Source: a virus. Taken from it: a DNA stretch of 64,000 nt. The stretch lies in the IMG/VR virus record IMGVR_UViG_3300032240_003128; one strand, given 5' to 3'. Every line of letters begins with the position of its first letter. Within the stretch, counting starts at the first letter, position 1. A program made the position numbers and the translations under genes. Under the pieces are notes generated by a model. The model ran no database searches. It was not told where the DNA came from and was given only the letters and a program-made list of their open reading frames with translations. Positions 1-64,000 of this stretch are shown here, piece by piece.

Positions 1-34
1 GTCAAAACCTTGGAAAGCTAAGAAAAATGAAATT

Positions 35-307
35 ATGACATTTTGGAGATCTCTTGCTCCGAATTTACCTTTGCAATTAAAAGCAATAGATAATATTCAT
101 AAGGGAAGTACATTACAGCAGGATACTTTGAGAATAACCGGAACAAAGGAATTTATTACGACTGTTTTATCAAGATTGAAAGATTTTATAATTTACGAAA
201 ATCCAAACACGAAACTTGTCTTAGATTACAGACAGAATGCTAAAAGTTTGAAGCCCGGCGAGAAAAACAGTTATTTATTTTACCTTAACGTCAAGAACAG
301 GAAGTAA
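35..307 (+). CDS. hypothetical protein
   Basis: 90 aa ORF with ATG start; no recognised motif. Confidence 0.6.
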   Translation: MTFWRSLAPNLPLQLKAIDNIHKGSTLQQDTLRITGTKEFITTVLSRLKDFIIYENPNTKLVLDYRQNAKSLKPGEKNSYLFYLNVKNRK

Positions 308-448
308 TTTTTTTCTCAATCGTGTTTTAGCATGTTCTAAATTTTCTATTTTTTCATCTAGTTTCTTTTGTTTTTCTGCAATTTTTTGTATATTTTCATC
401 CAATTGTTTTACAACAAATATAGTTTCATCTATCAATCTATCAATCAT
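275..448 (-). CDS. small coiled-coil hypothetical protein
   Basis: GGAG upstream of ATG at 448; heptad-like sequence QLDENIQKIAEKQKKLDEKIENLE. Confidence 0.5.
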   Translation of the reverse strand: MIDRLIDETIFVVKQLDENIQKIAEKQKKLDEKIENLEHAKTRLRKKLLPVLDVKVK

Positions 449-553
449 TGTAAAATCTCCAATAAGAGAGACAATATTTATTAACGATGTTGACAAATTA
501 TTGAAAAAATGATAATTTAATAAAGGCATATTAAATGCCACGGAGCATTAAAA

Positions 554-1972
554 ATGGCTACAAGCATAACAGTTAATAATGATTTTTGCCAATTACAAAC
601 GGACAACAAACAATTATCTGATTATTTAATTGCGAACTTAAAATTCAGGCAAAAAGGATATCAGTTTTCACCACTTTACAAGTCAAAAAAGTGGGATGGG
701 TTTGTCAATTTTTTCTCAGCTAAAACTGGAAAATTTCTTTCTGGAATTCTTCCAGAAATTTGCATGATTGTTAAAAAGTTTAATGAAGTTTACGAATTAA
801 ATGATTTGAGAACACCAATCAAATTTAAATTCGATAAAATCGATGAGAATTTTCTGCAATATTACAATGAAGACATGAACACCAAGATTGAACTGACTGA
901 TTATCAGGTAGATCTAGTTAATCAAGCTATTAAGCATAAGCGTGGGATTATTGTTGCTCCGACAGCATCTGGTAAAACATTTCTTATGTCTGCGTTGCTA
1001 AAAGCTTTAGGAGAGCATGAGCCAACTTTAGTTTTGCAAAATAGAAAATCCTTGGCTTCTCAAAATTATGATGAAATTTCTAGATGGGGATTTAAGAAAA
1101 TAGGATCTTGCTGGGGTGGAAACAATAATCCAAACACAATTACTGTAGCAACAGCACAGTCGATTCATCATTTAGAAAACAGATTGGATAAGATACGAGT
1201 TGTTATAGTCGATGAAGTTCATGATATGGTGTCTGAAACGGCAAAAGACATTTACAAAAAGCTAAAAAACGCTGTAATTCGAATTGGTCTTTCTGCAACA
1301 CCGTTTAAGCATGGAGAATCTGACAAAGTTCACAAGTATATGGTTAAAGGATTTTTTGGTCCAATTATTAAAACAAACACAACTTCAACAGGAAGAGTAA
1401 CAACGGCAGATTTGCAGCAAAAAGGAAGATTGTCACAATCAAGGTGTATTTTTTATAAAATCGACAAGCCAGATTTGGAATTATCAATCTACAGCGAAGC
1501 CGTTGATTTAGGAATTGTAAACAATATGCATTTGCACAACAAAGTTGTCGATATAACCAATGCTCTTTCTGGAAGAACTTTAATCTTAGTCGATAGAATT
1601 GCGCATGGTGATCAATTGAAAAAGTTAATTCCAACAGCTTGTTGGATAACAGGTAAAGATGATAATGATTCAAGAAAAGAAGTCATCACAATGCTTCAAA
1701 ATTCTAAAACAAGTTGTATAGCGATAGCCACACAGCAAATATTTAATACTGGAATTAATGTTAAGATACACAATTTAATCAATGCTGCTGGTGGGCAGGC
1801 TGATCACTTGATCATTCAGCGAATGGGTCGTGGTTTAAGAACAGCTGACGATAAAAAAGAAGTTTTGTATATTGACTTTATGTTTGAAAATAACACATAT
1901 CTTAAAAAACACTCAGCAAAAAGAGTTAAGATTCTGGAGAAGGAGGGACACTCTCTTCAGTTTCTCGATTAA
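554..1972 (+). CDS. uvsW: UvsW-like SF2 DNA helicase
   Basis: APTASGKT, DEVH, SAT and QRMGRGLR motifs; N-terminal WDGFVNFF typical of UvsW. Confidence 0.9.
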   Translation: MATSITVNNDFCQLQTDNKQLSDYLIANLKFRQKGYQFSPLYKSKKWDGFVNFFSAKTGKFLSGILPEICMIVKKFNEVYELNDLRTPIKFKFDKIDENFLQYYNEDMNTKIELTDYQVDLVNQAIKHKRGIIVAPTASGKTFLMSALLKALGEHEPTLVLQNRKSLASQNYDEISRWGFKKIGSCWGGNNNPNTITVATAQSIHHLENRLDKIRVVIVDEVHDMVSETAKDIYKKLKNAVIRIGLSATPFKHGESDKVHKYMVKGFFGPIIKTNTTSTGRVTTADLQQKGRLSQSRCIFYKIDKPDLELSIYSEAVDLGIVNNMHLHNKVVDITNALSGRTLILVDRIAHGDQLKKLIPTACWITGKDDNDSRKEVITMLQNSKTSCIAIATQQIFNTGINVKIHNLINAAGGQADHLIIQRMGRGLRTADDKKEVLYIDFMFENNTYLKKHSAKRVKILEKEGHSLQFLD

Positions 1973-2237
1973 TTTCTTTAAAAAACAAATTAAATAAATC
2001 AATAAGCTTAGAAGATCTGCTTTTTACAATTCTTTTCACTTCGGTTTTTTCCGCATCGTTCATTTTGGTGTACTTGTTCCAAGTTTTTAATCTTTGTATT
2101 ATTTTTTTAGGATCAAAAACATTGATATTGGCATACCAACCTTTTTTGTCATCTATGTTTAATTGAAAATGATTTATAAAAGCATCTTTCTTTGTTTCGT
2201 CTTCTACGCTTTCTAAGAATTGTATGAAAGTAATCAT
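1926..2237 (-). CDS. virion-type protein with capsid-targeting-like N-terminus
   Basis: start re-called at 2237 (MITFIQFLES). Confidence 0.65.
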   Translation of the reverse strand: MITFIQFLESVEDETKKDAFINHFQLNIDDKKGWYANINVFDPKKIIQRLKTWNKYTKMNDAEKTEVKRIVKSRSSKLIDLFNLFFKEINRETEESVPPSPES

Positions 2238-2267
2238 ATGACTATATATTGGTAGGGAGAATTTTCT

Positions 2268-3077
2268 ATGCATTTTATTGAATGGGCTGGCAAATCACCT
2301 GACGTGATTTTTGGATTTGATAAAGGAATTCCATTAAAAAGACAAAATGTTTATAATGAAGAACCAATAGAACCTTTAAAAATTGAAAGCGTAATTGAAG
2401 AAATTGTTAATTTAGGCAAAATAGGGATGAAAGACCCTGTAAAAGATTTTGGTGCTATTGTAAATTATGGTAATCCTAGTCAAGTAGGATCTTTGCAGAT
2501 AAAATTTAGTCCACTTGGATCTTGTCGTGTTACGATTATGCGAAGAATTAGTGATTTGGAAGGTGATTTGACTTGGATTACTCGTTATGCTGTTCCTGTT
2601 ATTAATGATTATGAACATTTGACAGCCGAGGATATATCTACTGAAAAAATGATTGCTGTCAGGGTTCATGAATTGGCAGACTATATTGATAAAACACCAT
2701 TAGAAACACCTAAAAACAAGTATGAAAAGCTAGAAGAATTAGTTGTCATGATTGCTTCTAACATGAAACTTAAGCATCCTTCTGTGATGAATTTTCAAGG
2801 GGTCATGAGGCAAAATGACAACACTTATATAATTTATTTTTCATATAATGGATATGGAATTGAAGCACCGGGTCAAAGAAAAGTAAATCAATTTAATGTT
2901 TATATTGAATTTATCAAAGATAAAGGATTGATAAGATCATGGGGTGCAGAACACTCTGCACCCCACTTGTTATATAACTATGAACCACAACCGCCTGAAT
3001 GGGATGAATATTTTTCTTGTGATCAAAATAAAAATGAAATTGTTACAATTCTTGAGAACATTTTCAAGACTTATTGA
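2268..3077 (+). CDS. hypothetical protein
   Basis: 269 aa ORF, GGAG upstream. Confidence 0.75.
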   Translation: MHFIEWAGKSPDVIFGFDKGIPLKRQNVYNEEPIEPLKIESVIEEIVNLGKIGMKDPVKDFGAIVNYGNPSQVGSLQIKFSPLGSCRVTIMRRISDLEGDLTWITRYAVPVINDYEHLTAEDISTEKMIAVRVHELADYIDKTPLETPKNKYEKLEELVVMIASNMKLKHPSVMNFQGVMRQNDNTYIIYFSYNGYGIEAPGQRKVNQFNVYIEFIKDKGLIRSWGAEHSAPHLLYNYEPQPPEWDEYFSCDQNKNEIVTILENIFKTY

Positions 3078-3400
3078 TCTAGTTCTTGCAATTTGATATA
3101 ACATTCACCAAACACTTCGATGACACCTATGAGAGCTTGAAATTCTTTTTGGGTGTCGTTAATAAAATCTAATTCACGAATAACACGTTTAGTTTCACTT
3201 TTTGAAAATTTGATAGCAGCCTTTAATCCATCATTTTTAAGGATTTGTGTAACTTCACGATATGGCTTATCTTTAGCTTGAAAGTGATAATATGAAAGAA
3301 TGGCATCGCCGCCTTTTGCCTTTGCATCAGCAGCATTGTTTTGTGCGCCTTTGCGCCTATTCTTTAGAAATTCCAAAGGATCATCAGATTGTGATTTCAT
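3071..3400 (-). CDS. hypothetical protein
   Basis: 109 aa ORF, GGAG upstream. Confidence 0.65.
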   Translation of the reverse strand: MKSQSDDPLEFLKNRRKGAQNNAADAKAKGGDAILSYYHFQAKDKPYREVTQILKNDGLKAAIKFSKSETKRVIRELDFINDTQKEFQALIGVIEVFGECYIKLQELDQ

Positions 3401-3429
3401 AAATTTACTTGTTGCTCCATAATATAAAA

Positions 3430-4155
3430 CTATTGATAGATAGCCACAAGAGGTATAAACTTCTCATTATATATTTTTTTAATATCATCCACATTGTAAT
3501 CTTTATATTTTTCGTGTTCTGTCAAACTAGCAATTTCTTTTTGTATCTCTTCCGGCAATCTCTGCACCCATTCGCTACAAAAACACCACAAAGGATCAAT
3601 TTGTTTTGCTCTTATCTGAAGCAAAATTCTTTTTATATTTTTATAAAAATTTTCATATGTGAAATTTTCATTTAATGTATCTTTTAAAGAAATAATTGTT
3701 TTTTCTAAAGCAGATATTATCATTTTATCATCGAGTTTTCTTGTGATTGTTTTGGTAATCATTTTAGTTTCTTCCATCTTTTTACGCCAAACATGATATC
3801 TTTTTTCTGCTTTTTCTCCTATTAGCAAACTTGGACTTATAATTGGATCTCTAGTCTCAAGCAATTTTATTATTTCTAATTGTGCTTTGATAAATATGAA
3901 AAATTCTGCTGGTTTTGTAAATACGCTTCTCTTGTCTCTGACATATTTTAAAACATATTTATAAGCAGATTGATTTATTGCTGGTTTTAAATCATTAAAT
4001 CTAGTGTGATTATAAACTGGAAAATAATGATATTCACAATTCAAATAATATATCAAAAGGTAATAGGCAAATATCATGTTTTCATCGCCTAAAAATCTTT
4101 CAAGCTGATCGGTTGAAACTTTGTAAACTTCACGCATAAATTCCGCCTTGGACAA
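3430..4155 (-). CDS. putative helicase loader (T4 gp59-like)
   Basis: size and pattern resemble gp59 (aromatic N-terminal helix, KAEKRYHVWRKK, ILLQIRAKQIDP, C-terminal NVDDIKKIYNEKF); near a DnaB/gp41 gene; remote, by-eye similarity. Confidence 0.4.
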   Translation of the reverse strand: MSKAEFMREVYKVSTDQLERFLGDENMIFAYYLLIYYLNCEYHYFPVYNHTRFNDLKPAINQSAYKYVLKYVRDKRSVFTKPAEFFIFIKAQLEIIKLLETRDPIISPSLLIGEKAEKRYHVWRKKMEETKMITKTITRKLDDKMIISALEKTIISLKDTLNENFTYENFYKNIKRILLQIRAKQIDPLWCFCSEWVQRLPEEIQKEIASLTEHEKYKDYNVDDIKKIYNEKFIPLVAIYQ

Positions 4156-4197
4156 AATGCCAGTTTGTATTCATTACCCTGAAAAACCAAACCATGC

Positions 4198-4453
4198 AAG
4201 TCAAAATTTTTATTTTTTTTGGCATGATTTTTGCGAATTAATAAATACTAAGTATTTATGTTTATTTGTATTTAAGAAAAACATATTTTTGTTAAGTGGT
4301 ACTAAGTTACTCTGAGCGAAGCGAAGAGTAAGTTAGTACCACTTAAACTAAAGCATCCCTAAGTACGAAGTACTTAGGGATGTATTAATACTAAATACAT
4401 AAATACTTAATTCGCAAAAATCGTGCCAAAAATCGGCAAAATTTTTTTGACTT
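4198..4453. repeat. nested inverted-repeat (branched hairpin/cruciform) element, candidate replication origin
   Basis: outer arms 4216-4241/4407-4432 pair 25 of 26; inner hairpins 4292-4346 and 4354-4382; small palindrome 4241-4259; AAGTCAAAA/TTTTGACTT ends. Confidence 0.9.
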
Positions 4454-4475
4454 TGAAAAGAAATATGCATACATT
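4447..4475 (+). promoter_or_regulatory. sigma70-type promoter for the polA-like gene (leaderless)
   Basis: TTGACT-17-TACATT, then 6 nt to GTG 4482. Confidence 0.55.
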
Positions 4476-4481
4476 TTTAGC

Positions 4482-5792
4482 GTGAGCATAAACGAAACTA
4501 TTTTCGAGCAAATCCACGACACATTTCGTGTCGAAAGTGTTATTTATCTAGAAATATTAAGCAATCCAGACCTTTCAGACAAAAAAAATCTTTTATTACA
4601 CATAAGACTTTTAGGACCAAAAGGTTCTAAATTTGAAATTAAATTACATCAAAACAACACATGTTCGTTTGTACACCATATAAGAAATTGTTTATTGCAA
4701 TTTAATCGACCAATAATTTGCTTGAATTCTAAGCTTTTTCAATCTTTCTGTTTAAAACAAGGCTGTAGAAATTTAATTGATTTTAAATTTATTTTTGATT
4801 TAAATTGGTTTGTTGATTATACAGACACCAGTTGTTCTTTTGATAGATTAAGCGATATATTTTCAACTTTTGTTAAATTTATTAAATCAGAAAATTATGA
4901 AATTTATACTAAAGTTTTTCAAAAATTAATTTGTTGTACTGTTCCATATATGGAAAATCAAGGAATCATTCTTGATGATGAAGCTACATTTGTATATCCT
5001 TATTATTCATCCAGTTTTCAAGAAAATGGTAGACTTAATTCAAAGTTAATTTCAAATAGAAACTTTAATCCACATACTTTGTCACATGAATCAAAATTAA
5101 ATTTTACACTACCAGATGATGAGATTTTTGTATCTTTTGACTTCAAAGCATTAGAGTTATATGTTCTTGCATATCTTAGCAATGATCCAAATTTAAATAC
5201 GATGTTATATAACACATGTCATCCGTATGAACAAATAGCGCAATATACTGTAAATTTAGATAGCTTTAAAGATCAAAATTACAAAGATTTGGGTAAGAAG
5301 TTATTTTTGCCAGCAATTTATGGAATATCCGCAAACAAACTAGCAGAATCATTAGGTTGTTCATTTTTGGAAGCTCAGAATGCATTAAGTAAAACAAAAG
5401 CTTTATTTTCAAAAGCTTTTGATTATGTTGTAGGTCAGATGGCTCAAGCAGAAAACTTTGGTTATTGTTTTGATTACTTTAAAAGAAAAAAGAGTTTTTC
5501 TGCAAATGATTCATATAAAGCAATGAATTTCTCTGTACATTCACCAGCTGCTGTCTTTTGTTTTATTAAGATGAATGAAATTCATTCATTTATTAATCAA
5601 AATTTCCGCCTATTGTTTTCAGTCCATGACTGTTTTGTTTTTGCTGTTAAAAAGGCTGAATTAAATTCAACAATAAAAAATATAAAAAATATTTTACAAT
5701 CAGAATTTGAAGATTACAAACCGCTCAAATTTATTGTTGATATTAAATTTGGTGAAAATTTAGGATTTTTGAAAAATTATTCTGAAATTTGA
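4482..5792 (+). CDS. short family-A DNA polymerase-like protein lacking the thumb
   Basis: motif A SFDFKALELYVLAYLSND, motif B KDLGKKLFLPAIYG, motif C LLFSVHDCFVF; MENQGIILD runs almost directly into NGRL. Confidence 0.8.
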   Translation: MSINETIFEQIHDTFRVESVIYLEILSNPDLSDKKNLLLHIRLLGPKGSKFEIKLHQNNTCSFVHHIRNCLLQFNRPIICLNSKLFQSFCLKQGCRNLIDFKFIFDLNWFVDYTDTSCSFDRLSDIFSTFVKFIKSENYEIYTKVFQKLICCTVPYMENQGIILDDEATFVYPYYSSSFQENGRLNSKLISNRNFNPHTLSHESKLNFTLPDDEIFVSFDFKALELYVLAYLSNDPNLNTMLYNTCHPYEQIAQYTVNLDSFKDQNYKDLGKKLFLPAIYGISANKLAESLGCSFLEAQNALSKTKALFSKAFDYVVGQMAQAENFGYCFDYFKRKKSFSANDSYKAMNFSVHSPAAVFCFIKMNEIHSFINQNFRLLFSVHDCFVFAVKKAELNSTIKNIKNILQSEFEDYKPLKFIVDIKFGENLGFLKNYSEI

Positions 5793-5847
5793 CTATTTTA
5801 GACTTAAGGCTCATATTAGGTCTATTGTTTTCAAGGAGGTTGGTGAA

Positions 5848-6402
5848 ATGAAAATATTTCAGTTGTTTAAGATTAACGCAGATGAATTTAGAGAACTTGA
5901 AGATAAATTTGGAAAACTTTGTTTGTATGCCAGTTGGCAGTTGATATCTAATAATTCTCGTAACAACCACCAGTTAGATGTTGATGATATTAAGCAAGAA
6001 CTTCTTATGTCTGTTATTAGAGCTGGAAGTTATTATAAAAGACAAACTTACATTGAATCATCGTTTGAAATTTTAGAGAAGTATGTATTAGATGATGGAA
6101 TATTTAAGAAAATTTTTGATTCTTTGAAGGATTTGTGGAAAAACAAAACACATCACGGTGCATATCGACGTAAATTTGGAGATCCTCAAGAAGAAATCTT
6201 AGAGAAATTAATTAAGAAATTTGTTCCGCTTCAACAACGTCCTGACATAAATTTACGACTTGATATTAATGCAAAATTTGTTATTTACACGAAGCAGATA
6301 ATATGGAATGCTGCTCGTCATGTCGGGAAAAAAATTACTAAAGAGAAACATCTTCGAGTGGGACAGGTATCATTAAGTGAACACGAACATTTGTACATTT
6401 GA
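5848..6402 (+). CDS. sigma-factor region-2-only protein (gp55-like late sigma candidate)
   Basis: DVDDIKQELLMSVIRA and KFVIYTKQIIWNAARH...QVSLSE match sigma70 region 2; no region-4 HTH; AGGAGG SD. Confidence 0.6.
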   Translation: MKIFQLFKINADEFRELEDKFGKLCLYASWQLISNNSRNNHQLDVDDIKQELLMSVIRAGSYYKRQTYIESSFEILEKYVLDDGIFKKIFDSLKDLWKNKTHHGAYRRKFGDPQEEILEKLIKKFVPLQQRPDINLRLDINAKFVIYTKQIIWNAARHVGKKITKEKHLRVGQVSLSEHEHLYI

Positions 6403-6410
6403 GGTTTAGG

Positions 6411-7940
6411 ATGACCCAACTCACGGAAGATCAACAAAAGCTGCTGGAAAATATGCTTCAGCAGCAGAACACACAAACCAAATTCCGTTGGGATGAAAAT
6501 TTCCAACGTAGAATGCTTGGTATTTTTTTAACTGATAGAAATTTCTTGCTTCAAGGAAAGTCTTTAATTTCGCCAGAATATTTCACTAATGAAGTGCATG
6601 TTGCGGCATGTAAAATTTTATTTAAACTTTTTGAAGAACATCCTTATGGTCTTCCAGATAAGATGATCATAGAAAATGATTTACTCGAAAAAGTAAAAGA
6701 CAAATCTGATTCTGTAAGAATGTATTACAAATCAGAACTGGAATGTCTGTATGAGTTCTTTATTCCAAACCAAGCTTCTAGAGATATACTTTACAACAAA
6801 CTGGTAAACTTTTCTAAGATTCAAAGTCTTAGGATAGCAATGGAAGAATCTCAAAGAGATTTAAAGAAAAACCCTGATTCTGAAGAAATGTGGTCTAAAG
6901 TTTACGAAAGATTTCGTAATTGTATGCTTGTTTCTAAGAATTTTGATGCAGGATTTCAGTATTTCACCCAAATAGATCAGTTTTTTAGTGAATTAGTCAA
7001 AGACGAAGAAAGAGTTGATAAATTTACATCAGGATTTTTGTCTATTGATTTTGAAATATCAGGTGGTGGACCAAGACGTGGTGAAATTTATGCTTTTATT
7101 GCTCTTCCCGGTGTTGGTAAATCTCTTGCTTTGGTCAAAGCCGCTGTTGAAAATGTAAACAGAGGATTCAAAGTTGCCTTCGTATCTGTCGAAATGGATT
7201 GGGTTTCCATTTCAAAAAGGTTTACTTCAGCTTATGCTGGAATGCCTTTTAATAAACTTATCAATCAAAAAGAAGAAATTAAAAGTATACTTGAATACAA
7301 AAGCATGGAATACGAAGACAAAAACAGATTGATTGTAAAACAATTTCCTGCCGGAAGTATTGATGTTAACGATATACGGGCTTATCTGAATCAATTAGAA
7401 TTGTATGGATTTTCTCCAGATGTTTTGATTGTTGATTATCCCGGTGAAATGAAAGATACTCCCGGAGTTCCTGTTTGGGAATCTAAGTATAGAATTATTA
7501 GAGACTTAAGAGGTTTGGCTTGCGAAAAGAAAATGCTTGTTTTTACAGCAATGCAGCCAAATAAATCTGCTTCTGATCTTTCAGCTTCTGAATTTATTGA
7601 GGAGGGTAACATTGGTGCATCATTTGATATGTTTAAGCCTCTTGACGGTTTGTGGTCTATTAACAGAACTACCGATGAGGCTAACGCTCAAGTTGGTAGA
7701 ATTTTCGTTATCAAAAGTAGAAATGGTAAATCAAGATACCATTTCCCTGTAGAATACAATCAAGATATGCTTACTATTTCAGAAATTGATTTTGATAAGT
7801 ATAAAACAAAAATGCACAATAAAGCTCAACAAGACGCAAATACTTATAGCATAACAACTGATACGACTAATATTTCTCATATTGATCCACCTAAAAAGGG
7901 CAAGAAGAAACAACAAAATCCTTCAAATCCTATTGACTAG
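6411..7940 (+). CDS. dnaB: replicative DNA helicase (DnaB/gp41 family)
   Basis: ALPGVGKS, SVEM, LIVDY, TAMQPN and KSRNG motifs. Confidence 0.9.
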   Translation: MTQLTEDQQKLLENMLQQQNTQTKFRWDENFQRRMLGIFLTDRNFLLQGKSLISPEYFTNEVHVAACKILFKLFEEHPYGLPDKMIIENDLLEKVKDKSDSVRMYYKSELECLYEFFIPNQASRDILYNKLVNFSKIQSLRIAMEESQRDLKKNPDSEEMWSKVYERFRNCMLVSKNFDAGFQYFTQIDQFFSELVKDEERVDKFTSGFLSIDFEISGGGPRRGEIYAFIALPGVGKSLALVKAAVENVNRGFKVAFVSVEMDWVSISKRFTSAYAGMPFNKLINQKEEIKSILEYKSMEYEDKNRLIVKQFPAGSIDVNDIRAYLNQLELYGFSPDVLIVDYPGEMKDTPGVPVWESKYRIIRDLRGLACEKKMLVFTAMQPNKSASDLSASEFIEEGNIGASFDMFKPLDGLWSINRTTDEANAQVGRIFVIKSRNGKSRYHFPVEYNQDMLTISEIDFDKYKTKMHNKAQQDANTYSITTDTTNISHIDPPKKGKKKQQNPSNPID

Positions 7941-7981
7941 GTTTTGATTTATGTTTATGGTTTAAACTAAGGGGGTGCGGC

Positions 7982-8407
7982 ATGGTTGAAAAAATTGGTT
8001 TGGGTGACAAGGAATGGACAATTGATTCTCGTGATCTTAATTTTACTGATGCAACACTTAATGCATTTTTTGAAAAAGTTGGCGCAATTATTGACTATGT
8101 AGGTGCTGGTCACGCCTTGGCAATGAAATTACATTCAATTGCTGAACTTGAATATAAGAAGAAATATATTGATAAGTTCAAAGATTTGAAAGATCAAGGA
8201 AAATCTGACAAAACAGCAGAGCTTTCTGCCGAAGGCGATCCAGAATCAATTGATTTGAAAAGACAAATAATTGAAGCAAAATATAACAAAGATAGACTTT
8301 ATGCTCATTTGTCTGCTTTGAATGCAGCTAGAGAAGACGGTCACAATAGAGGGCATTTTTTACGCAAGGAAATGGATAAGCTCAACATGGACATTGCTGA
8401 GAGATAA
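7982..8407 (+). CDS. UvsY-like recombination mediator
   Basis: 141 aa helical protein with UvsY-like size and pattern, in a cluster with UvsW, UvsX and SSB. Confidence 0.5.
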   Translation: MVEKIGLGDKEWTIDSRDLNFTDATLNAFFEKVGAIIDYVGAGHALAMKLHSIAELEYKKKYIDKFKDLKDQGKSDKTAELSAEGDPESIDLKRQIIEAKYNKDRLYAHLSALNAAREDGHNRGHFLRKEMDKLNMDIAER

Positions 8408-8408
8408 A

Positions 8409-8993
8409 ATGTTTAACATTGAGTTTGTTCGTAAGTATATGATTACTGCCAAATTGTTTGGCGAGCTTAAAAATCCATGCTACTCCAGAAAAATTGGAGT
8501 AGTTATTGTTAATGATCGTTTGACAAAAGTCATTAGCATGGGATATAACGGTCCTCCAAGAAATGCGCCTCATTGCGATAGTCCAGAACATCTTAAAACA
8601 ATTTTTCTTCCTCAGCTTACAGAAGAAGATAAATACAAAATAGACCCTAATTTCGATGAAGAAGAATTTATTAAAAATCATGCTTATGAAAAGCAATGTC
8701 CAAGAAAAATTCTTGGATGTAAATCTAGCGAAAGGCTTGAACTATGTTCTTGTGCTCACGCTGAAGCAAATGCTATAGTCAATGCATCTGCTGATTTAAA
8801 TGGATCGCATATGTTTGCATGGTGTACTTTGCCATGTATTGAGTGTACAAAATTAATTATAAATTCTGGAATTAGAAAATTGTTTTGCTTATCTAATAAA
8901 GATAAAGACTATTCTATTGGCAGCAGGTTTCTTTTTGAAAAATGCAGCGTCGATATAGTCGAGCTTGATGAAAAAACCATTTTAGAACACTAG
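8409..8993 (+). CDS. dCMP deaminase
   Basis: GYNG, HAEANA and PCIECTKLIINSGI motifs; start re-called at ATG 8409. Confidence 0.92.
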   Translation: MFNIEFVRKYMITAKLFGELKNPCYSRKIGVVIVNDRLTKVISMGYNGPPRNAPHCDSPEHLKTIFLPQLTEEDKYKIDPNFDEEEFIKNHAYEKQCPRKILGCKSSERLELCSCAHAEANAIVNASADLNGSHMFAWCTLPCIECTKLIINSGIRKLFCLSNKDKDYSIGSRFLFEKCSVDIVELDEKTILEH

Positions 8994-9001
8994 GTTAATA
9001 T

Positions 9002-9715
9002 ATGTTTGAAGTAGAATTTAAATATTATAAGCAAAAAGAAGATCTAGATTACAACAAAGAGGAGCCGTTTGTTTTCAAAAACAAATTTGGCAAAATCGAT
9101 GAAGATTATCCAAAAGAAAAATTAGCTAAATATATCCTTACGCAATTAGCTCGTCGTGATATTTTCATATACGATCTAGAAATTTATGAATTCACAAAAA
9201 AGAAAGTAAATTTTAAACTTGGTAAAAATGGTTTTTTGATTGCTGGAATCAAGTTTAATAATTCCGATTTAGCTGAAGATTGTAATCTTGAAAATGATGT
9301 TCCAACAGAACCTCAAGCTATTCCAAAAATACAACAACCTGCACCACAGCCACAAAACAAATTTATTAACTTAGCCAATAAGTTTGGTGATTTGAAAAAT
9401 AGAAAAATAATGCGAAAAGTAGCATTTGTTCCGCCATTAAGGATGGATAAATCAAAATTCCCTTATAAGTTCACATTAAACAAAATATATCCTGTTTATT
9501 CTGAAAGATATAATAATAATGGTATTGGTATGTTTATTACTACAACAGATGATAACAATGATGTTTTAGAAGTTATTGATGAATATTTTGTTCCAGCGAA
9601 TACATCGCTTGAGTATGAGAATGAAATGGATGCAGGTAAGCGTGGTAATAATGATTTGTTGAATTGGCAAGGAGACAGATCAACAGGACCGATGATTAAT
9701 TTGAGAGGAAAGTAA
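9002..9715 (+). CDS. hypothetical protein
   Basis: 237 aa ORF in operon. Confidence 0.7.
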   Translation: MFEVEFKYYKQKEDLDYNKEEPFVFKNKFGKIDEDYPKEKLAKYILTQLARRDIFIYDLEIYEFTKKKVNFKLGKNGFLIAGIKFNNSDLAEDCNLENDVPTEPQAIPKIQQPAPQPQNKFINLANKFGDLKNRKIMRKVAFVPPLRMDKSKFPYKFTLNKIYPVYSERYNNNGIGMFITTTDDNNDVLEVIDEYFVPANTSLEYENEMDAGKRGNNDLLNWQGDRSTGPMINLRGK

Positions 9716-10002
9716 TGAATCAGCGGGAAAAAGATCAAAAAAAGAAAGCTAGAGCGATTGCATCAAGAAAGAAAGTGCTTGCTCGTAGATTGGAAATTAG
9801 AAAAACAAGAAAAGAAGAAATTACATTAGAAAAAGAATTTGAATCTAGGGAATCTAAATATTTAAGCAGAGAAGAGATTACGCAACAATTGGAGCATAAT
9901 CTCAAAATTCTTGAGCAGTATGAAAAATTATTAGCAGAGCAAGACAAGTCGCTTGACAATAGTTCTTTGCCTGATAATAATAGCAGTACACCTATGGTGT
10001 GA
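9715..10002 (+). CDS. basic hypothetical protein
   Basis: TAATG coupling to the upstream gene. Confidence 0.65.
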   Translation: MNQREKDQKKKARAIASRKKVLARRLEIRKTRKEEITLEKEFESRESKYLSREEITQQLEHNLKILEQYEKLLAEQDKSLDNSSLPDNNSSTPMV

Positions 10003-10067
10003 ACCTTTGGGGACAGGTAAAGTCCTTAGCAGTGTGGTGTGTAATACACCCAGAAAGGCAGTTGGTT

Positions 10068-11009
10068 ATGGCAGATTACGAGTTAGACACCCTTGATATT
10101 AACGAAATTGGCAGAGAAGCTAATCGTCTTAACAAGGAACAGACAGCAACAAACGACAATTATGTCAGGATGCCGGAAAAAGATGGATTTGTTTTGATCC
10201 GCATTCTTCCAAAGCTTAAAGGCAAACCATTTTTTCATGCGGTAAGAATTCATCGGCTTGGTGAATATCCAAACGCTAAAACAATTTTTTGCACAAGAGA
10301 ATTGATCAAAACTCCCAAAGGCGAGTTTTGGAAAGCATCTAGCCCAGATCGTGAATGCCCAATTTGCAGAGAATATAATGCAATGTGGGAGAAGTCTAAA
10401 AAGATGCCTCCTTCACAAGCAAAAGTTATTCAGGAACAAGCTCGATCAATTAAGCCTGTTGAACGGTATTACTACAATGCCATTGTTCGATCTCAGCTTA
10501 ATGGCAAAACCAATCAAATTGAAAACAATGTTGGACCCAAGATTTTCTCTTGTGGTAAGACTTTGCACAATATCATTTGTGTTTCAATTTATGGCAATGA
10601 AACTACCGGCAAACGCAAATTAGGTGACGTTGCTAGTCCTGTTAACGGCAGAGATTTTAAGGTTGTTAAGGTGGTTCGTGGTGCCAATGGTTATCCAAAC
10701 TACGATCAATCTTTCTTCGAAGATCCTTCACCTCTTGGAACGAAGGAACAAATCAACAATTGGCTTTCATCTTATCAAGATCTGGAATCGATCCCAGTTT
10801 ATCTGACGATTCAACAGATCGAGGAGGCGATTCATTCGTTTCTTTCGGGAGATGAGCCCGTTGCACAAGTTGCAGCAGAGGCACCAAAGAAAGCAGTATC
10901 GAAAAATGCTGCGCCAAAGGTTGAAGAAGGCTTGCTAGATGACGTTGAAGGTTTGATTGACTCTGATATCGAAGCACAGCTTGGTAATATTGGGTTTGGA
11001 AAGAGGTAA
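10068..11009 (+). CDS. gp32-like single-stranded DNA-binding protein
   Basis: IRILP, H...C...CPIC zinc ligands, GRDFKVVK, GYPNYDQSFF and acidic tail. Confidence 0.85.
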   Translation: MADYELDTLDINEIGREANRLNKEQTATNDNYVRMPEKDGFVLIRILPKLKGKPFFHAVRIHRLGEYPNAKTIFCTRELIKTPKGEFWKASSPDRECPICREYNAMWEKSKKMPPSQAKVIQEQARSIKPVERYYYNAIVRSQLNGKTNQIENNVGPKIFSCGKTLHNIICVSIYGNETTGKRKLGDVASPVNGRDFKVVKVVRGANGYPNYDQSFFEDPSPLGTKEQINNWLSSYQDLESIPVYLTIQQIEEAIHSFLSGDEPVAQVAAEAPKKAVSKNAAPKVEEGLLDDVEGLIDSDIEAQLGNIGFGKR

Positions 11010-11031
11010 ATTTTAATAAATTTTTCAATCT

Positions 11032-11064
11032 AACAGGGAGCCTAAAAAGGCTCCCTGTTTTTTT
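11032..11064 (+). terminator. intrinsic terminator
   Basis: 12 bp stem AACAGGGAGCCT/AGGCTCCCTGTT followed by a T-run. Confidence 0.85.
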
Positions 11065-11115
11065 ATTTATTACACTCTATTAGTTTGAGTCAAATTGTTC
11101 TGCATGGAGTTTAGC

Positions 11116-12321
11116 ATGGCTCGTCAAAAGAAAGATTCAGCTTCCCTTGATAATTTATTCACCGATATCGCAAGCGCAACTGGCGCAGAGCTAGTATCCG
11201 AACTTGATCAAGCTCGATATTTTATAGATACAGGCAATTTTGCCATCAATTATTGCTGCTCTGGCAAGTTTTATGGTGGTGGCATCCCCGGTGGCAGATT
11301 GTCTGAAATTTATGGTCCATCAGCATCAAGCAAAAGCCTTATTGGTGCAAACATTCTTGCTGGTATGCAAAGAATGGGTGGCATTGGAGTTATTCTTGAC
11401 ACTGAAAACGCTATCAATGGCGAATTCATTCAGAATGCAACTAAGTGTGATATAAGCAAGTTGCTAAGATACACTCCTGAAACATTAGAAGATTGTTTTA
11501 GCACGATGTATCGTGTCATTAATTATATTCGCAAAGTGAAGAAAATAGAAGTTCCAGTTTGCATTGTTTATGATTCTATTTCTGTTTCACCAAGTGCTAG
11601 AGAATTCAGGGAAACAAAATTGCCTGAAGGATATAGCAAGGCTGATTTTAAACGTATTGTTGGCGGGAACGAACAGCCCGGAGAACGTGCAAAGATTTGT
11701 TCTAAAGAATTAAGAAAACTTAACACTGAAATGGAGCAGAATGATGTTACAGTGGTGGTCCTCAATCAGATTCGTGATAAAATTGGTGTTCTTTACGGTA
11801 ATCCCGAAACTACTGCTGGAGGGGGACAAGGATTGCCATTTTACGCTTCGTTAAGAATGCGTAGTCAAACTCAGAAGAAGATTGAACAAAGCGTTGCCGG
11901 ATCAGCTAAGAAAAAGATTCTTGGCATTAACATTAAGATTCAGAACAAGAAAAACAGATCTTATCGTCCTTTTGTTGAAGTTGATAATATTCCTCTTTAT
12001 TTCGACAGAGGAATGAATCCATTGGGTGGTGCTTTGGGCGCATTGCTGGATTCTGGAAGAATTATTTCGAATGGATCAGGTAATTTCTCAGTAAATCCAG
12101 AATTTACTGATGGCAAAGAAGTTAAATTTAAATCTTCAATGGAAAGAAATGACATCCCAGTGGAGATTGCTCAAGAATATTCTCGAATTCTTGATGCCAC
12201 AGAAGAGCAAATGAAGGAATATTTGCAGTTATATGCAGATGTGATAAATTATAAAGTATCTGGCGAAGTCATCGATGCAGATGATGAATCTGATCTTGAA
12301 GTGGACGATCTTTTAGGATAA
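11116..12321 (+). CDS. recA: RecA/UvsX recombinase
   Basis: GGIPGGRLSEIYGPSASSKS, DTE, YDS, NQIRDKIG and GGGQGLPFYAS motifs. Confidence 0.92.
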   Translation: MARQKKDSASLDNLFTDIASATGAELVSELDQARYFIDTGNFAINYCCSGKFYGGGIPGGRLSEIYGPSASSKSLIGANILAGMQRMGGIGVILDTENAINGEFIQNATKCDISKLLRYTPETLEDCFSTMYRVINYIRKVKKIEVPVCIVYDSISVSPSAREFRETKLPEGYSKADFKRIVGGNEQPGERAKICSKELRKLNTEMEQNDVTVVVLNQIRDKIGVLYGNPETTAGGGQGLPFYASLRMRSQTQKKIEQSVAGSAKKKILGINIKIQNKKNRSYRPFVEVDNIPLYFDRGMNPLGGALGALLDSGRIISNGSGNFSVNPEFTDGKEVKFKSSMERNDIPVEIAQEYSRILDATEEQMKEYLQLYADVINYKVSGEVIDADDESDLEVDDLLG

Positions 12322-12335
12322 TCGAGGTAAAGATC

Positions 12336-12809
12336 ATGACACCGTCTTATGTCATGCTTAAATGTCCTGATGGCAAAAGCATCGTGACAAGTTATAACAA
12401 CTTGTTGTCTTTGTCAGAATTTATCGATTGTTTCAACATTAAAGTTGAAAGTTGCAAAATAGATGATATGGAAAACGCTGTTAGTTTAGAGGAAATTGCA
12501 AATATATTTTGCGATTCCAATTATGTTAAAAATTCTACTATTGCTGTAGAAACATCAGAAACGCCTGATAATAATATGACGAAAGACAAATCTTCTCGTT
12601 ATATCAGAAACAAAATCAAAGAAACAATACTTGAGAAGAAAGAAATATCTTTCTCTCAAATTTGTAAAATGTTTTCTAACTTTAACTATTCTGTTCCCGG
12701 TTTAAATAATAATTTTAAAATTGCTCGTCAAGAACTAGAATCTGATGGATACAATTGCGTTCGGTTAAAACGAGGTGTTTATCGTTTAGAAGGACGAAAT
12801 AATGAATGA
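12336..12809 (+). CDS. hypothetical protein, possible C-terminal winged helix
   Basis: GAGG SD; ends VRLKRGVYRL, a wing-like pattern. Confidence 0.6.
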   Translation: MTPSYVMLKCPDGKSIVTSYNNLLSLSEFIDCFNIKVESCKIDDMENAVSLEEIANIFCDSNYVKNSTIAVETSETPDNNMTKDKSSRYIRNKIKETILEKKEISFSQICKMFSNFNYSVPGLNNNFKIARQELESDGYNCVRLKRGVYRLEGRNNE

Positions 12810-13290
12810 ACAAGTGTTTGTTAATCGATTAGAAGGATTAAAAGAAGCAGTAAAATATGGCAGACTAATGGGTCATGTCCTTCAAGAGTATTCATCTTTA
12901 AAAGGTAATCCAGATCTTGAAATATCTACAAAAGAGTTTAAAACTTGGATATTTAACATTGATGGTTATGATGTCCAATTTTATTTTAATCGGGTAGAAA
13001 CAGATTACTTTGAAACAGAAAGAAATATAATTGAAACTTTGCAAATTTGGTCTGATGATTTATATTTTTTGCCATTTGTTGTATCTTTCAAGATAGCAAT
13101 GGCTTTTTTTGGTGATGGAGGAATGATATTAACGCAAATTTTAACGCCTAACAGATTTATTTATTGTTGGACTAAAATGTATGATGAAGAAAATAATACC
13201 TTGTCTCCAGTCAAAGGATCATGCTTAAATAAAAGTTTTTTAGGACACAAATACTATCTTATTAAAGACGTGCCTACATTTGTTGAATAA
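12802..13290 (+). CDS. hypothetical protein
   Basis: 162 aa ORF overlapping the upstream stop. Confidence 0.65.
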   Translation: MNEQVFVNRLEGLKEAVKYGRLMGHVLQEYSSLKGNPDLEISTKEFKTWIFNIDGYDVQFYFNRVETDYFETERNIIETLQIWSDDLYFLPFVVSFKIAMAFFGDGGMILTQILTPNRFIYCWTKMYDEENNTLSPVKGSCLNKSFLGHKYYLIKDVPTFVE

Positions 13291-13354
13291 TATCTGACGT
13301 TAGAGTTATAAATATATTAACTCCTCCGGAGCAGCAATAAAATGCTGATTAAAA

Positions 13355-13672
13355 ATGACAAATAAAAAGCCTTCCACCAATAGGATTCAATCATCTTTAA
13401 TAAAACATTTAGAAAAATATGGAATAATTCAATTACAATTACCTGATAATTTTGTTTTAGAGGTAGGGATTAATAACGACGACGATGATTCTGGCAATGC
13501 CAAAAAAACAGAAAATTATTGTTATGTGATTGTTAAAAATGACATTAGAGCAACAGTTATCGACAAATATAATATTGGTATTCGTTGTGAGGATAGTGAA
13601 AAGTCTGTTATTCTGGAAGATAAATTTGTTGATAATGATGGTAATAAAGTTCGATCTATAAATGTTGTTTAA
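13355..13672 (+). CDS. hypothetical protein
   Basis: 105 aa ORF downstream of a TATAAATA element. Confidence 0.65.
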   Translation: MTNKKPSTNRIQSSLIKHLEKYGIIQLQLPDNFVLEVGINNDDDDSGNAKKTENYCYVIVKNDIRATVIDKYNIGIRCEDSEKSVILEDKFVDNDGNKVRSINVV

Positions 13673-13696
13673 TAACTAATTTAGATTGGGTTTCCA

Positions 13697-13978
13697 ATGT
13701 TGTTCGAGGACTTTACTGTGAAAAAAAATCCATCTTTTTTTGTTAAGATGAGCGATTACGATTTGATATACATCTATACGAGGCTTTTGCATCGTTATCA
13801 AGATGATTTGTCTCAAGCTTTTGATTTAATATGTAAGAAATTTTTAGATATAAATGAATACTTGACAAATGTTGATTGTTCATCTGATTTTCATGCTAAT
13901 TTAGAATTTTTAACTGATTTTGTTTTTATTGAAGTCAAACGTCGAAAAATTGCAGACCCAGTTCTAAACCCGCTCTAA
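13697..13978 (+). CDS. hypothetical protein
   Basis: 93 aa ORF followed by a terminator. Confidence 0.6.
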   Translation: MLFEDFTVKKNPSFFVKMSDYDLIYIYTRLLHRYQDDLSQAFDLICKKFLDINEYLTNVDCSSDFHANLEFLTDFVFIEVKRRKIADPVLNPL

Positions 13979-14003
13979 GGGGGTGATTTCTAGGGTTGGA
14001 ACT

Positions 14004-14033
14004 ATAGCCCACCGGAAACGGTGGGCTATTTTT
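14004..14033 (+). terminator. intrinsic terminator
   Basis: ATAGCCCACCG-GAAA-CGGTGGGCTAT plus T-run. Confidence 0.85.
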
Positions 14034-14037
14034 AAAT

Positions 14038-14065
14038 TTGACACAGCATCCGGTGTAGATATAAT
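14038..14065 (+). promoter_or_regulatory. consensus sigma70 promoter (leaderless)
   Basis: TTGACA-16-TATAAT, in-frame ATG 7 nt downstream at 14073. Confidence 0.75.
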
Positions 14066-14072
14066 AATGGAC

Positions 14073-15854
14073 ATGATTATCACAATCGAAGAGACTGAAG
14101 AAAAAAATTCTTCCTTGTTTTTGCATTACAAATACCCATTTGAAAAATTTAATGTTGTTCAAAGCACAGTCTTCGAACATTATCAATCTTCAAATAATTT
14201 TATTATCGCTTCTGCTACAAACAGCGGAAAAACTGTTATGGCAGAATTTTTTCTATTTGATGCTTTAATTGAAAAAAAGAAAAAAGCTATTTACCTGTGT
14301 CCTCTTAAATCTCTTGCCTCTGAAAAGTATACTGCTTGGTCTGATGAGTCTCATCCTTTCCATAAGAGCAAAATTAGACTTATGTCTGGGGATGAGGAAA
14401 AAACACATAGCGGCAATCTTATCGTAGCCACCATTGAAAGCTTTTGCCATAAGGTCAGGACTGAGCCAAGTTGTTTTGATGATGTAGAAGTCATTGTTGT
14501 AGATGAAGCGCATATGCTTGGAACTGATGATCGTGGAGCTACTCTTGAGTTCGCTTTGACAGAGTTTTCAAGAAAAAACAGTTCTAAGATAGTTTTTTTA
14601 AGCGGAACGCTGCCTAATGCCAATCAAATAGCAGAATGGTTGTCCATATTAAATAAAAGAAAAACAATGGTTCTTAACTCAAAGTATAGAGCCGTTCCAC
14701 TTGATGTTCATTATAGAAAATATGACACTTCTCTAAATCAAGGACCAAATCCTGTTGATATGTTTGACTCAATAGTCAAAATTTGTGAAAAGAATATTTC
14801 TGACAAAATACTTATATTCGTACATTCTAAAAACTTAGGCAAAAGATTAGTCAAGTATGTTGTAGAAAGAGGATTAGAAGCTAAATTTCATTCTGCTGAT
14901 CTTGCTGCGGGTAAAAGAAAATCATTAGAAAAAGAATTCAAAGATGGCTCTTTAAGATTACTTGTTGCAACAAGCACACTTGCTGCTGGTGTCAATTTAC
15001 CAGCTAGAAGAGTAATCATTGCTGGAGTTGTCAGAGGAAACCAATTAGTAGAAAAGTCTGAAATATTTCAAATGATTGGTCGTAGTGGCAGGAAAGGAAT
15101 CGATGATCAGGGTGATGCTTATATATTTTTCCCTGACAATAAGATTAGCTTGGCTAATGAGTACAAAAAAGTCGATAACATTTCTTCAAAATTGTTTTTG
15201 ATAAACGATGATCTTGAGTACCACAAACTTGCTGGTCATATTCTCGCTTTAATTCACTTAGAGAAAAAACTTAGTTTTGACAAAATATGGAGTGTGCTTT
15301 GCAACACACTAGGTGCTTGTTCAGGCAAAATTAAATCTGATTATTTGAAAAATACACTAGATCGTTTAGTTAACATGAAATTTATTGAGCTTGTTGATGG
15401 TGACTACAAAATAAAAAAACTTGGAATTCCAAGCGTATTGTTTTTTATTGATCCTTACGATTTAAACGTCTGGGTTAAAAACTTCTCTCGTTATTTTGCG
15501 GGATCTTCAAGAAAAGATTCTTTGGTAACTTATTATCTTTCTTTAATCCCATCTAATATGAAGTCGTTCATCACAGAAGAAGAAAAATTATTTTGCATGC
15601 AATACGCTGACAGACTTAGAGAATTGCTTGGTCCTAATTTTATCGAGACAACAGCTATTAAGAATGGATATCTTTATTATTGCATGCTGAATAATAGATC
15701 AACAGGTATATTATCACCTATGATTCCTGCTATTGTTAAGGATTTTGGCAGGATATGTGCTTGTTTGAATATGGTGTCAAAAATTTGCCAATGGAAATGC
15801 GAACATAATTTCTTCATTGGTTTGAAAGAAAGATTTCATCGTAAAAAAGTTTAA
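14073..15854 (+). CDS. Ski2/Hel308-like DEAH-box SF2 helicase
   Basis: Q motif FNVVQ, SATNSGKT, PLKSLA, DEAH, TSTLAAGVNLPA and QMIGRSGR; start re-called. Confidence 0.88.
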   Translation: MIITIEETEEKNSSLFLHYKYPFEKFNVVQSTVFEHYQSSNNFIIASATNSGKTVMAEFFLFDALIEKKKKAIYLCPLKSLASEKYTAWSDESHPFHKSKIRLMSGDEEKTHSGNLIVATIESFCHKVRTEPSCFDDVEVIVVDEAHMLGTDDRGATLEFALTEFSRKNSSKIVFLSGTLPNANQIAEWLSILNKRKTMVLNSKYRAVPLDVHYRKYDTSLNQGPNPVDMFDSIVKICEKNISDKILIFVHSKNLGKRLVKYVVERGLEAKFHSADLAAGKRKSLEKEFKDGSLRLLVATSTLAAGVNLPARRVIIAGVVRGNQLVEKSEIFQMIGRSGRKGIDDQGDAYIFFPDNKISLANEYKKVDNISSKLFLINDDLEYHKLAGHILALIHLEKKLSFDKIWSVLCNTLGACSGKIKSDYLKNTLDRLVNMKFIELVDGDYKIKKLGIPSVLFFIDPYDLNVWVKNFSRYFAGSSRKDSLVTYYLSLIPSNMKSFITEEEKLFCMQYADRLRELLGPNFIETTAIKNGYLYYCMLNNRSTGILSPMIPAIVKDFGRICACLNMVSKICQWKCEHNFFIGLKERFHRKKV

Positions 15855-15890
15855 TCATGCTCTCTTAGTTAAAGGCTTTGAGGGAATATC

Positions 15891-16514
15891 ATGTTGATGG
15901 AAAAGTTTTACACAGGACGGCAAACAAAGCCTAAATTGATTAAATTTACCCATAACGATTTAGAAAAGATTGCTTATAAGGTTTGCATAGAACCTGATGA
16001 ATATAAAATATGTGTTGAAAGTGCAAGCAATATGTGGGCTAACAAAAAAAAGGGATCATATGGTAAAGGATTAGTTAATACTGAAGATGATCCTTATAAG
16101 ACTGAAAGAACTGGAAAATTGGGAGAAATGGCTTTTTCTAAACTCTTTCAATTTCCTGTTGATTTGACTTATCGGGAAGGTGGAGATGATCAAGATTTCA
16201 TTTGTAACGGAATGAAATTGAATATCAAAACCAGTACAAAAAAGCCTTGGTATATGGCTGGCTTGGTTACTGCTGGGCATTATCGAGGATCTAATTTCGT
16301 TCCTTTGGAGATCAAACACGATTATTATGTGTTTGGTTACATTGAAATGGAAGACAAAAAAGCCAATACTGCTTCAATAGTTTTTGTTGGCGGATGTGAC
16401 AAAAAAACATTGATTAACAGAGAAGTTAAAAGAGCAATCAAAGGTTCACATATGAATTATCAAATTCCTTATTCGGAATTGGTAGATATTGATAAAGTTA
16501 GTTTCAATCAGTAG
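15891..16514 (+). CDS. putative PD-(D/E)XK-like nuclease
   Basis: GKLGEMAF...DDQDF...LNIKT pattern. Confidence 0.45.
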   Translation: MLMEKFYTGRQTKPKLIKFTHNDLEKIAYKVCIEPDEYKICVESASNMWANKKKGSYGKGLVNTEDDPYKTERTGKLGEMAFSKLFQFPVDLTYREGGDDQDFICNGMKLNIKTSTKKPWYMAGLVTAGHYRGSNFVPLEIKHDYYVFGYIEMEDKKANTASIVFVGGCDKKTLINREVKRAIKGSHMNYQIPYSELVDIDKVSFNQ

Positions 16515-16743
16515 GTTTGCCAAAGAAGTTTTCTGGATATTCCATCTTAACGATTTTTTCTCCTTTGACTTCTTCTTCCCAAAATCGTACCTGTTCCACA
16601 GATACACCTAATTCAATATAATGACATTTATCATTTGGATTTACAGGCATATTAACACTTTTTCCGTTATGTAATATGTTTACTTTGCAAATATTTTCTT
16701 TTTTATCAAAGCAAAAACAGTTCTTGCATTTCTTCTTGCTCAT
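16504..16743 (-). CDS. small Cys-rich protein
   Basis: CKNC...C...CH. Confidence 0.65.
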   Translation of the reverse strand: MSKKKCKNCFCFDKKENICKVNILHNGKSVNMPVNPNDKCHYIELGVSVEQVRFWEEEVKGEKIVKMEYPENFFGKPTD

Positions 16744-16757
16744 ACTATAATAGAGTC

Positions 16758-17390
16758 ATGAAAAACATCATTGTTGGATTATTTGGACAGGCAGCATCTG
16801 GCAAAGATACAGTCGCAGCAATGCTTGCTCCACGGTTGTGGGAATATATTGATTACGACAGACCTCTTGTTACAAAAATTGCTTTTGCATACAATGTGAA
16901 GAAAATATTTTGTGATTACTTTGACGTTGGTTTTGATTTTATTGAAGAATGGAAAAGAAATCCTGAACCTCCTCCCGGTTTTTCAATGAATGTCAGACAG
17001 GCTTTACAAATGATTGGTGATGGATTTAGAAAAGTTAAAAATTCTGTTTGGATCGACAAAGTTTTGAATAGAATGCAAAATGTAATCATCACAGATGGTC
17101 GTTATCTTAACGAAGCTAAAGCAATTAAGGAAAAAGATGGTATTGTGATTCTTATTGATCGTCCCAGTCATCGTAATGCTGATCAGAACGATAGTGAAAA
17201 GATTATGGGAGAAGTGTCAGATTATTTTGGAAATAAAGATGTGAATGGAATTGTTTCTGATAGTAATTATCCTATGTTTGATTATTACATAAAAAATGAT
17301 AGCAGCATTTCAAATCTAGAAGAGAAGATAATACAACAATTGATTCCTTTCATTGTTGAAAAGTTTGAATTAAAAGGATATGAATATTAA
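16758..17390 (+). CDS. deoxynucleoside monophosphate kinase
   Basis: GQAASGKDT, RQALQMIG and ITDGRYLNE motifs. Confidence 0.88.
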   Translation: MKNIIVGLFGQAASGKDTVAAMLAPRLWEYIDYDRPLVTKIAFAYNVKKIFCDYFDVGFDFIEEWKRNPEPPPGFSMNVRQALQMIGDGFRKVKNSVWIDKVLNRMQNVIITDGRYLNEAKAIKEKDGIVILIDRPSHRNADQNDSEKIMGEVSDYFGNKDVNGIVSDSNYPMFDYYIKNDSSISNLEEKIIQQLIPFIVEKFELKGYEY

Positions 17391-17424
17391 TTCACAATCT
17401 ATTATTGTTGAAAAACAAATAAAT

Positions 17425-18396
17425 TTATCCGTAATTTGCTCGTGTATTTGGACTTCCTGTTTTTACAACTCGATCATAAGCATCCATTAATTCTTTATAA
17501 ATTTCAGATTTTTTAGATTCGGTATTTACACGGTAATAAAAATCTAACAGACTATCAATATCAGTATTTTTGCTTCTCAAATCACTTATAAGTACCTCAG
17601 AAGCAGCCAATAAAAGTTTAATTTGGTGAGAGCTAGAATTTTTTTCTTTTGCAAACGCATTGCACCATTCATCATTATTAAGAATATAATGAAAAATTCT
17701 TTTTTCATCTTCTGGCAAAAAAGCAACAAGTTGCTTTGCATATTCTTTCAAACGATCTACAGTTAAATCAGCTATTTTAAACAATGATTCTTTGCTCATA
17801 TAATTTTTTATTGCTGCAAGACGCACACCCATTTCTCTGGGATCGTTTAAATATTGAAACCAAGCACTCGAACCTTTTTTGGTATCATCTTGTTGTCCCG
17901 GAGGAAAAAAACGAACTGCACCTTGGCTTCTATTAAAGGGGGTTTCGCCTTGTTGAGTTGTATGTCGTAATTCGTGAGCTAATGTTTCTGCTCCATCTTT
18001 TGTTAATTTTCCATCTGATGTGGGAGTAGGAAGTTCAGCAAAAGCATTATTAGGCATAACCATAGTTTTTGAACTTCTGTTAAAATATGCTCTAGTACTT
18101 GCTCCCATAACTCTTGTCAATCCGCTTCTTGTCACAACAAGCATTCTTACTGGTTTGTCAAAAAATTCTTTAGATGTTGCAAATCCTATATCTCCCTGAC
18201 TAGGTTGTTGTAATTTATTAAAATCTGCATCCCATTTTTTAACGTCAAATTGCGCATTTCTTATCAGTTGTTTTGGTATTACATTTTTTTGAATTATTAT
18301 TTCATCAGGTCTATATTCTAGATTATTTTGTTCATCTTGTTGTTCTGTAAAATATCGTGGATAATTTGTTTTTAACCATTCAGCAAAATTTTTCAT
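17425..18396 (-). CDS. putative zincin metallopeptidase with capsid-targeting-like N-terminus
   Basis: MKNFAEWL start; LAHELRH plus downstream YLNDPREM glutamate. Confidence 0.6.
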   Translation of the reverse strand: MKNFAEWLKTNYPRYFTEQQDEQNNLEYRPDEIIIQKNVIPKQLIRNAQFDVKKWDADFNKLQQPSQGDIGFATSKEFFDKPVRMLVVTRSGLTRVMGASTRAYFNRSSKTMVMPNNAFAELPTPTSDGKLTKDGAETLAHELRHTTQQGETPFNRSQGAVRFFPPGQQDDTKKGSSAWFQYLNDPREMGVRLAAIKNYMSKESLFKIADLTVDRLKEYAKQLVAFLPEDEKRIFHYILNNDEWCNAFAKEKNSSSHQIKLLLAASEVLISDLRSKNTDIDSLLDFYYRVNTESKKSEIYKELMDAYDRVVKTGSPNTRANYG

Positions 18397-18420
18397 TTTA
18401 TCACCTATCATATTTATGAT

Positions 18421-19044
18421 TTATTTTAGGTTTTTCAAAGCATTTTCGGTCATTACAATGAATTCCCAGTTTCTTTTTTTGCAATAAACATTTGCTGCTT
18501 TCCATTTAGCAATGTTTTTGTTCCACTTTGTTTGTGATTTTGGTTTTATTTCCCACAATTCTATTTTTCCATCTGTGTATTCTACCAATATGTCGGGAAT
18601 GTAATTGTGTGTTCCTCCATTGAAGGAATATTCTATTTGCAAGCTTTCTGCTTTGTATTTTCTTACTTTAGGGTTTTTCTCTAAATGTTTGATAAATTTT
18701 AATTCTAAACCGCTTCGAAAAAATATATTACAATGATTTTTTTCTGAATAAAAATTGCCTTGCTTGAATTTAGTGCCCTTTTTGCCAGTCCTTTTTACTT
18801 TTTTTTTTACATCACGAATTATAAGTGCTCTTGTTTGAGTTCCCGGAGGAATCACTTCGCCAATATGCTTGGATCGATAATGAGCGATCAAATCTCTTGT
18901 AGGTATGCTGCAAGAGGGGCAAATGACGTAATCATCACCTTCTTTATGTTCTGTGACAATATGTGAACGAAAAACATCTAATTGATCATAACTTTGTTCG
19001 CAAATGAAACAACAATAGTTTCTACCTGTATTTTTTTTGTCCAT
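18421..19044 (-). CDS. C2H2 zinc-finger plus TnsA-like endonuclease (gp4 head-completion type)
   Basis: CFIC..H..H and CPSC..H..H; FRSGLE, YIPDILV, EIKP, KWKAA and MTE motifs. Confidence 0.75.
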   Translation of the reverse strand: MDKKNTGRNYCCFICEQSYDQLDVFRSHIVTEHKEGDDYVICPSCSIPTRDLIAHYRSKHIGEVIPPGTQTRALIIRDVKKKVKRTGKKGTKFKQGNFYSEKNHCNIFFRSGLELKFIKHLEKNPKVRKYKAESLQIEYSFNGGTHNYIPDILVEYTDGKIELWEIKPKSQTKWNKNIAKWKAANVYCKKRNWEFIVMTENALKNLK

Positions 19045-19062
19045 GTAATAATATATATTTAT

Positions 19063-19428
19063 GTGAAGACTTTTATCCAATATATAACTGAAGAAAGAAA
19101 AAATTCAGACTTCATGACAAGTCTGAAACTTTTTAATATTGACCCTAAAAATGCAGAACGAGCTATTGAAAAATCGCCATCTGTTTTTGCACAGGCTCTT
19201 TATGGCGATGACGAAGTAGGAGCATCTGCCTTTGATGTAAAAAAAATCGGCAAGAATTACATGATGAAAAACAGAAATGTTTTTGGTAATTTGACTTACA
19301 AAGATCACATCCCATCAAAACTACAAATGAAAACAATAGTAACGCCTACCTTCGTTGATTATCTTAAAACACAAGGTTTAGCAGGATCTGAAAAATACAA
19401 TGATTTTCTAAAAGGTAAAAAGGCATGA
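19063..19428 (+). CDS. virion internal protein candidate
   Basis: GTG start giving MKTFIQYITEE. Confidence 0.65.
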   Translation: MKTFIQYITEERKNSDFMTSLKLFNIDPKNAERAIEKSPSVFAQALYGDDEVGASAFDVKKIGKNYMMKNRNVFGNLTYKDHIPSKLQMKTIVTPTFVDYLKTQGLAGSEKYNDFLKGKKA

Positions 19429-19634
19429 AAGGCTTCAAGAAATGGCTCCAAATTGATGAAGTAGCTACTAGCACAGCAGATGTGGCTCATTTCTCATTGC
19501 CTATCGGTGCTGGTATGATTAGTAGAACATTTCCCCAGTTTTTTAGTGTCGGGCAGCATGGATTAGGTGGACCAGTTCAGCAATTAACTGATACAGATTA
19601 TGTTAAACCAAAAAGGAAAAAGAGGCGATCATGA
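19425..19634 (+). CDS. small virion internal protein candidate
   Basis: MKGFKKWLQIDE; basic tail; ATGA overlaps. Confidence 0.65.
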   Translation: MKGFKKWLQIDEVATSTADVAHFSLPIGAGMISRTFPQFFSVGQHGLGGPVQQLTDTDYVKPKRKKRRS

Positions 19635-20098
19635 TAACATTTTATGATTTTTTAGCTGAACAAGATGCACCATTACCACCGCTAGGACAACCACAGCAGC
19701 AACAAGGACAGCAGCAAGGTCAACCACAGCAGCAACAAGGTCAGCAGCAAGGTCAGCAACAAGGTCAACCACAGCAGCAGCAAGGACAGCAGCAAGGTCA
19801 ACCGCAGCAAGATAATATTCTTGTCCACAGAGGTATTCAATATGACAAGGCACAAGTAAAAAAATATATATTCCAAGTTTATGATGACTTATATCAAAAA
19901 GAAAATAAGCTTCAATTTTTTGTAATGGATATGTTTGAAAATGATCCAAAACGTAATGAAATTCAACAAAAAGTAGCAGCCGAACACATGAAAATTCATG
20001 ATATTATTGAAGATATTAAAGCGTATTATCAAAGTGTATTACAGCCAAACACACCAAAAGAAACGAGAAAGTGGCGTTTCGGAGATACTAAAAAATAA
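19631..20098 (+). CDS. Gln-rich virion internal protein candidate
   Basis: MITFYDFLAE; GQ(P)QQQ repeats. Confidence 0.7.
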   Translation: MITFYDFLAEQDAPLPPLGQPQQQQGQQQGQPQQQQGQQQGQQQGQPQQQQGQQQGQPQQDNILVHRGIQYDKAQVKKYIFQVYDDLYQKENKLQFFVMDMFENDPKRNEIQQKVAAEHMKIHDIIEDIKAYYQSVLQPNTPKETRKWRFGDTKK

Positions 20099-20115
20099 AA
20101 CAATTGGAGTTAATA

Positions 20116-20673
20116 ATGAGTACATTCACAGATTTTTTAAAAAATAAAAAAAAATTTGTTGTTCAAGAACAAGGCGTAATAGGAGGTCCATTAGTTGATG
20201 GAGCACTTGAAGGATTAGGCGTTAATGATAAAATGCGAGGTGTTGGTAAAGCTTTAGGACAAGGAGCCAAGGACACTATTGCAGGAGTTGGTAAAGCTTT
20301 AGGACAAGGAGCCAAGGACACTGCTGTAGGAGTTGGAAGAGCAGTGTTTGGTCAAAATCAAGATTTTACTCGTAATAATATGGCACAACTTGGTGTTGGC
20401 GAAGATACAAGAGAAGTTAGAAGGAAGTATTCAGAACTCCAGAATGCTCTTGCTAATTATTACAATGTTATTAAAAGCAGTCCTACTTTGAGAAAATCTA
20501 AACAAGGTCCAGCAATTGCCGAGCGTATTCAAAAAGTGTTGGAAGAAATTGAAGATGATTTAGAAACAACTTATAACATGTATCAACAATCAGAAAAAAG
20601 AATTCGACCACTTAATCCGATTAATGATCCAAATTTAGCAAATCCTCAAAGAGGATTTATTAGACCAGAGTGA
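20116..20673 (+). CDS. Gly-rich virion internal protein candidate
   Basis: MSTFTDFLK; GGAG SD; tandem 15-aa repeat. Confidence 0.7.
   Translation: MSTFTDFLKNKKKFVVQEQGVIGGPLVDGALEGLGVNDKMRGVGKALGQGAKDTIAGVGKALGQGAKDTAVGVGRAVFGQNQDFTRNNMAQLGVGEDTREVRRKYSELQNALANYYNVIKSSPTLRKSKQGPAIAERIQKVLEEIEDDLETTYNMYQQSEKRIRPLNPINDPNLANPQRGFIRPE
20239..20328 (+). repeat. 45-nt in-frame tandem duplication
   Basis: GVGKALGQGAKDT encoded twice by near-identical DNA. Confidence 0.9.
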
Positions 20674-20784
20674 AAATAATATGTTGCTGCATACATACTT
20701 ATGGAGGTTTCGATCTCCTTAATGTTAAAAATATAATAGAAATTCTTAATAAATATAATAGTTAGTCATATGACAGGTTTCTTG

Positions 20785-20814
20785 GCAGGGGTTCCTAAAA
20801 ACCCCTGCTTTTTT
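20785..20814 (+). terminator. intrinsic terminator
   Basis: GCAGGGGTT/AACCCCTGC stem plus T-run. Confidence 0.8.
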
Positions 20815-20868
20815 ATTTGTATTCATTCTTTTCTATGTTATAGTAATTAAATCTTAGAGGATGATACA

Positions 20869-21738
20869 GTGGACGCAATTGATTTAGTTTCAGTTAAAGA
20901 AATTCAATGTCTCGATAAAGGTTTTGTAAAATTGATTGACGTAATGCCAAGGATTGTTCCTGATGGGCAAACATGTGATTACGCAATAGCTCAAATGGCA
21001 AGGGTAAGTTATGGGCAAGGTACAAAATCTATTAACGAAGACAAGAGTCTTATTCGTTACCTTCTTCGTCACAGTCATACATCTCCATTTGAAGGAATCG
21101 ATTTCAAGCTACACCTGAAAATGCCTATTTTTATAGCTCGTCAAATTTTCAGACACAGGACTAGTAGCGTCAATGAGATTAGTGGTAGATATTCTGTTAT
21201 GAAAGACGAATTCTACATTCCTGATATTAACGATTTACGCAAACAATCAACAATTAATAAACAAGGTGGCGAGGAAATATTAGATAAAAATGTAGCACAA
21301 GAATTTGTTGATCAGATTGAATCGAATTGTAAAAATGCTTATTCTGCTTATTTACAAATGCTAGATGCAGGCATTGCTAGAGAACAAGCCAGAATGGTTT
21401 TGCCTCTTAATCTTTATACCGAATTTTACTGGAAACAGGACTTACATAATTTATTGCATCTTTTGTCACTTCGAGCAGATGCTCACGCTCAGAAGGAAAT
21501 TAGAGCGTATGCTGACGCTATTCTCAAGCTCCTTACACCTTTGGTTCCTTGGACGATAGAAGCTTGGAATGATTATCATCCAATGCGTGGAGCCATGAAA
21601 TTAACACGATTGGAAGTGAAATCTTTGTCTGAATCTTTAAAAGATAATATTGATAAATCTAAACTATCTGATATTGGTTCAGACAATAAACGTGAGCAAG
21701 CTGAATGGCAACATAAAATTGGTGACTTTTATGCATAA
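20869..21738 (+). CDS. thyX: flavin-dependent thymidylate synthase
   Basis: ARVSY, HTSPFE, RHRTSSVNEISGRY and HAQKEIR motifs. Confidence 0.95.
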   Translation: MDAIDLVSVKEIQCLDKGFVKLIDVMPRIVPDGQTCDYAIAQMARVSYGQGTKSINEDKSLIRYLLRHSHTSPFEGIDFKLHLKMPIFIARQIFRHRTSSVNEISGRYSVMKDEFYIPDINDLRKQSTINKQGGEEILDKNVAQEFVDQIESNCKNAYSAYLQMLDAGIAREQARMVLPLNLYTEFYWKQDLHNLLHLLSLRADAHAQKEIRAYADAILKLLTPLVPWTIEAWNDYHPMRGAMKLTRLEVKSLSESLKDNIDKSKLSDIGSDNKREQAEWQHKIGDFYA

Positions 21739-21766
21739 CTTCCACTAATTTAAAGTGGAGGTGTTT

Positions 21767-22195
21767 ATGAATTGTCATAGTTTTTGGAGATATGTATTTC
21801 TTTGTTTTCACCTACTTACTATTTTCGGCATTATGCTTGTACTAAGTGCAATGTCACCAAGTAGTTCTGGCGCAAGAATTGGTGAAATTGAATTAAAAGA
21901 TCAATTAGCCACAAAGACTTTGTATTCTGATAACGTAAATTGGATTCTTTCAACCAACCCAGAAATTACTATTATTGATAATCAAATAATAAGTGGCTAT
22001 AATGTTGTGTTTTATGAAGTGAAAGATACTAAGAATATCAAGCTTTCTGAACCAAAATTTTCCGCAAAAGAAGATGATAGAAATGATAATGTTTTGGTTA
22101 AGATGAGAGCTTTTTGCAAATCGATGGCGGAAAAAGTAAAAGGAAGAATGATTGTCACTAAGACATCTGTTATTGATTTAAAAATTTCAGAATAA
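21767..22195 (+). CDS. membrane-anchored hypothetical protein
   Basis: GGAGG SD; N-terminal hydrophobic helix. Confidence 0.6.
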   Translation: MNCHSFWRYVFLCFHLLTIFGIMLVLSAMSPSSSGARIGEIELKDQLATKTLYSDNVNWILSTNPEITIIDNQIISGYNVVFYEVKDTKNIKLSEPKFSAKEDDRNDNVLVKMRAFCKSMAEKVKGRMIVTKTSVIDLKISE

Positions 22196-22229
22196 TTACC
22201 TTCGACCGAAGGCTACTGTCTTACCTTGG

Positions 22230-22580
22230 TCAAGTAGGACAGTATGCTTTCGATCTAATTGATGATTTTTTATAATAAGTTGACTTTGCGGGATAGATAG
22301 GCTTATTAACTGTTGGTGTATTGTACAACTTGGGGGAAGATGGACTGGGAACGACTTGCTGAAGAGACTTTTCTTTTTCTGGTGGATTTTCTTTTAGTTC
22401 TTTTTTTTGTTGGTCTGCCTTTAATAACTCTTCTTTACTGTTTGCATCAAGTTCTTTAATCAATTCTCTGATTTTTGCTTTTTCAATTTCCTTTTTGTTT
22501 GGAAATTTTACAACTGGTAATTCTTCACCAAAGCAAATTTTGCTAAATACAAACAGTAAAGGAAGAATTAAATATCTCAC
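22230..22580 (-). CDS. signal-peptide-bearing hypothetical protein
   Basis: MRYLILPLLFVFS start. Confidence 0.6.
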   Translation of the reverse strand: MRYLILPLLFVFSKICFGEELPVVKFPNKKEIEKAKIRELIKELDANSKEELLKADQQKKELKENPPEKEKSLQQVVPSPSSPKLYNTPTVNKPIYPAKSTYYKKSSIRSKAYCPT

Positions 22581-23053
22581 AATTTGTCCTCGTCAACAGC
22601 TTTTGTAATTGCATCGATAATTGCTTCGATAATAAGAGGACCATATTTCTTGCCAATGTATGGAAGAATCTTTTCAATAAAAACCTTAATAAGATTAGAG
22701 CTCATTAGGTCAATGTTTTCATCTTTGACAAAATTATTGATATCTTCTCTGCTAAGAGCAGCCGCTCCTAGCGTTTCTTGATTTACGATTTCCATTAGAT
22801 TTGCTTGCATTTTGTTCTTAGACATCAAAGAAATAAAGAAGTCTAAAACAAATGGACCAAATAGTCTGAAACTTTCCAGAATGAATGCAAACGAAAATCC
22901 ATTCCTTAATCCTTCTGTGACAGTGCTAAGGACTTCAGGACCATACTTGTTTAAACAATCGGCAATGAACTCTGTAGAAGCGCCCATATTAAGGGCGCTT
23001 TCTTTCATTACCTCAACATCAGCCAACGAATATCTTGTTTCTGGTTCGCTCAT
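22577..23053 (-). CDS. amphipathic repeat protein (KYGP/LFGP repeats), possibly holin-like
   Basis: three xGP-centred amphipathic helices; AAGGAG SD. Confidence 0.5.
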   Translation of the reverse strand: MSEPETRYSLADVEVMKESALNMGASTEFIADCLNKYGPEVLSTVTEGLRNGFSFAFILESFRLFGPFVLDFFISLMSKNKMQANLMEIVNQETLGAAALSREDINNFVKDENIDLMSSNLIKVFIEKILPYIGKKYGPLIIEAIIDAITKAVDEDKL

Positions 23054-23063
23054 TTCAAGCTCC

Positions 23064-23870
23064 TTATACTTTAACAATAGGTACATCGTCTGTCTTATCT
23101 TGATCTAGATGATCTTCTATAACACCTTGGAACGCAAAACAATCAAGCTTGCTTCGGCTTTCAAAATGTTCTTTTCTAACATAGCAATAGCCACCTAATC
23201 CAAAGCTGGAACCCCAACTATTTTGGAGCTTTACCAACCAGCCATATTTGCTGTGTTGCTTTATTCCGCAGGCAAGCATTGAGTGTCCACCACCACCGCC
23301 ATTTGGAAGTGGAGCAATGCCTTCTGAATCGACTTTGGTAAAGTTAGATCCAACAAGGATGCCGATGTTTACAACAAAACCAAGGCTGATTGCTTGGCAA
23401 ACTTCTTCAAATGTGTTACATTGATAAGCATATCCTAGCTTAAATCTAGCAGCATTATCATAAGCAGCTTTGGTTAAACTGCTCTTGTAATAAACACGGT
23501 CATGTGGAAATGCGCTTGTTTCACAGATTCCATACTTTCTAAGCATGTTAAGGCTATCTGAAATATAAGCCCCACCATCTTGTCCACCATTAATCAAAGC
23601 ATAGTGGAAGAATGGATTAAAGTCTTTTTGAACATTTTGACGTTGTTTTTGTAAAATTTCCATACCAGCAGCAGATGCATGAGCTACGCAACTGCTAGTT
23701 GATTTTTGGTTTAAGATTCTATGCCCTTGCCAAGACATATCAATTTCTTTTAGAACAGCAGCATCAAAGCTCCTGAATGAATCTCCAAATTTTGGAGTAT
23801 CGTTTTCTGGGCTTGGGGTATGGGAAAGGATACGGTAATAGCCGTCGAAATATATTGATGGAAAACTCAT
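23064..23870 (-). CDS. papain-family (C1) cysteine peptidase
   Basis: QKSTSSCVAHA, GGHSML and QNSWG..FG..GY catalytic motifs. Confidence 0.9.
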   Translation of the reverse strand: MSFPSIYFDGYYRILSHTPSPENDTPKFGDSFRSFDAAVLKEIDMSWQGHRILNQKSTSSCVAHASAAGMEILQKQRQNVQKDFNPFFHYALINGGQDGGAYISDSLNMLRKYGICETSAFPHDRVYYKSSLTKAAYDNAARFKLGYAYQCNTFEEVCQAISLGFVVNIGILVGSNFTKVDSEGIAPLPNGGGGGHSMLACGIKQHSKYGWLVKLQNSWGSSFGLGGYCYVRKEHFESRSKLDCFAFQGVIEDHLDQDKTDDVPIVKV

Positions 23871-23871
23871 G

Positions 23872-24627
23872 TTATTCTCCCTTTGTAATTTTGTTTAAGA
23901 CTTTAACAACTTCTGCTTCTGTTTTTGGAATAGAACTGTAATAAAGAACAGTTCCATCAGTCTTTTGTACAACAAACAGGTTATTACTGTTTAACTTCTT
24001 AAGAAGTGTGTCCATCTTCTTTTGCTTAACTACTAAACTGTTAACATCATAAACCTTGTAAAAACTTTTTGTTTTCAGAATAATATCTCTAATGTCTTTG
24101 CTGTTTAAAACAGCTGCAATATCTGGTGTTGACTCGTTATAATCTGTCAAAAATGTAACATGCAAACCTTCTGGAACCTTTTCTATTACTACATCTGGAT
24201 CAACAGGATCGGTTGGGTCTGGTTTAACAGGATCTGGCTTTACACCTTTTACAGTAATGTCTGTTCTTGCAAAATCTGTTAGTTTTCCGTCCACAAGCGC
24301 AATAGCAAAAACATTAACACTTCCAGATTGAGGAACAGAAACTATAAGGCTATTTCCAGCATCATTGGAAACATATTTAACTTTGCTGTTGCCAACAACA
24401 AACCATTTAACTGTACCTTTAGACTTTGCTTGGACTACAAGAAACCCTTCACTGCTATCAACTGTGATTGGTTCAGGTAGCTCAAGTCCTTCTACTTTAT
24501 TTGTAATAGAATATACGGGCGATTGAGGAATTGGTGGTGGTTCAACTGCTACAAGTGAATTAGTTTCAGCAGAAAAACAAGTAAATGCTAAAGCAAATAG
24601 CAACAAAATGCTTGATAGAAGTTTCAT
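23872..24627 (-). CDS. exported protein with Pro-Asp linker
   Basis: signal peptide; KPDPVKPDPTDPVDPD linker. Confidence 0.7.
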   Translation of the reverse strand: MKLLSSILLLFALAFTCFSAETNSLVAVEPPPIPQSPVYSITNKVEGLELPEPITVDSSEGFLVVQAKSKGTVKWFVVGNSKVKYVSNDAGNSLIVSVPQSGSVNVFAIALVDGKLTDFARTDITVKGVKPDPVKPDPTDPVDPDVVIEKVPEGLHVTFLTDYNESTPDIAAVLNSKDIRDIILKTKSFYKVYDVNSLVVKQKKMDTLLKKLNSNNLFVVQKTDGTVLYYSSIPKTEAEVVKVLNKITKGE

Positions 24628-24654
24628 TTTATCTCCGTAGAATCGTGTCTATTT

Positions 24655-25980
24655 TTAGAATAGTTTGTTTTCTGTAATTAATAACCACTCAGAAAAAGTA
24701 ATATTTTTATTTTCTTGAAGTTTTGACAAAAGTTTACCACTTCCTTTACCTTTTTTATCACATAATTCTGGATTATTACTGCAAAATTCGTCTACAGATT
24801 TATTTATTTGCGATAAAGATAAAGCGATAATTTTCCAATTTTCACTACTTGTTCTTAATCTCCTATCAAAAGCCGGATAGTGGTTTTCAATAGGGTTGTA
24901 AATATTTGCCACACGTCTAAAATCTTCAATCGCATCATTTGTAAACGCATCATCTGCAAAATCGCATTGTCTTGACATGAAAGCTTCAATAATTTTGGTT
25001 AACAAAAGATTCCAATTTTCATTTCCTAAATAATTAATATTTTTTCTGTGTTTTTTAAATATTTTTTTCTGACCATTTTCCACTTCTGCATGTCTATAAA
25101 GTCTTTGTATAAGCTTAAATGCGTTAAAAATTGGCTTATTTGGTACATCTTCTCCATTATCTCTAAAGTATTGTTCTATGTTTAATATAAGTTTATTTAA
25201 ATTTTGCATAAATTTAAAATTGGTTATTCCGCCTAGAATTGGAATACTAGGTTCAGGAGGTGTTGAAGGAGGAGTATTGCTTGCAGCGACTTCTTCATCT
25301 GGAGGTGGTTTTGTGACAGAAGAAGGTGAGCCAAATTCTTTATCTGAGGCTGGTGCTGCAATAGATGAAACTACGCCTAGTCCTTGGATTTGATCTGGAG
25401 TCACATTAAATTTTTCTGCATCTAATCCATTTATTCTATTTGGAGCGACATTGAATCTTTCTGCACCTAAAGAGATATTTTTTCTACGTTCTTCAACTTC
25501 TTTAGCATGTTCTTCAGCAGCTTGTTTTTTGGCAGCATTTTCTTTAGCTTCTTCTTCAGCACGTTTTGATTTTTCTTTAGCATCTTTTTCAGCAATACGT
25601 TCTTCTTCGGTTTGTATTAGTTTTTCAAGTTTTATTATGTTTAGATTTATAGTCGGCTCTTTTTTTTGTTTGTCTCCTTTTCCTTTGTAAGATTCACTTA
25701 GTATTATTTTAAAATTATATTTTAAATTTCTGTAGATGCTCTCTGCTCTTGCTTTGTCTATAGGCAATAGTTTTCCTAAAATTTTGCTTTGATACTTTTC
25801 GCCTATCAACTTGTTAGCATATCTTTTAAAAGCTTGGTCAACTTTGAAAACAAAATTTTGTTCTTCTTCTTGCAAATTAACACTGCCAAACATATTCCTT
25901 ATGAATTTGGTAAAGTCTTCATTTATGTTTTCCAGTTTATGTTCTTTTTCTTTTAAGAAATTGCTAAAATTTTTGCTCAT
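24655..25980 (-). CDS. virion internal protein candidate
   Basis: MSKNFSNFLKE start; charged coiled coil; Pro-rich linker. Confidence 0.7.
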   Translation of the reverse strand: MSKNFSNFLKEKEHKLENINEDFTKFIRNMFGSVNLQEEEQNFVFKVDQAFKRYANKLIGEKYQSKILGKLLPIDKARAESIYRNLKYNFKIILSESYKGKGDKQKKEPTINLNIIKLEKLIQTEEERIAEKDAKEKSKRAEEEAKENAAKKQAAEEHAKEVEERRKNISLGAERFNVAPNRINGLDAEKFNVTPDQIQGLGVVSSIAAPASDKEFGSPSSVTKPPPDEEVAASNTPPSTPPEPSIPILGGITNFKFMQNLNKLILNIEQYFRDNGEDVPNKPIFNAFKLIQRLYRHAEVENGQKKIFKKHRKNINYLGNENWNLLLTKIIEAFMSRQCDFADDAFTNDAIEDFRRVANIYNPIENHYPAFDRRLRTSSENWKIIALSLSQINKSVDEFCSNNPELCDKKGKGSGKLLSKLQENKNITFSEWLLITENKLF

Positions 25981-25997
25981 TTGTATCCTTAAATAAA

Positions 25998-26402
25998 TCA
26001 AGTTAAATCGACATGTCTAGAAGTTCCTTTCCCCAAAATATCATATGCTTTTTTCATTATTTTAAAGTTGAGAGAATTGTTTAGTAAATTGTGTATATTG
26101 CCTGATAAGAATTTTCTTATATCTTTTTGTTGAGGTGGTGTAGCTCCAGTAGGCTTAACTCTTACTAAATTTTTAACAAAATTGTCAATAGCAATATTTA
26201 AACGCTTTTCCAATGCATCTTCGGCTTCATGCATGTCGGCAGTTCCTGCGCTAGTGCCAAGACCTCTTTTGGCACCAGCAATAAAACCGCCAACTCCTCT
26301 TAGGATGTCTTCAAGGGTTTCGTTATAATTACAATCTTCTATTTTAAATCCTTTTTGTTCTAGAAATTTATTAAATTTTTTTCTTCTAAAATTGAAACTC
26401 AT
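25998..26402 (-). CDS. virion internal protein candidate (paralogue array)
   Basis: FNKFLE...NE then Gly-rich helix. Confidence 0.65.
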   Translation of the reverse strand: MSFNFRRKKFNKFLEQKGFKIEDCNYNETLEDILRGVGGFIAGAKRGLGTSAGTADMHEAEDALEKRLNIAIDNFVKNLVRVKPTGATPPQQKDIRKFLSGNIHNLLNNSLNFKIMKKAYDILGKGTSRHVDLT

Positions 26403-26422
26403 GTTACACCTTTCATTTGATG

Positions 26423-26866
26423 TTATGCGATAAAATCAATTAACGCTGTATCTATTTTTTTCTTAAATTCTTCCATGTTTGTTTTTATTATTTTGTTTAA
26501 ATTTGTTGATAAATTAATAGAAAAGTTTTTAAAATGTGTTTCTAATTTATTTTTTAATAACTTTTCGGCTTCTTTAATTTTAGTGGTTAAAATTTCTTCA
26601 ACTTCACTTTCATCATCAGCATCAAGAAGAGATCTACTTAAAGCATCTACAGCAACATCTTTAGCTGCCGAAGCAGCAATACTAGCTCCAGTACCAATAC
26701 TTGGTAAATATTTACCAAGTGATTTAAAGGTATTTCCTGCCTTAAAGGTATTTCCTGCCATTGATGCGACTCTTGGAATTGCTCCTACTAATCCTGCATA
26801 TTCATTGATTTCAGAGTTTGCACTCTGAATTTTTCTATCTTTTATAAAATCGTAAAATGTTTTCAT
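26423..26866 (-). CDS. virion internal protein candidate (paralogue array)
   Basis: MKTFYDFIK...INE then Gly/Ala-rich segment. Confidence 0.65.
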   Translation of the reverse strand: MKTFYDFIKDRKIQSANSEINEYAGLVGAIPRVASMAGNTFKAGNTFKSLGKYLPSIGTGASIAASAAKDVAVDALSRSLLDADDESEVEEILTTKIKEAEKLLKNKLETHFKNFSINLSTNLNKIIKTNMEEFKKKIDTALIDFIA

Positions 26867-26878
26867 TTTTTTCCTTCA

Positions 26879-27175
26879 TCATGGGAAATATTCACGCACA
26901 GCATAATCGATCAATTTTCTTATGTTGGCATCAAAAGCATCTTTCATGTCATTTATTTGCATTTTGCTATAGCCAGCTTTGTTTAAGCTTGCTTCAAAAC
27001 TTTTCCATGCAGTGTTTATTTCCGTTATCAGGGTGTCTTTTGCCGCATCTTTGTTATCTGTGCCTGTAGCAGAACTGTAACCAGCCATGCCACCACTAAT
27101 TGCTCCACTGATACTTCTGTAAGGGTTCATAATAAAATCGAACATACCTTCATTCAACTTTTGTTTTTTATTCAT
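26879..27175 (-). CDS. virion internal protein candidate (paralogue array)
   Basis: KLNE-GMFDF; upstream ATAAATA. Confidence 0.65.
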   Translation of the reverse strand: MNKKQKLNEGMFDFIMNPYRSISGAISGGMAGYSSATGTDNKDAAKDTLITEINTAWKSFEASLNKAGYSKMQINDMKDAFDANIRKLIDYAVREYFP

Positions 27176-27207
27176 TTCGTACCCCTTTGCTTAACTATAT
27201 TTATTTC

Positions 27208-28578
27208 ATGGACACTTTTTTTTCTTGTTTTTTCGAAAAACTTTATAAATCAAATTTAAAAATCAACATTATTGGAGATGTGTTGATTGATGAATATTAT
27301 CAGGTAGATGTTGATAGAATTAGTCCAGAATTTCCCATTCCTGTTCATCGTTCTTTTGATGACAAGCCAAATAAAATTTTTTGCGGTGGTGCAGCAAATG
27401 TCGCAGCACAATTTAAAAATTTTAATGTAGATGTTAACCTTATATCTCTTATGAATCCGCAGGCAGAAAAAATTTGCAATTTAAATGGTATTAATACAAA
27501 TTATTCAATCATAGACTCTAAATTTGTCAATTCAAAGAAAAAAAGATTTTATAAGGATTCTCATCCATTGATCAGATGGGATGTAGAAAAACCACAATTA
27601 GGAATTTCTAATATTGATTATTATTTAAATGAAATAAAAATACCTGAAGCTGATATTAACATTTTTTCTGATTACGACAAAGGTTTGTTTTCAACAAATT
27701 GGCACAAGAAATATTTAAAACAAAGCAAATCACTTATTGATCCCAAGAAAAACCTTAATATTTGGGAAGGATGTTATTTGTTTAAACCTAATGCCGTTGA
27801 AGCAAAAAGATTTGTCAATAAGGAAAAAGTTGAAGATCAGTTGAGATGGCTTCAAGCTTTGCTAGGATGTAATAATGTTGTTATTACAAATGCAGGGGAA
27901 TGTGTAGATGCAATCGATGATAATGAAAAAATATATCATGTAACACCTAGCAAGAAAGTAATAAAGCCCGAAAGTGTGATTGGTGCTGGAGATGCATACA
28001 TGGCTTTCTTAGCCATGTCTTTAGGTGTAGGTGTTGATCTATTAGAATCTTTAAATATTTCATTTGAAGCTGGCATTAATTATGTTGCTAATCGTTATAA
28101 TAAACCTTTAAATCCATCAGATTTTTTCGTTGAAGACAAAGTGATTAACAATCCTGCTGTATTGAGAAATAGGGATTTTAGCCTAGTGTGGACTAATGGC
28201 TGCATGGATCTTACACATTACGGACACATATCATCTTTAAAACAAGCAAAATCTTTTGGTGACAAACTTTGTGTTGGTGTTAATTCAGATGAGAGTATAG
28301 CTAAATTGAAGGGTGAAAAAAGACCAATCATACCTTTGTCTCAAAGAATTGAAATGTTAAAAGCAATAAAATATGTAGATTTTATTTTTGTTTTAGAAGA
28401 AGATTTTCCTCAAAGTGTCATTGAATTAATTAAACCAAATGTTTTGGTTAAGGGTGAGGATTGGCGAGGTAAAAAAATTGCCGGTGCCGATGTTGTTGAT
28501 AGAATTGAATTCATTCCTTTAGTTGAAGGTCTATCAACAACTAGCATTATAAATAAAATTATTCATGCTTATGGATAA
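27208..28578 (+). CDS. hldE: bifunctional ADP-heptose synthase (PfkB kinase plus nucleotidyltransferase)
   Basis: RISPEFPIPV, GGAANVA, SDYDKG, GAGD; TNGCMDLTHYGH, GVNSD and KG..RP. Confidence 0.9.
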   Translation: MDTFFSCFFEKLYKSNLKINIIGDVLIDEYYQVDVDRISPEFPIPVHRSFDDKPNKIFCGGAANVAAQFKNFNVDVNLISLMNPQAEKICNLNGINTNYSIIDSKFVNSKKKRFYKDSHPLIRWDVEKPQLGISNIDYYLNEIKIPEADINIFSDYDKGLFSTNWHKKYLKQSKSLIDPKKNLNIWEGCYLFKPNAVEAKRFVNKEKVEDQLRWLQALLGCNNVVITNAGECVDAIDDNEKIYHVTPSKKVIKPESVIGAGDAYMAFLAMSLGVGVDLLESLNISFEAGINYVANRYNKPLNPSDFFVEDKVINNPAVLRNRDFSLVWTNGCMDLTHYGHISSLKQAKSFGDKLCVGVNSDESIAKLKGEKRPIIPLSQRIEMLKAIKYVDFIFVLEEDFPQSVIELIKPNVLVKGEDWRGKKIAGADVVDRIEFIPLVEGLSTTSIINKIIHAYG

Positions 28579-28687
28579 GTTTTGATTTAACAAATGGACA
28601 GTAATGAAATTGTCCAATGATTGTTGAAGTAACACCAACCAAAAAACCCAAAATAAAAGCGACTGTCAACGTAATGAATGTTTTCAT
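28559..28687 (-). CDS. 42 aa single-TM peptide (absent from ORF track)
   Basis: GGAGG SD; MKTFITLTVAFILGFLVGVTSTII... Confidence 0.6.
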   Translation of the reverse strand: MKTFITLTVAFILGFLVGVTSTIIGQFHYCPFVKSKLIHKHE

Positions 28688-28715
28688 TTTTGAGCCCTCC
28701 TAAATAAATAGAGAT

Positions 28716-29081
28716 ATGTTATCATTTAAACAATTTTTAAATAATTTAGAAGAACAAGCTGCCACTACTCCAGCTACTGGTGTTACTCCTGCTGCAAGTA
28801 CAACTCCAGCTACATCTAATCCAACTGCTGCAACTGCTGCCACTACTAATGCATCTGCTAAAACACAGCAAGTACCTCCAGCGACCAGAAGCAAGCTTGA
28901 TGCTGCTGCTCAGAAGAACGCAGCTGCTATGCGGCTTTATCAGACAGGTAAAACAAAAGAAGCGGTTGACACATTGAGAAAAGATCCTAATTTTCAATTA
29001 GCAATGCAAGATTTAACCAAAACAAGTTCTCCAGCTAATGCTTCTCAGTTGGTAAATTTTGCTTTGGGTGGCAATTCATGA
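28716..29081 (+). CDS. Ala/Thr/Pro-rich virion internal protein candidate
   Basis: MLSFKQFLNNLEE; CTAAATAAATA 5 nt upstream. Confidence 0.7.
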   Translation: MLSFKQFLNNLEEQAATTPATGVTPAASTTPATSNPTAATAATTNASAKTQQVPPATRSKLDAAAQKNAAAMRLYQTGKTKEAVDTLRKDPNFQLAMQDLTKTSSPANASQLVNFALGGNS

Positions 29082-29224
29082 CATTTAAAGATTTTTTAAA
29101 AATTGATGAGGCAAATGGTCATGGCGGTAAACGTCATAACTCATTTACTGTTTTAAGGATGAATTATCGTAATCAACAACCAGTTTCTATTAAAAAACAA
29201 ACAAAAAAACTATTTAAGATTTAA
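29078..29224 (+). CDS. 48 aa basic virion peptide candidate (absent from ORF track)
   Basis: MTFKDFLKIDE...; ATGA and TAATG overlaps with both neighbours. Confidence 0.7.
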   Translation: MTFKDFLKIDEANGHGGKRHNSFTVLRMNYRNQQPVSIKKQTKKLFKI

Positions 29225-29811
29225 TGCTACTTTTTCCAAAACAAAATTATCAAAAATTCAATTTGGGTATTATTGTTCCTCCTCGCAAGCCATATGATAT
29301 TCTTTCATTTGCTTGTTGGTTTTCTTTTTTTAAATTTTTACCAAAAGTAAAACCAATTATTATTGTGGCAGGAAACACTCCTATTGATTTTGCTATATGG
29401 GCAAGAAAACTTAATTTTCCTGTATTTTATGCTCATGAATGCTTCCATCCTAATCAACTTGTTGGTCTTGACTTATGGGATGAATCTTACGCAATTGTTA
29501 TTTCAAATATTTTTTGTATGAAAAAATTTGATTTTAATAAAAATTTTGATAGCGATTTTATGATAATGCGATCAAAATCTCCTGATAACAAAGAGTTTTT
29601 AATAGATGATATAATGGATAATAATTTTTGTCATGCTGCTTTCTGGAATATTGGAAATAATTTTGAAGAAGTTAGAGATAAGCTAATAAATAATATCGGT
29701 ATATTCTCTAGTGATAAAAGTTTAAATCAAATTAAATTTGAATCTATATGGGAAGATGCTAAACACATAAGAACTCTTTTAAATCAGGAGGTTCGCCATG
29801 AAGAGGTTTGA
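29224..29811 (+). CDS. hypothetical protein
   Basis: 195 aa coupled ORF. Confidence 0.65.
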   Translation: MLLFPKQNYQKFNLGIIVPPRKPYDILSFACWFSFFKFLPKVKPIIIVAGNTPIDFAIWARKLNFPVFYAHECFHPNQLVGLDLWDESYAIVISNIFCMKKFDFNKNFDSDFMIMRSKSPDNKEFLIDDIMDNNFCHAAFWNIGNNFEEVRDKLINNIGIFSSDKSLNQIKFESIWEDAKHIRTLLNQEVRHEEV

Positions 29812-30073
29812 TTTTGCTTATGGCGATGATGGGTTCGATGATGACGATGAAGAAAATCAAGAGGATCAGGAGAATAACTTCATCGATTCGCAAATGCTAG
29901 CCATGCAGATGGAGCAGAACATTCTTATAGAACAAGAAATTCAAGCTAAACTTTTAGAAGAAGCTTATAAAATCTGCAAAGGTTCGTGGATGTGGTCATT
30001 TATGACGATACCACAAAGAATGAAAAAAGTTAAAATTGTTTACGATGAAATAAAAAAAATTATTGCTGAATGA
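29798..30073 (+). CDS. acidic hypothetical protein
   Basis: AGGAGG SD. Confidence 0.7.
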   Translation: MKRFDFAYGDDGFDDDDEENQEDQENNFIDSQMLAMQMEQNILIEQEIQAKLLEEAYKICKGSWMWSFMTIPQRMKKVKIVYDEIKKIIAE

Positions 30074-30118
30074 TTTTTGTAGACATACTAATTTAAGTTT
30101 GGTCTAAGGGTAACAGTC

Positions 30119-30445
30119 TTGCCTACTTATAATTTCGAATGCAAAAATTGCAATAAAATCTATGAAACACTAGCATCTTTTGACGCAACAGGCAAATATG
30201 CTGGTGTTTCGTGTCCTGATTGCAATTCCAAGAAAAAGAAAAAATTGCTTAATGATGCTAATGTTAAATTTGCTCAACCAAAAGATACGAGCAAATTTGA
30301 TAATTTCAACTATCGGGCAGGATACAACTTAGAACAAGCGCAGAACTTACGCAGAGATGCACAAACTGCATCACACATGGGAACTGATCCATACATGCCT
30401 ATAGATGACATAAACAACGGAAGGCACTTTGGAGAAGTGAAATAA
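30119..30445 (+). CDS. FmdB-family zinc-ribbon protein
   Basis: MPTYNFECKNC...CPDC. Confidence 0.8.
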   Translation: MPTYNFECKNCNKIYETLASFDATGKYAGVSCPDCNSKKKKKLLNDANVKFAQPKDTSKFDNFNYRAGYNLEQAQNLRRDAQTASHMGTDPYMPIDDINNGRHFGEVK

Positions 30446-30516
30446 TTGACATTGGTTAATGAAACACTATATTCATTTTATCATGTCGTAAACGGCACAC
30501 AGAGAGGCAAATTAAT

Positions 30517-32589
30517 ATGGTTACTTTGAGCCAGTTTGTAGACAAGAATAAGCTAGAGCAATTCAACAGATTAAATGAAGTTGTTAGTTTTGAGCAATAT
30601 CTCAATCGTTGTTACACCAATCCAAAACTTGTCAGAAATTCACATCAACGAATTTATGACATGATTGTGTCGCAGGGCACATCTGAAATTGAAAAGTACC
30701 GCAAAAAGGTAATTGTTTATAATTTCTTTGAAAAACACGAACAAATCAAGGTCTTTGGAATTGAAGAACAACTTGAATCACTAGTTGCACACTATAAAGG
30801 TGCTGCTGGTGGCTACGGACCAGAAAAGCGAATCCTTCTTCTTTGCGGTCCTGTAGGATCTGCAAAGTCTACAATTGTTCGTCTTATTAAGCGAAGCATG
30901 GAAGATTATTCTCAAAATGATGCTGGTGCTTGGTTTACATATCGTTGGATCAATTTGCCAACAGGTAGCGATGGTATCTACACTTCTGACACTTGTGAAT
31001 GTCCAATGAATGAAGAGCCGCTCAAGCTTCTTCCATTCGATGTTCGCAAAAAGATTCTTTATGAACTTAACGGCATACACAAAGAACAAGCTGATGTGTC
31101 GCAACACACAACTCTTTACACTCTTGACGTTAAGGGTGAAATTAATCCTAAATGCAAGTTCTTTTATGACAAGTTGCTTGAAAAGTATAATGGTGATTGG
31201 ACTCAAGTTCTTTCCAATCACGTTGAAGTTATTCGCAAGAATTACAATGAAGCCAAGCGTGTAGGTATTGCTTCATTCCAGCCAAAGGATGAAAAAAATC
31301 AAGATAGCACTGAGTTGACAGGAGACATCAACTTTGCTTTATTGCCAACATTTGGTAGTGATTCTGACCCTCGCTGCTTCAATTTTGATGGAGAATTTGA
31401 AGTTGCCAACAGAGGTATCATTGAATTTATTGAAATGTTAAAGCTTGAAGTTGCATTCCTTTATGACCTTTTGGGTGCATCTCAGGAACAATCTATCAAG
31501 CCAAAGAAGTATTCTCAGATTTCGATTGATGAATCAATTATTGGGCATACCAATATGCCAGAATATGAGAAGCTCAAGAACAATCAGTTCATGGAAGCTC
31601 TTAAGGATAGAACTGTCAGAATTGAGATTCCTTATTTGCTTGAATGGAGCAAGGAACTCAAGGTTCTTGAACAGGATTATAATTCAGATAAAATCAAGCA
31701 GCATATTGCTCCACACACTCTTGAAATTGCAGCTTTGTTTGCTGTTCTTACCAGATTGGAAGATGACAAAGATAATAAGATCACGATTACGGAAAAGGCT
31801 GATCTTTATGATGGTAAGATGTTACCCGGATGGACTGTTGATCGTGTGAAAGAACTTCGTGAAAAGAATCCCAATGAAGGGATGATGGGTCTTTCTGCTC
31901 GTTATGTTCAAGACAAAGTTTCTTCTACCTTGTCAAGCCGACACGATTATATCAATCCATTTATGGTTCTTAATGCGCTTAAGAGTGGTCTTGATAATCA
32001 TTCTTTGATTACCAATAAAGATCTTGTTCGCAAGTATCAAAACTGCATCACTTTGTCTACCAAGAAGTTAGATGACATTCTGAAAAACGAAGTGCAAAAG
32101 GCTTTGGTTGGTGATGAAGAGGCAATTGTAAGGTTGTGTGCTAACTATATCGATAACCTTATGGCTTATATTAACAAGGCAAAGATTCTTAATAAGATTA
32201 CTGGCAGAGAAGAAACAGCTGATGAGAAATTGATGCGTTCTATTGAATCCAAGATTGATGTTCCAGAATCGACTTGTGATGACTTCCGTAGAATGATTGC
32301 AGCTTTTATTGGTGATCTTGCTGTTAAGGGTAAGATTTTCCGTTGGGACAGTAATCCTCTTCTTAAGAAAGCTTTAGAATCTAAGTTGTTTGAAGATACG
32401 AAGGATCATATTAAGTTGAGTGCATTCTCCAGTGGAGCAAGCACTGTTGATCCTGATGTGCAGAAGAAAATCGATGCTGTAAAACAGCGTTTGGTTGATA
32501 AATATGGATACAATGAACAGTCTGCAACAGATGTTCTAGACTATGTTTCAAGTATCTTTGCTAGGGGCGATCTAGCAGATAACGACTAA
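30517..32589 (+). CDS. prkA: PrkA/YeaG AAA+ serine kinase-family protein
   Basis: GPVGSAKS, CPMNEEPL, DEKNQDSTELTG, ANRG and HIAPHTLE motifs. Confidence 0.95.
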   Translation: MVTLSQFVDKNKLEQFNRLNEVVSFEQYLNRCYTNPKLVRNSHQRIYDMIVSQGTSEIEKYRKKVIVYNFFEKHEQIKVFGIEEQLESLVAHYKGAAGGYGPEKRILLLCGPVGSAKSTIVRLIKRSMEDYSQNDAGAWFTYRWINLPTGSDGIYTSDTCECPMNEEPLKLLPFDVRKKILYELNGIHKEQADVSQHTTLYTLDVKGEINPKCKFFYDKLLEKYNGDWTQVLSNHVEVIRKNYNEAKRVGIASFQPKDEKNQDSTELTGDINFALLPTFGSDSDPRCFNFDGEFEVANRGIIEFIEMLKLEVAFLYDLLGASQEQSIKPKKYSQISIDESIIGHTNMPEYEKLKNNQFMEALKDRTVRIEIPYLLEWSKELKVLEQDYNSDKIKQHIAPHTLEIAALFAVLTRLEDDKDNKITITEKADLYDGKMLPGWTVDRVKELREKNPNEGMMGLSARYVQDKVSSTLSSRHDYINPFMVLNALKSGLDNHSLITNKDLVRKYQNCITLSTKKLDDILKNEVQKALVGDEEAIVRLCANYIDNLMAYINKAKILNKITGREETADEKLMRSIESKIDVPESTCDDFRRMIAAFIGDLAVKGKIFRWDSNPLLKKALESKLFEDTKDHIKLSAFSSGASTVDPDVQKKIDAVKQRLVDKYGYNEQSATDVLDYVSSIFARGDLADND

Positions 32590-32604
32590 TATGAGGATTG
32601 AAAA

Positions 32605-33798
32605 ATGCCCCGCCGTATAGACTCTGATCATAAAGACTTCAGAGACGTAGTCAGTGGCAGGATTAGAAAGAACTTAAAAAAGTTTATTAAAAGTGGTGAA
32701 ATATTTCGCCACCGTGGTAAAAATGGCAAAGTATCAATAAAGATTCCTGCTATTGATATACCTCATTTTCTCCATGGTAGGAATCCCAATGGAGCAGGGC
32801 GTGGAGAAGGTGAACAAGGCGATACAATTGGCAAGGATAAAGGTCAAGGCAAAGGTCAGGGCAATGGTGCTGGTCAGGATGAAAGCGAAGGCATCATTGT
32901 CCAACTAGACATGGAAGACATTCTTCATTTTATGAAGGATGAATTGATGCTTCCTGATCTTAAGCCTAAGCAACAAGCCAATCTCGAAGATGTAAAAATC
33001 AAATACAATAATATTTCTTTAGTTGGTCCAGAATCTCTTAGACATACTCGTCGCACAATGTTGACCGCAATGAAGCGTCTCTGTGGGACAGGTGAAATTA
33101 ATAATTTGTATGAAATTCCCGGAATTAAAGACAAAGTTAAAATGATCAATCCGATTAATTCGGACAAGAGATATCGTCAATACAAAGAAATTAGTTTTCC
33201 ATCTAGCAATGCTGTTGTTATTTTTGCCAGAGATGCAAGTGGATCAATGGATGATCGAAAAGTAAATGTTGTTTCCGACATGGCTTATTGGATTGATGTT
33301 TACATTAGAAACTTTTATGAAAGAGTCGAAAGGCTTTATGTGTGGCATGATGTTCAAGCACACGAAGTAGATGCCAAAGATTTTTACAGAATTAGAAATG
33401 GTGGAGGAACTACTTGCTCCACAGCGTTAGAATTGGTTGCCAAACAATTTGAAAATAGATTTCCACCAAACAATTGGAATATTTATTTCTTTTATTTTAC
33501 CGATGGTGAAAACTACGACAATGACAATGAAGTTTTTACAGCATTGTTGAAGAAAGAATTTCCACAAAGCGTTGTCAACCTTGTCGCTATAACTCAAATC
33601 GGTGCTTATTCTTACAAGAATAGTGTTGCAGAAGCTGTTGAAAAAGCAATAGTCGAAGGTGATTTGGAAGATAACGTAGTTGTTGCAGAAATTCCATTTG
33701 ATGTTATCAATAGTGAAGAGAAGAGAGACGAAGCTATTTTGAAAGCTATTAAGGATATTCTGGGTACTCCTTTCCAAAGTGCTAATCAGGTGTTTTAA
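32605..33798 (+). CDS. yeaH: YeaH/YhbH (DUF444) vWA-like protein
   Basis: IDIPHF, Gly-rich linker, DASGSM, GGGT and TDGEN motifs. Confidence 0.9.
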   Translation: MPRRIDSDHKDFRDVVSGRIRKNLKKFIKSGEIFRHRGKNGKVSIKIPAIDIPHFLHGRNPNGAGRGEGEQGDTIGKDKGQGKGQGNGAGQDESEGIIVQLDMEDILHFMKDELMLPDLKPKQQANLEDVKIKYNNISLVGPESLRHTRRTMLTAMKRLCGTGEINNLYEIPGIKDKVKMINPINSDKRYRQYKEISFPSSNAVVIFARDASGSMDDRKVNVVSDMAYWIDVYIRNFYERVERLYVWHDVQAHEVDAKDFYRIRNGGGTTCSTALELVAKQFENRFPPNNWNIYFFYFTDGENYDNDNEVFTALLKKEFPQSVVNLVAITQIGAYSYKNSVAEAVEKAIVEGDLEDNVVVAEIPFDVINSEEKRDEAILKAIKDILGTPFQSANQVF

Positions 33799-33800
33799 TT

Positions 33801-35396
33801 ATGTCAGATAAATTTCTATTTGGTTCGCCTGTTCTCTTTGGATCAGCAACCACTCCGGGTGTGCCTATTCCAGAAGAATTGCAAAAACACATTCCTACTA
33901 TTTTTCAAGCGTGTAAAGATTTTGGTTTAGATTTTTATCCTACAATTGTTCAAATGCTTTCTCATGACGAGATGTCTGAAGTTGCATCTTACGGTGGTTT
34001 TGCAGTAAGATTTCCTCACTGGAAATTTGGCGCAGAATACGAAGAAATGCAAAGAGGATATCTGTACGGCAATCATAGAATATATGAAATGGTGATTAAT
34101 TCTTCACCATGCTACTTATATTGCTTAAATTCAAATACTTTGCTTGACAATATCACAGTTATTGCTCATGCTCTTGGGCATTGTCACTTTTTCAAAAATA
34201 ACATTCATTTTTCTAGAACTAATACAAATGCTCACAATGAGCTTGCCAACAATGGATCAAATGTAAGAAAGTATATGTCTCGATATGGAAGAGAAACTGT
34301 TACTGAATTCATGGATCATTTGTTCAGAATAGAGACTCTTGTTGATCCAATGAATATCTGGAAAGAAAGAAAAGCAAAAGACGTTGTCATCACTGATAAT
34401 AAAGATTATGTGTTTCCACGAAGAATTAAAACAAAAAATGATTACATGGAAGATTGGATTAATACTAAATCTTTTATAAAAGCTCAAAACAAAAAGATTG
34501 AAGAACGTGAGATTATGCAAGATCTCAATCTTCTTATTACTCCAGAGTCTGACATATTTGGTTATATTAAGGAAAATGCACCGTTCAAACCTTGGCAACG
34601 AGATATTGCAGAGATTCTTTACAACGAAGCAATTTATTTTAGCCCACAAGGCAAGACAAAAGCATTGAATGAAGGTCTTGCAAGTTATTGTGATTATCAC
34701 ATCATTGCAAAGCAAGGTTATTGCAGCCTTGGTCAAGATACAGAAGATGCTGGAATCGTAGAATATTCAATCCACAAGGCTGGAGTTCTTGGCGGCAAGT
34801 ATAGTATGAATCCATACAAACTTGGATTTACCCTTCTTATGGATATTGAGGAAAGATGGGACAAGGGTAGATTTGGCACAGATTATGAAAATTGTACAGA
34901 TCCTATTGAAAAAGAAAACTGGGATCTAAAGATTGGACTGGGTAAGCAAAAAGTTTTTGAAGTATGCAAAAACTATGATGATTATCAATTCATCAATGAG
35001 TTCTTCACTAAAGATTTCTGTGAAAAGAATGAATTCTTTGAGTACAAGCGTTATCCAACAGGTGAAGTTAAGATCGAAAGCAGAGATTACAAAAAGATTA
35101 AAAAGGAATTGTTGCGCAAGTACATTAACCGTGGTTTGCCTAATATCAAACTTATTGAACCAAGGTTTAAAGGAAATATGTTTTTGATGGAACATAAGTG
35201 GGAAGGCATAGAACTTTATAAGGCTTATGCATATGAAGTCATGAAGTCCATATGTTTTCTTATGAGACAACCAGTTGTATTACAAACAAAAAACCATAAT
35301 GGCGATGAAGTTTTTTATTATTGCCAAGATATGAATGGTGATTATAGTGCTGCTGATCCCAAAACAATTACACGGGAGCAACTAAACAAGTTATGA
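33801..35396 (+). CDS. spoVR: SpoVR/YcgB-family protein
   Basis: RFPHWKFG, IYEMVIN, AHALGH..FFKNN, NEGLASY and NPYKLG motifs. Confidence 0.93.
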   Translation: MSDKFLFGSPVLFGSATTPGVPIPEELQKHIPTIFQACKDFGLDFYPTIVQMLSHDEMSEVASYGGFAVRFPHWKFGAEYEEMQRGYLYGNHRIYEMVINSSPCYLYCLNSNTLLDNITVIAHALGHCHFFKNNIHFSRTNTNAHNELANNGSNVRKYMSRYGRETVTEFMDHLFRIETLVDPMNIWKERKAKDVVITDNKDYVFPRRIKTKNDYMEDWINTKSFIKAQNKKIEEREIMQDLNLLITPESDIFGYIKENAPFKPWQRDIAEILYNEAIYFSPQGKTKALNEGLASYCDYHIIAKQGYCSLGQDTEDAGIVEYSIHKAGVLGGKYSMNPYKLGFTLLMDIEERWDKGRFGTDYENCTDPIEKENWDLKIGLGKQKVFEVCKNYDDYQFINEFFTKDFCEKNEFFEYKRYPTGEVKIESRDYKKIKKELLRKYINRGLPNIKLIEPRFKGNMFLMEHKWEGIELYKAYAYEVMKSICFLMRQPVVLQTKNHNGDEVFYYCQDMNGDYSAADPKTITREQLNKL

Positions 35397-36139
35397 GTCA
35401 TCCTACTTTTAGGTTTCTTTTTCAAAATGCTCCCGGCTTGCCTTTTACCAAATGGTGCAAACAATTTGATGAAAGCTTAAAAGATAGAAATGCAAAAACA
35501 TTTGTATTTGCTGACAAATCAATAGCTAATTCTTGTTTCGTTAAAAGCGTACTTAGTCATAAAATATTTCTTAATATTTTCTGTTCAGAAAACATATTTG
35601 AAGAATTGCCACTAATACAAGAAAACATAAAAAAACATTGTGAATCAATGCTACTGAAAGGTATGTTTTCTGAATGCAAACTTGATTTTAATTCTTTAAA
35701 ATATGAAAATTTGGTTTTGAGAGATTATAATCAAATTAACATAAGCGATATGTTCGGTGAAGAATGGCAATTTTACTATTTAAACAAAGCTAAACTTTTT
35801 TACAAGTTAAGTGAATATTATGCAAATTTACCTTTTAGTTATATATGGTCTTTTTTCTTTTCAGAAAGCAATACTGAGGCACTTGTAGCAGACGAATATG
35901 TTAAAAAAAATGTACATATTTTTAGTCGTCATATGAAACTAGTAGATAAGCCAGAGGATAATAAGAAATATAAAATAATATATTTGGACACGATGAACAA
36001 GAAAGTAAATATTAATGTTTTCATGGAAAAACTTGAACAAAATGGTTTGTTGTTGTTAAAAAATCTTGATGCTGATGGACCTAATATGGTAGGATGGCGT
36101 GATCTCCGAAATAGAATGCTTGGAATAATAAGGATTTAA
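35393..36139 (+). CDS. hypothetical protein
   Basis: 248 aa ORF coupled by ATGA overlap. Confidence 0.65.
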   Translation: MSHPTFRFLFQNAPGLPFTKWCKQFDESLKDRNAKTFVFADKSIANSCFVKSVLSHKIFLNIFCSENIFEELPLIQENIKKHCESMLLKGMFSECKLDFNSLKYENLVLRDYNQINISDMFGEEWQFYYLNKAKLFYKLSEYYANLPFSYIWSFFFSESNTEALVADEYVKKNVHIFSRHMKLVDKPEDNKKYKIIYLDTMNKKVNINVFMEKLEQNGLLLLKNLDADGPNMVGWRDLRNRMLGIIRI

Positions 36140-36140
36140 T

Positions 36141-36257
36141 ATGATTAGGCAGGCTTTTGAGTATATTTTATTTTTAATAATGACTGCAATTGTCATTACA
36201 ATAATTGCGTATTTCACTCAACAGCAAAACAGAGATGGTGATGATTATTATGAATGA
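36141..36257 (+). CDS. 38 aa single-TM peptide (absent from ORF track)
   Basis: AAGGA SD; hydrophobic core YILFLIMTAIVITIIAYF. Confidence 0.5.
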   Translation: MIRQAFEYILFLIMTAIVITIIAYFTQQQNRDGDDYYE

Positions 36258-36474
36258 CACTCAACACATTTCTATTTTGATTAAACAAAGTCCCATCGAA
36301 ATGTTTAATCAAATAAATCAACTTAAAAAAATGAATGAAGAACTTCAATGTATTGATTCTTTGCAGCAAATGACAATTGAGCGGCTGAATAAAGAAATTA
36401 ATCTTCTTCGTGAGTCTTTGTATTTATTGGAACAACAACACAAATTAATGCTTGTCCAAAACACCTCCATGTGA
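36250..36474 (+). CDS. coiled-coil hypothetical protein
   Basis: start re-called at ATG 36250. Confidence 0.5.
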   Translation: MNDTQHISILIKQSPIEMFNQINQLKKMNEELQCIDSLQQMTIERLNKEINLLRESLYLLEQQHKLMLVQNTSM

Positions 36475-36494
36475 TAAAATATGGAGGTGTTTTG
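36452..36494 (+). promoter_or_regulatory. sigma70 promoter embedded in a perfect 14 bp inverted repeat
   Basis: TTGTCC-17-TAAAAT with extended TG; arms 36457-36470 and 36481-36494. Confidence 0.65.
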
Positions 36495-36518
36495 TAACTA
36501 GAAAACAGAGCTATTCTT

Positions 36519-37853
36519 ATGAAGACAGTTGGTTTTGAACATCTTCATTGTCACAGCGAATACTCTGTCCTTGATGGGCTAGCATCAATTGATGAGTTAA
36601 TTTCACGTTGGTCACCACATGGCGATTATCTTTGCGTGACAGACCATGGATTGATGGGTGCTATCCCCAGTCTAATCACAAAGACAGAACAAGCTGAAAA
36701 GAAATTACAGCCTATTTTTGGCTGCGAGCTTTATGTGAACTCTATTCACAATGAGCCAACAGAAACAGAAGATGCTAGAGATAAATTTATAAAAAATTTA
36801 TCTCCACAAGAATTTGAAAATTTCAAAGTATCCAGTCACATCTTGGCAATTGCGGTTACGAATAAAGGTTATGAAAACCTAACCAAGCTTTGCAGCCTTG
36901 GCTGGAGTCAAGGGTTTTATCGCAAGCCTAGAGTAAATCACAAAACTCTTCAACAATACAAAGAAGGAATTGTGTTTACTTCTTGTTGCTGCGCTTCTGA
37001 AGCTGCCAGAGCTTTGCGTGTGCATGGAAAAGAAATAGCAGAATCTACTGTCCTGAAATATAAAGATATGTTTGGTGATAATTTTTACCTTGAAATGATG
37101 CTTTTAGATTTTGAGTATCAAAGAGAATATGATCAGTTTTTAGTTGAAATGCATATTAAACATCAGATTCCAATGATTATTACTAATGATGTGCATTATG
37201 CATATCAAGAAGACAGCAAATATCAAACTTTGATGATGTTGGTAAACACTAAAAGAACATTAGCTGAAATTGAAAAGTTGAAAGCTGAAAATGCTGATGT
37301 GTTTGAATTGCAAGATAGAAATTTATGGATGAAAACAGAAGAAGAATTGAATCAGAAATGGGCTGAGAAATATTCTGATGTGATTCCTTTGGAGATTTAC
37401 GAACAAGCCAAGATGAATACTGTTAAGATATGTAAGATGGCATCTGGTGTTAAGTTAGACAGAAGTGTTAAATTACCTAGATTGAATGATGATGAAGGCT
37501 CTTTAAAGGATTTGGTATTGAAAGGTATGTTTTACAGAGGAATATCCAAATCAAATCGTATTTACACAAAACGTGTTGCAGAAGAATTGGATCTTATTTT
37601 TAGGAAACAATTTGCTAGTTACTTTTTAATAGTCAAGAGTTTTACCGATGAAGCTAGAAGAAAATGCCAAGAGATTACAGGCTTGGATGGTGTCTATGCG
37701 GTTGGACCCGGTCGAGGTTCTGGTGCTGGTTCTCTCGTCTTATATTTACTTGGTGTTACTGACGTAGATCCTATCAAGCACGATCTTCTGTTCTCACGAT
37801 TCCTGTCAGAGAACAGAGGTAGTCAAGCTGTGCTGAAGTTTAGTCAATCTTGA
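36519..37853 (+). CDS. dnaE: DNA polymerase III alpha, N-terminal part (PHP domain plus first part of palm)
   Basis: HLHCHSEYSVLDG, TDHG, GCE, NDVHY; GPGRGSGAGSLV, DPIKHDLLFSRFL; stops before PDxDxD. Confidence 0.92.
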   Translation: MKTVGFEHLHCHSEYSVLDGLASIDELISRWSPHGDYLCVTDHGLMGAIPSLITKTEQAEKKLQPIFGCELYVNSIHNEPTETEDARDKFIKNLSPQEFENFKVSSHILAIAVTNKGYENLTKLCSLGWSQGFYRKPRVNHKTLQQYKEGIVFTSCCCASEAARALRVHGKEIAESTVLKYKDMFGDNFYLEMMLLDFEYQREYDQFLVEMHIKHQIPMIITNDVHYAYQEDSKYQTLMMLVNTKRTLAEIEKLKAENADVFELQDRNLWMKTEEELNQKWAEKYSDVIPLEIYEQAKMNTVKICKMASGVKLDRSVKLPRLNDDEGSLKDLVLKGMFYRGISKSNRIYTKRVAEELDLIFRKQFASYFLIVKSFTDEARRKCQEITGLDGVYAVGPGRGSGAGSLVLYLLGVTDVDPIKHDLLFSRFLSENRGSQAVLKFSQS

Positions 37854-37868
37854 TTGAAGTTTATATTA

Positions 37869-39776
37869 TTAATTGCTTTTAAAATCATCTAATTTGTCAA
37901 TATTTTCTTGATTTAAAATTTTTGCCATGTCATCTTTGTTTATTATTTTCCTTGCAAGCAATGATTTAATATGGTCGGCAGATAATTTGTTAATGTTATC
38001 TGGACCCAATGCTTCTATAATTTCTTTTCTGGCAGCGTTGTTGTATCCCTTGCCACTAAGACAAGCAAAAACATTATTAGCAGATAATTCTGTTTTATAT
38101 GTAATTATAATCTTTATTATTTTGTATGTTTCAACTTGATAAAAGACAAGATTATCAACACTATTATCAGATAATTTATTCATATTGCGTGAACCTAAGA
38201 TTCTTGCCATTTCATGTTTGTTTTCTGATCGTTCAAGCAAATTATAGACGTGAAAATCACCTAATTTATCAATATTATTTGAACCTAATAATTCTGCCAT
38301 TTTATATTTATAAGGTGCTTCGTTAAGCAATTCATAAGCATAATCAGCAGTTAATTTATCTATATTATTTGAACCTAAGATATTTGCTATTTCTGTTGAT
38401 TCAGAACTATTGTATTTCAACAAACTATAGACATCATGACCTGTTAATTTATCTATATTGTCTTGACCTAATTCTTCTTTAATTTTATATTTATTTTTTG
38501 CACTTTTGATAAAATACAAAACATTCTCATCAGATAATTCTGATTTTTTAATTATCTCTGATATCAAATTTTGATTTTCCGTTCTATTAGCAAATACTAT
38601 CTTGCTATTAAGATCCAATGAGTTGACATAACCGCTTGTGTTTTTGGCAAAATCAAATTGATAATTACTCAAATTTTGCAATTTTCCTAATACAAATTCT
38701 TTCTTTTGATCATCAGTAAGTGTGTTAAAATCTTCATCTGTCATCTTATCTACAACTTTCAAATACATAGGGAAAACTCTAGGATCAGGATCATTCTTGG
38801 CAAATTCGAAAGCTATCCTGTCAGTGTATAATTTTAAATTTTGTTCCCAAATTTCGGGTTCTGTTGTTGTCCAAGTGCTTTCAGGAATACCTTTACTTGC
38901 CAAATATCTTTTATATTCATTTATACTTGTATATCCATTGATACCAATTTTTGATCTTGTGTCTTCTGGGTCTCTAGAATGTTTGTTTTCAGCATCAACC
39001 CACTCAGAAGATTTACCTTCTGGAGCTACACCCGGATTAACATATCTGGCTGGATCATTTTCATCTTTATTAAAATCGAAGACAAAGTATTGAGTTTGAT
39101 GATAACGTATTCTGTAATCAAACCAATGTGATGCCGAAGTTGAACTGGAAATGCACCATCTTTGGTTTTTACCAAATATTCTACATATGTCTGGCGTATC
39201 GCCTTTGAATACCCAAACATTATCGCCTTTGGCTGCTAGGTTTTTTTGATATTTTCTTTCTCCAGCTATTGGGTTGAATAAACCTGATTTTTGTTCGTAT
39301 TTAGTTAAACTGCCTTGGATTGAGTGTAATTCTGATTCAAATTTTGTAAAATCATTAAATTCTTCAATTTTTTTATCTTTGTTTATATAAATTTTATTGT
39401 TTTTCACTTCTAAGCTAATGATTTCGTTGCCGATGAACCTTCTGAGAAGGTTCATCATTTCTGTTACTCTGTTTTTATCTTCGTTTTTGAACAAAAGAAA
39501 AGTGTCAAATTCTGGTTTAGTTATTTGATTTGTGTTTAATTTGTCTTGATAGAATTTAGTTTGTCCATCTTCTTGCTTAATTAATTTTTGTTTGATTAAT
39601 GGAAATCTTTCTCTCAATCTGGCAAATGCAGCTTTTCTATCAACTGGATCTGGTTCATCTTCAAGTTCTTTAATAAAAGCTGCAAGTTCATCTTTAGGCG
39701 ATTTATCCTGTTCTAATGCTCCTTTTATTTGAGCATCTAATGTTTCAGACAATACAAACCAAAGCTTGAAGTTCAT
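37869..39776 (-). CDS. virion-type protein with WC-motif domain and C-terminal ~37-aa helical repeats
   Basis: MNFKLWFVLSE; FGKNQRWCIS; repeated LG.NNIDKL units. Confidence 0.75.
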   Translation of the reverse strand: MNFKLWFVLSETLDAQIKGALEQDKSPKDELAAFIKELEDEPDPVDRKAAFARLRERFPLIKQKLIKQEDGQTKFYQDKLNTNQITKPEFDTFLLFKNEDKNRVTEMMNLLRRFIGNEIISLEVKNNKIYINKDKKIEEFNDFTKFESELHSIQGSLTKYEQKSGLFNPIAGERKYQKNLAAKGDNVWVFKGDTPDICRIFGKNQRWCISSSTSASHWFDYRIRYHQTQYFVFDFNKDENDPARYVNPGVAPEGKSSEWVDAENKHSRDPEDTRSKIGINGYTSINEYKRYLASKGIPESTWTTTEPEIWEQNLKLYTDRIAFEFAKNDPDPRVFPMYLKVVDKMTDEDFNTLTDDQKKEFVLGKLQNLSNYQFDFAKNTSGYVNSLDLNSKIVFANRTENQNLISEIIKKSELSDENVLYFIKSAKNKYKIKEELGQDNIDKLTGHDVYSLLKYNSSESTEIANILGSNNIDKLTADYAYELLNEAPYKYKMAELLGSNNIDKLGDFHVYNLLERSENKHEMARILGSRNMNKLSDNSVDNLVFYQVETYKIIKIIITYKTELSANNVFACLSGKGYNNAARKEIIEALGPDNINKLSADHIKSLLARKIINKDDMAKILNQENIDKLDDFKSN

Positions 39777-39781
39777 AATTT

Positions 39782-40075
39782 TTAGTCCAAGTGGCTAACT
39801 TCATAACCATCAAAATTACTTGTTTTTGAATAATCAATGCTTGGTGTTCCTAGATCACCGAAAGGTTTGTCTGTATTGTAACCTTTAGCTCTGTATGGCA
39901 AGCTTTTTTTTCCTTGCAAAGGAAATCCATAATGCTTGCCTTTAACAAAAGTATTTTCCGGCGCATCTGGTTGTGGGAAGGCATACACCTTCATAATGTC
40001 TTGAAGTTTTTTCTGTGAACCACCAATTTCTGTATCTTTTTTAAATTGTTCTAATGTTTTAAATTTCTTTGCCAT
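39782..40075 (-). CDS. small virion-type hypothetical protein
   Basis: CTAAATA plus GAGG SD upstream. Confidence 0.65.
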   Translation of the reverse strand: MAKKFKTLEQFKKDTEIGGSQKKLQDIMKVYAFPQPDAPENTFVKGKHYGFPLQGKKSLPYRAKGYNTDKPFGDLGTPSIDYSKTSNFDGYEVSHLD

Positions 40076-40106
40076 GTTTCACCTCTACTTTATTTAGGTT
40101 TTTCGC

Positions 40107-40134
40107 TTGATTTTTAACGCATAATTGCTAAAAT
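40107..40134 (+). promoter_or_regulatory. sigma70 promoter for the C-terminal dnaE gene (leaderless)
   Basis: TTGATT-16-TAAAAT with extended TG, ATG 6 nt downstream. Confidence 0.6.
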
Positions 40135-40140
40135 TAACAC

Positions 40141-42612
40141 ATGAACAGCATATCTGTCGAATCTTTTAACAAAATTATTAATAATCAGTTTAAGAAATTT
40201 CCTTTTCAGGATGATCCACGATATCAATTCAGACTTAGATACGAATTATTAGAAATAGAAACTCAGAATTGTTGCGATTATTTTATCGAATTAGTCAGAC
40301 AAAGGAAAAAATTCCCCAATGAGAACAATTTGTTAGTTCCTGTTCTGCTTGGCATTTGTAATGAGTACAATATTGAAGAAATGCCAAAAACCAAGACAAA
40401 TGAGTTTCCTGATGTTGACGTTGATTTTTTAGCAGATGTTAGAGATTATTTAAAGAATGAGTTTACGCCTAGCCAATATAAAGCAGAAAATACTTGTTCT
40501 ATTGGAACTTATGGTAGATATGCTTTGAAGAGTGCCATGATCGATATGGCACGAATTTATGGATACGACCGACAAGAAGTTTTAAACATTACAACAAACT
40601 TAAGAATGAAAGATGAAGATGGAGATGAATTGACATACGAAGAAGCTCTTGAAATGTATCCTGAATTGAAATCTTATATGGACAAATATCCAGAATTAGC
40701 ATTGGCTGTACAAAAACTTCTTCACAGAGTGCGCAATACTGGTAAGCATGCTGGCGGTGTAATTGTTGCCAAAGATGAGATCAACAAGTTTGTTCCTTTG
40801 ATGAAAACGACTGGTGGCGATCAATTAGTTTCTCAGTTTGTTGAAGGTCTAGCAACACAAGAATTAGGACCAATTGGTCTTGTGAAATTCGATTTGCTTG
40901 TTGTTTCTGCTTTGGAACAGGCAGGTCATGCTGCCAAGATGATAAAAGATCGGCATGGCATCAAAGTGATTTGCGGGACCAATCATGATTGGGACAAAAC
41001 TGATTATCTTAACGATGATAAAGCCATATCTTATGCTAATGAAGCAGATTTAATAGGAATATTTCAATATGACAGTAATGGAATTAGAGAAGTTGTAAAG
41101 GCTTCTGGTATTAACAGTTTTGACGATTTAGTTGCGATTGTATCTTTGTACCGTCCCGGTCCATTGAATGCTGAGATGGATCAGGTATTTATTAAAAGAA
41201 AAACTGGACAAGAAGAATATGTTATTCATCCTGTACTTGATCCTATTCTCAAATCAACTTATGGTGTTCTTGTTTATCAAGAGCAAGTAATGAGACTGCT
41301 TAATGTTGTGGGTAAGATTCCATTGAAAGATTGTGAAGCAATTAGAAAAGCCATTTCTAAGAAAAAGGTGTCTACATTTGTAAAATATAAAGAACAATTT
41401 ATTGAAAATGGAATGAGCGTTCTTGGAACAATTAGAGAAGAAGTCACAGAGATATGGAAAAACCTCGAATTTTTCAGTGCCTATGGTTTCAATCGCAGTC
41501 ATGCAGTAAGTTATACCTTTATTTCAAGCCGTCAACTATATTTGAAAGCTTATTATCCTTTGGAATTTTTTACTGCTCTGTTGATGTTGGAGGCTAATGA
41601 AGAAAAGAAGCGCATTTATATTACAGATGCACAGAATCATGGAATTGAAGTTAGAGTCGTTGATTTGAATAAGAGCAAGGCTAATTTCTCAATACACGAT
41701 AATGCTATTTATATTGGATTCGGTAATATTAAAGGCATAGGAATGGATACTGCTAATAAGATTGTGGCGTTACAACCATTTAAAGATGTGGACGATTTTC
41801 TTCGTAGGTTTGGTACTGATTCAAGCGTATTGAAAGCTTTGATTCCGTTGAAGGTGTTTGGAGAAGACATAAAGAAAGCTTATAATTATTGGCAATCTTT
41901 TATGTCGAAAAATAAGAAAGTTATAGACAAGAACAAGAGATCTAACAAGTCTTATCTTGAGCTTAAGAAAACTGTGCTTTCTTTGTTGCCTGAAAAATAT
42001 TGGAATCTAGATTTATCTGAAGAGCTTTTTACCATTCTTAAGTCAATCCATGATTCTGCGGATGTTAACAAGTTATATAAAAAGTGGATAAGGATAAATT
42101 CGAAAGAAGAGGCAAAGATTGAAATTTCTTATGAAGATTTTGATGATGATGACATGGTGATTGAAGACAAAGAAGTATTGCTTGAACTAAACGATATTTG
42201 TGTTGCTGAGAGAAAGCATTATGGTTTTCAGTTTACTTGTAGGCTGAAAATGATGAAGATGTATAATGACAATTGTACGTTTGATCGAGTCATTAGCTCG
42301 CATGCTATGGGTGCTACCAAGCATATGGTTCAAGTTGAAGTCTTGGATGTAAATAAAAGATATTCAAAATCTGGTAAACCTTATTGTCAATTGGTAGCCA
42401 TGGATAGTAATTTTAGAGTTGAAAGAATTAATGTTTGGGAAGATGACTATTCTGTATTCAAGCATTTGTTAGAGGTTAATAAGTGTTTGTCTATGCAAGT
42501 CAAACCACCTTCTAATGGGTTTTCTACTTATAGTTTGAATTCTCCACCTAAGCATAGAAGACACTTACTGCCATCGTCAGAAATGGATTTTAGAATTGTT
42601 TTGATAGACTAG
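40141..42612 (+). CDS. dnaE: DNA polymerase III alpha, C-terminal part (catalytic aspartates, fingers, HhH, OB)
   Basis: FPDVDVDF, GKHAGGV, LVKFDLL, GIFQ, LYRPGP, VYQEQ, YGFNRSHA and IKGIG motifs. Confidence 0.93.
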   Translation: MNSISVESFNKIINNQFKKFPFQDDPRYQFRLRYELLEIETQNCCDYFIELVRQRKKFPNENNLLVPVLLGICNEYNIEEMPKTKTNEFPDVDVDFLADVRDYLKNEFTPSQYKAENTCSIGTYGRYALKSAMIDMARIYGYDRQEVLNITTNLRMKDEDGDELTYEEALEMYPELKSYMDKYPELALAVQKLLHRVRNTGKHAGGVIVAKDEINKFVPLMKTTGGDQLVSQFVEGLATQELGPIGLVKFDLLVVSALEQAGHAAKMIKDRHGIKVICGTNHDWDKTDYLNDDKAISYANEADLIGIFQYDSNGIREVVKASGINSFDDLVAIVSLYRPGPLNAEMDQVFIKRKTGQEEYVIHPVLDPILKSTYGVLVYQEQVMRLLNVVGKIPLKDCEAIRKAISKKKVSTFVKYKEQFIENGMSVLGTIREEVTEIWKNLEFFSAYGFNRSHAVSYTFISSRQLYLKAYYPLEFFTALLMLEANEEKKRIYITDAQNHGIEVRVVDLNKSKANFSIHDNAIYIGFGNIKGIGMDTANKIVALQPFKDVDDFLRRFGTDSSVLKALIPLKVFGEDIKKAYNYWQSFMSKNKKVIDKNKRSNKSYLELKKTVLSLLPEKYWNLDLSEELFTILKSIHDSADVNKLYKKWIRINSKEEAKIEISYEDFDDDDMVIEDKEVLLELNDICVAERKHYGFQFTCRLKMMKMYNDNCTFDRVISSHAMGATKHMVQVEVLDVNKRYSKSGKPYCQLVAMDSNFRVERINVWEDDYSVFKHLLEVNKCLSMQVKPPSNGFSTYSLNSPPKHRRHLLPSSEMDFRIVLID

Positions 42613-42630
42613 TTTATTTTCATATAACAA

Positions 42631-43173
42631 ATGGCTGAAGAAGAAATAATCCGTATTCTGTTACCGTACAAAGAAATCACTAATGGTTTTAGTGTAGCTT
42701 TGTCGAAAAGAAATAATTTTTTTGTTACTGAACAATTTTACAATTGTAGAGAAATTTTTCATGAAGATTTTCCTACAACTGACAATTTGATTATTTGTGT
42801 GCCAGCTTACAAAAAAAACAGAATAATAAATTTTTTTAAGTTCGTTGAAAACAAATTGAAAATTGACAAAAAATCACAAGTTTTCATCACTCAGAGAAAA
42901 AATATTTTCTTCATAAAACTAAGTGTTTTCTGGCAATCAAAAATAAAATTTAATTTATTGACTTTGCTAATAAGATCAGGATTAAAAATAGCAAAATTTT
43001 TATCTTTAAAGTTAATTCTTGAAAAATCTTTTTATTTGAAGAAAACAACGAATGCTTTTAATCTTTTCTTTTCCGGCAATACTAGATATTATGGTAAAAA
43101 AAATTCTTGGTACAAAGAATTTAAAAATAAAGGCATGGAAGAGTGCAAAGTACTGCTAAAAAAGAGGTTTTGA
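42631..43173 (+). CDS. hypothetical protein
   Basis: 180 aa ORF. Confidence 0.6.
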   Translation: MAEEEIIRILLPYKEITNGFSVALSKRNNFFVTEQFYNCREIFHEDFPTTDNLIICVPAYKKNRIINFFKFVENKLKIDKKSQVFITQRKNIFFIKLSVFWQSKIKFNLLTLLIRSGLKIAKFLSLKLILEKSFYLKKTTNAFNLFFSGNTRYYGKKNSWYKEFKNKGMEECKVLLKKRF

Positions 43174-43198
43174 ATCATATATATGAATGGAGGTTGGT

Positions 43199-43933
43199 AT
43201 GTCTGAAATTTCTGAATGGGAAAAACAAAAAAAGTTTATAAAAGATCTTTGTGATACTTGGGAAAATTCCAAGAAAAAGAAGACTGTGAGCGCAAACAAA
43301 GTTGTTGAAAACAAGGCATATTGCACTCTTAAAGAATCTTTTAATTATACAAGTTCAACCTACAAGGATGACTGGGATAGAATATTTAATCATACATCAA
43401 AATTCTTTACTGAAGATGGAGATGGCAGTCTTCTTAATGAAGCTGCTAGGAAATCAGTTAAAAAAAAAGTAAGTAAGAAAAAAAAGACTTCTTCAGCTAA
43501 AAAGGCTGTTATGAAGGAAAACAAACCTAATAAAAAGCCTTATGATTTGCTTAATCCTGATTCTTTCAAATATGTTGATTTAAAATCAAGTCTCGAAGAA
43601 CCATATTCGAATGACACTGATTTGAATTCTAAAGTTAAGAAGTTAGCCAATTTGCCTAATAGGGTTAATTCTTACACTTATGGTAGAGACGGTTCTGATA
43701 AGAGCGGTAAAACTAAGGTTGCTGCTGGTTGGACAGAAGATCCCAACATGCGCAAATTAGAAGATCTTAAAAAGAAGCTTTACGATCTTGAATGCAAAAT
43801 GAGCAAGCCAGATGGTCTTGATGAAATAAAAGCAAAAAAAATGCAGAAGCAGTTTACTAAGTTAAATAATGACATCGCTGATTTAAGCGATAAGTTTACC
43901 GGTGACTACAAGACTAATCATTACTATGGCTGA
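43199..43933 (+). CDS. Lys-rich hypothetical protein, possible prohead-core component
   Basis: GGAGG SD; LKE, LNE and MKE motifs resembling prohead-protease sites. Confidence 0.55.
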   Translation: MSEISEWEKQKKFIKDLCDTWENSKKKKTVSANKVVENKAYCTLKESFNYTSSTYKDDWDRIFNHTSKFFTEDGDGSLLNEAARKSVKKKVSKKKKTSSAKKAVMKENKPNKKPYDLLNPDSFKYVDLKSSLEEPYSNDTDLNSKVKKLANLPNRVNSYTYGRDGSDKSGKTKVAAGWTEDPNMRKLEDLKKKLYDLECKMSKPDGLDEIKAKKMQKQFTKLNNDIADLSDKFTGDYKTNHYYG

Positions 43934-44126
43934 TGTACCAAAAAATTTCATGATCAGATGCCTTAAGTGCCGGTGGGCAGAAACGTCCACTGGCATTTCT
44001 GATGACTTAAAACATCTTACAGAGATACCTAGAACGTGTATGAATTGTGGAACACCTCGTCAGTTTAAATGCCCTAAATGTGGTCGTCCGGCTAAGATGA
44101 TGCGGATTAAAAAAAGTGCATCTTAA
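43926..44126 (+). CDS. zinc-ribbon protein
   Basis: three CxxC pairs. Confidence 0.7.
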   Translation: MADVPKNFMIRCLKCRWAETSTGISDDLKHLTEIPRTCMNCGTPRQFKCPKCGRPAKMMRIKKSAS

Positions 44127-45255
44127 ATTCATAAAACAAGACAATCAGCGTAAAATTTATTTTAATGAGTTGTGTTTTAACAAACATGTCTTCAAAGAAG
44201 AAGTTAATTTTAGCAAAAAAATGTTTTTTTTGTCGTTTGGTGAATTTGGATGTGAAACAATTTTGCCGACCTTTCTTTTGCCAAGGATGAATAATAATTT
44301 TCAAGAATACAGAAAAATTGTTATTGGTTGGAAAGATAGAGAATACTTCTATCGGGATATATGTGATGAGTATTGGGAATTAGATTCAAAATACATGATG
44401 CTTAAGAATAATTCATATGCTTTTGAAAACACTTCTGTTGAGATAGCAAGTTTGAACAAAAGATTAATTCCTTTGGGAGTTGTAATTAACGGAACAAAGA
44501 TAGGAAAACTTTGCGTAAAAGCCAAATGTAAAAAATGTTTTTTTGAATTTGAAGTTGATCGTGGTGATGTTTATTGCGCTAAATGTTATTCAGACAATAT
44601 TGAAAAATCATTGTTTCAAGGTTCAAGGGAATACAGAAAATATAGCAATGTTTTACCACAAATAAACAAAAAATATATAGATTTTGCTCAAGATTATATA
44701 CCAGAAAACACTGTCGCTTTATTTGCAAGAAATAGAAAAACATATAAAAGAAATTTGACAACAGAACATTATGATAAAATTATTGATATGATAATATCTT
44801 TAGGATACAATGTTGTATTGCTGGGTGAAAGCGTTTCTTCTCATTCGTTAAAAAATGAAAAAATAATCAATTTTATGAATCATGAGTTGGCAGGTAATTT
44901 AGAAGCGGCTTTTGCGATAGTTAATAAATGTGTTTTTTCTTTACAGTATTTTACGGCATCCAGTCGTATTAGTAGTCTGCTGAATAAACCTTTTGTTTTG
45001 TTTGAATCAGCAGATCAAGTATATGGCAGAGGTCAAGAAGGAATTAGATTGTCTTTGATGACTAAAGATTACAATAATAAAAAAATTGTTTTGGCTAATT
45101 ATGTTGATGTAGCAGAAAACACGGATGATGCAGTGGCAACAACAAAGCAGGCTATTCACGAATTACTGATAGACAAAAATTCTAATGATATGTTTTTTAG
45201 ACCTAATGATTATGTACATTCTTTGCAAGAAAGTGGCATGAAAAGACTATGGTAA
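44116..45255 (+). CDS. putative GT-B glycosyltransferase (GT9-like) with inserted Zn ribbon
   Basis: FGEFG N-terminal loop; RNL..YDKIIDMIISLGYNVVLLG; two CxxC. Confidence 0.45.
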   Translation: MHLKFIKQDNQRKIYFNELCFNKHVFKEEVNFSKKMFFLSFGEFGCETILPTFLLPRMNNNFQEYRKIVIGWKDREYFYRDICDEYWELDSKYMMLKNNSYAFENTSVEIASLNKRLIPLGVVINGTKIGKLCVKAKCKKCFFEFEVDRGDVYCAKCYSDNIEKSLFQGSREYRKYSNVLPQINKKYIDFAQDYIPENTVALFARNRKTYKRNLTTEHYDKIIDMIISLGYNVVLLGESVSSHSLKNEKIINFMNHELAGNLEAAFAIVNKCVFSLQYFTASSRISSLLNKPFVLFESADQVYGRGQEGIRLSLMTKDYNNKKIVLANYVDVAENTDDAVATTKQAIHELLIDKNSNDMFFRPNDYVHSLQESGMKRLW

Positions 45256-46391
45256 CTCAGATTGATATAGCAGAAATTCTTCAGTCAGCTGCTGTCAGAG
45301 GGGATTTTCAAAGAGAAAAATTCGACTCTAAAAAAATTCCTGATAATATGCAGAAGATTTTTGTAATCCCTTTATTTGGTGATATTAGCCATATTCTAGT
45401 TTTTGCTAATTACATTTTCCCTACTATAAGAAACGATATCAACCTTAAAGACAAATATTTGATTATTGTCACTTGGAAAGGATTCTCAAAATTTTTCCCC
45501 GAAGCAGACGAAATATGGTCTATTAAAAGCACTGATCATGTTGACAGATTTTATGAAAAGAGCGAAGGTTTTTTAAACAAATCTGAAAACTTAAATATAA
45601 TTTATCGTAGTTTGAATGAATATTTTAGAAACGTCATTGATCCTGCTAAATTCTCAAATCAATTTCATTTCAAATTCCAGACAAACAATATTAAGAACAA
45701 AAATGTTGAAATAATTAAAAATAAATTACCAAATCTTAATTATTTGAATCAAAACATTTTGACAAAAATTAACAATTTAGGCGAAAGCAAAGCATTTATA
45801 ATACCTTTTAAGTTCTTACGCCAGTGGAATTTAGGAAAAGCAAATAATTATAAATTGTCTTCAGCTTTTTATGTAAACGCAATTGACGCTTTGATTAAAA
45901 AGAATGTCAAGTGTATTGTATTGAAGAATTATTTAACATTTGATATATCTGAAAATTTTGTTAACAATGATAATGTTTTATTTGTTCAGGAAGATGATTG
46001 GTTTATGGTTATGTCTTATATGCTTGCTGCTAAGATGTATGTTGATTTATTTGTAGGACTGAATTGTTTAGCCATTTATTGTGGATGTCCAAGTATTTCT
46101 ATTACAGAAAGAAACATGTACATTGCTTCGGGCTATAAAGATATAGAAATTTGCATGAATGATCAGGTTTCTGACCATAAACTCTTTTCATTTTTTGAGT
46201 TAAATTATAATCTTATTGATAAAAAATTATTTTTCATAGATAAGTTAGTTCATCAAATTGGTGAATTGGGTTATAGTGTATCTCCAGCAAGTTTAAGATA
46301 CAATATAGATCTCAATCTAAAAGTTACTGAGAAAGTGAAAAAGTTACAACCCAAATTTATCGGTTTGAATAAAAAAGTGATTGGGGAATAA
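45249..46391 (+). CDS. putative GT-B glycosyltransferase (GT9-like), paralogue of upstream gene
   Basis: LFGDISH, FPEADEIWS and GLNCLAIYCGCPSI patterns. Confidence 0.4.
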   Translation: MVTQIDIAEILQSAAVRGDFQREKFDSKKIPDNMQKIFVIPLFGDISHILVFANYIFPTIRNDINLKDKYLIIVTWKGFSKFFPEADEIWSIKSTDHVDRFYEKSEGFLNKSENLNIIYRSLNEYFRNVIDPAKFSNQFHFKFQTNNIKNKNVEIIKNKLPNLNYLNQNILTKINNLGESKAFIIPFKFLRQWNLGKANNYKLSSAFYVNAIDALIKKNVKCIVLKNYLTFDISENFVNNDNVLFVQEDDWFMVMSYMLAAKMYVDLFVGLNCLAIYCGCPSISITERNMYIASGYKDIEICMNDQVSDHKLFSFFELNYNLIDKKLFFIDKLVHQIGELGYSVSPASLRYNIDLNLKVTEKVKKLQPKFIGLNKKVIGE

Positions 46392-46392
46392 A

Positions 46393-46668
46393 ATGTCACG
46401 CAAAGCAAATGTTCGTGTTGTTTCGAGAGACAATGGTTATGACGACAACAGAGAAAAGTCATTCAAGTCTTTATTGAGTGCTTTTCGTCAAGCTGTCAAC
46501 AAGGCTGGAATTTTAAGAGAATACCGACTTCGTGCAACATATGAAAGTCCTGCTCAAAAGAGAAGGCGTAAAGCTAGGGAAAAGGAAGTAACGATTCTGA
46601 AAAATCAGATGCGTGAAAGTTTCCCTGTAAAGAAGAAGGAGAAACCATGTCCGAAAAACAAAAAGTAA
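46393..46668 (+). CDS. rpsU: ribosomal protein bS21
   Basis: SFKSLLSAFRQAVNKAGILREYRLRATYESPAQKRRRK matches the S21 pattern. Confidence 0.85.
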   Translation: MSRKANVRVVSRDNGYDDNREKSFKSLLSAFRQAVNKAGILREYRLRATYESPAQKRRRKAREKEVTILKNQMRESFPVKKKEKPCPKNKK

Positions 46669-46964
46669 TTACTTTTGGTATTCCAGAGTCTTTGTACAAA
46701 AAGATGAATAGTTCTGCTATAGCCAAAGACCAAAAAATTTCTGACTATATGAAAAAATTTGTTAGTGATTATTTTACTGACGATGCAACGGTTTCAAGAA
46801 TTGTTTTGGATGTACCAAGAGATAAACGTAACGACAAAGCTTATTTGGCTGCTTGGTTTAAACAAAAGTCTGATTATTTGGTTGAGTATTTTTACAATCA
46901 GTACAATGATGAGCAAGTTCCAAGTATTACTCCATCAGCTTATTGGCATGAGGGTCATGAATAA
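46647..46964 (+). CDS. putative ribbon-helix-helix protein
   Basis: VITFGIPESLYKKM...KISDYMKKFV. Confidence 0.55.
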   Translation: MSEKQKVITFGIPESLYKKMNSSAIAKDQKISDYMKKFVSDYFTDDATVSRIVLDVPRDKRNDKAYLAAWFKQKSDYLVEYFYNQYNDEQVPSITPSAYWHEGHE

Positions 46965-47218
46965 TGCCACTTAGTCTGGCTCAGGTTTATGATATATGTC
47001 TTGCAACTGATCCAGATGGTAAATGTTGCCGTTATCTTTCTCAAGACAGCAATGGAAATGATTACCATTGTTTAAAAAAATCTCAATTTAAAAAAGAAAT
47101 TGACGAAGAAGTTGACAATGGCATTGTAAAAGGTTTACGAGCCCCAAAGGGCGATAATTGCAAAGGTTATCCAGTATTTATTCATTTGACAGTTGGATAT
47201 GACACAAAAAGCACTTGA
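46964..47218 (+). CDS. small Cys-rich protein
   Basis: C..CCRYL..HC..GDNCKG. Confidence 0.65.
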   Translation: MPLSLAQVYDICLATDPDGKCCRYLSQDSNGNDYHCLKKSQFKKEIDEEVDNGIVKGLRAPKGDNCKGYPVFIHLTVGYDTKST

Positions 47219-47283
47219 CTTTTATGGGTGTTCCTTGTTAAAATTAAGAAGTCTATTCATAAACGGATTTATGAGGGTTTAGC

Positions 47284-47697
47284 ATGATGCACCGTCTTAG
47301 TGATGCGCTTGTTATTGATTTGCAAGATGGACAAAACCTTGAATTTTATTCTCAAGGCGATTATGTAAAGGGTATTTTTTATAAAGTGTTTGAAAATCTG
47401 AATGATAAAAACGGTGTGTCTTTAAAAGGAAAAATTGATTTTAAGCCATCATACTTAGACATTATTGAAAAATGTAATATTGAAAACTCTATGAACATGA
47501 TTTATAAGATTTTAAACAAACATATTGCGTCTCAAGATTTCACTTATTTTAAAGATGATGATGAAACTTCACTGCCTAGAGACGTAATGAAGATATTAGA
47601 ATTTATGAATCATTTGCATAAGGTAAAAGTTCCCAAACGATTTGTTGCCGGATTTTTAATGCTTATGGTTAAATTTACATATTTTACAGCAACATGA
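47284..47697 (+). CDS. hypothetical protein
   Basis: preceded by TTGACT-18-TAAAAT and GAGG. Confidence 0.65.
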   Translation: MMHRLSDALVIDLQDGQNLEFYSQGDYVKGIFYKVFENLNDKNGVSLKGKIDFKPSYLDIIEKCNIENSMNMIYKILNKHIASQDFTYFKDDDETSLPRDVMKILEFMNHLHKVKVPKRFVAGFLMLMVKFTYFTAT

Positions 47698-48035
47698 ATA
47701 CATTCGAACATTATAATCTTTTATGGTTAAATTGTGAGTTTTTTAACAAAAAACCAGCAAAAGAACATTTTTTTCTTTACAAATATTTTAAAAATAAAAT
47801 TCAAAAATTAATAATGGAATATTTTTACGTCATGGGAGAAGAAAATATTTATCTTTTCCAAGATCACACAGGCTATAAAGTTTCTCCATCTTTTTTATAT
47901 AAACAATATTTTAAATTTAAGAGTTTGATTAGCATATATAATAAAGCGAAGATTGACTTTGATTTTGATACCTTGCGTAATTTAGATCAGGGAAAAATCA
48001 AAATTAAAGATTTAGGAGTAAAAAATGCTGATTAA
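47694..48035 (+). CDS. hypothetical protein
   Basis: coupled ORF. Confidence 0.55.
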   Translation: MNTFEHYNLLWLNCEFFNKKPAKEHFFLYKYFKNKIQKLIMEYFYVMGEENIYLFQDHTGYKVSPSFLYKQYFKFKSLISIYNKAKIDFDFDTLRNLDQGKIKIKDLGVKNAD

Positions 48036-48258
48036 ATATGCTGATTGGCGCAATATGAATGAATCATCACCTATGACCCGTCAAAGATTGGGTTGGGGTA
48101 GAATGGGTACTTATCCACTTAGAGCTGATTTCATGTCTCATAGCACCCCACCTCCTGACATTATGAACAAAATGATTGATATTTTTGGAACAACTGACGG
48201 AGAACATAAACCAAAACATAAACCAAAGCATAAGAAACGCAGGAAGAAACATGGTTAA
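48025..48258 (+). CDS. small basic virion peptide candidate
   Basis: MLIKYADWRNMNE; HKPKHKPKHKKRRKK tail; AGGAG SD. Confidence 0.65.
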   Translation: MLIKYADWRNMNESSPMTRQRLGWGRMGTYPLRADFMSHSTPPPDIMNKMIDIFGTTDGEHKPKHKPKHKKRRKKHG

Positions 48259-49021
48259 TTGTAGGTATTTATCCAATTCGTTGACATCAACAAATTGTGG
48301 TTGCAACACCACGATTGCAGAAATGCCAATCTATGTTGTAAAGCAACATAGTACTTACCCACCTTTTAAAGTTGATGTCACAGATTGCAATGGAGAACCA
48401 TACGATCTTAAAGATCTTGTCGTTGAAGCGGCAATGTGGACAAATGCAAGATTGAAGACAGCAATAACAATTACAGATAATTTGATTAGATTTGCAGACA
48501 ATGTGGGTTATGACAGTGTTGGTACAAGTTCTATTCTTCATGTTTCAAATGGTAGAGATTTTGAAAGAATGACAATTGTTGGTTTTGATGATGTTAATAA
48601 AGTCATTCAAGTAAATCGTGGAGCTTGTGATACAACTATTAGACCTTGGACTAAAGGAACTACTGTAAAAATATTAAGATTTTTCAATTCTCCTGCTTCA
48701 TCTGAATTGACTTACCACAACAGAGAGAATGTAGATGGCACTGTGACTCAAAATGTTTTGCAAAGAAGTACACTAATTTATGAATGGAAACCTGAAGACG
48801 TGTGCTTCATAGGAAAATATTATTTTGAGTTCAAAGTTTTGAAAATGGCTATTTTGAATAACTTGAATGCTTTTGATATTTCTACCATTAGCATCACGCC
48901 AATTAGCGAGATAAATTATCATTGCGAATTAGGTCTTGGTGTTGAATGGGCAAGAAGATTCCCCAATGACAAAGAAGGGTTTGTAATAGAAGTTACTAGT
49001 AGTCCAACAGCGGAGTGTTAA
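48251..49021 (+). CDS. BppU-like baseplate/structural protein
   Basis: VKQHSTYP..V...NGEPYDL and YEWKPED...GKYYFEFKV patterns. Confidence 0.55.
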   Translation: MVNCRYLSNSLTSTNCGCNTTIAEMPIYVVKQHSTYPPFKVDVTDCNGEPYDLKDLVVEAAMWTNARLKTAITITDNLIRFADNVGYDSVGTSSILHVSNGRDFERMTIVGFDDVNKVIQVNRGACDTTIRPWTKGTTVKILRFFNSPASSELTYHNRENVDGTVTQNVLQRSTLIYEWKPEDVCFIGKYYFEFKVLKMAILNNLNAFDISTISITPISEINYHCELGLGVEWARRFPNDKEGFVIEVTSSPTAEC

Positions 49022-49557
49022 TTTTGGTAGACATTAATCGTTTGCGTGTTAATTTTCAGATTCGTATTCCACAAGTAAGAGTAATGCAAAATGGAGAACA
49101 GTTAGGCATTATGCCTACTGAAAAAGCCAGAAATTTAGCCTACGATCAAGGTCTAGATTTGGTTGAAATGGTTCCTAATGCCAATCCACCAGTTTGCCAT
49201 ATTTTAGATTATTCTAAATATAAATACGAACAAAAAGTCAAGCATAAAGATCATATGAAAAAGCAGCGAGAAATGGTCCAAGCTGTTAAGGAAATAAGAT
49301 TATCTCCTGCAATTGGACAACATGATCTTGACATAAAAATCAAACATATTATTGAATTTTTAAATGAAGAGAAAAAAGTACAAATTTACATGAAATTTAG
49401 ATCAAGGGAAATGCAACACAAGGATGTTGGTTTTGAAAAAATTAATCAAATCTTAGAGAAATGTAAAGAATCAGCCAATGTGGAATTATATCCTAAATTT
49501 GAAGGATCAAAATTAATTTGTCGTTTGGCTCCGCAAAAAACAAAAGTTTCAAACTAA
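49021..49557 (+). CDS. infC: translation initiation factor IF-3 (non-AUG start)
   Basis: RVNFQIR..VRV..NGEQLGIM, GLDLVE, PPVC.ILDY.KYKY, KEIRL and FRSRE motifs. Confidence 0.93.
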   Translation: MLVDINRLRVNFQIRIPQVRVMQNGEQLGIMPTEKARNLAYDQGLDLVEMVPNANPPVCHILDYSKYKYEQKVKHKDHMKKQREMVQAVKEIRLSPAIGQHDLDIKIKHIIEFLNEEKKVQIYMKFRSREMQHKDVGFEKINQILEKCKESANVELYPKFEGSKLICRLAPQKTKVSN

Positions 49558-49609
49558 TTTAAATTACATTGTGTTTCGCTGACAATGCTTTATAAAAGAG
49601 GATTAAAAA

Positions 49610-49924
49610 ATGAGTGAGACGGGTAAGGTTGTTGATTGCAAACCTTGTGGTAATCAAGTTTTGATTGAGCTTTTGACTACTCAGGAAATGGCTAATACTA
49701 AGCTTATTCTTAATAACACCAATAAGAAGCTTGGTGCAGAATATCAAGCTATTGTTCTTGCTGTTGGACCTCAAGTAAATTTTGAATCATTTGGATTCAA
49801 AATTGGCAACCGAGTTGTTATTTCAGGTAATGCGGTTCCTGCGCCTGAATATGGTCCAGAAACTGAGCGAGAAAAGGTTCTTGTCGATCCTACAGCCATT
49901 AAAGCTGTACTGGTTTGTAAGTAA
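49610..49924 (+). CDS. groES: GroES-like co-chaperonin
   Basis: KPCGNQVLIE, AIVLAVGP, FKIGNRV and AIKAV motifs. Confidence 0.8.
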   Translation: MSETGKVVDCKPCGNQVLIELLTTQEMANTKLILNNTNKKLGAEYQAIVLAVGPQVNFESFGFKIGNRVVISGNAVPAPEYGPETEREKVLVDPTAIKAVLVCK

Positions 49925-50363
49925 CTTTTTTAATTTTGTATATAGGACGCATGTAATCAGGACCGCAAAATGACGCTTCTATATCAATTATATTTGACGC
50001 ACTCAAGCTAAAGTCTTTTCCTTGTCTTTGGAAAACGACCTTTAGCTTGGTGTGTTTTGGGACCAAAGGTGTTTCACCTTTTATTGTTCTGTATTGTGTC
50101 GGACTGAAAAATAATTTTGTTCCATCTTCTAATTCAGCTTCAATTATTTTTGTCTTATCAGATAATCTTTTTACCATGCCTTCTTTTGTGACGGTGGGAA
50201 TGTCAAAAATACCATCATTGATTGCCATGTCTATATCTGGCAAGTGATTGGGACGACCTGTGTATCCTAAAGTTGATACTGCTTGTGATCCGGTATCGCT
50301 ACTTGTAACCATAGCGCCGGGAAACAGACTCATACTTTCTATAAATTTTTTAAAACCAATCAT
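49899..50363 (-). CDS. virion-type hypothetical protein
   Basis: MIGFKKFIES start. Confidence 0.65.
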   Translation of the reverse strand: MIGFKKFIESMSLFPGAMVTSSDTGSQAVSTLGYTGRPNHLPDIDMAINDGIFDIPTVTKEGMVKRLSDKTKIIEAELEDGTKLFFSPTQYRTIKGETPLVPKHTKLKVVFQRQGKDFSLSASNIIDIEASFCGPDYMRPIYKIKKVTYKPVQL

Positions 50364-50410
50364 TTTTCACCCTATATTAGTATGTATACAAACTTGCAAG
50401 GATTTTATAT

Positions 50411-50803
50411 ATGTCGATTGAAAACCCAAATCTTGATATGAAAACTAAATCAAAAAAGAATAATCTTTCTGATAGAAACAATTCTATTAGAAATACTCCA
50501 AAACCAAAATATTTAACACATTCAATCGTCGAACAATTTATAAAAGAAAGTGTTGCTGATGATGATATAAAAGAAAATTTGTTTATTAAACTTAAAAAGT
50601 GTCCAGATGGAGCTTTGCAAAACTTTATTGATAATTTTGAAAAAAAGATAGCCTCTGTGATAAGTGAAATGTCTCCTAAAAAAGAAAAAGAAAGTTTGCA
50701 GCAAATCACAAACGAAGTTACTATTGAAGATATGGTTGCTTTGCGCAAAAGTCTTTCAGAGCAATCCATTAAGGAGTTTGAAAGTGGAACCTCTTCAAGT
50801 TAA
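50411..50803 (+). CDS. hypothetical protein
   Basis: AAGGA SD. Confidence 0.6.
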   Translation: MSIENPNLDMKTKSKKNNLSDRNNSIRNTPKPKYLTHSIVEQFIKESVADDDIKENLFIKLKKCPDGALQNFIDNFEKKIASVISEMSPKKEKESLQQITNEVTIEDMVALRKSLSEQSIKEFESGTSSS

Positions 50804-51221
50804 GATTGTTTGCGAAGACAGCGAGTTCATACCAGTAAAAGCAACAAAAGGTTCGCTTGGTCTTGATCTAAAAGCTAAACTTGAATCTGATGAAATTATT
50901 TTAAATCCTCTTGAAACAGTTAAGATCAAAGCAGGATTTTCCATAGCTATTCCTGATGGATATCATGCTAAAATTGTTTCCAGAAGTGGCATGTCAAGCA
51001 AAGGTATTATTGTAACCAATGCTCCGGGGATCATAGATAGTGACTACCGTAATGACATTTGTGTATTACTAACAAACATTGGAAAACAACCATATAAACT
51101 GGAAAATAAAACAAGAGTAGCGCAAATGTTTTTTGAGAAAAATGTTGATACAGAATTTGTTTTTGTTACTTCATTAGATCAGACAGAGCGCACAGGTGGA
51201 TTCGGATCAACTGGAGTTTAA
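50784..51221 (+). CDS. dut: trimeric dUTPase
   Basis: GLDL, SRSG, GIIDSDYR, AQ and RTGGFGSTG motifs; GTG start after AAGGAG. Confidence 0.95.
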   Translation: MEPLQVKIVCEDSEFIPVKATKGSLGLDLKAKLESDEIILNPLETVKIKAGFSIAIPDGYHAKIVSRSGMSSKGIIVTNAPGIIDSDYRNDICVLLTNIGKQPYKLENKTRVAQMFFEKNVDTEFVFVTSLDQTERTGGFGSTGV

Positions 51222-51225
51222 AAAT

Positions 51226-51435
51226 TTGAAAGCCTACATTGTAATTGCTGTAGCAATGGAAGTTGAAGGCAGATTGACTGCTGTAAAAGTTGAAAAGGCT
51301 TTTAATTCTCGTGAGTTGGCACAGAAGTATATGGATTCTATGCCAACAACTTATCCAGATAGAATTAAATTACCTGAACAATCTCTTAATTGTTTATGTG
51401 AACGCAATGTCTACGAAATAGAAGTGGAAGGTTAA
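51226..51435 (+). CDS. hypothetical protein
   Basis: TTG start after GGAG. Confidence 0.55.
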   Translation: MKAYIVIAVAMEVEGRLTAVKVEKAFNSRELAQKYMDSMPTTYPDRIKLPEQSLNCLCERNVYEIEVEG

Positions 51436-51436
51436 C

Positions 51437-52165
51437 ATGTCTAGTAATGTTTCTGAAGTTAAGAATGAAATCAAGATTGATCTTGCCAAAGCAAATGTTC
51501 AGGATTCTGTGTCTATTGTAATCGTACACAAAGATAAACCAGAATATCTTAATATTGCGCTACAATCCATTGCGGTAAATTCAATTAACAATAATTACGA
51601 GATTGTTGTTGTTGATAATGCTAGTGGAGCTGATACGCAAACATTTTTAGATGATTTAGAAAAAGATGTTAAAGTTGTCAGATCAGACAAAAATCTTTAT
51701 TTTAGCGCAGCAGCTAATTTAGGATTTAGGCATGCTGACAAAAATAGCAAATATATTATTTTCTTGCATCATGATGTTGTTGTTCTGAACCCTGCTTGGA
51801 TTGACTTGATCATCAATGTTGCTGAAGCTAATAAGAGCGGCTTTGTTGGAGTTGAAGCAGGATCATATTTTATTGGCAATCAAAAAGCTGAATTTATCCA
51901 AGAATGGTGTGTTTTGATGACACGCCAATGTTACGAAAAGATTCATGGATTCCCAGAACAACTTCCTTTAGTTGGAAACGCTTTTATTGCTACTCTTAAA
52001 GCGCAACAAGAAGGATTTAAGCCACAAGTGATGAAAAACAACATTCTTCATCATTATAAGAATTTTTCAGTTGATGTTAATACTTTTGAAAGATTGTCTG
52101 AAGAAGCTATGGCTTTGTTGCCTAAAATTGTAAGTCAAACACAAAGCAGATCAGTCACCAACTAG
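51437..52165 (+). CDS. family-2 glycosyltransferase-like protein
   Basis: VSIVIV, VVDNAS, NLYFSAAANLG and FLHHD motifs. Confidence 0.8.
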   Translation: MSSNVSEVKNEIKIDLAKANVQDSVSIVIVHKDKPEYLNIALQSIAVNSINNNYEIVVVDNASGADTQTFLDDLEKDVKVVRSDKNLYFSAAANLGFRHADKNSKYIIFLHHDVVVLNPAWIDLIINVAEANKSGFVGVEAGSYFIGNQKAEFIQEWCVLMTRQCYEKIHGFPEQLPLVGNAFIATLKAQQEGFKPQVMKNNILHHYKNFSVDVNTFERLSEEAMALLPKIVSQTQSRSVTN

Positions 52166-52174
52166 GAGTTTGTC

Positions 52175-52630
52175 ATGAAGATTAGCCAAGTTTTCAAGTT
52201 GCTTGATTCTATCGCAGACGATTATAACATTATTTTTAAGACACCAGATTGTAAACTTCTTCCTTTGCATTTTCATGTAACTGAAGCAGCTAGTGTTCAA
52301 AAGAAGTTTGTAGATTGTGGTGGTGTTGAAAGAGAAGAATCTTATGCTTCTATTCAGTTATGGACTGCTGATGATTACGATCACAGAATTACTACTGGTA
52401 AATTAAGAAAAATTATTCTTAATAATTTGATCCAAACTGATAATGATATGGATTTATTTGTTGAATGTGATGATAATAGCTTAACAACTTACACTGTTGA
52501 AAGTTCTGAAATTGCAGGAAAAACTATTGCTTTCCTTCTTGGAAAGAAAACTACACAATGCCTCGCACCAGATAAGTGCGGTGTTAAGGAAGCTCCTAAG
52601 AAATCTTGCTGCAAAGGCGAATGCTGCTAA
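52175..52630 (+). CDS. DUF6428-like Cys-tailed protein
   Basis: HFHVTE, FVDCGG, QLW..DDYDHR, CLAPDKC and CC tail. Confidence 0.7.
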   Translation: MKISQVFKLLDSIADDYNIIFKTPDCKLLPLHFHVTEAASVQKKFVDCGGVEREESYASIQLWTADDYDHRITTGKLRKIILNNLIQTDNDMDLFVECDDNSLTTYTVESSEIAGKTIAFLLGKKTTQCLAPDKCGVKEAPKKSCCKGECC

Positions 52631-53061
52631 TTAATGCTTTTAATAAAATTGATTAGTTTTGGATTATTGTATGTTTCTATGCGATGATTAGCATAGTTTG
52701 ATGCAAAAAACATACAGAAAAGTTCTTCTTCATCCATCTTTGGCTTGCCCTTATACAAACGGGCAAGCTTTTTCCATTCTTTCTTTTGCTCATTTGTTAT
52801 TGATTTTTCCCAGATAAGATGAGCAATTTCATGCAAAAAAGTAAATTCTCTGCCATAATTCCATGGAGCAGCTACTTCAATATCAAACTTGTGTATTACA
52901 CCTATATGATCTTCATCGCCATTTAAAGTGTTTTTGCATGTTAGTTTTATATTAAAACTTTTTAATAATTTCTGATATTTTTTAGGCAATTTAGCAATAG
53001 TGTTTTGAAGATTTTTTTCTTCTTCAGATTTTTGTTCTACGAATTGAATAAAACTTCTCAT
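52627..53061 (-). CDS. HEXXH metallopeptidase-like protein with capsid-targeting-like N-terminus
   Basis: MRSFIQFVEQ; FLHEIAH; EELFC. Confidence 0.7.
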   Translation of the reverse strand: MRSFIQFVEQKSEEEKNLQNTIAKLPKKYQKLLKSFNIKLTCKNTLNGDEDHIGVIHKFDIEVAAPWNYGREFTFLHEIAHLIWEKSITNEQKKEWKKLARLYKGKPKMDEEELFCMFFASNYANHRIETYNNPKLINFIKSIN

Positions 53062-53076
53062 GCCCTATATATGGGT

Positions 53077-53763
53077 ATGAAAAGAAGAAAAAAACCAACT
53101 CCTGAAGAAATTCAGAAACCAGTTCACGCTAGCGCCAAGAAAAAGGAGCTTTTTCATATTGAGTTCCTTAATTCTGTACAAAAAAAATGTTGGGAAACAA
53201 TTCAAGACAATGATATTGTTTTCCTTTTGGGCAGTGCAGGTAGCGGCAAAACATTTCTTTCTACCGCATATTCTGTTTACAGTTTCCTCAGAAAGGAAAC
53301 ACAAAAAATAACAATTACAAGACCTATTGTTGAAGCTGGTGAACGTCTTGGGTTTTTACCCGGATCTTTTGAAGAAAAAGTCCATCCTTATATGCTTCCA
53401 ATTTATGATACATTGGATGAATTAGTGGGTACAGAAGGACCACAGCGCATGGCTCTTAACAAATCTCTTGAAGTTGCTCCACTAGCTTATCTTCGTGGTC
53501 GTACTTTCAAGAATTCTGTCTGCATCCTTGATGAGGCTCAAAACTGCACATACACTCAATTAAAATTGTTCCTTACAAGATTGGGTCAAAACAGCAAATT
53601 GATCGTTACAGGAGATCCTAAGCAATCAGATTTGCCCGGTAAAATTGCAGTTATGGAAATTGTAGAAAAACTTAGAGGCGTTAAAGGAATTGGCGTTGTT
53701 GACCTGCCAGATTCATCAATCGTAAGGCATCCATTGATATCTGCAATTGTCGAAAGAATTTGA
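53077..53763 (+). CDS. phoH: PhoH-family ATPase
   Basis: GSAGSGKT, LGFLPG, AYLRGRTF, DEAQN, TRLG, GDPKQSD and VRHPL motifs. Confidence 0.95.
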   Translation: MKRRKKPTPEEIQKPVHASAKKKELFHIEFLNSVQKKCWETIQDNDIVFLLGSAGSGKTFLSTAYSVYSFLRKETQKITITRPIVEAGERLGFLPGSFEEKVHPYMLPIYDTLDELVGTEGPQRMALNKSLEVAPLAYLRGRTFKNSVCILDEAQNCTYTQLKLFLTRLGQNSKLIVTGDPKQSDLPGKIAVMEIVEKLRGVKGIGVVDLPDSSIVRHPLISAIVERI

Positions 53764-53764
53764 G

Positions 53765-56398
53765 ATGGCTTTAAGTTATAAATATTTAACTTCTGGCGGC
53801 TTTGAGCTAGCAGGATCAGCCGATAATTTATCCGGTATCCTGCATTACTATCAATTTCAAAATAATAATTTAGATAGTTTTGGTTTTTTTGATTTAGTTG
53901 GTTCGAGTCAATATCAAGCAGGAATTGTTAGTCAAGCAGTATTGACTTCTAAATTTTTGACTGTAAGTGGGACAGCTAGTAAAAATGGGGCATTTTTTAG
54001 TGGCAATTCTTTTACTTTTTGCATGTGGTTCAAGATAGGATCAATTAATAAAGACCAAAATGTATTTTATTTTGATAGCCCTGATGAAGATTTAGTAATA
54101 AAGTATTCTTCTTCTACAAAAAAGATATATTTCAATTCATTAAGCAATCCTATTTCTTCAACTGTTTTATCTGGAACATCGTGGTATTTTGTTTGCATAA
54201 AGAAAACTGGTTCAAATGTTTATGTTCAACTAAATAACCAAACACCTGTATCGTATGCTTATAATCACACTCCAATAAGATTTAATTCAGTTGTTGCCAC
54301 AGATTTAGATATAATATCACCGACAAAATATTCTGCTTTATATTGGGATGATGTTAGATTTTATAAGTATTTTTTAAGATCAGAAGAAATTTCTTATATT
54401 TACAACAGTGGTAAGCCTTTTGCAATAACTGGAGGCAATCAATCTGTTCTTTGGGATTTACCAGCACATTATTATTCCTTCGACAATTTAGTCAACGACG
54501 AAGCTGGTTCTGCAAACTTAACTTTGGCGTATTACAGTGTATCTGGCGGCACAAGTCCTATCGTTGATGGTAAATTCAACAATTGTTTACAAGTTGGAAA
54601 TACTTATGATTTGACAACACTTCTTGGATATGATTATTACGGCTATACATCTTACAATGGCAATATACTTGGGAGCGCAGGAGGAAGTTATTCGATTGCG
54701 TTTTGGATAAAACGATTTGCCGATCCTTTGTCTACTGTTACTCCTCAAATTTCAATTTTGTCTATTTTAACAGCATCTAACACAAATATAGTACAATTTG
54801 GCTATAACGGTAAAAATATTTTTAAAATAGATGATGGAACAATTTCTGGAGCCACAATAGAATTGTCTGCTCTTGCAACAACATGGAATCATTTCGGAAT
54901 AGTTTACAATAATGATCAAGGAAGATACACATTTTATTTGAATGGTGTGATTTTTGGAGAAATATCATCTGCAAGAAGTTTGCTGACAGCAGGAAAATTT
55001 TATCTTGGATGGGATGGAATTACTTATTCTTCTGGAAACCCTTATCTTTGCCAAGATGTTCTGATAGATGATTTAAGAATTTACAATTTCCCAATTACTG
55101 GTTGGGATTTTATTGCTTTGTATACTTTGGGATCATTTAGTAGCCTTGAAAAAAGTTTATCAATTAGTTTCAATATGGGAACTTTGCCTTTAAAAGGATA
55201 TCAAATAGAATCTTATGATTTTTATGAGGATTCATCTGATACACAGATTGTTATTCCTGATCCTAAACATAAACTAAGAATTGTTGTGCAGCAGATATGG
55301 GCAAGAAGTGTTGACGATGTTTGCAAAAAGATAAAAGCACTTAATTATTACATGAATATAAAGTCTATTTCTGTTTGGTCAAATAATTTAGTTGGACCTT
55401 ATGGAGGTGGCGAGGCAGGCAGAGATCAATATGGATATTATATAGACATTCCTGATTTTTGTCAAAATGCTGAATGTGTAGATTTCTGTATAGGCGTTAA
55501 TGCCTTAGTGACAATATCAGCAACAGCTTTTGCATCAAGCAGTAATGATGAAATTATTGCTACTGGCGGTTTTGATTTAACTGGCTCTGCTGTTGTTTAT
55601 TCAAAGAAAAATAAATATATTGCTTCTGGTTCCTTTGAATTAGTAGGAAGTGCCTCTGCTTCACAAACTGGTGGTATTGACGGTACATCTTACACAGCAA
55701 ATGGTGGATTTGAATTAACTGGTTCTGCTGGTATATGGTCATCTGATCAAGGAACACTGCTTGTTGAAACAGGTGGTGATATGGTCATTTCCAACATAAC
55801 TCCTTTATTGAAAAATGATGGTGGAACAAATCTAGTTGGATCAGCATTTTCTTCAAGAGAAAGTATTTGCGATTGTTTAAATGTTCCATATGTCGTTCAA
55901 ATAAGCCACAATTTGACAAAATCAAGCGAACTCACCAGATTTGCTTTAAGAAATAATTTATCTATACCAACAATTGTTTCAATGGTGTACAGTTCTAAGA
56001 CAGGTCAATATACAGGCAATATTAGATTGCAAGGGCTATCTTCATTTGTCAACGCAAGTGAAACTTGGACCATAACATTTAATTTATATTGCACTGGAGA
56101 ATTAAATCAATTTGCTAACAGGTATAACTGGATATTAAACTTAAATATAAAAAGATTTACAGTTGGATTTGATAGCAAAGAAACAAATGTAATTGTTTAT
56201 TTATTAAGCAGTTATATATGCCCACAATCTGATAGCAGTACGTTTAGATTTACCACCTCTGTAAATTTAAGCACATTGGTCACGCAAATAAACAATTCTT
56301 CGTTTATTAACTCTACTAATTTTAATGATAGGATTGGTCTATTTTTGTCTGACGCATGGCTTTCCAATCCAAATCTTGTCATGTCAGTTGGAGCATAA
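53765..56398 (+). CDS. LamG/concanavalin-domain structural protein
   Basis: two LamG-like domains (FCMWFK..WYFV..DDVRFY; IAFWIK..WNHF..DDLRIYN); GGF.L.GSA repeats. Confidence 0.8.
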   Translation: MALSYKYLTSGGFELAGSADNLSGILHYYQFQNNNLDSFGFFDLVGSSQYQAGIVSQAVLTSKFLTVSGTASKNGAFFSGNSFTFCMWFKIGSINKDQNVFYFDSPDEDLVIKYSSSTKKIYFNSLSNPISSTVLSGTSWYFVCIKKTGSNVYVQLNNQTPVSYAYNHTPIRFNSVVATDLDIISPTKYSALYWDDVRFYKYFLRSEEISYIYNSGKPFAITGGNQSVLWDLPAHYYSFDNLVNDEAGSANLTLAYYSVSGGTSPIVDGKFNNCLQVGNTYDLTTLLGYDYYGYTSYNGNILGSAGGSYSIAFWIKRFADPLSTVTPQISILSILTASNTNIVQFGYNGKNIFKIDDGTISGATIELSALATTWNHFGIVYNNDQGRYTFYLNGVIFGEISSARSLLTAGKFYLGWDGITYSSGNPYLCQDVLIDDLRIYNFPITGWDFIALYTLGSFSSLEKSLSISFNMGTLPLKGYQIESYDFYEDSSDTQIVIPDPKHKLRIVVQQIWARSVDDVCKKIKALNYYMNIKSISVWSNNLVGPYGGGEAGRDQYGYYIDIPDFCQNAECVDFCIGVNALVTISATAFASSSNDEIIATGGFDLTGSAVVYSKKNKYIASGSFELVGSASASQTGGIDGTSYTANGGFELTGSAGIWSSDQGTLLVETGGDMVISNITPLLKNDGGTNLVGSAFSSRESICDCLNVPYVVQISHNLTKSSELTRFALRNNLSIPTIVSMVYSSKTGQYTGNIRLQGLSSFVNASETWTITFNLYCTGELNQFANRYNWILNLNIKRFTVGFDSKETNVIVYLLSSYICPQSDSSTFRFTTSVNLSTLVTQINNSSFINSTNFNDRIGLFLSDAWLSNPNLVMSVGA

Positions 56399-56400
56399 TC

Positions 56401-56733
56401 GTGATTGTTGAAATTATTTCAATTATTAGCTTGGTATTTACAATTATATCTTCTTCGTTTGTTTTTTATTTTCTTAGATATCAATATTTGATACTTCAAG
56501 ACAATGCAAATGCATTTAAAATGCTTGTTGAATTTGTAAACAAGAATTTTGAAAAGAATCTGGAAGACCATGAAAACATTGTCAAAGTGATTGTTGATAA
56601 TGATGAAAAAGTTGTTCTGGCGCTAACTGAAAATGATCAAAAAATTGTAGATATGATTTCCGAATCACAAAAGAACTTCATAAACCTAGCCATGTTCTTG
56701 GGTTACAGACCTAGAAATTTAGAAGACCTTTAA
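56401..56733 (+). CDS. TM plus coiled-coil protein
   Basis: GTG after GGAG; hydrophobic N-terminus. Confidence 0.6.
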   Translation: MIVEIISIISLVFTIISSSFVFYFLRYQYLILQDNANAFKMLVEFVNKNFEKNLEDHENIVKVIVDNDEKVVLALTENDQKIVDMISESQKNFINLAMFLGYRPRNLEDL

Positions 56734-56778
56734 AAATTTTAACACGCTCTATTAAGTTAGACTAAATGGAATTTCAAC

Positions 56779-57744
56779 ATGTGTGTGCAATACAAAGCTT
56801 TTAATTCGACACGCAACTTTGGCGTTGAACTTGAAGTTGGTAATGAATACCCAAGAAGCTTTATATCAAGTGTTATAAAAAACACTACAAGAATGAAAGT
56901 GAATATATCAAATTACACACAATCTGTTAATAATGCTTATTGGGTAGTCAAGACTGATGCATCTTGTGGCAAAAAAATTAAAACCAACGGAATTAATGAA
57001 GGAGGTTATGAAATAGCCTCTTTTGTTGCTTCTGGAATTGATGATGTAAACAAAATATCTAATGTTGCCCGCAGCTTGAAGAAAAGTGGTGTACGAGCAA
57101 ATAACAATTGTGGTTATCACATTCATATCAATACTTCAGATTTCTCCGAAGAAGATATGGGCAGGCTTATAAGTTATTGGATTTTGATTGAAGATATTTT
57201 TTTCAATATGGTTCCTTTCCGCAGAACCGTTAATCGTTATTGCAAAAAAGTTAAAATTAAAAACAACACTTATCAAAAAGCTTTACAAGTTATAAAAGAC
57301 AGCAGCAAAATATGGGAAATGTATAGACCTAAAACATTTAACATAAGACATCCAAATGAAAAAAGATATTCTCTCAATCTTTTGAATTTTTATGCTGCTT
57401 CTAAAACAAAATTTAAAAGAAAAACAATTGAATTTCGATTCCCAGAAGGAACGCTTTGCCACGAAACAGTGAAAAATTTTATATTTTTGTTTTTAAGTTT
57501 TGTCGAAAACATGAAAATTGCAAAACATCCAAAATCTAAGAATATGAATGTTGATTATTTTTTAAATATTTGTGGACTAGGTAGTGAAAAAGCATTTTGT
57601 ATTCTAGACCATAATTTGATCAAGACAAAGATATGGATTTTGAAAAGACTGATTAGATTTAGCAAGGTTCAGGAATATAAGAACCAAGCAAAGAAGATCA
57701 TTTCTAGGATTTACAGAGGGTATGGCAATGCAAAAAGTTTCTAA
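56779..57744 (+). CDS. putative amidoligase (COOH-NH2 ligase type 2)
   Basis: FGVELE, TDASC, EIAS, CGYHIH, RY..N and TIEFR motifs. Confidence 0.85.
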   Translation: MCVQYKAFNSTRNFGVELEVGNEYPRSFISSVIKNTTRMKVNISNYTQSVNNAYWVVKTDASCGKKIKTNGINEGGYEIASFVASGIDDVNKISNVARSLKKSGVRANNNCGYHIHINTSDFSEEDMGRLISYWILIEDIFFNMVPFRRTVNRYCKKVKIKNNTYQKALQVIKDSSKIWEMYRPKTFNIRHPNEKRYSLNLLNFYAASKTKFKRKTIEFRFPEGTLCHETVKNFIFLFLSFVENMKIAKHPKSKNMNVDYFLNICGLGSEKAFCILDHNLIKTKIWILKRLIRFSKVQEYKNQAKKIISRIYRGYGNAKSF

Positions 57745-57931
57745 AACGAAGCGAGAAATGTTCGATGCTTTTACTGCCAAATATAAAAATGTTCCATCTG
57801 TTTTTATAGCTAGGAGTCTTGATTACCATGATAATCTTGGTAAATGCTTTGACTCTATTATGGACTATGATCCTTGTGTTGCGCAAGAGTTCGATGTAGA
57901 AAAAAATAATTGGCAGAGCAAAACCTTGTGA
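57722..57931 (+). CDS. hypothetical protein
   Basis: GAGG SD. Confidence 0.55.
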   Translation: MAMQKVSKTKREMFDAFTAKYKNVPSVFIARSLDYHDNLGKCFDSIMDYDPCVAQEFDVEKNNWQSKTL

Positions 57932-58011
57932 AAAAAAAAGTCGAAAATCATAAATATATCGTAACACATAATATAAAAAATCTAGGTCGTCAAATAATAA
58001 AAGGTGAAACC

Positions 58012-58320
58012 ATGCCAGTCGAAACTACTAATACTGCTGATACTGCCAATACACCACAAGAAAGATCTTATCAAAGAATTTTTAGTCTTGTCGGTTTCCT
58101 TACAGGAATTGCTAGAAGTGCTGGTTTATTTTTATTTGGTATTTTTCTTGGATTGGGTATTGTTCTCAGAGATCCACCTCCTGATAAAAAGAGCCTTGCA
58201 ATAATTGAGAAATTAAACAGTGAGAATGAATCTTTGAAGCTATCGATTAAGAAGCAGGAAGAGGATGCTAAAGTTCCTGTTTTCAGTACGATCAAAGATG
58301 GCGTTGTTATAGGTCGTTGA
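58012..58320 (+). CDS. membrane protein with coiled coil
   Basis: AAGGTG SD; hydrophobic segment. Confidence 0.6.
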   Translation: MPVETTNTADTANTPQERSYQRIFSLVGFLTGIARSAGLFLFGIFLGLGIVLRDPPPDKKSLAIIEKLNSENESLKLSIKKQEEDAKVPVFSTIKDGVVIGR

Positions 58321-58461
58321 AACCTAATTGGTTCCTTATGTTTTTAAATATTCGCACTATATTAATGTGAATGTGTTATGATCAAGCACATTTATTAACT
58401 GCCTGTAGGTCACTGCTATTAGTTGCAGTTAATTAGGCACATGTGTGCAATGAGGTTTACC

Positions 58462-58713
58462 ATGAGTTTTCTTGGCATAGGTAATTCTAAGCATCAGATC
58501 GGGCAACCATCTTGCGATGAATGTTTAAGCGGATATCCACGAAAATGCCGTTGTGGTGGCATGATTCATGCAGAATTTGGTGTTCAAAATTCTCCATCTA
58601 AGTATTTATGCGACAAATGTGGCGACCGTTTTATTAAAAATACTTATGCTCCCAAGAATCGTAAACCAATGTCTGAAAACAAAAACAAAATTAGGGCTAA
58701 AAATGACCGTTAA
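58462..58713 (+). CDS. zinc-binding hypothetical protein
   Basis: CDEC, CRCGG.IH and CDKC; GAGG SD. Confidence 0.65.
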   Translation: MSFLGIGNSKHQIGQPSCDECLSGYPRKCRCGGMIHAEFGVQNSPSKYLCDKCGDRFIKNTYAPKNRKPMSENKNKIRAKNDR

Positions 58714-59284
58714 ACTTTATACCGGCTATGGCGATAAGGGTTGTACATTTACCAAACGTAACCCAAAAACACCAAAGTATGACAAACTGATTAATTTGAT
58801 TGGCGAGATAGACGATTTGAACAGTCATATTGGTTATTTGGTTTATTTGCTTGAAAAAAAGACGCATCAATTAGAATATGGTGTTTTTCAAAATAGGATT
58901 CAATCTCTTCTTTTTCATATAGGCGCTTTCTTGGGTTACAGTAGCCCAATAAAAAAAGAAGTATTAGAAAAAGCTATTTTTACACTTGAATATCAAATTG
59001 ATGAGCAAGAAAATAAAAACGAACCAATTAAAAATTTCATTTTACCATTTGGCACACAAGCAGCTTCATTTGCCCACATTTGTCGCTCTAAAGCAAGAAC
59101 TGTTGAAAGATTGATTTGCGAATATTTGTCGCATCAAGATGAAGTTTCTGAAACCAATGAATTGATTCAAGTACTATTTAACCGTTTAAGTGATTATTAT
59201 TTTAGTTTAGCTAGAACAATTAATCGTCTTAACGCTAAGAAAGACCTCGTTTGGAAGGCAGATTCAAGTGAATACGATTTCTAA
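58703..59284 (+). CDS. pduO: PduO-type cob(I)alamin adenosyltransferase
   Basis: KLYTGYGDKG, GEIDDLNS.IG, FILP, R..AR.VER and NRLSDY motifs. Confidence 0.88.
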   Translation: MTVKLYTGYGDKGCTFTKRNPKTPKYDKLINLIGEIDDLNSHIGYLVYLLEKKTHQLEYGVFQNRIQSLLFHIGAFLGYSSPIKKEVLEKAIFTLEYQIDEQENKNEPIKNFILPFGTQAASFAHICRSKARTVERLICEYLSHQDEVSETNELIQVLFNRLSDYYFSLARTINRLNAKKDLVWKADSSEYDF

Positions 59285-59321
59285 ATACAAAAGACATGCT
59301 TGGTCCATAAATAGTAAAGAG

Positions 59322-59948
59322 ATGGACCAGAAGCTAACTAAACCAGTCCTTGTATTGAACAAGCATTGGACTGCTGTAGGAACCACACCGCTTTATAAAG
59401 CATTTAATTTGATATTTAATGAAATACCAAACAAACATAAAGCAGAAATTATTGATATAGATTGTGTTCCGTACACTTGGGATCAATGGAGTGAATTGAA
59501 ACCAAACGAAGACGAAGAAACAATCAATACTGTAAGTTTTTCTTTTAAAATTCCACAAGTAATTAGACTTCGCAGTTATGACAAAATGCCACAGCAAAGA
59601 GTTGTATTTTGCCGCAATAATTTATATCGCAGGGATAATTATCAATGCCAATATTGTGGCATAAAGCCCGGCACAGAAGAACTAACAATTGATCATGTTT
59701 TGCCTAAATGTAAAAATGGGATGACAACTTGGGAAAACTGTGTCATTTGTTGTCCAGAATGCAATAAAATCAAAGGTGGAAAACTTCCAGAAGAAGTAAG
59801 ACATAGTAAATTTCCACATGGCATGAAATTGCTTAAAGAACCTAAAAGACCAAAGCATAAAGAAATAAGAATGCATAACTTTTATCCTAGCTGGAATCAA
59901 TGGTTAACAGAGTCCTATTGGAATATTGAGTTAGAAAATGATAACTGA
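59322..59948 (+). CDS. HNH endonuclease (McrA-like)
   Basis: VLVLN, RDNYQCQYCG, TIDHVLP and WENCV.CC..CN..KG motifs. Confidence 0.92.
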   Translation: MDQKLTKPVLVLNKHWTAVGTTPLYKAFNLIFNEIPNKHKAEIIDIDCVPYTWDQWSELKPNEDEETINTVSFSFKIPQVIRLRSYDKMPQQRVVFCRNNLYRRDNYQCQYCGIKPGTEELTIDHVLPKCKNGMTTWENCVICCPECNKIKGGKLPEEVRHSKFPHGMKLLKEPKRPKHKEIRMHNFYPSWNQWLTESYWNIELENDN

Positions 59949-60693
59949 AAAGAAATTTTTTAAACCTGTAGTAAACATATCACCGCCTGTTGAGAAACTT
60001 ATCGACATTGTTGTCCCTTTTCATGAATGTTATGAATCTGTTACCAACCTTGTTAAAAGTTTATTCATGTATTCACCCAAAATCATAAATAAATTAATTT
60101 TGGTTGATAATGGCTCAGGAAACAAAGAATTCGCTTTGATGTATAGCGACCATCCTAAAATAAAAATTGTAAGAAGTGAAGTTAATTTAGGATTTGGCGG
60201 TGGTGTAAATCTAGGAATGAAAAATGCCGAAAAATTAATCGTTGTGGTAATGCACAGTGATTCTTATCTAGCAGATAAAAAATCATTATCCAATTTATAC
60301 AAGGATTTTATTTCTTTGAGAAATAATGCTGTAGGAATGATGACTGCTATCAGCAACAATCCACAAGCAAATGAAAAAGTCCTTCAAAGAAAAGATGTAA
60401 TTGATGAAGAACCAGCAATAATAAAAGAAAATTTTATACCAATGTATGGCTGTATTGTTGATTTGGCTGCTTGGCATGGTTGTCAGGGAGTGCCAGAATT
60501 TCCTTTAGCTTGGTTTGAAGATGAAGCTTTTTGCTACAAATTAATTAAAATGAAATACAACATAGCAGTTTCTTATAGAAGCTTTATTGGACATAAAGGT
60601 TCTATTACAGTTAAAAGTTTAGTTAACAAAAATAGAAAAAATTTAGAAACAATGAAATCAAATATTCAATTGCTTGACAAAATAAGAAAATAA
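59938..60693 (+). CDS. family-2 glycosyltransferase
   Basis: DIVVP, VDNGS, NLGFGGGVNLG, HSD and FED motifs. Confidence 0.82.
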   Translation: MITEKKFFKPVVNISPPVEKLIDIVVPFHECYESVTNLVKSLFMYSPKIINKLILVDNGSGNKEFALMYSDHPKIKIVRSEVNLGFGGGVNLGMKNAEKLIVVVMHSDSYLADKKSLSNLYKDFISLRNNAVGMMTAISNNPQANEKVLQRKDVIDEEPAIIKENFIPMYGCIVDLAAWHGCQGVPEFPLAWFEDEAFCYKLIKMKYNIAVSYRSFIGHKGSITVKSLVNKNRKNLETMKSNIQLLDKIRK

Positions 60694-60720
60694 TACTAAA
60701 TATTAAAGGAGGAGTAAAAT

Positions 60721-60900
60721 ATGAATAATGTATTCACAAATACTTTGGTTTGCTTAAAACCTGATAATACAACTGCTAATATTGGAATCAGGCAATTTCC
60801 ACCAAGTTGCCCAAAAATCAACTATAACAATCAGTGCAGCACTATTTTCAGTGCATGGCTTCCAGCCATTACTGTTTGTCGTCAGAGACTTTACGTTTAA
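60721..60900 (+). CDS. 59 aa Cys-containing protein (absent from ORF track)
   Basis: ACTAAATA plus AAGGAGGAG SD. Confidence 0.65.
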   Translation: MNNVFTNTLVCLKPDNTTANIGIRQFPPSCPKINYNNQCSTIFSAWLPAITVCRQRLYV

Positions 60901-61741
60901 TATTTAATAATTTTCTTTTGGTTCTTGCAGGGATTTCACGAACCTTGCAAGAACCATCTTTATTTAAATTCTTCTGCTTCTGCTTTACAAATGTAGTACT
61001 ATCTTTCTTGTCATAATCGCTTATATTATTATTTCCACCGCTAGTAAATTTTTGCACATTATAGTCAATGTAAAATCTAGCAGCAGATTTTGCATCATGG
61101 CTATCATCATTTATCATTTTGGTATTCATGTCCCAATCTGATGTAAAACTTTGTCTGTGTACAGGAACAAGTTGTGCAATTGGATTTTGATCATCAGGCT
61201 TGAATCGTAATGGCTTAAATTTTTGTGTAAACACAAGATTTATCCAAATGTCATATTGCATCCAATCTGTTTCTAAAATGCCTTCCATGACATAATATGG
61301 TTGCCTTTCAGGGAAATTAATTGGTGACCGTATTTGCATACACCAATTTGGCGATGTTTTGAAAATACATCCAGTGTAAACTTGAACAACACCGGCTTCT
61401 ACTAGTCCATAAGTAAATTTCGATCTTCCAATACCAAGATGATTCCATTTTTCTGACTTTGCCAATTCAGGTGCTCGTAACATTCCATGAACGATTCCAT
61501 AGTCAGAATCATCATAGTCTTCATAATTCTTATATGTGAAATCTTTACCACCATGCCAAGTGATTTCAAAATCTATAGGTGGATATATCCAAAAACCCAT
61601 TTGGTTTGCTATTTTGTATGGCATACACCATTTGATTCCATTATTATCAGCTGTGTTTTTTAAAGTTTTTTCAGCTTTTTCAATTCGGCATGCTTTTGGA
61701 TGAGTTTTATAAATTTTCAAATCTAAAGTTTCTTCACGCAT
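60869..61741 (-). CDS. DUF6065-like protein
   Basis: WCMPYKIANQMGFWIYPP..F...W.GG, RSPIN, GILETDW and PIAQLVP; start re-called. Confidence 0.7.
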   Translation of the reverse strand: MREETLDLKIYKTHPKACRIEKAEKTLKNTADNNGIKWCMPYKIANQMGFWIYPPIDFEITWHGGKDFTYKNYEDYDDSDYGIVHGMLRAPELAKSEKWNHLGIGRSKFTYGLVEAGVVQVYTGCIFKTSPNWCMQIRSPINFPERQPYYVMEGILETDWMQYDIWINLVFTQKFKPLRFKPDDQNPIAQLVPVHRQSFTSDWDMNTKMINDDSHDAKSAARFYIDYNVQKFTSGGNNNISDYDKKDSTTFVKQKQKNLNKDGSCKVREIPARTKRKLLNIKRKVSDDKQ

Positions 61742-61856
61742 TTTATTGCTCTCCATCATAAAAGAGTCATTTAAAACTACCATTGACAAGTCGAAAGTGT
61801 TTTTCGTATTATTCAGCACGATGGTTAGAAACCCATTGTTTTGAAAGGAGTCTCGC

Positions 61857-63107
61857 ATGCAAATGATTGACGTTGGAACCGGATTGTGTCGCATTCCTTT
61901 TTCATCCATCAAGCCTGCCAAGGAATTTGATGAGTTTGAATTTGGTTTTTTCAACCCTCGTATTCTTGATTCTAAAAATCGTGAGTACTATGGTTTTTCT
62001 CAAGAGGAAATCGACAGTCTTAAAGATTCCATCAAGTCAAAAGGATTGATGGAAAATCTTCATGTCAACAACATCAATTCTGAACACATTTTAATCGATG
62101 GTCATCGCAGGCATGAAGCAATCAAGCAGTTGCTTGAAGAAAATGCGCTTTGTTATGACCGGCACACCAATCAACATGTGCCTGCCAAAGATATCTATTC
62201 AGAAGTTATTGTTACCATTCATCAACAATTAAACGCATCTCAATGCTTTAGTCGTGCGTTTGAGAGCGATTGCAATAAGATTTCTTTTGGAGAAAATGCT
62301 ACTATCAGATTTGTTGATTATTGCATTTCCTTCAATATGCCAGAAAATAAAATTATTGAAATGTGCGGCAAAAGTATTTCTTGGCTAAGAGCCACAGCAA
62401 AATTATTGCAAAAAGTTAAAGCAGATTCTGATGTTAAAGAAGCCCTTCTTGACGGCAGAATAAATGCATCTGCCGCAAATTCTCTCATGGATATTGAGAA
62501 TGAAGAAGAAAGGCAAGCAATTTTTGAAACAGCTTTGAAAAAAGCTGAAGAAGATTGTGCTGAAAAAATTAAAAAACAAGATGTTGCTATCTACAACACT
62601 AAAAGAAAATTGAAAAAAGCTGAAAAGCAAAAAGAAGAAGCTGAAGATTATGGTGATATCGAAGATGCAGATGCGTTAATCGAAAAGCATGCATCAACTC
62701 TTGAAGAACGTAAACGTGAACGCAATGACATTGCTCCTCGCATCAATAACAAGAACCTTGAAGAAGCTATTGATGATATCGATGGTGATGTAGATGATTT
62801 AGACATGGGTCATCATACCGATGAACCAACTACAAAGAAAAAGAAAGAACCTAAACTCACGATGAAATCAATTCGTGATACTTGGACAAAGGACATTGAA
62901 ACCTCTATCAGCAGAGGTCACATGACCGATGAACATGAAACTATTATTCCAATTCTCAACAAGTGCTTTGCAGATATGGTTAAGGCAATGTTTGAGGAAA
63001 AGATTTCTTACCAAGATTTCATTTATCGTTGGTCAAATCAATTTATTGAAGCTGGCTTGTCAGCTAATGCAGGAGAAGATGTTGACATCAACGGTGAAAT
63101 TGGTTAG
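61857..63107 (+). CDS. ParB/Srx-domain protein
   Basis: FNPR, LKDSIKSKGL, LIDGHRR and HTH-like CGKSISWL; upstream TTGACA-18-TATTAT and AAGGAG. Confidence 0.8.
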   Translation: MQMIDVGTGLCRIPFSSIKPAKEFDEFEFGFFNPRILDSKNREYYGFSQEEIDSLKDSIKSKGLMENLHVNNINSEHILIDGHRRHEAIKQLLEENALCYDRHTNQHVPAKDIYSEVIVTIHQQLNASQCFSRAFESDCNKISFGENATIRFVDYCISFNMPENKIIEMCGKSISWLRATAKLLQKVKADSDVKEALLDGRINASAANSLMDIENEEERQAIFETALKKAEEDCAEKIKKQDVAIYNTKRKLKKAEKQKEEAEDYGDIEDADALIEKHASTLEERKRERNDIAPRINNKNLEEAIDDIDGDVDDLDMGHHTDEPTTKKKKEPKLTMKSIRDTWTKDIETSISRGHMTDEHETIIPILNKCFADMVKAMFEEKISYQDFIYRWSNQFIEAGLSANAGEDVDINGEIG

Positions 63108-63121
63108 TTTGTGATTAATGG

Positions 63122-63403
63122 GTGATGGATTGGGGAAAAATGTGGTACTACGCAGCAAAAGTCAGACTTCCTGACCCTCCATCTCAACTGATCCATCACC
63201 TGTATCGTGAGCCAGAAAAAAAATTATTTAACTTATGCATGAATAATTTGTGGTCAAAAAAGTGGGAAATTATTGTCTGTGAATTTGAAAAATGTGATCT
63301 TTTATGCGCTAACTGTCACGCTGAAATAGAAGATAAAATTTCTTCCAATAAAAAAAATTATCGCATGCTTTTATATCATGTTAATACCGATTCTGTTTAT
63401 TAA
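63122..63403 (+). pseudogene. degenerate HNH endonuclease
   Basis: C-terminal EKCDLLCANCHAE and HH..REPEKK.F; the expected N-terminal CxxCG appears only out of frame. Confidence 0.45.
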
Positions 63404-63444
63404 TTGTTTTTAAAATGCCAGTTAGCTGTAATATATAATCATAG

Positions 63445-63738
63445 ATGCCAATGTTAAATTGTCCATTCTGCGGTGGTTATCTTCCATATGTTTTGGAAGA
63501 AGGAATTGTTTTTTGCGGTAATTGTGAACGAATGGTAGAAAGTTCTTACACAAATAAAATGCTTAGTGTTTTCAGAGTGCTTAATAGAACAAGAGGAAGA
63601 AAAAACGATCAAATCAAGCTTGAATGCAAGCTTGATGATCATTCTTGGAACATAGTTTTAAATGCTATTGATGAATGTCTTACTTTTCAAGAATTTCAAC
63701 TTCTATTAAAAACTATGTCATCGTCTTCATCAGATTGA
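63445..63738 (+). CDS. zinc-ribbon protein
   Basis: CPFCG...CGNC; TATAAT 5 nt before ATG. Confidence 0.65.
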   Translation: MPMLNCPFCGGYLPYVLEEGIVFCGNCERMVESSYTNKMLSVFRVLNRTRGRKNDQIKLECKLDDHSWNIVLNAIDECLTFQEFQLLLKTMSSSSSD

Positions 63739-63923
63739 TTTTTGTTTTTTTCTGGAATCAATTCTTCTCTTGCAATCACATAGTTTCTATCAGCGTCAAT
63801 TCCAATTTTAACTCTTCCTGTCTTGCCATAACCTTGTATGCCGCAAATTGTTAAGGCAATTTCTTTGCCTTCCGGGGTCTTGATGTAAACTTTTTCATAA
63901 AGCTTGCGAGTAAGAACCAGCAT
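63696..63923 (-). CDS. csrA: carbon storage regulator CsrA
   Basis: MLVLTRK..E...I, VKIGIDA and I.REEL motifs; AAGGAGAGG SD. Confidence 0.88.
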   Translation of the reverse strand: MLVLTRKLYEKVYIKTPEGKEIALTICGIQGYGKTGRVKIGIDADRNYVIAREELIPEKNKNQSDEDDDIVFNRS

Positions 63924-64000
63924 ATGTTACCTCTCCTTGGTGTCAGAAAGACACACTTAAATCTTCCAATTTAATTGAGTGTATCCAACTAATTTAAATA

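Follow-up and report, generated by a model that had tools for sequence, protein, structure and literature searches.

The element examined here lies at positions 4198-4453 of a 64 kb stretch of viral DNA (64,000 nucleotides; hereafter, the window), inside a 326-nt gap between a minus-strand open reading frame (ORF; 3430-4155) and a plus-strand gene for a small family-A DNA polymerase (polA, 4482-5792; 436 aa, GTG start). The upstream gene is divergent from polA and, from the ORF list, encodes a protein of 235-241 aa, with a start at either an ATG (4137) or a TTG (4155). This protein is all-helical with two domains, and it adjoins the element in every relative. A structure model of the 241-aa form was confident (pLDDT 85) and likewise all-helical; the protein had no match in Pfam or PHROG and no significant fold match to its model, the best rows being generic helical AAA+ lid-like bundles (Z about 5). 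Its identity as a T4 gp59-like loader was unsupported (Foldseek E 1.4, structural Z 3.1). On the 3' side of polA are a 184-aa ORF that resembles sigma domain 2 (5848-6402, plus strand) and then a gene for a DnaB-like helicase (6399-7940, plus strand). The 184-aa product gave many matches to domain 2 of the sigma-70 family, at modest scores (Z 5.6-7.5), and fits a small phage sigma factor. A coding reading of the interval itself was rejected, a 52-aa ORF being called there in one lineage only.

Besides the DnaB-like helicase, the window encodes other helicases, a gp32-like single-stranded DNA-binding protein (SSB; 9999-11009), a UvsX/RecA-like recombinase, a branch-migration-type helicase, a dCMP deaminase, ThyX, and a split DnaE-type polymerase, together with a PrkA-DUF444-SpoVR cluster. 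Shine-Dalgarno sequences precede many of its genes. The largest ORF is 883 aa, with no giant virion RNA polymerase in the window; the 64 kb yielded no primase gene, and none for a resolvase was recognized beside the element. A DNA search returned no close relative among GenBank phages. By protein, the nearest deposited record is the 595 kb uncultured phage LR756511, whose PolA homologue is without a comparable intergenic region upstream. CheckV estimated related element-bearing IMG/VR records of 91-111 kb to be 16-23% complete, and a related 546 kb contig (C90) was binned in a Bacteriovoracaceae metagenome-assembled genome (MAG). The source is probably an uncultured double-stranded DNA phage of about half a megabase.

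All structural details that the original prediction had listed for this interval were found in the sequence. The outer arms (4216-4241/4407-4432) pair over 26 nt with one mismatch, can be extended to 39 nt at 85% (4203-4241/4407-4445), and constitute the longest inverted repeat in the window. Between them, on the plus strand, are hairpin A (4292..4346), composed of 14 bp, a G.G mismatch, 7 bp, and the apex GA-GCGAAGC-GA, and hairpin B (4354..4382), a perfect 13 bp stem closed by a C-GAA-G triloop. The wider 19-nt apex of hairpin A, CTCT-GA-GCGAAGC-GA-AGAG, occupies 4310-4328. A palindrome at 4241-4259 and an alternative 13 bp pairing (4249-4261/4397-4409) are also present. The d(GCGNAGC)/C-GNA-G class of loop motif is represented twice, by GCGAAGC at 4316-4322 and C-GAA-G at 4366-4370, and no C-GNA-G hairpin in the window other than hairpin B has a stem that reaches 5 bp. 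The left spacer (4242..4291; 14% GC) contains most of the 4241-4259 palindrome, differs in length among relatives, and falls in the lowest 0.7% of the window's 50-nt windows for GC content. WTAAATAC boxes are found at 4241-4248 (plus strand), 4252-4259 (minus strand), and 4268-4275 (minus strand), and 4 of the 12 window-wide matches to this motif fall in 4241-4406. The spacer and the box cluster thus supply an AT-rich stretch and clustered short repeats of the kind by which origins are recognized, and we regard 4242..4291 as a candidate DNA unwinding element. The right spacer (4383..4406; 12% GC) contains CTAAATAC (4390-4397) and ATAAATAC (4399-4406); boxes resembling TACTAAGTA recur within the element and in distant relatives.

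We folded both strands of 4198-4453 with DNA and RNA parameters, each against 200 shuffles. As DNA, the plus strand reached -72.9 kcal/mol (z -16.7) and the minus strand -67.2 (z -14.1); as RNA, the values were -107 (z -16.8) and -96.8 (z -12.7), respectively. None of the 200 shuffles folded as well. Because both strands and both chemistries fold strongly, folding energy alone cannot tell which molecule or strand matters. One copy of the element occurs in the window, as in each of three related records (91-111 kb); a covariance model of hairpins A and B detected no further copy, whether elsewhere in the window or in distant relatives. Rfam covariance models gave no match at 3000-6000 and a chance match only elsewhere.

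Conservation and covariation of the hairpins

To collect relatives, we located syntenic loci through PolA homologues and added IMG/VR contigs from a scan with the hairpin A apex. Sought in this way, the structure turned up in about a dozen distinct versions, recovered from ENA, JGI, Logan, and IMG/VR assemblies that are independent of one another, and in each case the same two genes flank it. Since the element recurs at the same site in independent assemblies, it is neither an assembly artefact, a concern attached to the original prediction, nor a mobile element.

An alignment of 15 elements was then tested for covariation against 500 shuffles and slid controls. Hairpins A and B together contain 15 pairs with compensatory double changes (6 in A and 9 in B; 55 cells of the alignment). 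This count was reached in 0 of the 500 shuffles, and slid controls yielded only 2-4 pairs. The comparison supports selection for pairing in hairpins A and B; the covarying stems with conserved GNA loops that had been predicted are found in these two inner hairpins.

Comparison of the relatives led to several further observations. First, those with 62-79% PolA identity all share the 19-nt apex letter for letter, the N of GNA excepted (GAA to GTA). Second, hairpin B comes in ten stem variants, each of them a perfect 13-16 bp helix, and its loop is C-GAA-G in all relatives but one (L014: TTC); over 399 nt, L014 is the same as L013 apart from this exactly inverted hairpin B loop. Third, a relative with 35% PolA identity (L016/L190) carries C-GAA-G and C-GCA-G hairpins on the polA strand, and the hairpin B core TACGAAGTA is kept in L016. 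The loop variants GTA and GCA among the relatives differ only at the N of GNA. The GAA loops, whose conservation had been in question, are hence essentially invariant on the polA-sense strand, and the proposal that they are optimised on the plus strand holds here and in all relatives bar the loop flip of L014. Fourth, G.T wobbles in the hairpins (14 cells) all lie on the plus strand and there are no C.A cells, and the top strand folds better than the bottom strand in 14 of the 15 relatives. Several relatives also have a third plus-strand mini-hairpin in the right arm (GCGCGAAGC or GCGCGTAGC), over the -12 GC.

A further 40 IMG/VR contigs with a 26-34% identical PolA had neither hairpins nor boxes, so the element is clade-specific. 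In a metagenome-wide scan with the 19-nt apex, most of the matches fell in GC-rich DNA and either were due to chance or lay in coding sequence. The same apex also caps a hairpin between genes of an unrelated GC-rich phage, where it looks more terminator-like.

The outer arms and the flanking promoters

In the original prediction, the 26 bp outer stem was a selected helix that closed a branched fold. The alignment argues otherwise: the stem shows no compensatory change, and five variable positions lose pairing in 4-6 of the 15 sequences. The invariant blocks of each arm are TTGGCA and TTTGC; at the five intervening positions, each arm varies independently of the other. These conserved positions coincide with the sigma-54 consensus and the variable ones with its N positions. 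The left box, TGGCATGATTTTTGC (4220..4234, plus strand), and the right box, TGGCACGATTTTTGC (4414..4428, minus strand), both face inward and match the sigma-54 -24/-12 consensus, with predicted starts near 4246 and 4402, respectively. They have the GG at -24, the GC at -12, and the fixed spacing of TGGCAC-N5-TTGC. TGGCAY-N5-TTGC has 2 exact matches in the 64 kb, where 0.32 would be expected, and these are the two arms; in three related records, the two boxes are likewise the sole matches. The arms therefore resemble a pair of protein-recognition boxes in inverted orientation more than a helix under selection, although in a naked single strand they still pair in 14 of the 15 relatives, and a branched fold is possible there.

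The right, minus-strand box is the copy kept in the most distant relatives (L016/L190 and C90), and it stands upstream of leftward genes in three lineages, C90 among them. C90 has the box (TGGCAC, 106,416-106,430; PolA ORF start ~106,684) and AAGTAC motifs; hairpins are absent. Three other TGGCAC-N5-TTGC matches in C90 lie inside ORFs and are chance-like. The MAG that contains C90 carries rpoN and is enriched in the motif (15 versus 1 in the control), which is suggestive of a host with sigma-54, binning being no proof of host. In the related phage records, no sigma-54 DNA-binding domain was found and the activator family gave only weak, unspecific P-loop matches; no activator site is recognizable upstream of the boxes. 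Were the inward boxes genuine promoters, transcription would run through the hairpins in both directions, and these would thus exist as RNA as well.

Putative promoters that point outward flank the element. A -35-like hexamer, TTGACT (4199..4204, minus strand), faces the upstream gene and, in this lineage, makes up the outer end of the 39-nt inverted repeat; GTCAA(A/G) is kept in most relatives (GTCGA in L008) but about 60-100 nt further from the left arm. On the other side, a sigma-70-like promoter, TTGACT-N17-TACATT (4447..4475, plus strand), ends 6 nt before the polA GTG. Most relatives have this arrangement, i.e., TTGACT-N17-TA..TT and then a polA GTG/ATG after 6-7 nt, and the -35 hexamer is TTTGCT or TTGACA in L013, L015, and L016. 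A promoter 6-7 nt before the polA start implies a leaderless or near-leaderless mRNA. Because this proximal promoter is conserved, a 235-nt leader from the left box is not needed.

A candidate origin and competing explanations

The original prediction took the position of the element in the replication block as a hint of an origin, and this gains support: the locus is single copy in that block, and its homologue in C90 lies close to a skew minimum. The cumulative GC-skew minimum of C90, at 106,027, is the lowest among 7 local minima and stays so after detrending, and the homologous, hairpin-free intergenic region upstream of polA is about 0.3-0.4 kb from it. Among element-bearing records, G001 has its record-wide minimum 3.7 kb left of the element, with a sustained rise that starts at the element, and G002 and G003 have only a local minimum within 4-6 kb of it. 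In the 64 kb window, the skew rises from the start with no minimum inside; the records are 16-23% complete. Because skew tracks the direction of genes, a minimum tends to fall between diverging genes anyway, and we treat the position of the element as supportive, not decisive, evidence for an origin.

The placement of the element between divergent promoters inside the replication module counts for an origin; the hairpin-free C90, the lack of a primase gene in the window, the loop flip in L014, and the apex in the GC-rich phage count against, as would transcription of the hairpins from the inward boxes.

GNA-capped DNA hairpins are known as start signals at the G4/St-1/alpha3 origins, at RSF1010 ssiA, and at the N4 early promoters (PMC13037366). 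The d(GCGAAGC) hairpin melts at 76.5 C, versus 39 C for the RNA octamer r(GCGAAAGC), and such mini-hairpins bind SSB poorly (PMC13037366). In N4, a C:G-closed GNA loop allows extrusion at physiological supercoiling, and SSB melts the hairpin of the other strand only (PMC4496689). This precedent, in which SSB spares only the GNA hairpin, would readily account for the optimisation of loops on a single strand. We suggest, at a confidence just short of an even chance, that the element is an origin-associated single-stranded DNA hairpin signal, the core of an origin or priming site of a very large double-stranded DNA phage. What survives of the original prediction is thus the single-stranded DNA element itself, for which the inner hairpins covary, the GNA loops are near-invariant, and the G.T pairs are confined to the plus strand, along with its proposed role in origin function or priming. 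The T/Y shape likened to a parvovirus ITR, whose Y-shaped outer stem lacks covariation in its arms, is not supported, and a role as RNA keeps some probability, since inward promoters would have the hairpins transcribed in both directions and one relative has a flipped loop.

How might such a signal work? The AT-rich spacer would be opened by divergent transcription running outward, or else by an initiator or a helicase, after which the polA-sense strand could fold in vivo into hairpins A and B. By analogy with the systems above, the GNA/GCGAAGC caps would render these hairpins highly stable as DNA and let them resist coating by the phage gp32-like SSB. The hairpins, if they persist, would serve as a fixed structural mark at which a primase, an RNA polymerase, or a helicase loader might start. 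The inward TGGCAY-N5-TTGC boxes would be protein recognition sites, most simply for the host sigma-54 holoenzyme, that open or gate the region. A more specific and distinctly unlikely version is an origin, in a phage of roughly 0.5 Mb, that transcription activates and sigma-54 gates, with closed E-sigma54 on the two convergent boxes; their firing, or melting of the spacer, would allow the hairpins to escape SSB and to nucleate priming or helicase loading. A bolder variant of this gated origin, in which the adjacent small PolA-like enzyme itself recognizes the hairpins, is much less likely.

Of the competing explanations, control at the RNA level has the strongest claim, although we consider it rather unlikely. 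Here, face-to-face sigma-54 promoters would produce overlapping leaders, and the hairpins would be attenuators, terminators, processing sites, or protein-binding sites for the upstream gene and the polA-sigma-dnaB operon. The boxes themselves speak for it: they are exact, their TTGGCA and TTGC are kept while the spacer drifts, the minus-strand copy stays upstream of leftward genes in three lineages including C90, and the MAG with C90 has rpoN and the 15 versus 1 excess of motifs. On the minus strand, hairpin B followed by CTTTAGTTTA scores as terminator-like, RNA folds match DNA folds in strength, and the identical apex sits on an intergenic hairpin of the unrelated GC-rich phage. The loops, however, are poor stabilisers of RNA, being neither GNRA nor UNCG, and the RNA melts at a far lower temperature. 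The GNA is on the plus strand, whereas the anciently conserved box would drive a minus-strand RNA carrying CUUCG. Furthermore, polA has its own conserved proximal promoter, the element has no Rfam match, and neither an enhancer-binding protein nor a sigma-54 gene was seen in the related phage records.

Alternatively, the hairpins could act as a cruciform in double-stranded DNA, either as a supercoil sensor or regulator of the divergent promoters or as the target of a junction-resolving nuclease that provides ends for recombination-dependent replication. Perfect 13-16 bp stems with a 3-nt spacer and AT-rich flanks are ideal for extrusion, for which N4 gives a precedent; the site is between divergent promoters, and the phage has a UvsX-like recombinase, a gp32-like SSB, and a branch-migration-type helicase. 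A loop flip alongside perfect stems also fits frequent intrastrand template switching. We nevertheless judge the cruciform improbable: it leaves the conservation of loop sequence and strand, and the invariant 19-nt apex, unexplained, and no resolvase gene was identified adjoining the element.

An N4-type hairpin promoter, at which a phage RNA polymerase would recognize a template-strand GNA hairpin and start transcription or a primer RNA, appears quite improbable. The neighbouring small PolA-like enzyme shares its polymerase superfamily with single-subunit RNA polymerases, and the C-GNA-G loops with their C:G closing pair match those of N4 P1-P3. But the N4 type has a 5-7 bp stem and a 3-nt loop centred near -11, which keeps +1 outside the stem; the stems here are 13-22 bp, and a start about 8-11 nt from the loop would lie inside them. 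There is one locus instead of several early promoters, the largest ORF of the window is 883 aa, and the 436-aa protein scores as DNA polymerase A.

Plain duplex operator palindromes for dimeric regulators, where the hairpin never forms, would account for the recurrence of TACTAAGTA-like boxes and for arms that are inverted copies of one motif. This explanation is very improbable, as the stems vary freely yet stay complementary (ten hairpin B variants), a signature of base pairing, and an asymmetric GAA is not expected at the centre of an operator. Finally, we give next to no credence to an assembly artefact or to a mobile element, be it a MITE or one with IS200/IS605-like ends: inverted repeats at the termini and hairpins just inside them recall a mobile element, but the element is single copy at one constant syntenic site, has no transposase nearby, and recurs in many independent assemblies.

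To our knowledge, no replication origin has been defined experimentally in a huge phage. At about 220 bp, the element is a candidate that is compact, conserved, single copy, and directly clonable. Should the reading as an origin-associated hairpin signal be correct, the use of GNA mini-hairpins as signals, as in G4-type origins, RSF1010 ssi, and N4 promoters, would extend to a large double-stranded genome. Should the sigma-54-gated origin be correct as well, it would be the first defined origin architecture of a huge phage and a new use of sigma-54 sites together with GNA mini-hairpins in a double-stranded replicon; the pairing of sigma-54-type boxes with hairpins is in any case unusual for a phage. 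Even if the element is regulatory, its covarying perfect stems, invariant loops, and natural loop flip make it a clean system for the formation of hairpins or cruciforms in vivo.

Comparison with known systems

Among known systems, the parvovirus ITR shares with the element a branched fold that is possible on paper, and the one loop flip recalls flip/flop. Unlike an ITR, the element is internal in every contig, its outer stem is without comparative support, and no Rep or nickase context surrounds it. The boxes agree with bacterial sigma-54 promoters in TGGCAY-N5-TTGC and its exact spacing; they differ in that these putative promoters converge from about 180 bp apart and lie in the genome of a lytic-type phage.

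The T4 origins oriF and oriG have a MotA-dependent middle promoter and no conserved hairpins. Like these and ColE1-type origins, the element combines a promoter with a following AT-rich unwinding element in a neighbourhood of replication and recombination genes, here with gp32-like and UvsX-like members. Unlike in oriF and oriG, its boxes are of the sigma-54 type, paired, and convergent. With the N4 early promoters, the element shares a C:G-closed GNA triloop on one strand only. In N4, by contrast, the stems measure 5-7 bp, three copies precede early genes, and a virion polymerase of 3,500 aa is required; the element shares none of these features.

The G4/St-1/alpha3 complementary-strand origins and RSF1010 ssiA/ssiB resemble the element in having hairpins capped by GCGNAGC- or CCGAAGG-type loops; in those systems, the hairpins are fixed structures on SSB-coated DNA at which a primase starts (PMC13037366). 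Compared with G4 and the ssi sites, the stems here are much longer (13 and 22 bp), and the genome is that of a double-stranded DNA phage of roughly 0.5 Mb. In RSF1010, ssiA and ssiB are on opposite strands and Rep iterons flank the hairpins, whereas here both GNA hairpins are on one strand and sigma-54-type boxes flank the element. The overall layout, however, is that of RSF1010 oriV: hairpins in a large inverted repeat, beside an AT-rich region, in a double-stranded replicon.

Loop and apex of the hairpins

The C-GAA-G loop of hairpin B (4354-4382) has an inverted counterpart among the relatives. Between the related loci L013 (3732-3938) and L014 (3732-3938), which come from separate samples, the sole difference over 399 nt is an exactly inverted hairpin-B loop, CAC-GAA-GTG in the former vs CAC-TTC-GTG in the latter. 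The difference is a natural flip of a perfect palindrome's spacer, the outcome that recombination between the arms or intrastrand template switching would be expected to produce.

The 19-nt apex of hairpin A (4310-4328), CTCT-GA-GCG[A/T]AGC-GA-AGAG, also caps long hairpins in unrelated contexts (L023:665-683; L041:7321-7339, minus strand; and L116:1633-1651). One such hairpin is intergenic, with a GC-rich stem of 20 bp, in a phage of 58% GC, and another has an AT-rich stem on a short contig of 31% GC. The cap may be a recurrent stabilizing module.

Arms, sigma-54-type boxes, and polA start

Boxes matching the sigma-54 consensus lie at 4220-4234 and 4414-4428, one in each arm, and at 106416-106430 (locus L357) of C90, a related contig. 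The minus-strand box is kept upstream of leftward genes in three divergent huge-phage lineages, and in several relatives it overlaps, at its -12 GC, a plus-strand GCGCGAAGC mini-hairpin. The related loci L005-L012 carry an additional segment that includes a GCCGTTTA...TAAACGGC hairpin; it is located ~100-170 nt leftward of the left arm, between the arm and the leftward -35-like hexamer. The window's inverted repeat reaches 39 nt because its lineage lacks this segment.

On the polA side, a conserved TTGACT-N17-TA..TT promoter is followed after 6-7 nt by the GTG start of polA (promoter and start, 4447-4484). This start has no Shine-Dalgarno sequence, which most other genes of the window possess, and judged by sequence polA appears to be leaderless.

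Related genomes and other genes of the window

The relatives G001-G003 (91-111 kb; the IMG/VR records behind L048, L019, and L044) are 16-23% complete by CheckV. C90 (G005; 546 kb) was binned in a Bacteriovoracaceae MAG and encodes PrkA (64% identity) and the small PolA (31%). Rather than bacterial DNA, this contig appears to be a huge phage related to the window's.

In the window, a phage-borne cluster of three genes (30517-35396) encodes a PrkA kinase, a DUF444 (YeaH-like) protein, and a SpoVR-like protein. A DnaE-type polymerase III alpha is split in two (36519-42612): the first part (36519-37853) holds the PHP domain and the start of the NTPase domain, and the remainder occupies 40141-42612. 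Between them, on the minus strand, lies a 635-aa ORF of no known family (37869-39776) with ~5 repeats of 90 nt (30 aa). A CAG/CAA-rich tandem array (19669-19809; units of 12-21 nt) within ORF 19631-20098 consists of Gln-rich coding repeats.

Finally, a 184-aa ORF lies 3' of polA (5848-6402). Its predicted fold, which includes an insertion and lacks region 4, resembles that of domain 2 in many factors of the sigma-70 family (Z 5.6-7.5), and the product is possibly a small sigma factor of the phage.

Follow-up and report, generated by a model that had tools for sequence, protein, structure and literature searches.

A thumb-less family A DNA polymerase gene in the replication block of an uncultured phage

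The locus and its gene content

In the window, i.e. the whole 64-kb stretch of phage DNA that was analysed (G+C content of about 32%), an open reading frame encodes a family A DNA polymerase, which is recognised as such by homology though it is atypical (hereafter PolA; Table 1). The product matches Pfam DNA_pol_A (PF00476) with an E-value of 1.1e-25 and 90.9 bits for a cut-off of 34.3, and this match covers positions 101-378 of the 381 positions of the profile, positions 1-100, thumb included, being unmatched. The catalytic Asp, Lys, Tyr and His-Asp of motifs A, B and C, which a first-pass annotation of the DNA had already recognised, are confirmed as D220, K272, Y280 and H382-D383, respectively. 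Regarding the features by which family A is defined, D220, D383, K272 and Y280 are present and the third carboxylate, namely the Glu of motif C, is lost. The motif MENQGIILD extends over aa 157-165 and the GRL motif over aa 183-185 of the 436-aa protein, which leaves 17 residues between D165 and G183.

PolA lies in a replication block which comprises the gene of a UvsW-like helicase, two genes with no assigned function (269 aa and 241 aa, both conserved neighbours, the latter on the minus strand) and, past PolA, a 184-aa gene followed by the genes of a DnaB-like helicase, a dCMP deaminase, a gp32-like SSB and a UvsX/RecA-like recombinase. Profile searches of PDB sequences with the 241-aa minus-strand, 141-aa and 269-aa neighbours returned no match. 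A DnaE polymerase, also reported at first pass, is indeed encoded and was found split between two genes; because PolA accompanies DnaE, it is therefore unlikely to serve as the main replicase, as had been proposed.

Table 1. Coordinates of the genes, protein segments and upstream elements discussed in the text.
Feature	Position	Strand	Description or basis
UvsW-like helicase	554-1972		replication block around PolA
Nested palindrome	4203..4445	.	two inner hairpins, 4292-4346 and 4354-4382, with GAA loops; inverted repeats, ssDNA fold
Sigma-70-like promoter candidate	4447..4475	+	TTGACT, 17 nt, TACATT; consensus scan, putative function
Thumb-less family A DNA polymerase gene (PolA)	4482..5792	+	436 aa, GTG start, open frame
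N-terminal vestigial 3'-5' exonuclease-like domain and motif-1 helix, aa 1-157	4482..4952	+	colinear with Pol I 334-557
Thumb stump, aa 162-173	4965..5000	+	two short strands, tight turn; DSSP of the model, hhalign junctions
Motif A, catalytic Asp220 and steric-gate Glu225	5139..5156	+	aligned to Pol I D705, E710
Motif B (O helix), K268, K272, L276, Y280, G281	5283..5324	+	sequence motif and family counts
Motif C, His382-Asp383-Cys384	5625..5633	+	sequence motif and family counts
Conserved 184-aa gene, sigma region-2-like candidate	5848..6402	+	helical model, structural matches
DnaB-like replicative helicase	6399..7940	+	PHROG 19 (E 5.7e-57), Pfam DnaB_C
DnaE part 1	36519..37853	+	Pfam PHP and DNA_pol3_alpha positions 3-100 (start of the Pol III alpha core)
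DnaE part 2	40141..42612	+	Pfam DNA_pol3_alpha 97-259, DNA_pol3_finger, HHH_6 (rest of the core, fingers, HhH)

The gene neighbourhood was surveyed at 84 loci, of which 80 were taken from IMG/VR and the remaining four from elsewhere; about 58 of the 84 carry a distinct PolA. The 184-aa gene comes after PolA at all 84 loci and immediately adjoins it in all except one; in 16 distinct loci there is a 4-nt overlap between its start and the PolA stop, and in most others the two are at most 13 nt apart. DnaB is found at 83 of the 84 loci and the 141-aa gene at 82, and UvsX-, gp32- and UvsW-like genes also occur near PolA. Across the block, PolA is the least conserved protein (26-35% identity), identity being about 50% for the product of the 184-aa gene and about 43% for DnaB.

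Four large related records (225-595 kb) all encode DnaE, none of them encodes a PolB, and each has a single PolA, which is of the thumb-less type. In three of these four records, the split in DnaE falls at the identical profile position, and DnaE is unsplit in LR756511.1, a 595-kb uncultured phage which provides the sole full-length PolA match among 50,697 phage records (26% identity). Five of six related records, two from the close clade of the query included, carry the gene of a gp61-like TOPRIM primase, and one related contig encodes a T4 Gp23-type capsid protein. The Pfam FEN profile (PF02739, 5'-3' exonuclease) found no match in four related records, so that an Okazaki-processing partner for PolA was not identified there; a T4-type RNase H is possibly too divergent for this profile. 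Taken as a whole, the best explanation of these features is that PolA probably belongs in the core replication block of a lineage of large, uncultured T4-like phages with the C-family DnaE as main polymerase.

Loss of the thumb and predicted fold

In polymerases, the grip on the primer-template duplex is attributed to the thumb, as are processivity and frameshift fidelity. From phage PolA, about 100 residues, that is the entire thumb, are missing and a tight turn is found instead. The distance from the Glu of motif 1 to the Arg of GRL is 25 residues, whereas E. coli Pol I has 126 between E541 and R668, and the corresponding gap amounts to 21-30 residues in 142 of 143 family members. The short interval between ME..GI..D and GRL, from which the loss of the thumb had been deduced at first pass, is thus borne out, the structural model and the profile alignments agreeing on this point.

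The AlphaFold2 model of PolA, which drew on 14 homologues, has a pLDDT of 90.8 and a pTM of 0.90. Between the helix 139-157 and GRL, it contains two short strands alone (162-164 and 169-173) and no helices. Foldseek and VIA-align superpose the entire chain on Pol nu, Klenow, Bst and KlenTaq. KlenTaq 296-832 gives the best match (Z 31.4, rmsd 3.2 Å, 391 residues aligned); this superposition on Pol I-type enzymes, which had been suggested along with the first-pass annotation, reveals no thumb. The N-terminal part superposes on the N-terminal domain of KlenTaq and Bst and, as the chain matches KlenTaq end to end, the N-terminal 157 residues therefore make up the exonuclease-like domain and the motif-1 helix. 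With hhalign, aa 158-430 align on Pol I 642-926 (probability of 98.3%), and the N-terminal profile is colinear with the Pol I segment given in Table 1, its final part being the motif-1 helix.

By sequence and profile comparison, none of the DxE of Exo I, the Asp of Exo II or the YxxxD of Exo III is kept in the N-terminal domain of PolA; the earlier remark that exonuclease motifs are lacking was correct in that these acidic residues are not retained; the domain is vestigial, though its fold is kept. No added domain or terminal tail is visible in the 436-aa protein. Longer database forms of the family (507-545 aa) show no additional Pfam domain, and their extra length probably results from start codons called too far upstream.

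Family conservation and selection

An exhaustive search with PolA retrieved 1775 cluster representatives at E <=0.001, 256 of which at <=1e-10. More than 150 clusters (50% identity) are found at E <1e-24 with lengths of about 420-445 aa, the best 150 family representatives are nearly all 400-460 aa long, and the atlas clusters are 97-100% viral. The relatives at 63-79% identity are every one 434-439 aa long. With a dN/dS of 0.13-0.26 for each half of the gene, PolA is under purifying selection and is not decaying; pseudogene-like decay, which the first-pass annotation had named as the outcome contrary to its proposal, is not seen and the catalytic residues are kept among the 143 aligned members.

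These 143 members, on which all residue counts are based, are 25-35% identical to the query. The catalytic D220 and D383, the Arg of GRL (R184) and G281 are invariant (143/143 each), whilst K272 (142/143), the steric-gate E225 (140/143) and H382 (136/143) are nearly so. The Asn/Gln of the minor-groove motif are invariant or near-invariant as well, and K84 and D106 of the N-terminal domain are nearly invariant across the family. Position 280 is Tyr in 111 members and Phe in the 32 others. A reading of PolA as an RNA polymerase was considered and rejected on account of the retention of the steric-gate Glu.

Position 268 is occupied by Arg in 126 members and by Lys in 15, and the third residue of motif C is Gly in 112, Cys in 13, Ala in 12, Ser in 3 and Glu in 3. 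The Lys in motif B and the Cys in motif C, both pointed out at first pass, are present in PolA but, judging from the aligned members, the family consensus reads as motif-B Arg and His-Asp-Gly, with Lys268 and Cys384 being variants limited to the clade of the query. At the position equivalent to Phe762, Leu is found in 135 of the 143 members; PolA itself has this Leu together with a Pro within the O helix.

The upstream palindrome and a candidate promoter

A nested palindrome sits in the divergent intergenic gap, 37 nt 5' of the PolA start codon (Table 1). As ssDNA, its folding energy is -73.2 kcal/mol (z -15.4), and no other GAA-loop hairpin like it occurs in the window. An Rfam search of the gap upstream of PolA identified no family, all matches being far below the gathering scores. 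Both inner hairpins are retained in the close clade (PolA identity of at least 62%) and covary there; in the stem of the second one, compensatory changes are found in the close clade alone and the A-C/GAA/G-T top is fixed. In PolA relatives at 26-35% identity, the hairpins are absent and the thumb deletion as well as the gene order are unchanged, the deletion being found without such hairpins at more than 40 distinct loci. The distant relatives mostly have a gap of 400-800 nt upstream of PolA, and no gap exists at six loci.

Since the hairpins are missing outside the close clade, hairpin and polymerase are therefore linked by local synteny alone. The first-pass annotation had raised the possibility of a tie between the two, in which the hairpin could stand in for the missing thumb, and had suggested surveying the co-occurrence of thumb-less PolA with hairpin elements; the former finds no support across the family and the latter turned out to be confined to the close clade. 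On the whole, the palindrome is best explained as a separate, clade-specific element of a divergent promoter or origin-like region and not as a partner of the enzyme, which we consider fairly likely.

The candidate sigma-70-like promoter ends 6 nt short of the GTG of PolA, a distance of 6-7 nt across the close clade, in which the pair formed by TTGACT and TAnATT with its 17-nt spacing as well as the GTG start are retained throughout. The position of the -10 element, ending 6-7 nt before the GTG, suggests that the PolA message could be leaderless or nearly so.

The 184-aa protein encoded downstream of PolA

The model of the 184-aa protein is all-helical (pLDDT of 84). Neither Foldseek with this model nor a profile search of PDB sequences returned a match, and the top structural matches from a wide VIA search are mostly sigma-factor domain 2 (Z 6-8) with a large insertion. 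Besides, a few members of the 184-aa family have weak PHROG sigma matches. On this moderate evidence, the protein is probably a gp55-like late sigma factor. Sigma domain 2 is known to bind single-stranded -10 DNA.

Proposed function and alternative readings

With the thumb and the exonuclease activity lost, the core intact and DnaE present, the earlier view of PolA as a distributive, specialised polymerase is a reasonable inference. More specifically, PolA is likely to be a functional auxiliary polymerase, distributive and non-proofreading, of a DnaE-based replisome. Reduced to a vestigial exonuclease-like domain, the palm and the fingers, it would use dNTPs and make DNA, as indicated by the steric-gate Glu, and would carry out synthesis in short distributive patches for lack of both thumb and proofreading, while bulk synthesis would be left to DnaE. 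The loss of the thumb implies that PolA should be distributive and poor at duplex binding, and the loss of proofreading fits short synthesis patches. Candidate jobs could be the filling of gaps between Okazaki fragments, i.e. lagging-strand maturation, or the extension of 3' ends in recombination and repair intermediates. According to the statement in PMC10061031 that cites Minnick (1996), Klenow truncated in its thumb or thumb tip is active but has lost processivity and fidelity.

Several observations count against an auxiliary polymerase of this type. In nearly all members of the family, Gly, Cys or Ala takes the place of the Glu of motif C. This Glu matters for catalysis by Klenow, and its loss implies that the activity of PolA could be low or altered. 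The Leu at the Phe762 equivalent with the Pro in the O helix and the position of PolA as the least conserved protein of the block count in the same direction, as does the possibility of a processivity partner replacing the thumb.

It is unlikely that PolA is itself the main replicase, made processive by a clamp, a helicase or another thumb-replacing partner, with DnaE as an accessory. PolA does head a conserved replication block by DnaB, gp32 and UvsX, and DnaE is in two genes here as well as in three relatives; furthermore, it is divPolA1 and not the 'regular' polymerase which occupies the conserved replication context in the phages where both occur (PMC11348598). Yet PolA has no thumb and no proofreading domain, nor any visible extra tail or domain, the longer forms showing no additional Pfam domain either, its sequence is the least conserved of the block, and DnaE is encoded in every large record tested, in one piece in LR756511.1. 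Somewhat less likely again is a dead or nearly dead pseudo-enzyme retained in the replisome for a structural or DNA-binding role, as could be suspected from the loss of the motif-C Glu in 140 of the 143 members, from the loss of both the thumb and the exonuclease site, and from the faster evolution of PolA compared with the neighbour genes. Pseudo-enzymes normally lose catalytic residues, however, and here the pair of metal-binding Asp, the Lys and Tyr/Phe of motif B, the Arg of GRL, the steric-gate Glu and the minor-groove Asn/Gln are invariant or nearly so; T7-type RNA polymerases, which belong to the same superfamily, are moreover active with His-Asp-Ser at motif C.

The close association with the 184-aa gene, adjoining as it does PolA ahead of DnaB and overlapping it by 4 nt in 16 loci, could also be read as the mark of a primase-like or origin-specific initiator, for which PolA and its sigma-like partner would start synthesis de novo on ssDNA by DnaB, perhaps at the hairpin; the binding of single-stranded -10 DNA by sigma domain 2 would suit such a role. 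A precedent exists in CCPol-MP, where an A-family polymerase is made a primase by a small ssDNA-binding partner encoded beside a helicase, and CCPol shares with T7 RNA polymerase a short pre-motif-A helix argued to accommodate the initiating triphosphate (PMC7581432; PMC10061031), such a short helix being present at aa 202-207 in the model of PolA. This reading is nonetheless very unlikely: most related records have a gp61-like TOPRIM primase of the conventional type, the likeness of the 184-aa protein to a late sigma factor accounts by itself for its strong conservation, the hairpins are not retained beyond the close clade, and CCPol itself retains a shortened thumb. Less probable still is a two-part enzyme formed by the thumb-less PolA and the translationally coupled, sigma-like 184-aa protein, in which the partner would hold a specific ssDNA element and present it to the open active site. 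If this were true, the pair would start or extend DNA next to DnaB at particular sites, in an initiation specific to origins or to fork restart, and would constitute a second analogue of the CCPol-MP primase that had evolved independently. As for the folded hairpin DNA acting as a cofactor in place of the thumb, the proximity of the palindrome to the PolA start codon, its high stability as ssDNA, its uniqueness in the window and its covariation in the close clade speak in its favour, but this is highly improbable in view of the many distinct loci that share the thumb deletion without hairpins, six of them without any upstream gap. A cis DNA element could not serve an enzyme acting genome-wide and, between divergent promoters, a role as operator or origin would be more ordinary.

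Comparison with known systems

The closest described architecture is that of divPolA1, reported for the Flavobacterium phage vB_FspM_immuto and relatives together with 11 metagenomic genomes of 155-190 kb (Virol J 2024; PMC11348598). These proteins exhibit a catalytic palm, a truncated thumb and an inactivated exonuclease domain, and they occur alongside a second, 'regular' polymerase, which belongs to family A, B or C; conserved replication genes lie downstream, and the authors read divPolA1 as an active polymerase in replication (PMC11348598). Every descriptive feature of divPolA1 is found in phage PolA: both are of about 440 aa, keep the catalytic Asp, have the thumb cut at the same junction and a dead exonuclease domain, are additional to another polymerase (DnaE here) and head a block with SSB, RecA-like and DnaB genes. 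In immuto, divPolA1 (441 aa) is the first gene of MW353176 with SSB, RecA, FEN and DnaB downstream.

At the level of sequence, compared for the immuto protein among the published representatives (the others being CAB4155247 and QDP51333, from LR796625 and MK892584), the profiles of the two families align end to end (4-429 of PolA on 7-441), though weakly (E 1.5e-7, 18% identity). The HMM of the phage PolA family scores E. coli Pol I with 107 bits versus 16.5 bits for the immuto protein, and the immuto HMM shows no preference for the phage PolA family over Pol I. The stump of immuto divPolA1 is about 16 residues longer and the protein is devoid of GRL, of the steric-gate Glu and of the His of motif C, all three of which are kept in phage PolA; besides, the two small genes after divPolA1 are unrelated to the conserved neighbours of phage PolA, which is carried by far larger, DnaE-bearing phages. 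The similarity across profiles being weak, common descent of the thumb deletion in both is therefore possible, no more, and phage PolA appears to be a separate, much larger and less derived family, nearer to Pol I than immuto divPolA1 is.

Compared with Klenow, KlenTaq and Bst, phage PolA shares the fold of the exonuclease-like domain, palm and fingers (Z 29-31, rmsd of about 3.2 Å over about 390-405 residues) as well as motifs A, B and C, GRL and the minor-groove Asn/Gln motif and, as in KlenTaq, its exonuclease-like domain is inactive. It differs from these large fragments of bacterial DNA polymerase I by the absence of the approximately 100 thumb residues (roughly Pol I 549-645), by a shorter exonuclease-like domain, by a motif C reading His-Asp-Gly/Cys instead of His-Asp-Glu and by the Leu for Phe762; a 5' nuclease domain is absent.

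The CCPol-MP system of the staphylococcal SCCmec (PMC7581432; PMC10061031) resembles phage PolA as a trimmed A-family polymerase encoded along with a small partner and a helicase, with a short pre-motif-A helix. CCPol, however, still has a thumb, albeit a shortened one, and most of its exonuclease domain is missing; moreover, the partner of CCPol is an OB-fold ssDNA binder whereas the neighbour of phage PolA is the helical sigma-like 184-aa protein, and the phage lineage has a TOPRIM primase of its own. Like phage PolA, divPolA2 of barbaviruses (PMC11348598) is a PolA additional to another replicase, and its palm is active while a thumb cannot be recognised. [quoted passage not shown]

A literature search for thumbless polymerases returned nothing of family A under that name, and the 2023 reclassification of PolA describes broken or extended thumbs with no thumb-less subfamily (PMC10201439). 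The architecture is nevertheless already known, divPolA1 having been published in 2024 as a computational description. In the family presented here, the thumb is wholly removed in a large natural group spread over freshwater and other metagenomes, and the catalytic residues are still under selection. Phage PolA thereby offers a naturally occurring system in which to examine what an A-family polymerase made of palm and fingers is capable of, as well as how enzymes of the C and A families share the work in a phage replisome, and it may yield a compact, exonuclease-free enzyme for biotechnology.

Immediate surroundings of the polymerase gene

The most constant neighbour of PolA, the thumb-less family-A DNA polymerase, is a 184-aa gene present in 84 of the 84 related loci compared for gene order, where it lies immediately 3' of PolA in all but one, frequently with a 4-nt overlap with the PolA stop. 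It is better conserved than PolA itself (about 50% vs. 26-30% identity among related loci), and its product, which ends in a conserved C-terminal tail S-L-S-E-x-D-Y-L, has structural matches that fall mostly on sigma domain 2 and includes an insertion of some 70 residues. Three further proteins of the replication block, of 269, 241 and 141 aa, recur among these loci and have no match in Pfam, PHROG or PDB sequences.

Features of the window discussed in this section
Feature	Window position	Strand	Remarks
269-aa protein	2268-3077		Replication block; relatives in 60/84 loci
241-aa protein	3430-4155	-	Replication block; relatives in 48/84 loci
Nested palindrome	4203-4445		Gap between divergent genes
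Promoter-like pair and GTG start	4447-4484		TTGACT, 17-nt spacer, TAnATT; conserved
184-aa gene	5848-6402	+	3' of PolA
141-aa protein	7982-8407		Replication block; relatives in 82/84 loci
Split DnaE	36519-42612		Two genes

Upstream of PolA, the palindrome is the sole example within the 64-kb window, with very high stability as ssDNA, GAA loops capping both of its hairpins (GCGAAGC occurring inside one) and stems that covary in the close clade, i.e. relatives with PolA identity of 62% or more; a search of Rfam with this element matched no family. The element is a candidate for an origin or an operator. In the same clade, the GTG start codon of PolA is kept throughout and stands 6-7 nt from the end of TAnATT. 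Since the promoter-like pair is this close to a conserved GTG and no Shine-Dalgarno sequence was found ahead of it within 4447-4484, the nucleotide pattern suggests that the PolA message may be leaderless or near-leaderless and GTG-initiated.

Other genes of the window and of related records

The two DnaE genes are separated by a 635-aa ORF on the minus strand (37869-39776), for which no Pfam family was matched. The break falls at the same position of Pfam DNA_pol3_alpha (about 98-100) in three other large related records; in LR756511.1, a 595-kb uncultured phage distantly related by PolA, DnaE is unsplit in a single 1183-aa frame. Regarding inteins, related contigs (L004, 17686-19971; L007, 1-2235) carry one with a LAGLIDADG endonuclease inside a UvsX/RecA-like gene, as well as a Hom_end-type intein inside a UvsW-like helicase.

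Elsewhere in the window (30517-35396), the phage has a trio of consecutive genes of a kind associated in bacteria with stress or sporulation; their products are a PrkA-like AAA serine kinase, a DUF444 (YeaH-like) protein and a SpoVR-like protein. Besides, a 463-aa protein of the phage (27187-28578) pairs a PfkB-type sugar kinase domain with a cytidylyltransferase-like one and resembles an HldE-type bifunctional enzyme.

Follow-up and report, generated by a model that had tools for sequence, protein, structure and literature searches.

A bacterial-type DnaE encoded by two separate genes in an uncultured large phage: a probable two-subunit polymerase that would have arisen by partial duplication and reciprocal loss

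The uncultured large phage represented by IMG/VR record IMGVR_UViG_3300032240_003128 encodes a bacterial-type DnaE as two separate genes, the cut lying between the nucleotide-binding loop and the catalytic aspartates, which implies that the active site must draw on both chains. We consider it likely, with a probability of about 80%, that the phage makes a two-subunit DnaE with a composite active site, born of partial duplication and reciprocal loss. What the analysis shows directly is how the genes are laid out, how they are conserved and selected, that the overlap is homologous, on which chain each catalytic residue lies, and how the sequences are related by phylogeny; we infer that the two chains associate physically and catalyse jointly, and that the overlap pieces play a role in docking. 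The analysed stretch of DNA, hereafter called the window, is 64,000 nucleotides long, and the locus comprises the following features (positions are those of the window; evidence in brackets):

36519-37853, + strand: gene 1, the N-half, 444 aa, with the PHP domain and the first part of the palm (ORF)
37704-37721, + strand: GPGRGS loop, residues 396-401, the GS or triphosphate-binding motif (translation; alignment to solved DnaE chains)
37797-37817, + strand: R427...R433 in LLFSRFLSENR (phmmer alignment to 2HNH 320-398)
37818-37853, + strand: tail GSQAVLKFSQS and stop codon (kept in the close relatives L002-L004; family consensus)
37820-37863, + strand: 21-nt tandem repeat, 2.1 copies, over the gene 1 tail and stop codon (Tandem Repeats Finder)
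37869-39776, - strand: cargo gene, 635 aa, with helical repeats of about 30 residues (ILGxxNIDKL...) in its C-terminal half (ORF)
39782-40075, - strand: 97-aa gene, divergent from gene 2, with a strong Shine-Dalgarno sequence (ORF; found between the halves in relatives)
40107-40134, + strand: promoter-like site TTGATT-16-TAAAAT, ending 6 nt before the gene 2 ATG (sequence scan)
40141-42612, + strand: gene 2, the C-half, 823 aa (ORF, Pfam, AF2)
40141-40401, + strand: degenerate second palm-N copy, residues 1-87 (phrog_405, hhalign, family conservation)
40408-40428, + strand: PDVDVDF, residues 90-96, the strand with two catalytic aspartates (translation; alignment to 2HNH, 2HPI)
40885-40893, + strand: K249-F250-D251, with the third catalytic aspartate, E. 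coli D555 region (translation; the DnaE structure alignment covers the site)

The sequence-level points of a preliminary description, made from the letters alone, are all borne out. It had assigned to gene 1 an intact PHP domain, the RGSG motif and LLFSRFLSENR, and placed its end just before PDxDxD, with which the ORF, its translation and Pfam agree. The Pfam PHP domain is found at residues 8-194, followed by a match to positions 3-100 of the 260-position DNA_pol3_alpha profile, while positions 3-400 of the NCBIfam model PRK05673 are covered by this gene. Of the nine metal-binding positions of active PHP proofreaders, none appears to be vacant. In E. coli DnaE, the GS motif and R390/R396 bind the dNTP triphosphate, and D401/D403/D555 bind the metals; mapping to PDB entries equates R427 and R433 of gene 1 with R390 and R396. 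G396, R399, G400 and S401 are invariant among 104 N-halves, and both triphosphate arginines are retained in 113/113 N-half family tails. The 11-residue tail that follows them is the local form of a family-wide motif, RGGKxMKLRF (consensus of the same 113 tails), which looks like a copy of the aspartate (DxD) strand with its aspartates replaced. This conserved, aspartate-free tail, to which the preliminary description had not drawn attention, would represent the second side of the reciprocal loss. The AF2 model of the N-half alone has a pLDDT of 90.6, with only the tail (residues 435-444) falling below 50.

Gene 2 starts 2287 nt downstream, beyond two genes on the opposite strand, as had been described (about 2.3 kb). 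It opens with the degenerate palm-N copy, goes on to the catalytic strand, the thumb, the fingers and the HhH, and closes with an OB fold at the C terminus. Pfam detects DNA_pol3_alpha (97-259) from residue 85, then the finger and HHH_6 domains, and positions 401-865 of PRK05673 are covered by residues 89-560. PDVDVDF and KFD were rightly placed on this gene, where they occupy residues 90-96 and 249-251. E88 maps to E. coli residue 398, and D91 and D93 therefore correspond to E. coli D401 and D403; P90, D91, D93, D95, K249 and D251 are invariant in the family, and F250 is nearly so. A model of the C-half alone (pLDDT 84.6) aligns structurally to the E. coli, T. aquaticus and M. tuberculosis DnaE with VIA-align Z of 20-22, the matches mostly beginning at residues 86-90, opposite chain residues 398-400, and the OB fold being matched at residues 706-823. 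The junction strand 85-96 is modelled with low confidence (PDVDVDF below 50), and together with residues 435-444 of the N-half it makes up the only low-confidence part of the half-by-half models.

The opening of gene 2 had been proposed to be a degenerate second copy of the palm segment, devoid of RGSG and the arginines, and this is upheld by profile comparisons: its first 87 residues, taken alone, match positions 338-385 of the DnaE profile phrog_405 (E 7.8e-4), and hhalign of the family profiles pairs N-half 326-370 with C-half 6-49 (E 1.2e-4). The RLxxEL...YFL segment of contiguous DnaE sequences is also aligned by MAFFT onto this copy. We conclude from these alignments that the second copy is real, but weak at the level of single sequences. 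The overlap homology is visible only with profiles, and so the duplication must be old; a recent self-duplication is ruled out, as residues 1-90 of gene 2 find no match in gene 1 by BLASTP. The copy lacks the GS loop, the strand leading to it and the arginines, and has invariant residues of its own (E35, F48, N60, N63 and L70) and a motif NENNLLVP; AF2 models residues 1-87 as confident helices. A point against the composite active site is that this copy, being strongly conserved (N60 and N63 are invariant), might conceivably bind the nucleotide in place of the GS loop.

The split is not special to this locus; as judged from sequence comparisons, it characterizes a large and old family. Nor is it a product of chance: the same two-gene architecture is found in three close (L002-L004, 73-89% identity) and two distant viral contigs, and the split point, whose conservation the preliminary description regarded as informative, is shared by relatives with as little as about 30% identity. 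The same split is seen on contigs assembled independently, from more than one sample. The spacer ranges from 0.34 to 7.4 kb: in L002 both halves are in the same frame, 114 codons apart, while in the distant contigs the N-half lies 7.4 kb upstream in one and one gene upstream in the other. Each half is represented by at least about a hundred protein clusters. PDxDxD is present in 120/120 C-halves and G[RK]GS in none of them, which, together with the homologous overlap, makes partial duplication with reciprocal loss the best-supported reading, as had been proposed. Of the evidence to the contrary named at the outset, none has come to light, and relaxed selection on either half in particular is not seen; dN/dS, only approximate since dS is saturated, is 0.02-0.17 for every segment including both overlap pieces (gene 1, 0.03-0.14; C-half palm copy, 0.02-0.06), indicating strong purifying selection. 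No close member of the split family was found among the cultured phages of the collection searched, the only close match being the uncultured LR756511.1.

The region between the halves contains two genes. The 97-aa gene, which occupies this place in L002, L003 and L004 as well as in the window, has a dN/dS of about 0.05 and no family match in Pfam, PHROG or NCBIfam. The 635-aa protein is 36% identical to the L004 version and 23% identical to that of L003, and is absent from L002; it has no match in the same three databases, and Atlas gives only viral hypothetical clusters. An Atlas search of the spacer ORFs yielded only a weak lead to DUF4116, and neither a homing endonuclease nor a transposase was detected there by Pfam, PHROG or NCBIfam. 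The promoter attributed to gene 2 was found as TTGATT-16-TAAAAT, with both hexamers invariant in four relatives and the spacer between them variable. Comparison of the window and its relatives reveals no Shine-Dalgarno sequence before gene 2, and its mRNA is probably leaderless or near-leaderless.

The proposed two-subunit enzyme would be built as follows. Subunit 1 would contribute PHP together with the leading half of a Pol-beta-like palm, namely the strand ending in the GS loop, the helix and the two arginines, and subunit 2 the two-aspartate strand, the third aspartate, the thumb, the fingers, the HhH and the OB fold. Separate mRNAs would be translated and the chains would assemble non-covalently, so that the active site would be a composite one. 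As to its origin, we envisage a single partial duplication that took in the aspartate strand as well as the palm-N module, after which each gene lost what the other kept: the upstream gene would have retained GS and the arginines, its copy of the aspartate strand becoming a basic/hydrophobic tail, and the downstream gene would have retained the aspartates, the GS loop and its strand being deleted from its copy. Both leftover pieces would now be conserved for themselves, most likely as docking elements that hold the halves together, and the space between the genes would have become a slot for unrelated cargo genes. The window also has a short family-A polymerase-like gene (4482-5792), and the split DnaE need not therefore be the main replicase.

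The closest public phage, the uncultured LR756511.1 (a 595-kb record), has a contiguous DnaE, which nests within the split clade (AU p 0.002). It retains the GS segment of the N-half and the aspartate strand of the C-half with canonical spacing, whereas the N-half tail and the degenerate C-half copy, precisely these two pieces, are both gone. It was noticed earlier that a direct connection of ENR to NEF-PDVD would restore the canonical spacing, and this turns out to be the exact junction of naturally re-fused relatives. The genes downstream of DnaE are syntenic between the window and LR756511.1, and no counterpart of the 97-aa ORF was found adjoining its contiguous gene. On the strength of the tree and the alignments, the LR756511.1 DnaE is probably a re-fusion that dropped exactly both overlap pieces. 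A further, tentative suggestion, which we hold to be possible though less than an even bet, is that the overlap pieces are a purpose-kept protein 'zipper' derived from the partial duplication, and that the split is adaptive, long-lived and reversible, rather than a frozen accident. If so, a replicative polymerase could run with an active site shared by two chains, and the split could be undone, the LR756511.1 lineage having re-fused the genes and discarded exactly the two pieces; among the possible gains of an adaptive split would be that the proofreading/NTP-binding subunit could be dosed or exchanged on its own, or that cargo genes would have a protected slot.

The same data may be read in other ways. 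The C-half could be a self-sufficient polymerase, in which a NENNLL helix cap replaces the GS loop, and the N-half a PHP exonuclease or pyrophosphatase accessory, whose palm fragment is a mere docking handle. Such an arrangement would agree with the N-terminus of the C-half being confidently folded alone with N60 and N63 invariant, with its overlay on the canonical palm-N region in some structural alignments, and with the MAFFT placement of contiguous palm-N sequences onto it. However, N-halves throughout the family keep the GS loop and both arginines without variation, which is not expected of a mere handle, the strand preceding GS is missing from the C-half copy, the aspartate strand is the only low-confidence core element when that chain is modelled alone, and it is the N-half version that the re-fused lineage retained while dropping the C-half copy. 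We regard a self-sufficient C-half as unlikely. Very much the same weight cannot be given to a phage making a single-chain DnaE by joining the halves after transcription or translation, be it by an unrecognised split intein, trans-splicing or ribosomal bypass, which is less probable still, to the point of being very improbable. The joining of ...ENR to NEF-PDVDVDF does restore the canonical spacing with a junction identical to that of contiguous relatives, and there are known cases of split-intein DnaE, in cyanobacteria and among the 'fractured genes' (Dassa et al. 2009, PMC2677866). On the other hand, the absence of intein termini noted in the preliminary description holds on closer scrutiny: there is no Hint or intein domain (Pfam; no intein family at E 0.01), and since inteins were detected elsewhere in family members, the models are able to find them when present. 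The family-wide junction consensus, R-GG-K...F in the N-half and G-E-F-P-D in the C-half, shows neither a conserved Cys/Ser/Thr following the arginine nor an Asn plus nucleophile ahead of PD, and the supposed 'intein' pieces are themselves homologous to the DnaE palm. Joining at the RNA level had already been judged the less likely course, and it remains so: neither an intron nor a frameshift links the genes, Rfam is empty for the window at the gathering threshold, with only chance-level matches at E up to 10 (37500-40600), gene 2 has its own promoter, and the halves are separated by opposite-strand genes under purifying selection and, in relatives, by up to 7.4 kb.

The least credible reading is that of a broken or decaying gene, either a pseudogene left by the insertion of a mobile element or an assembly artefact, which is suggested by the foreign-looking, variable genes in the gap and by the second polymerase-like gene in the window. 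It is effectively refuted by the conservation data: the same split on independent contigs, strong purifying selection on both halves and both overlap pieces, a dedicated and conserved gene 2 promoter and the retention of every catalytic residue; besides, the gap contains no detectable homing endonuclease or transposase. The two-subunit enzyme remains our preferred reading.

To our knowledge, a single chain bears the whole Pol-beta-like active site in all C-family replicases studied so far. In a clade of big phages that is large and apparently successful it is split, with the nucleotide-binding loop on one side and the metal-binding aspartates on the other, and no intein is involved. Should biochemistry bear this out, we would have a replicase that is naturally in two pieces, an example of how a gene may be cut across the catalytic centre via a duplicated overlap and joined again, and a ready system in which to examine the communication of the PHP proofreader and the NTP-binding subdomain with the catalytic strand. 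It also bears on annotation: the labels now given to the halves make them fragments of 'DNA polymerase III alpha' or of a 'PHP domain protein', and they may be mistaken for broken genes or contamination.

Compared with single-chain DnaE (E. coli 2HNH/5FKU, T. aquaticus 2HPI/3E0D, M. tuberculosis 7PU7), the phage protein has the same domains and motifs in the same order, and equal spacing once the overlap is removed. The order PHP - palm - thumb - fingers - HhH - OB is colinear over both genes (Pfam, NCBIfam), and all C-family palm residues are present, GPGRGS, R427 and R433 on gene 1 and D91, D93 and D251 on gene 2. It departs from single-chain DnaE in consisting of two polypeptides, in its junction module, which is duplicated and has degenerated reciprocally, in the separate promoter, and in the cargo genes that lie between the halves. 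Contiguous DnaE is encoded by phages too, namely LR756511.1, Streptomyces phage Annadreamy (gp58) and Rhizobium phage V1VFA-S (gp111); Streptomyces BE-cluster phages were considered as carriers of a split DnaE and rejected, gp58 of Annadreamy being contiguous.

The split gp43 DNA polymerase of T4-like phages and the mobE-split NrdA of Aeromonas phage Aeh1, said to have been described by Petrov and colleagues in 2006 and Friedrich and colleagues in 2007, are reportedly also essential phage replication enzymes made of non-covalently assembled fragments without an intein. They differ in being a family B polymerase and a ribonucleotide reductase, and their splits are reportedly attributed to insertion of homing endonucleases, with no duplicated overlap reported and no partial duplication invoked. 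Cyanobacterial split-intein DnaE and the 'fractured genes', which also have other genes between their pieces (Dassa et al. 2009, NAR 37:2560), are joined by protein trans-splicing, are split elsewhere in the protein and as a rule contain a gene for a homing endonuclease between their pieces, whereas no Hint domain, nucleophile or endonuclease is found here. Our literature searches retrieved no description of a full-size split DnaE family, and the only dnaE genes of this sort in Timinskas et al. 2014 are frameshifted or split by an intein. For a smaller Pol III alpha, however, a comparable split is already published, and the closest described case is this minimal enzyme, from jumbo phages of group 2.2 (T4-like) (Iyer et al. 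2021, Viruses 13:63, PMC7824862). It is cut between an N-terminal subdomain that binds NTP and a C-terminal one that binds Mg/DNA, and the pieces were predicted to reconstitute one enzyme. As compared by the published wording only, both cases consist of two stand-alone proteins without inteins, and the cut described here, which falls after the equivalent of R396 and before that of residue 398 (E. coli numbering), fits that of the jumbo phages. The jumbo-phage version has the catalytic core only, without PHP or other DnaE domains, its genes are far apart, and it occurs alongside a family B polymerase. The enzyme described here has its full size (PHP, thumb, fingers, HhH, OB), the halves are neighbours, and a PolA-like gene is found instead; PolB (PF00136) had no match in five related records, four of them fragments and the fifth the full 595-kb LR756511.1, and in the window itself this check covered large ORFs only. 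In the full-size split, unlike in the jumbo-phage version, each half bears a conserved leftover copy of the other's junction element.

A DnaE is encoded in the window by two genes of the same strand, between which two ORFs of the opposite strand are located:

Genes of the split DnaE locus
36519-37853, + strand: gene 1 (N-half), 444 aa
37869-39776, - strand: spacer ORF, 635 aa
39782-40075, - strand: spacer ORF, 97 aa
40141-42612, + strand: gene 2 (C-half), 823 aa

According to Pfam, gene 1 comprises a PHP domain and positions 3-100 of the 260 positions of DNA_pol3_alpha; gene 2 takes up this domain at its residue 85 with positions 97-259, and then come the finger domain and HHH_6. In NCBIfam, gene 1 accounts for positions 3-400 of the DnaE model PRK05673 and residues 89-560 of gene 2 for positions 401-865; therefore, the two genes together make up exactly one DnaE. 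In alignments to solved structures R427 and R433 of gene 1 correspond to R390 and R396 of the E. coli enzyme, and E88 of gene 2 to residue 398, so that D91 and D93 are equivalent to D401 and D403, while the third aspartate is found in the KFD motif of gene 2 (residues 249-251). The dNTP- and metal-binding roles of these GS-loop, arginine and aspartate residues are established by structural work on DnaE. The preliminary description of the sequences of both genes, with the GS loop and arginines in one and the aspartates in the other, is right on all points, as judged from the ORFs, Pfam, NCBIfam and the structural alignments.

The split is not an accident of one contig. The same two genes are present in three close viral contigs (L002-L004, 73-89% identity), where the spacer contains either the 97-aa ORF only (L002, about 0.34 kb) or this ORF together with a related version of the 635-aa ORF, 550 or 450 aa in length (L003 and L004). 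The split point is conserved also in two distant records: L005 (43-48% identity), in which the C-half has an intein in its fingers and is preceded by the N-half at a distance of 7.4 kb, and L006 (27-34% identity), in which the halves are separated by one 152-aa ORF. In a large protein collection 1734 proteins are matched by the first 260 residues of gene 2 and 2144 proteins of 244-777 aa by the last 195 residues of gene 1; both totals may include fragments, and the former also contiguous genes. Among the best 120 C-half matches, which start within 5 residues of each other and are mostly 820-870 aa long (the others being longer, intein-bearing proteins or shorter pieces), PDxDxD is present in all, and neither a PHP domain nor G[RK]GS in any; the best 120 N-half matches are mostly proteins of 400-480 aa with PHP and a partial palm. 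A secure minimum for each half is about a hundred clusters at 90% identity, on contigs of up to 670 kb. True inteins are carried by many members of both half-families (e.g. L005:7929-11993 and proteins P0006, P0026, P0127 and P0131), as PF14890 in the fingers of the C-half or as N-half inserts of about 400 aa. This lineage has clearly been exposed to inteins, none of which is used at the split point.

Gene 2 had been proposed to open with a degenerate second copy of the palm segment of gene 1. BLASTP detects no similarity between its residues 1-87 and gene 1; the homology is, however, borne out by three results at the profile level. The 87 residues alone match positions 338-385 of the phage DnaE profile phrog_405 (E 7.8e-4), just upstream of position 441, where the match of the gene 2 body begins, and the final 110 residues of gene 1 extend from 349 to 440 in this profile. 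In a comparison of the family profiles with hhalign, residues 326-370 of the N-half align with residues 6-49 of the C-half (E 1.2e-4, probability 55%), and when 62 contiguous DnaE proteins are aligned with MAFFT, their RLxxEL...YFL segment falls on the gene 2 copy. The copy lacks about 17-20 residues, comprising a strand and the GPGRGS loop, as well as both arginines. In the family alignments E35, F48, N60, N63 and L70 of the C-half copy are invariant, as are GxGRGS and the arginines in the N-half. Gene 1, in turn, ends in a tail that follows the last arginine and is conserved among 113 N-half proteins (consensus R-GG-K-Q-M-K-L-R-F); compared with P-D-I-D-I-D-F, it retains the hydrophobic positions and has Q, K and R in place of the aspartates. 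By its sequence, this tail mirrors the copy in gene 2, a point missed by the preliminary description. The variant in the window, R-GS-Q-A-V-L-K-F-S-Q-S, is identical in L004, and the tails of L002 and L003 deviate from it only in the last one or two residues. Gene 1 closes with SQAVLKF / SQS-stop, encoded by a 21-nt tandem repeat of 2.1 copies (window 37820-37863, + strand), and therefore the stop codon of the N-half sits in the second repeat unit. The presence of the copy in gene 2 and of the tail in gene 1 implies that the duplicated unit comprised everything between the first palm helix and the aspartate strand, both included, and that a different part of it was degraded in each gene. The originally suggested partial duplication followed by reciprocal loss is thus supported by the profile homology of the copy and by the aspartate-free tail.

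Relaxed selection on either half, which had been named as a sign against an obligate pair, was not observed in pairwise Nei-Gojobori comparisons of the window and L002-L004. The dN/dS values are 0.02-0.10 for the PHP domain, 0.04-0.17 for palm-N of gene 1, 0.02-0.06 for residues 1-87 and 0.02-0.07 for residues 88-260 of gene 2; dS exceeds 1 and is saturated, and the direction of the estimates is unambiguous, indicating that neither half is decaying. The promoter proposed for gene 2 is also predicted here by consensus match: TTGATT-16-TAAAAT ends 6 nt 5' of the ATG, and both hexamers are invariant in four relatives, whereas the bases between and after them vary. From this match we infer a separate transcript, which is probably leaderless; no Shine-Dalgarno sequence is present at the start of gene 2. 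The 97-aa ORF, which shares with gene 2 a divergent promoter region, has the strong Shine-Dalgarno sequence GAGGTG. All four close relatives have it between the two parts of DnaE, and its dN/dS of about 0.05 indicates strong purifying selection; no family is detectable for it, and nothing equivalent is found next to the contiguous DnaE gene of LR756511.1, the closest public phage record. The 635-aa spacer protein comprises at least eight helical repeats of about 30 residues (ILGxxNIDKLxxxxVYxLL...NKxEMA), weakly resembles DUF4116 and is absent from L002. Its identity to the L004 and L003 versions is 36% and 23%, versus 73-94% for the DnaE halves, which indicates that it evolves much faster than its neighbours. 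In L002 (6290-6345) and L003 (4655-4725) gene 1 contains an 8-nt insert (TAGGTCAA or TAGCTGAC) directly 3' of the PHP HxH codons; therefore, the first 12 codons (MKIVG[YF]EHLHLH) end at TAG and the remainder is in the -1 frame. Leader peptide, insert position and downstream frame are alike in the two contigs, whose mutual dS exceeds 1. The arrangement may reflect programmed recoding, a start further downstream that omits two metal ligands of the PHP domain, or a lesion that is tolerated.

LR756511.1, a 595-kb uncultured phage, encodes a contiguous DnaE of 1179 aa with canonical spacing and without the overlap pieces (i.e. the tail and the copy), and the genes downstream of it are syntenic with the window. 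In the N-terminal tree this protein forms, with two further contiguous proteins, P0128 and P0132, a clade sister to the split N-half P0343 (support 100/99), inside clades of 14 rows (100/100) and 18 rows (100/99) that otherwise contain only split members. Forcing all split rows into one clade, a group named after the first tree, costs 44 log-likelihood units (AU p 0.0018). In the C-terminal tree the trio again falls inside the split clade; a 25-row clade has 100% support, and the nesting itself 84-91%. Because the derived tail and the derived copy are common to split members, a single re-fusion is a much more parsimonious account than independent splits. The split appears to be old and to have been reversed on at least one occasion. 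Further N-half types, which end in other tails such as RLPxLML or RDRIKMAKMI, may be early branches of this split or may have arisen by separate splits. At the re-fused junction the sequence is ...FLSxxR + x[DE][FLY] + PDxDxDF: the N-half is retained as far as its last arginine, and the C-half takes over three residues ahead of the proline, exactly as in the junction considered in the preliminary description (ENR to NEF-PDVD). The re-fusion would identify the GS segment of the N-half and the aspartate strand of the C-half as a functional pair, and the tail and degenerate copy as parts needed only by the two-piece enzyme.

The halves were folded separately, with family alignments of 85 rows for the C-half (pLDDT 84.6, pTM 0.68) and 104 rows for the N-half (pLDDT 90.6, pTM 0.83). 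The C-half model resembles DnaE of E. coli, T. aquaticus and M. tuberculosis (Z 20-22), and most of the structural alignments open with model residues 86-90 paired to chain residues 398-400, while a few begin earlier. The N-terminal copy is modeled as confident helices (block means 77-91), while residues 85-96, with the PDVDVDF strand, have pLDDT <50 and no strand assigned. In the N-half model the same is true of the confidence of the tail (435-444, pLDDT <50), and VYAVGPGRGS has no assigned strand. Such low-confidence junction strands fit, as indirect evidence, a sheet that would be completed only when both chains meet, with other causes possible.

Joining at the protein level finds no candidate: as proposed earlier, intein termini are lacking, since intein families do not match the gene 1 and gene 2 proteins (the same models detect inteins in other family members) and the family junction consensus contains neither a nucleophile after the arginine nor Asn followed by Cys/Ser/Thr before PD. 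Joining at the RNA level, already regarded as less likely, remains so: no Rfam intron reaches the gathering threshold, with only chance-level matches at E up to 10, and the spacer is occupied by opposite-strand genes under selection. The main rival, a self-sufficient C-half polymerase with the N-half as an accessory protein, is disfavoured by the invariance of the GS motif and arginines in the N-half, by the strand missing from the C-half copy and by the re-fusion. The locus is a real, conserved, intein-free two-gene DnaE, and we favour, with a probability of roughly 0.8, a two-subunit enzyme with a composite active site, in which the two overlap pieces would account for at least part of the cohesion between the subunits.

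Because the window also contains a family-A DNA polymerase-like gene (4482-5792, + strand, 436 aa), the split DnaE need be neither the sole polymerase nor the main replicase. This protein lacks the exonuclease domain and has motif A (DFKALE) and a motif C of HDC, not HDE; its replication module includes an SF2 helicase (554-1972), a DnaB-like helicase (6399-7940), a gp32-like SSB (9999-11009) and RecA (11095-12321). Just upstream of DnaE, three consecutive genes (30517-35396, + strand) encode a PrkA-type AAA kinase, a DUF444 (YeaH-like) protein and a SpoVR-like protein, a trio kept also in L002-L004.

The system is of interest because a replicase is cut within its catalytic centre, apparently in a reversible way. 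Functional analogues are the split gp43 and the mobE-split NrdA of T4-like phages. Cyanobacterial dnaE and the 'fractured genes' are split by split inteins (Dassa et al. 2009, PMC2677866), unlike the intein-free DnaE of the window. A minimal Pol III alpha of group 2.2 jumbo phages, which accompanies a family B polymerase, is described as split into NTP-binding and Mg/DNA-binding proteins encoded by distant genes (Iyer et al. 2021, PMC7824862); this is the same kind of cut, but in a much smaller enzyme, and the description does not mention a duplicated overlap like the one found here. A full-size split DnaE family was not found described in our literature search, and the intein-free two-gene DnaE is a new form of the known theme of genes in pieces.
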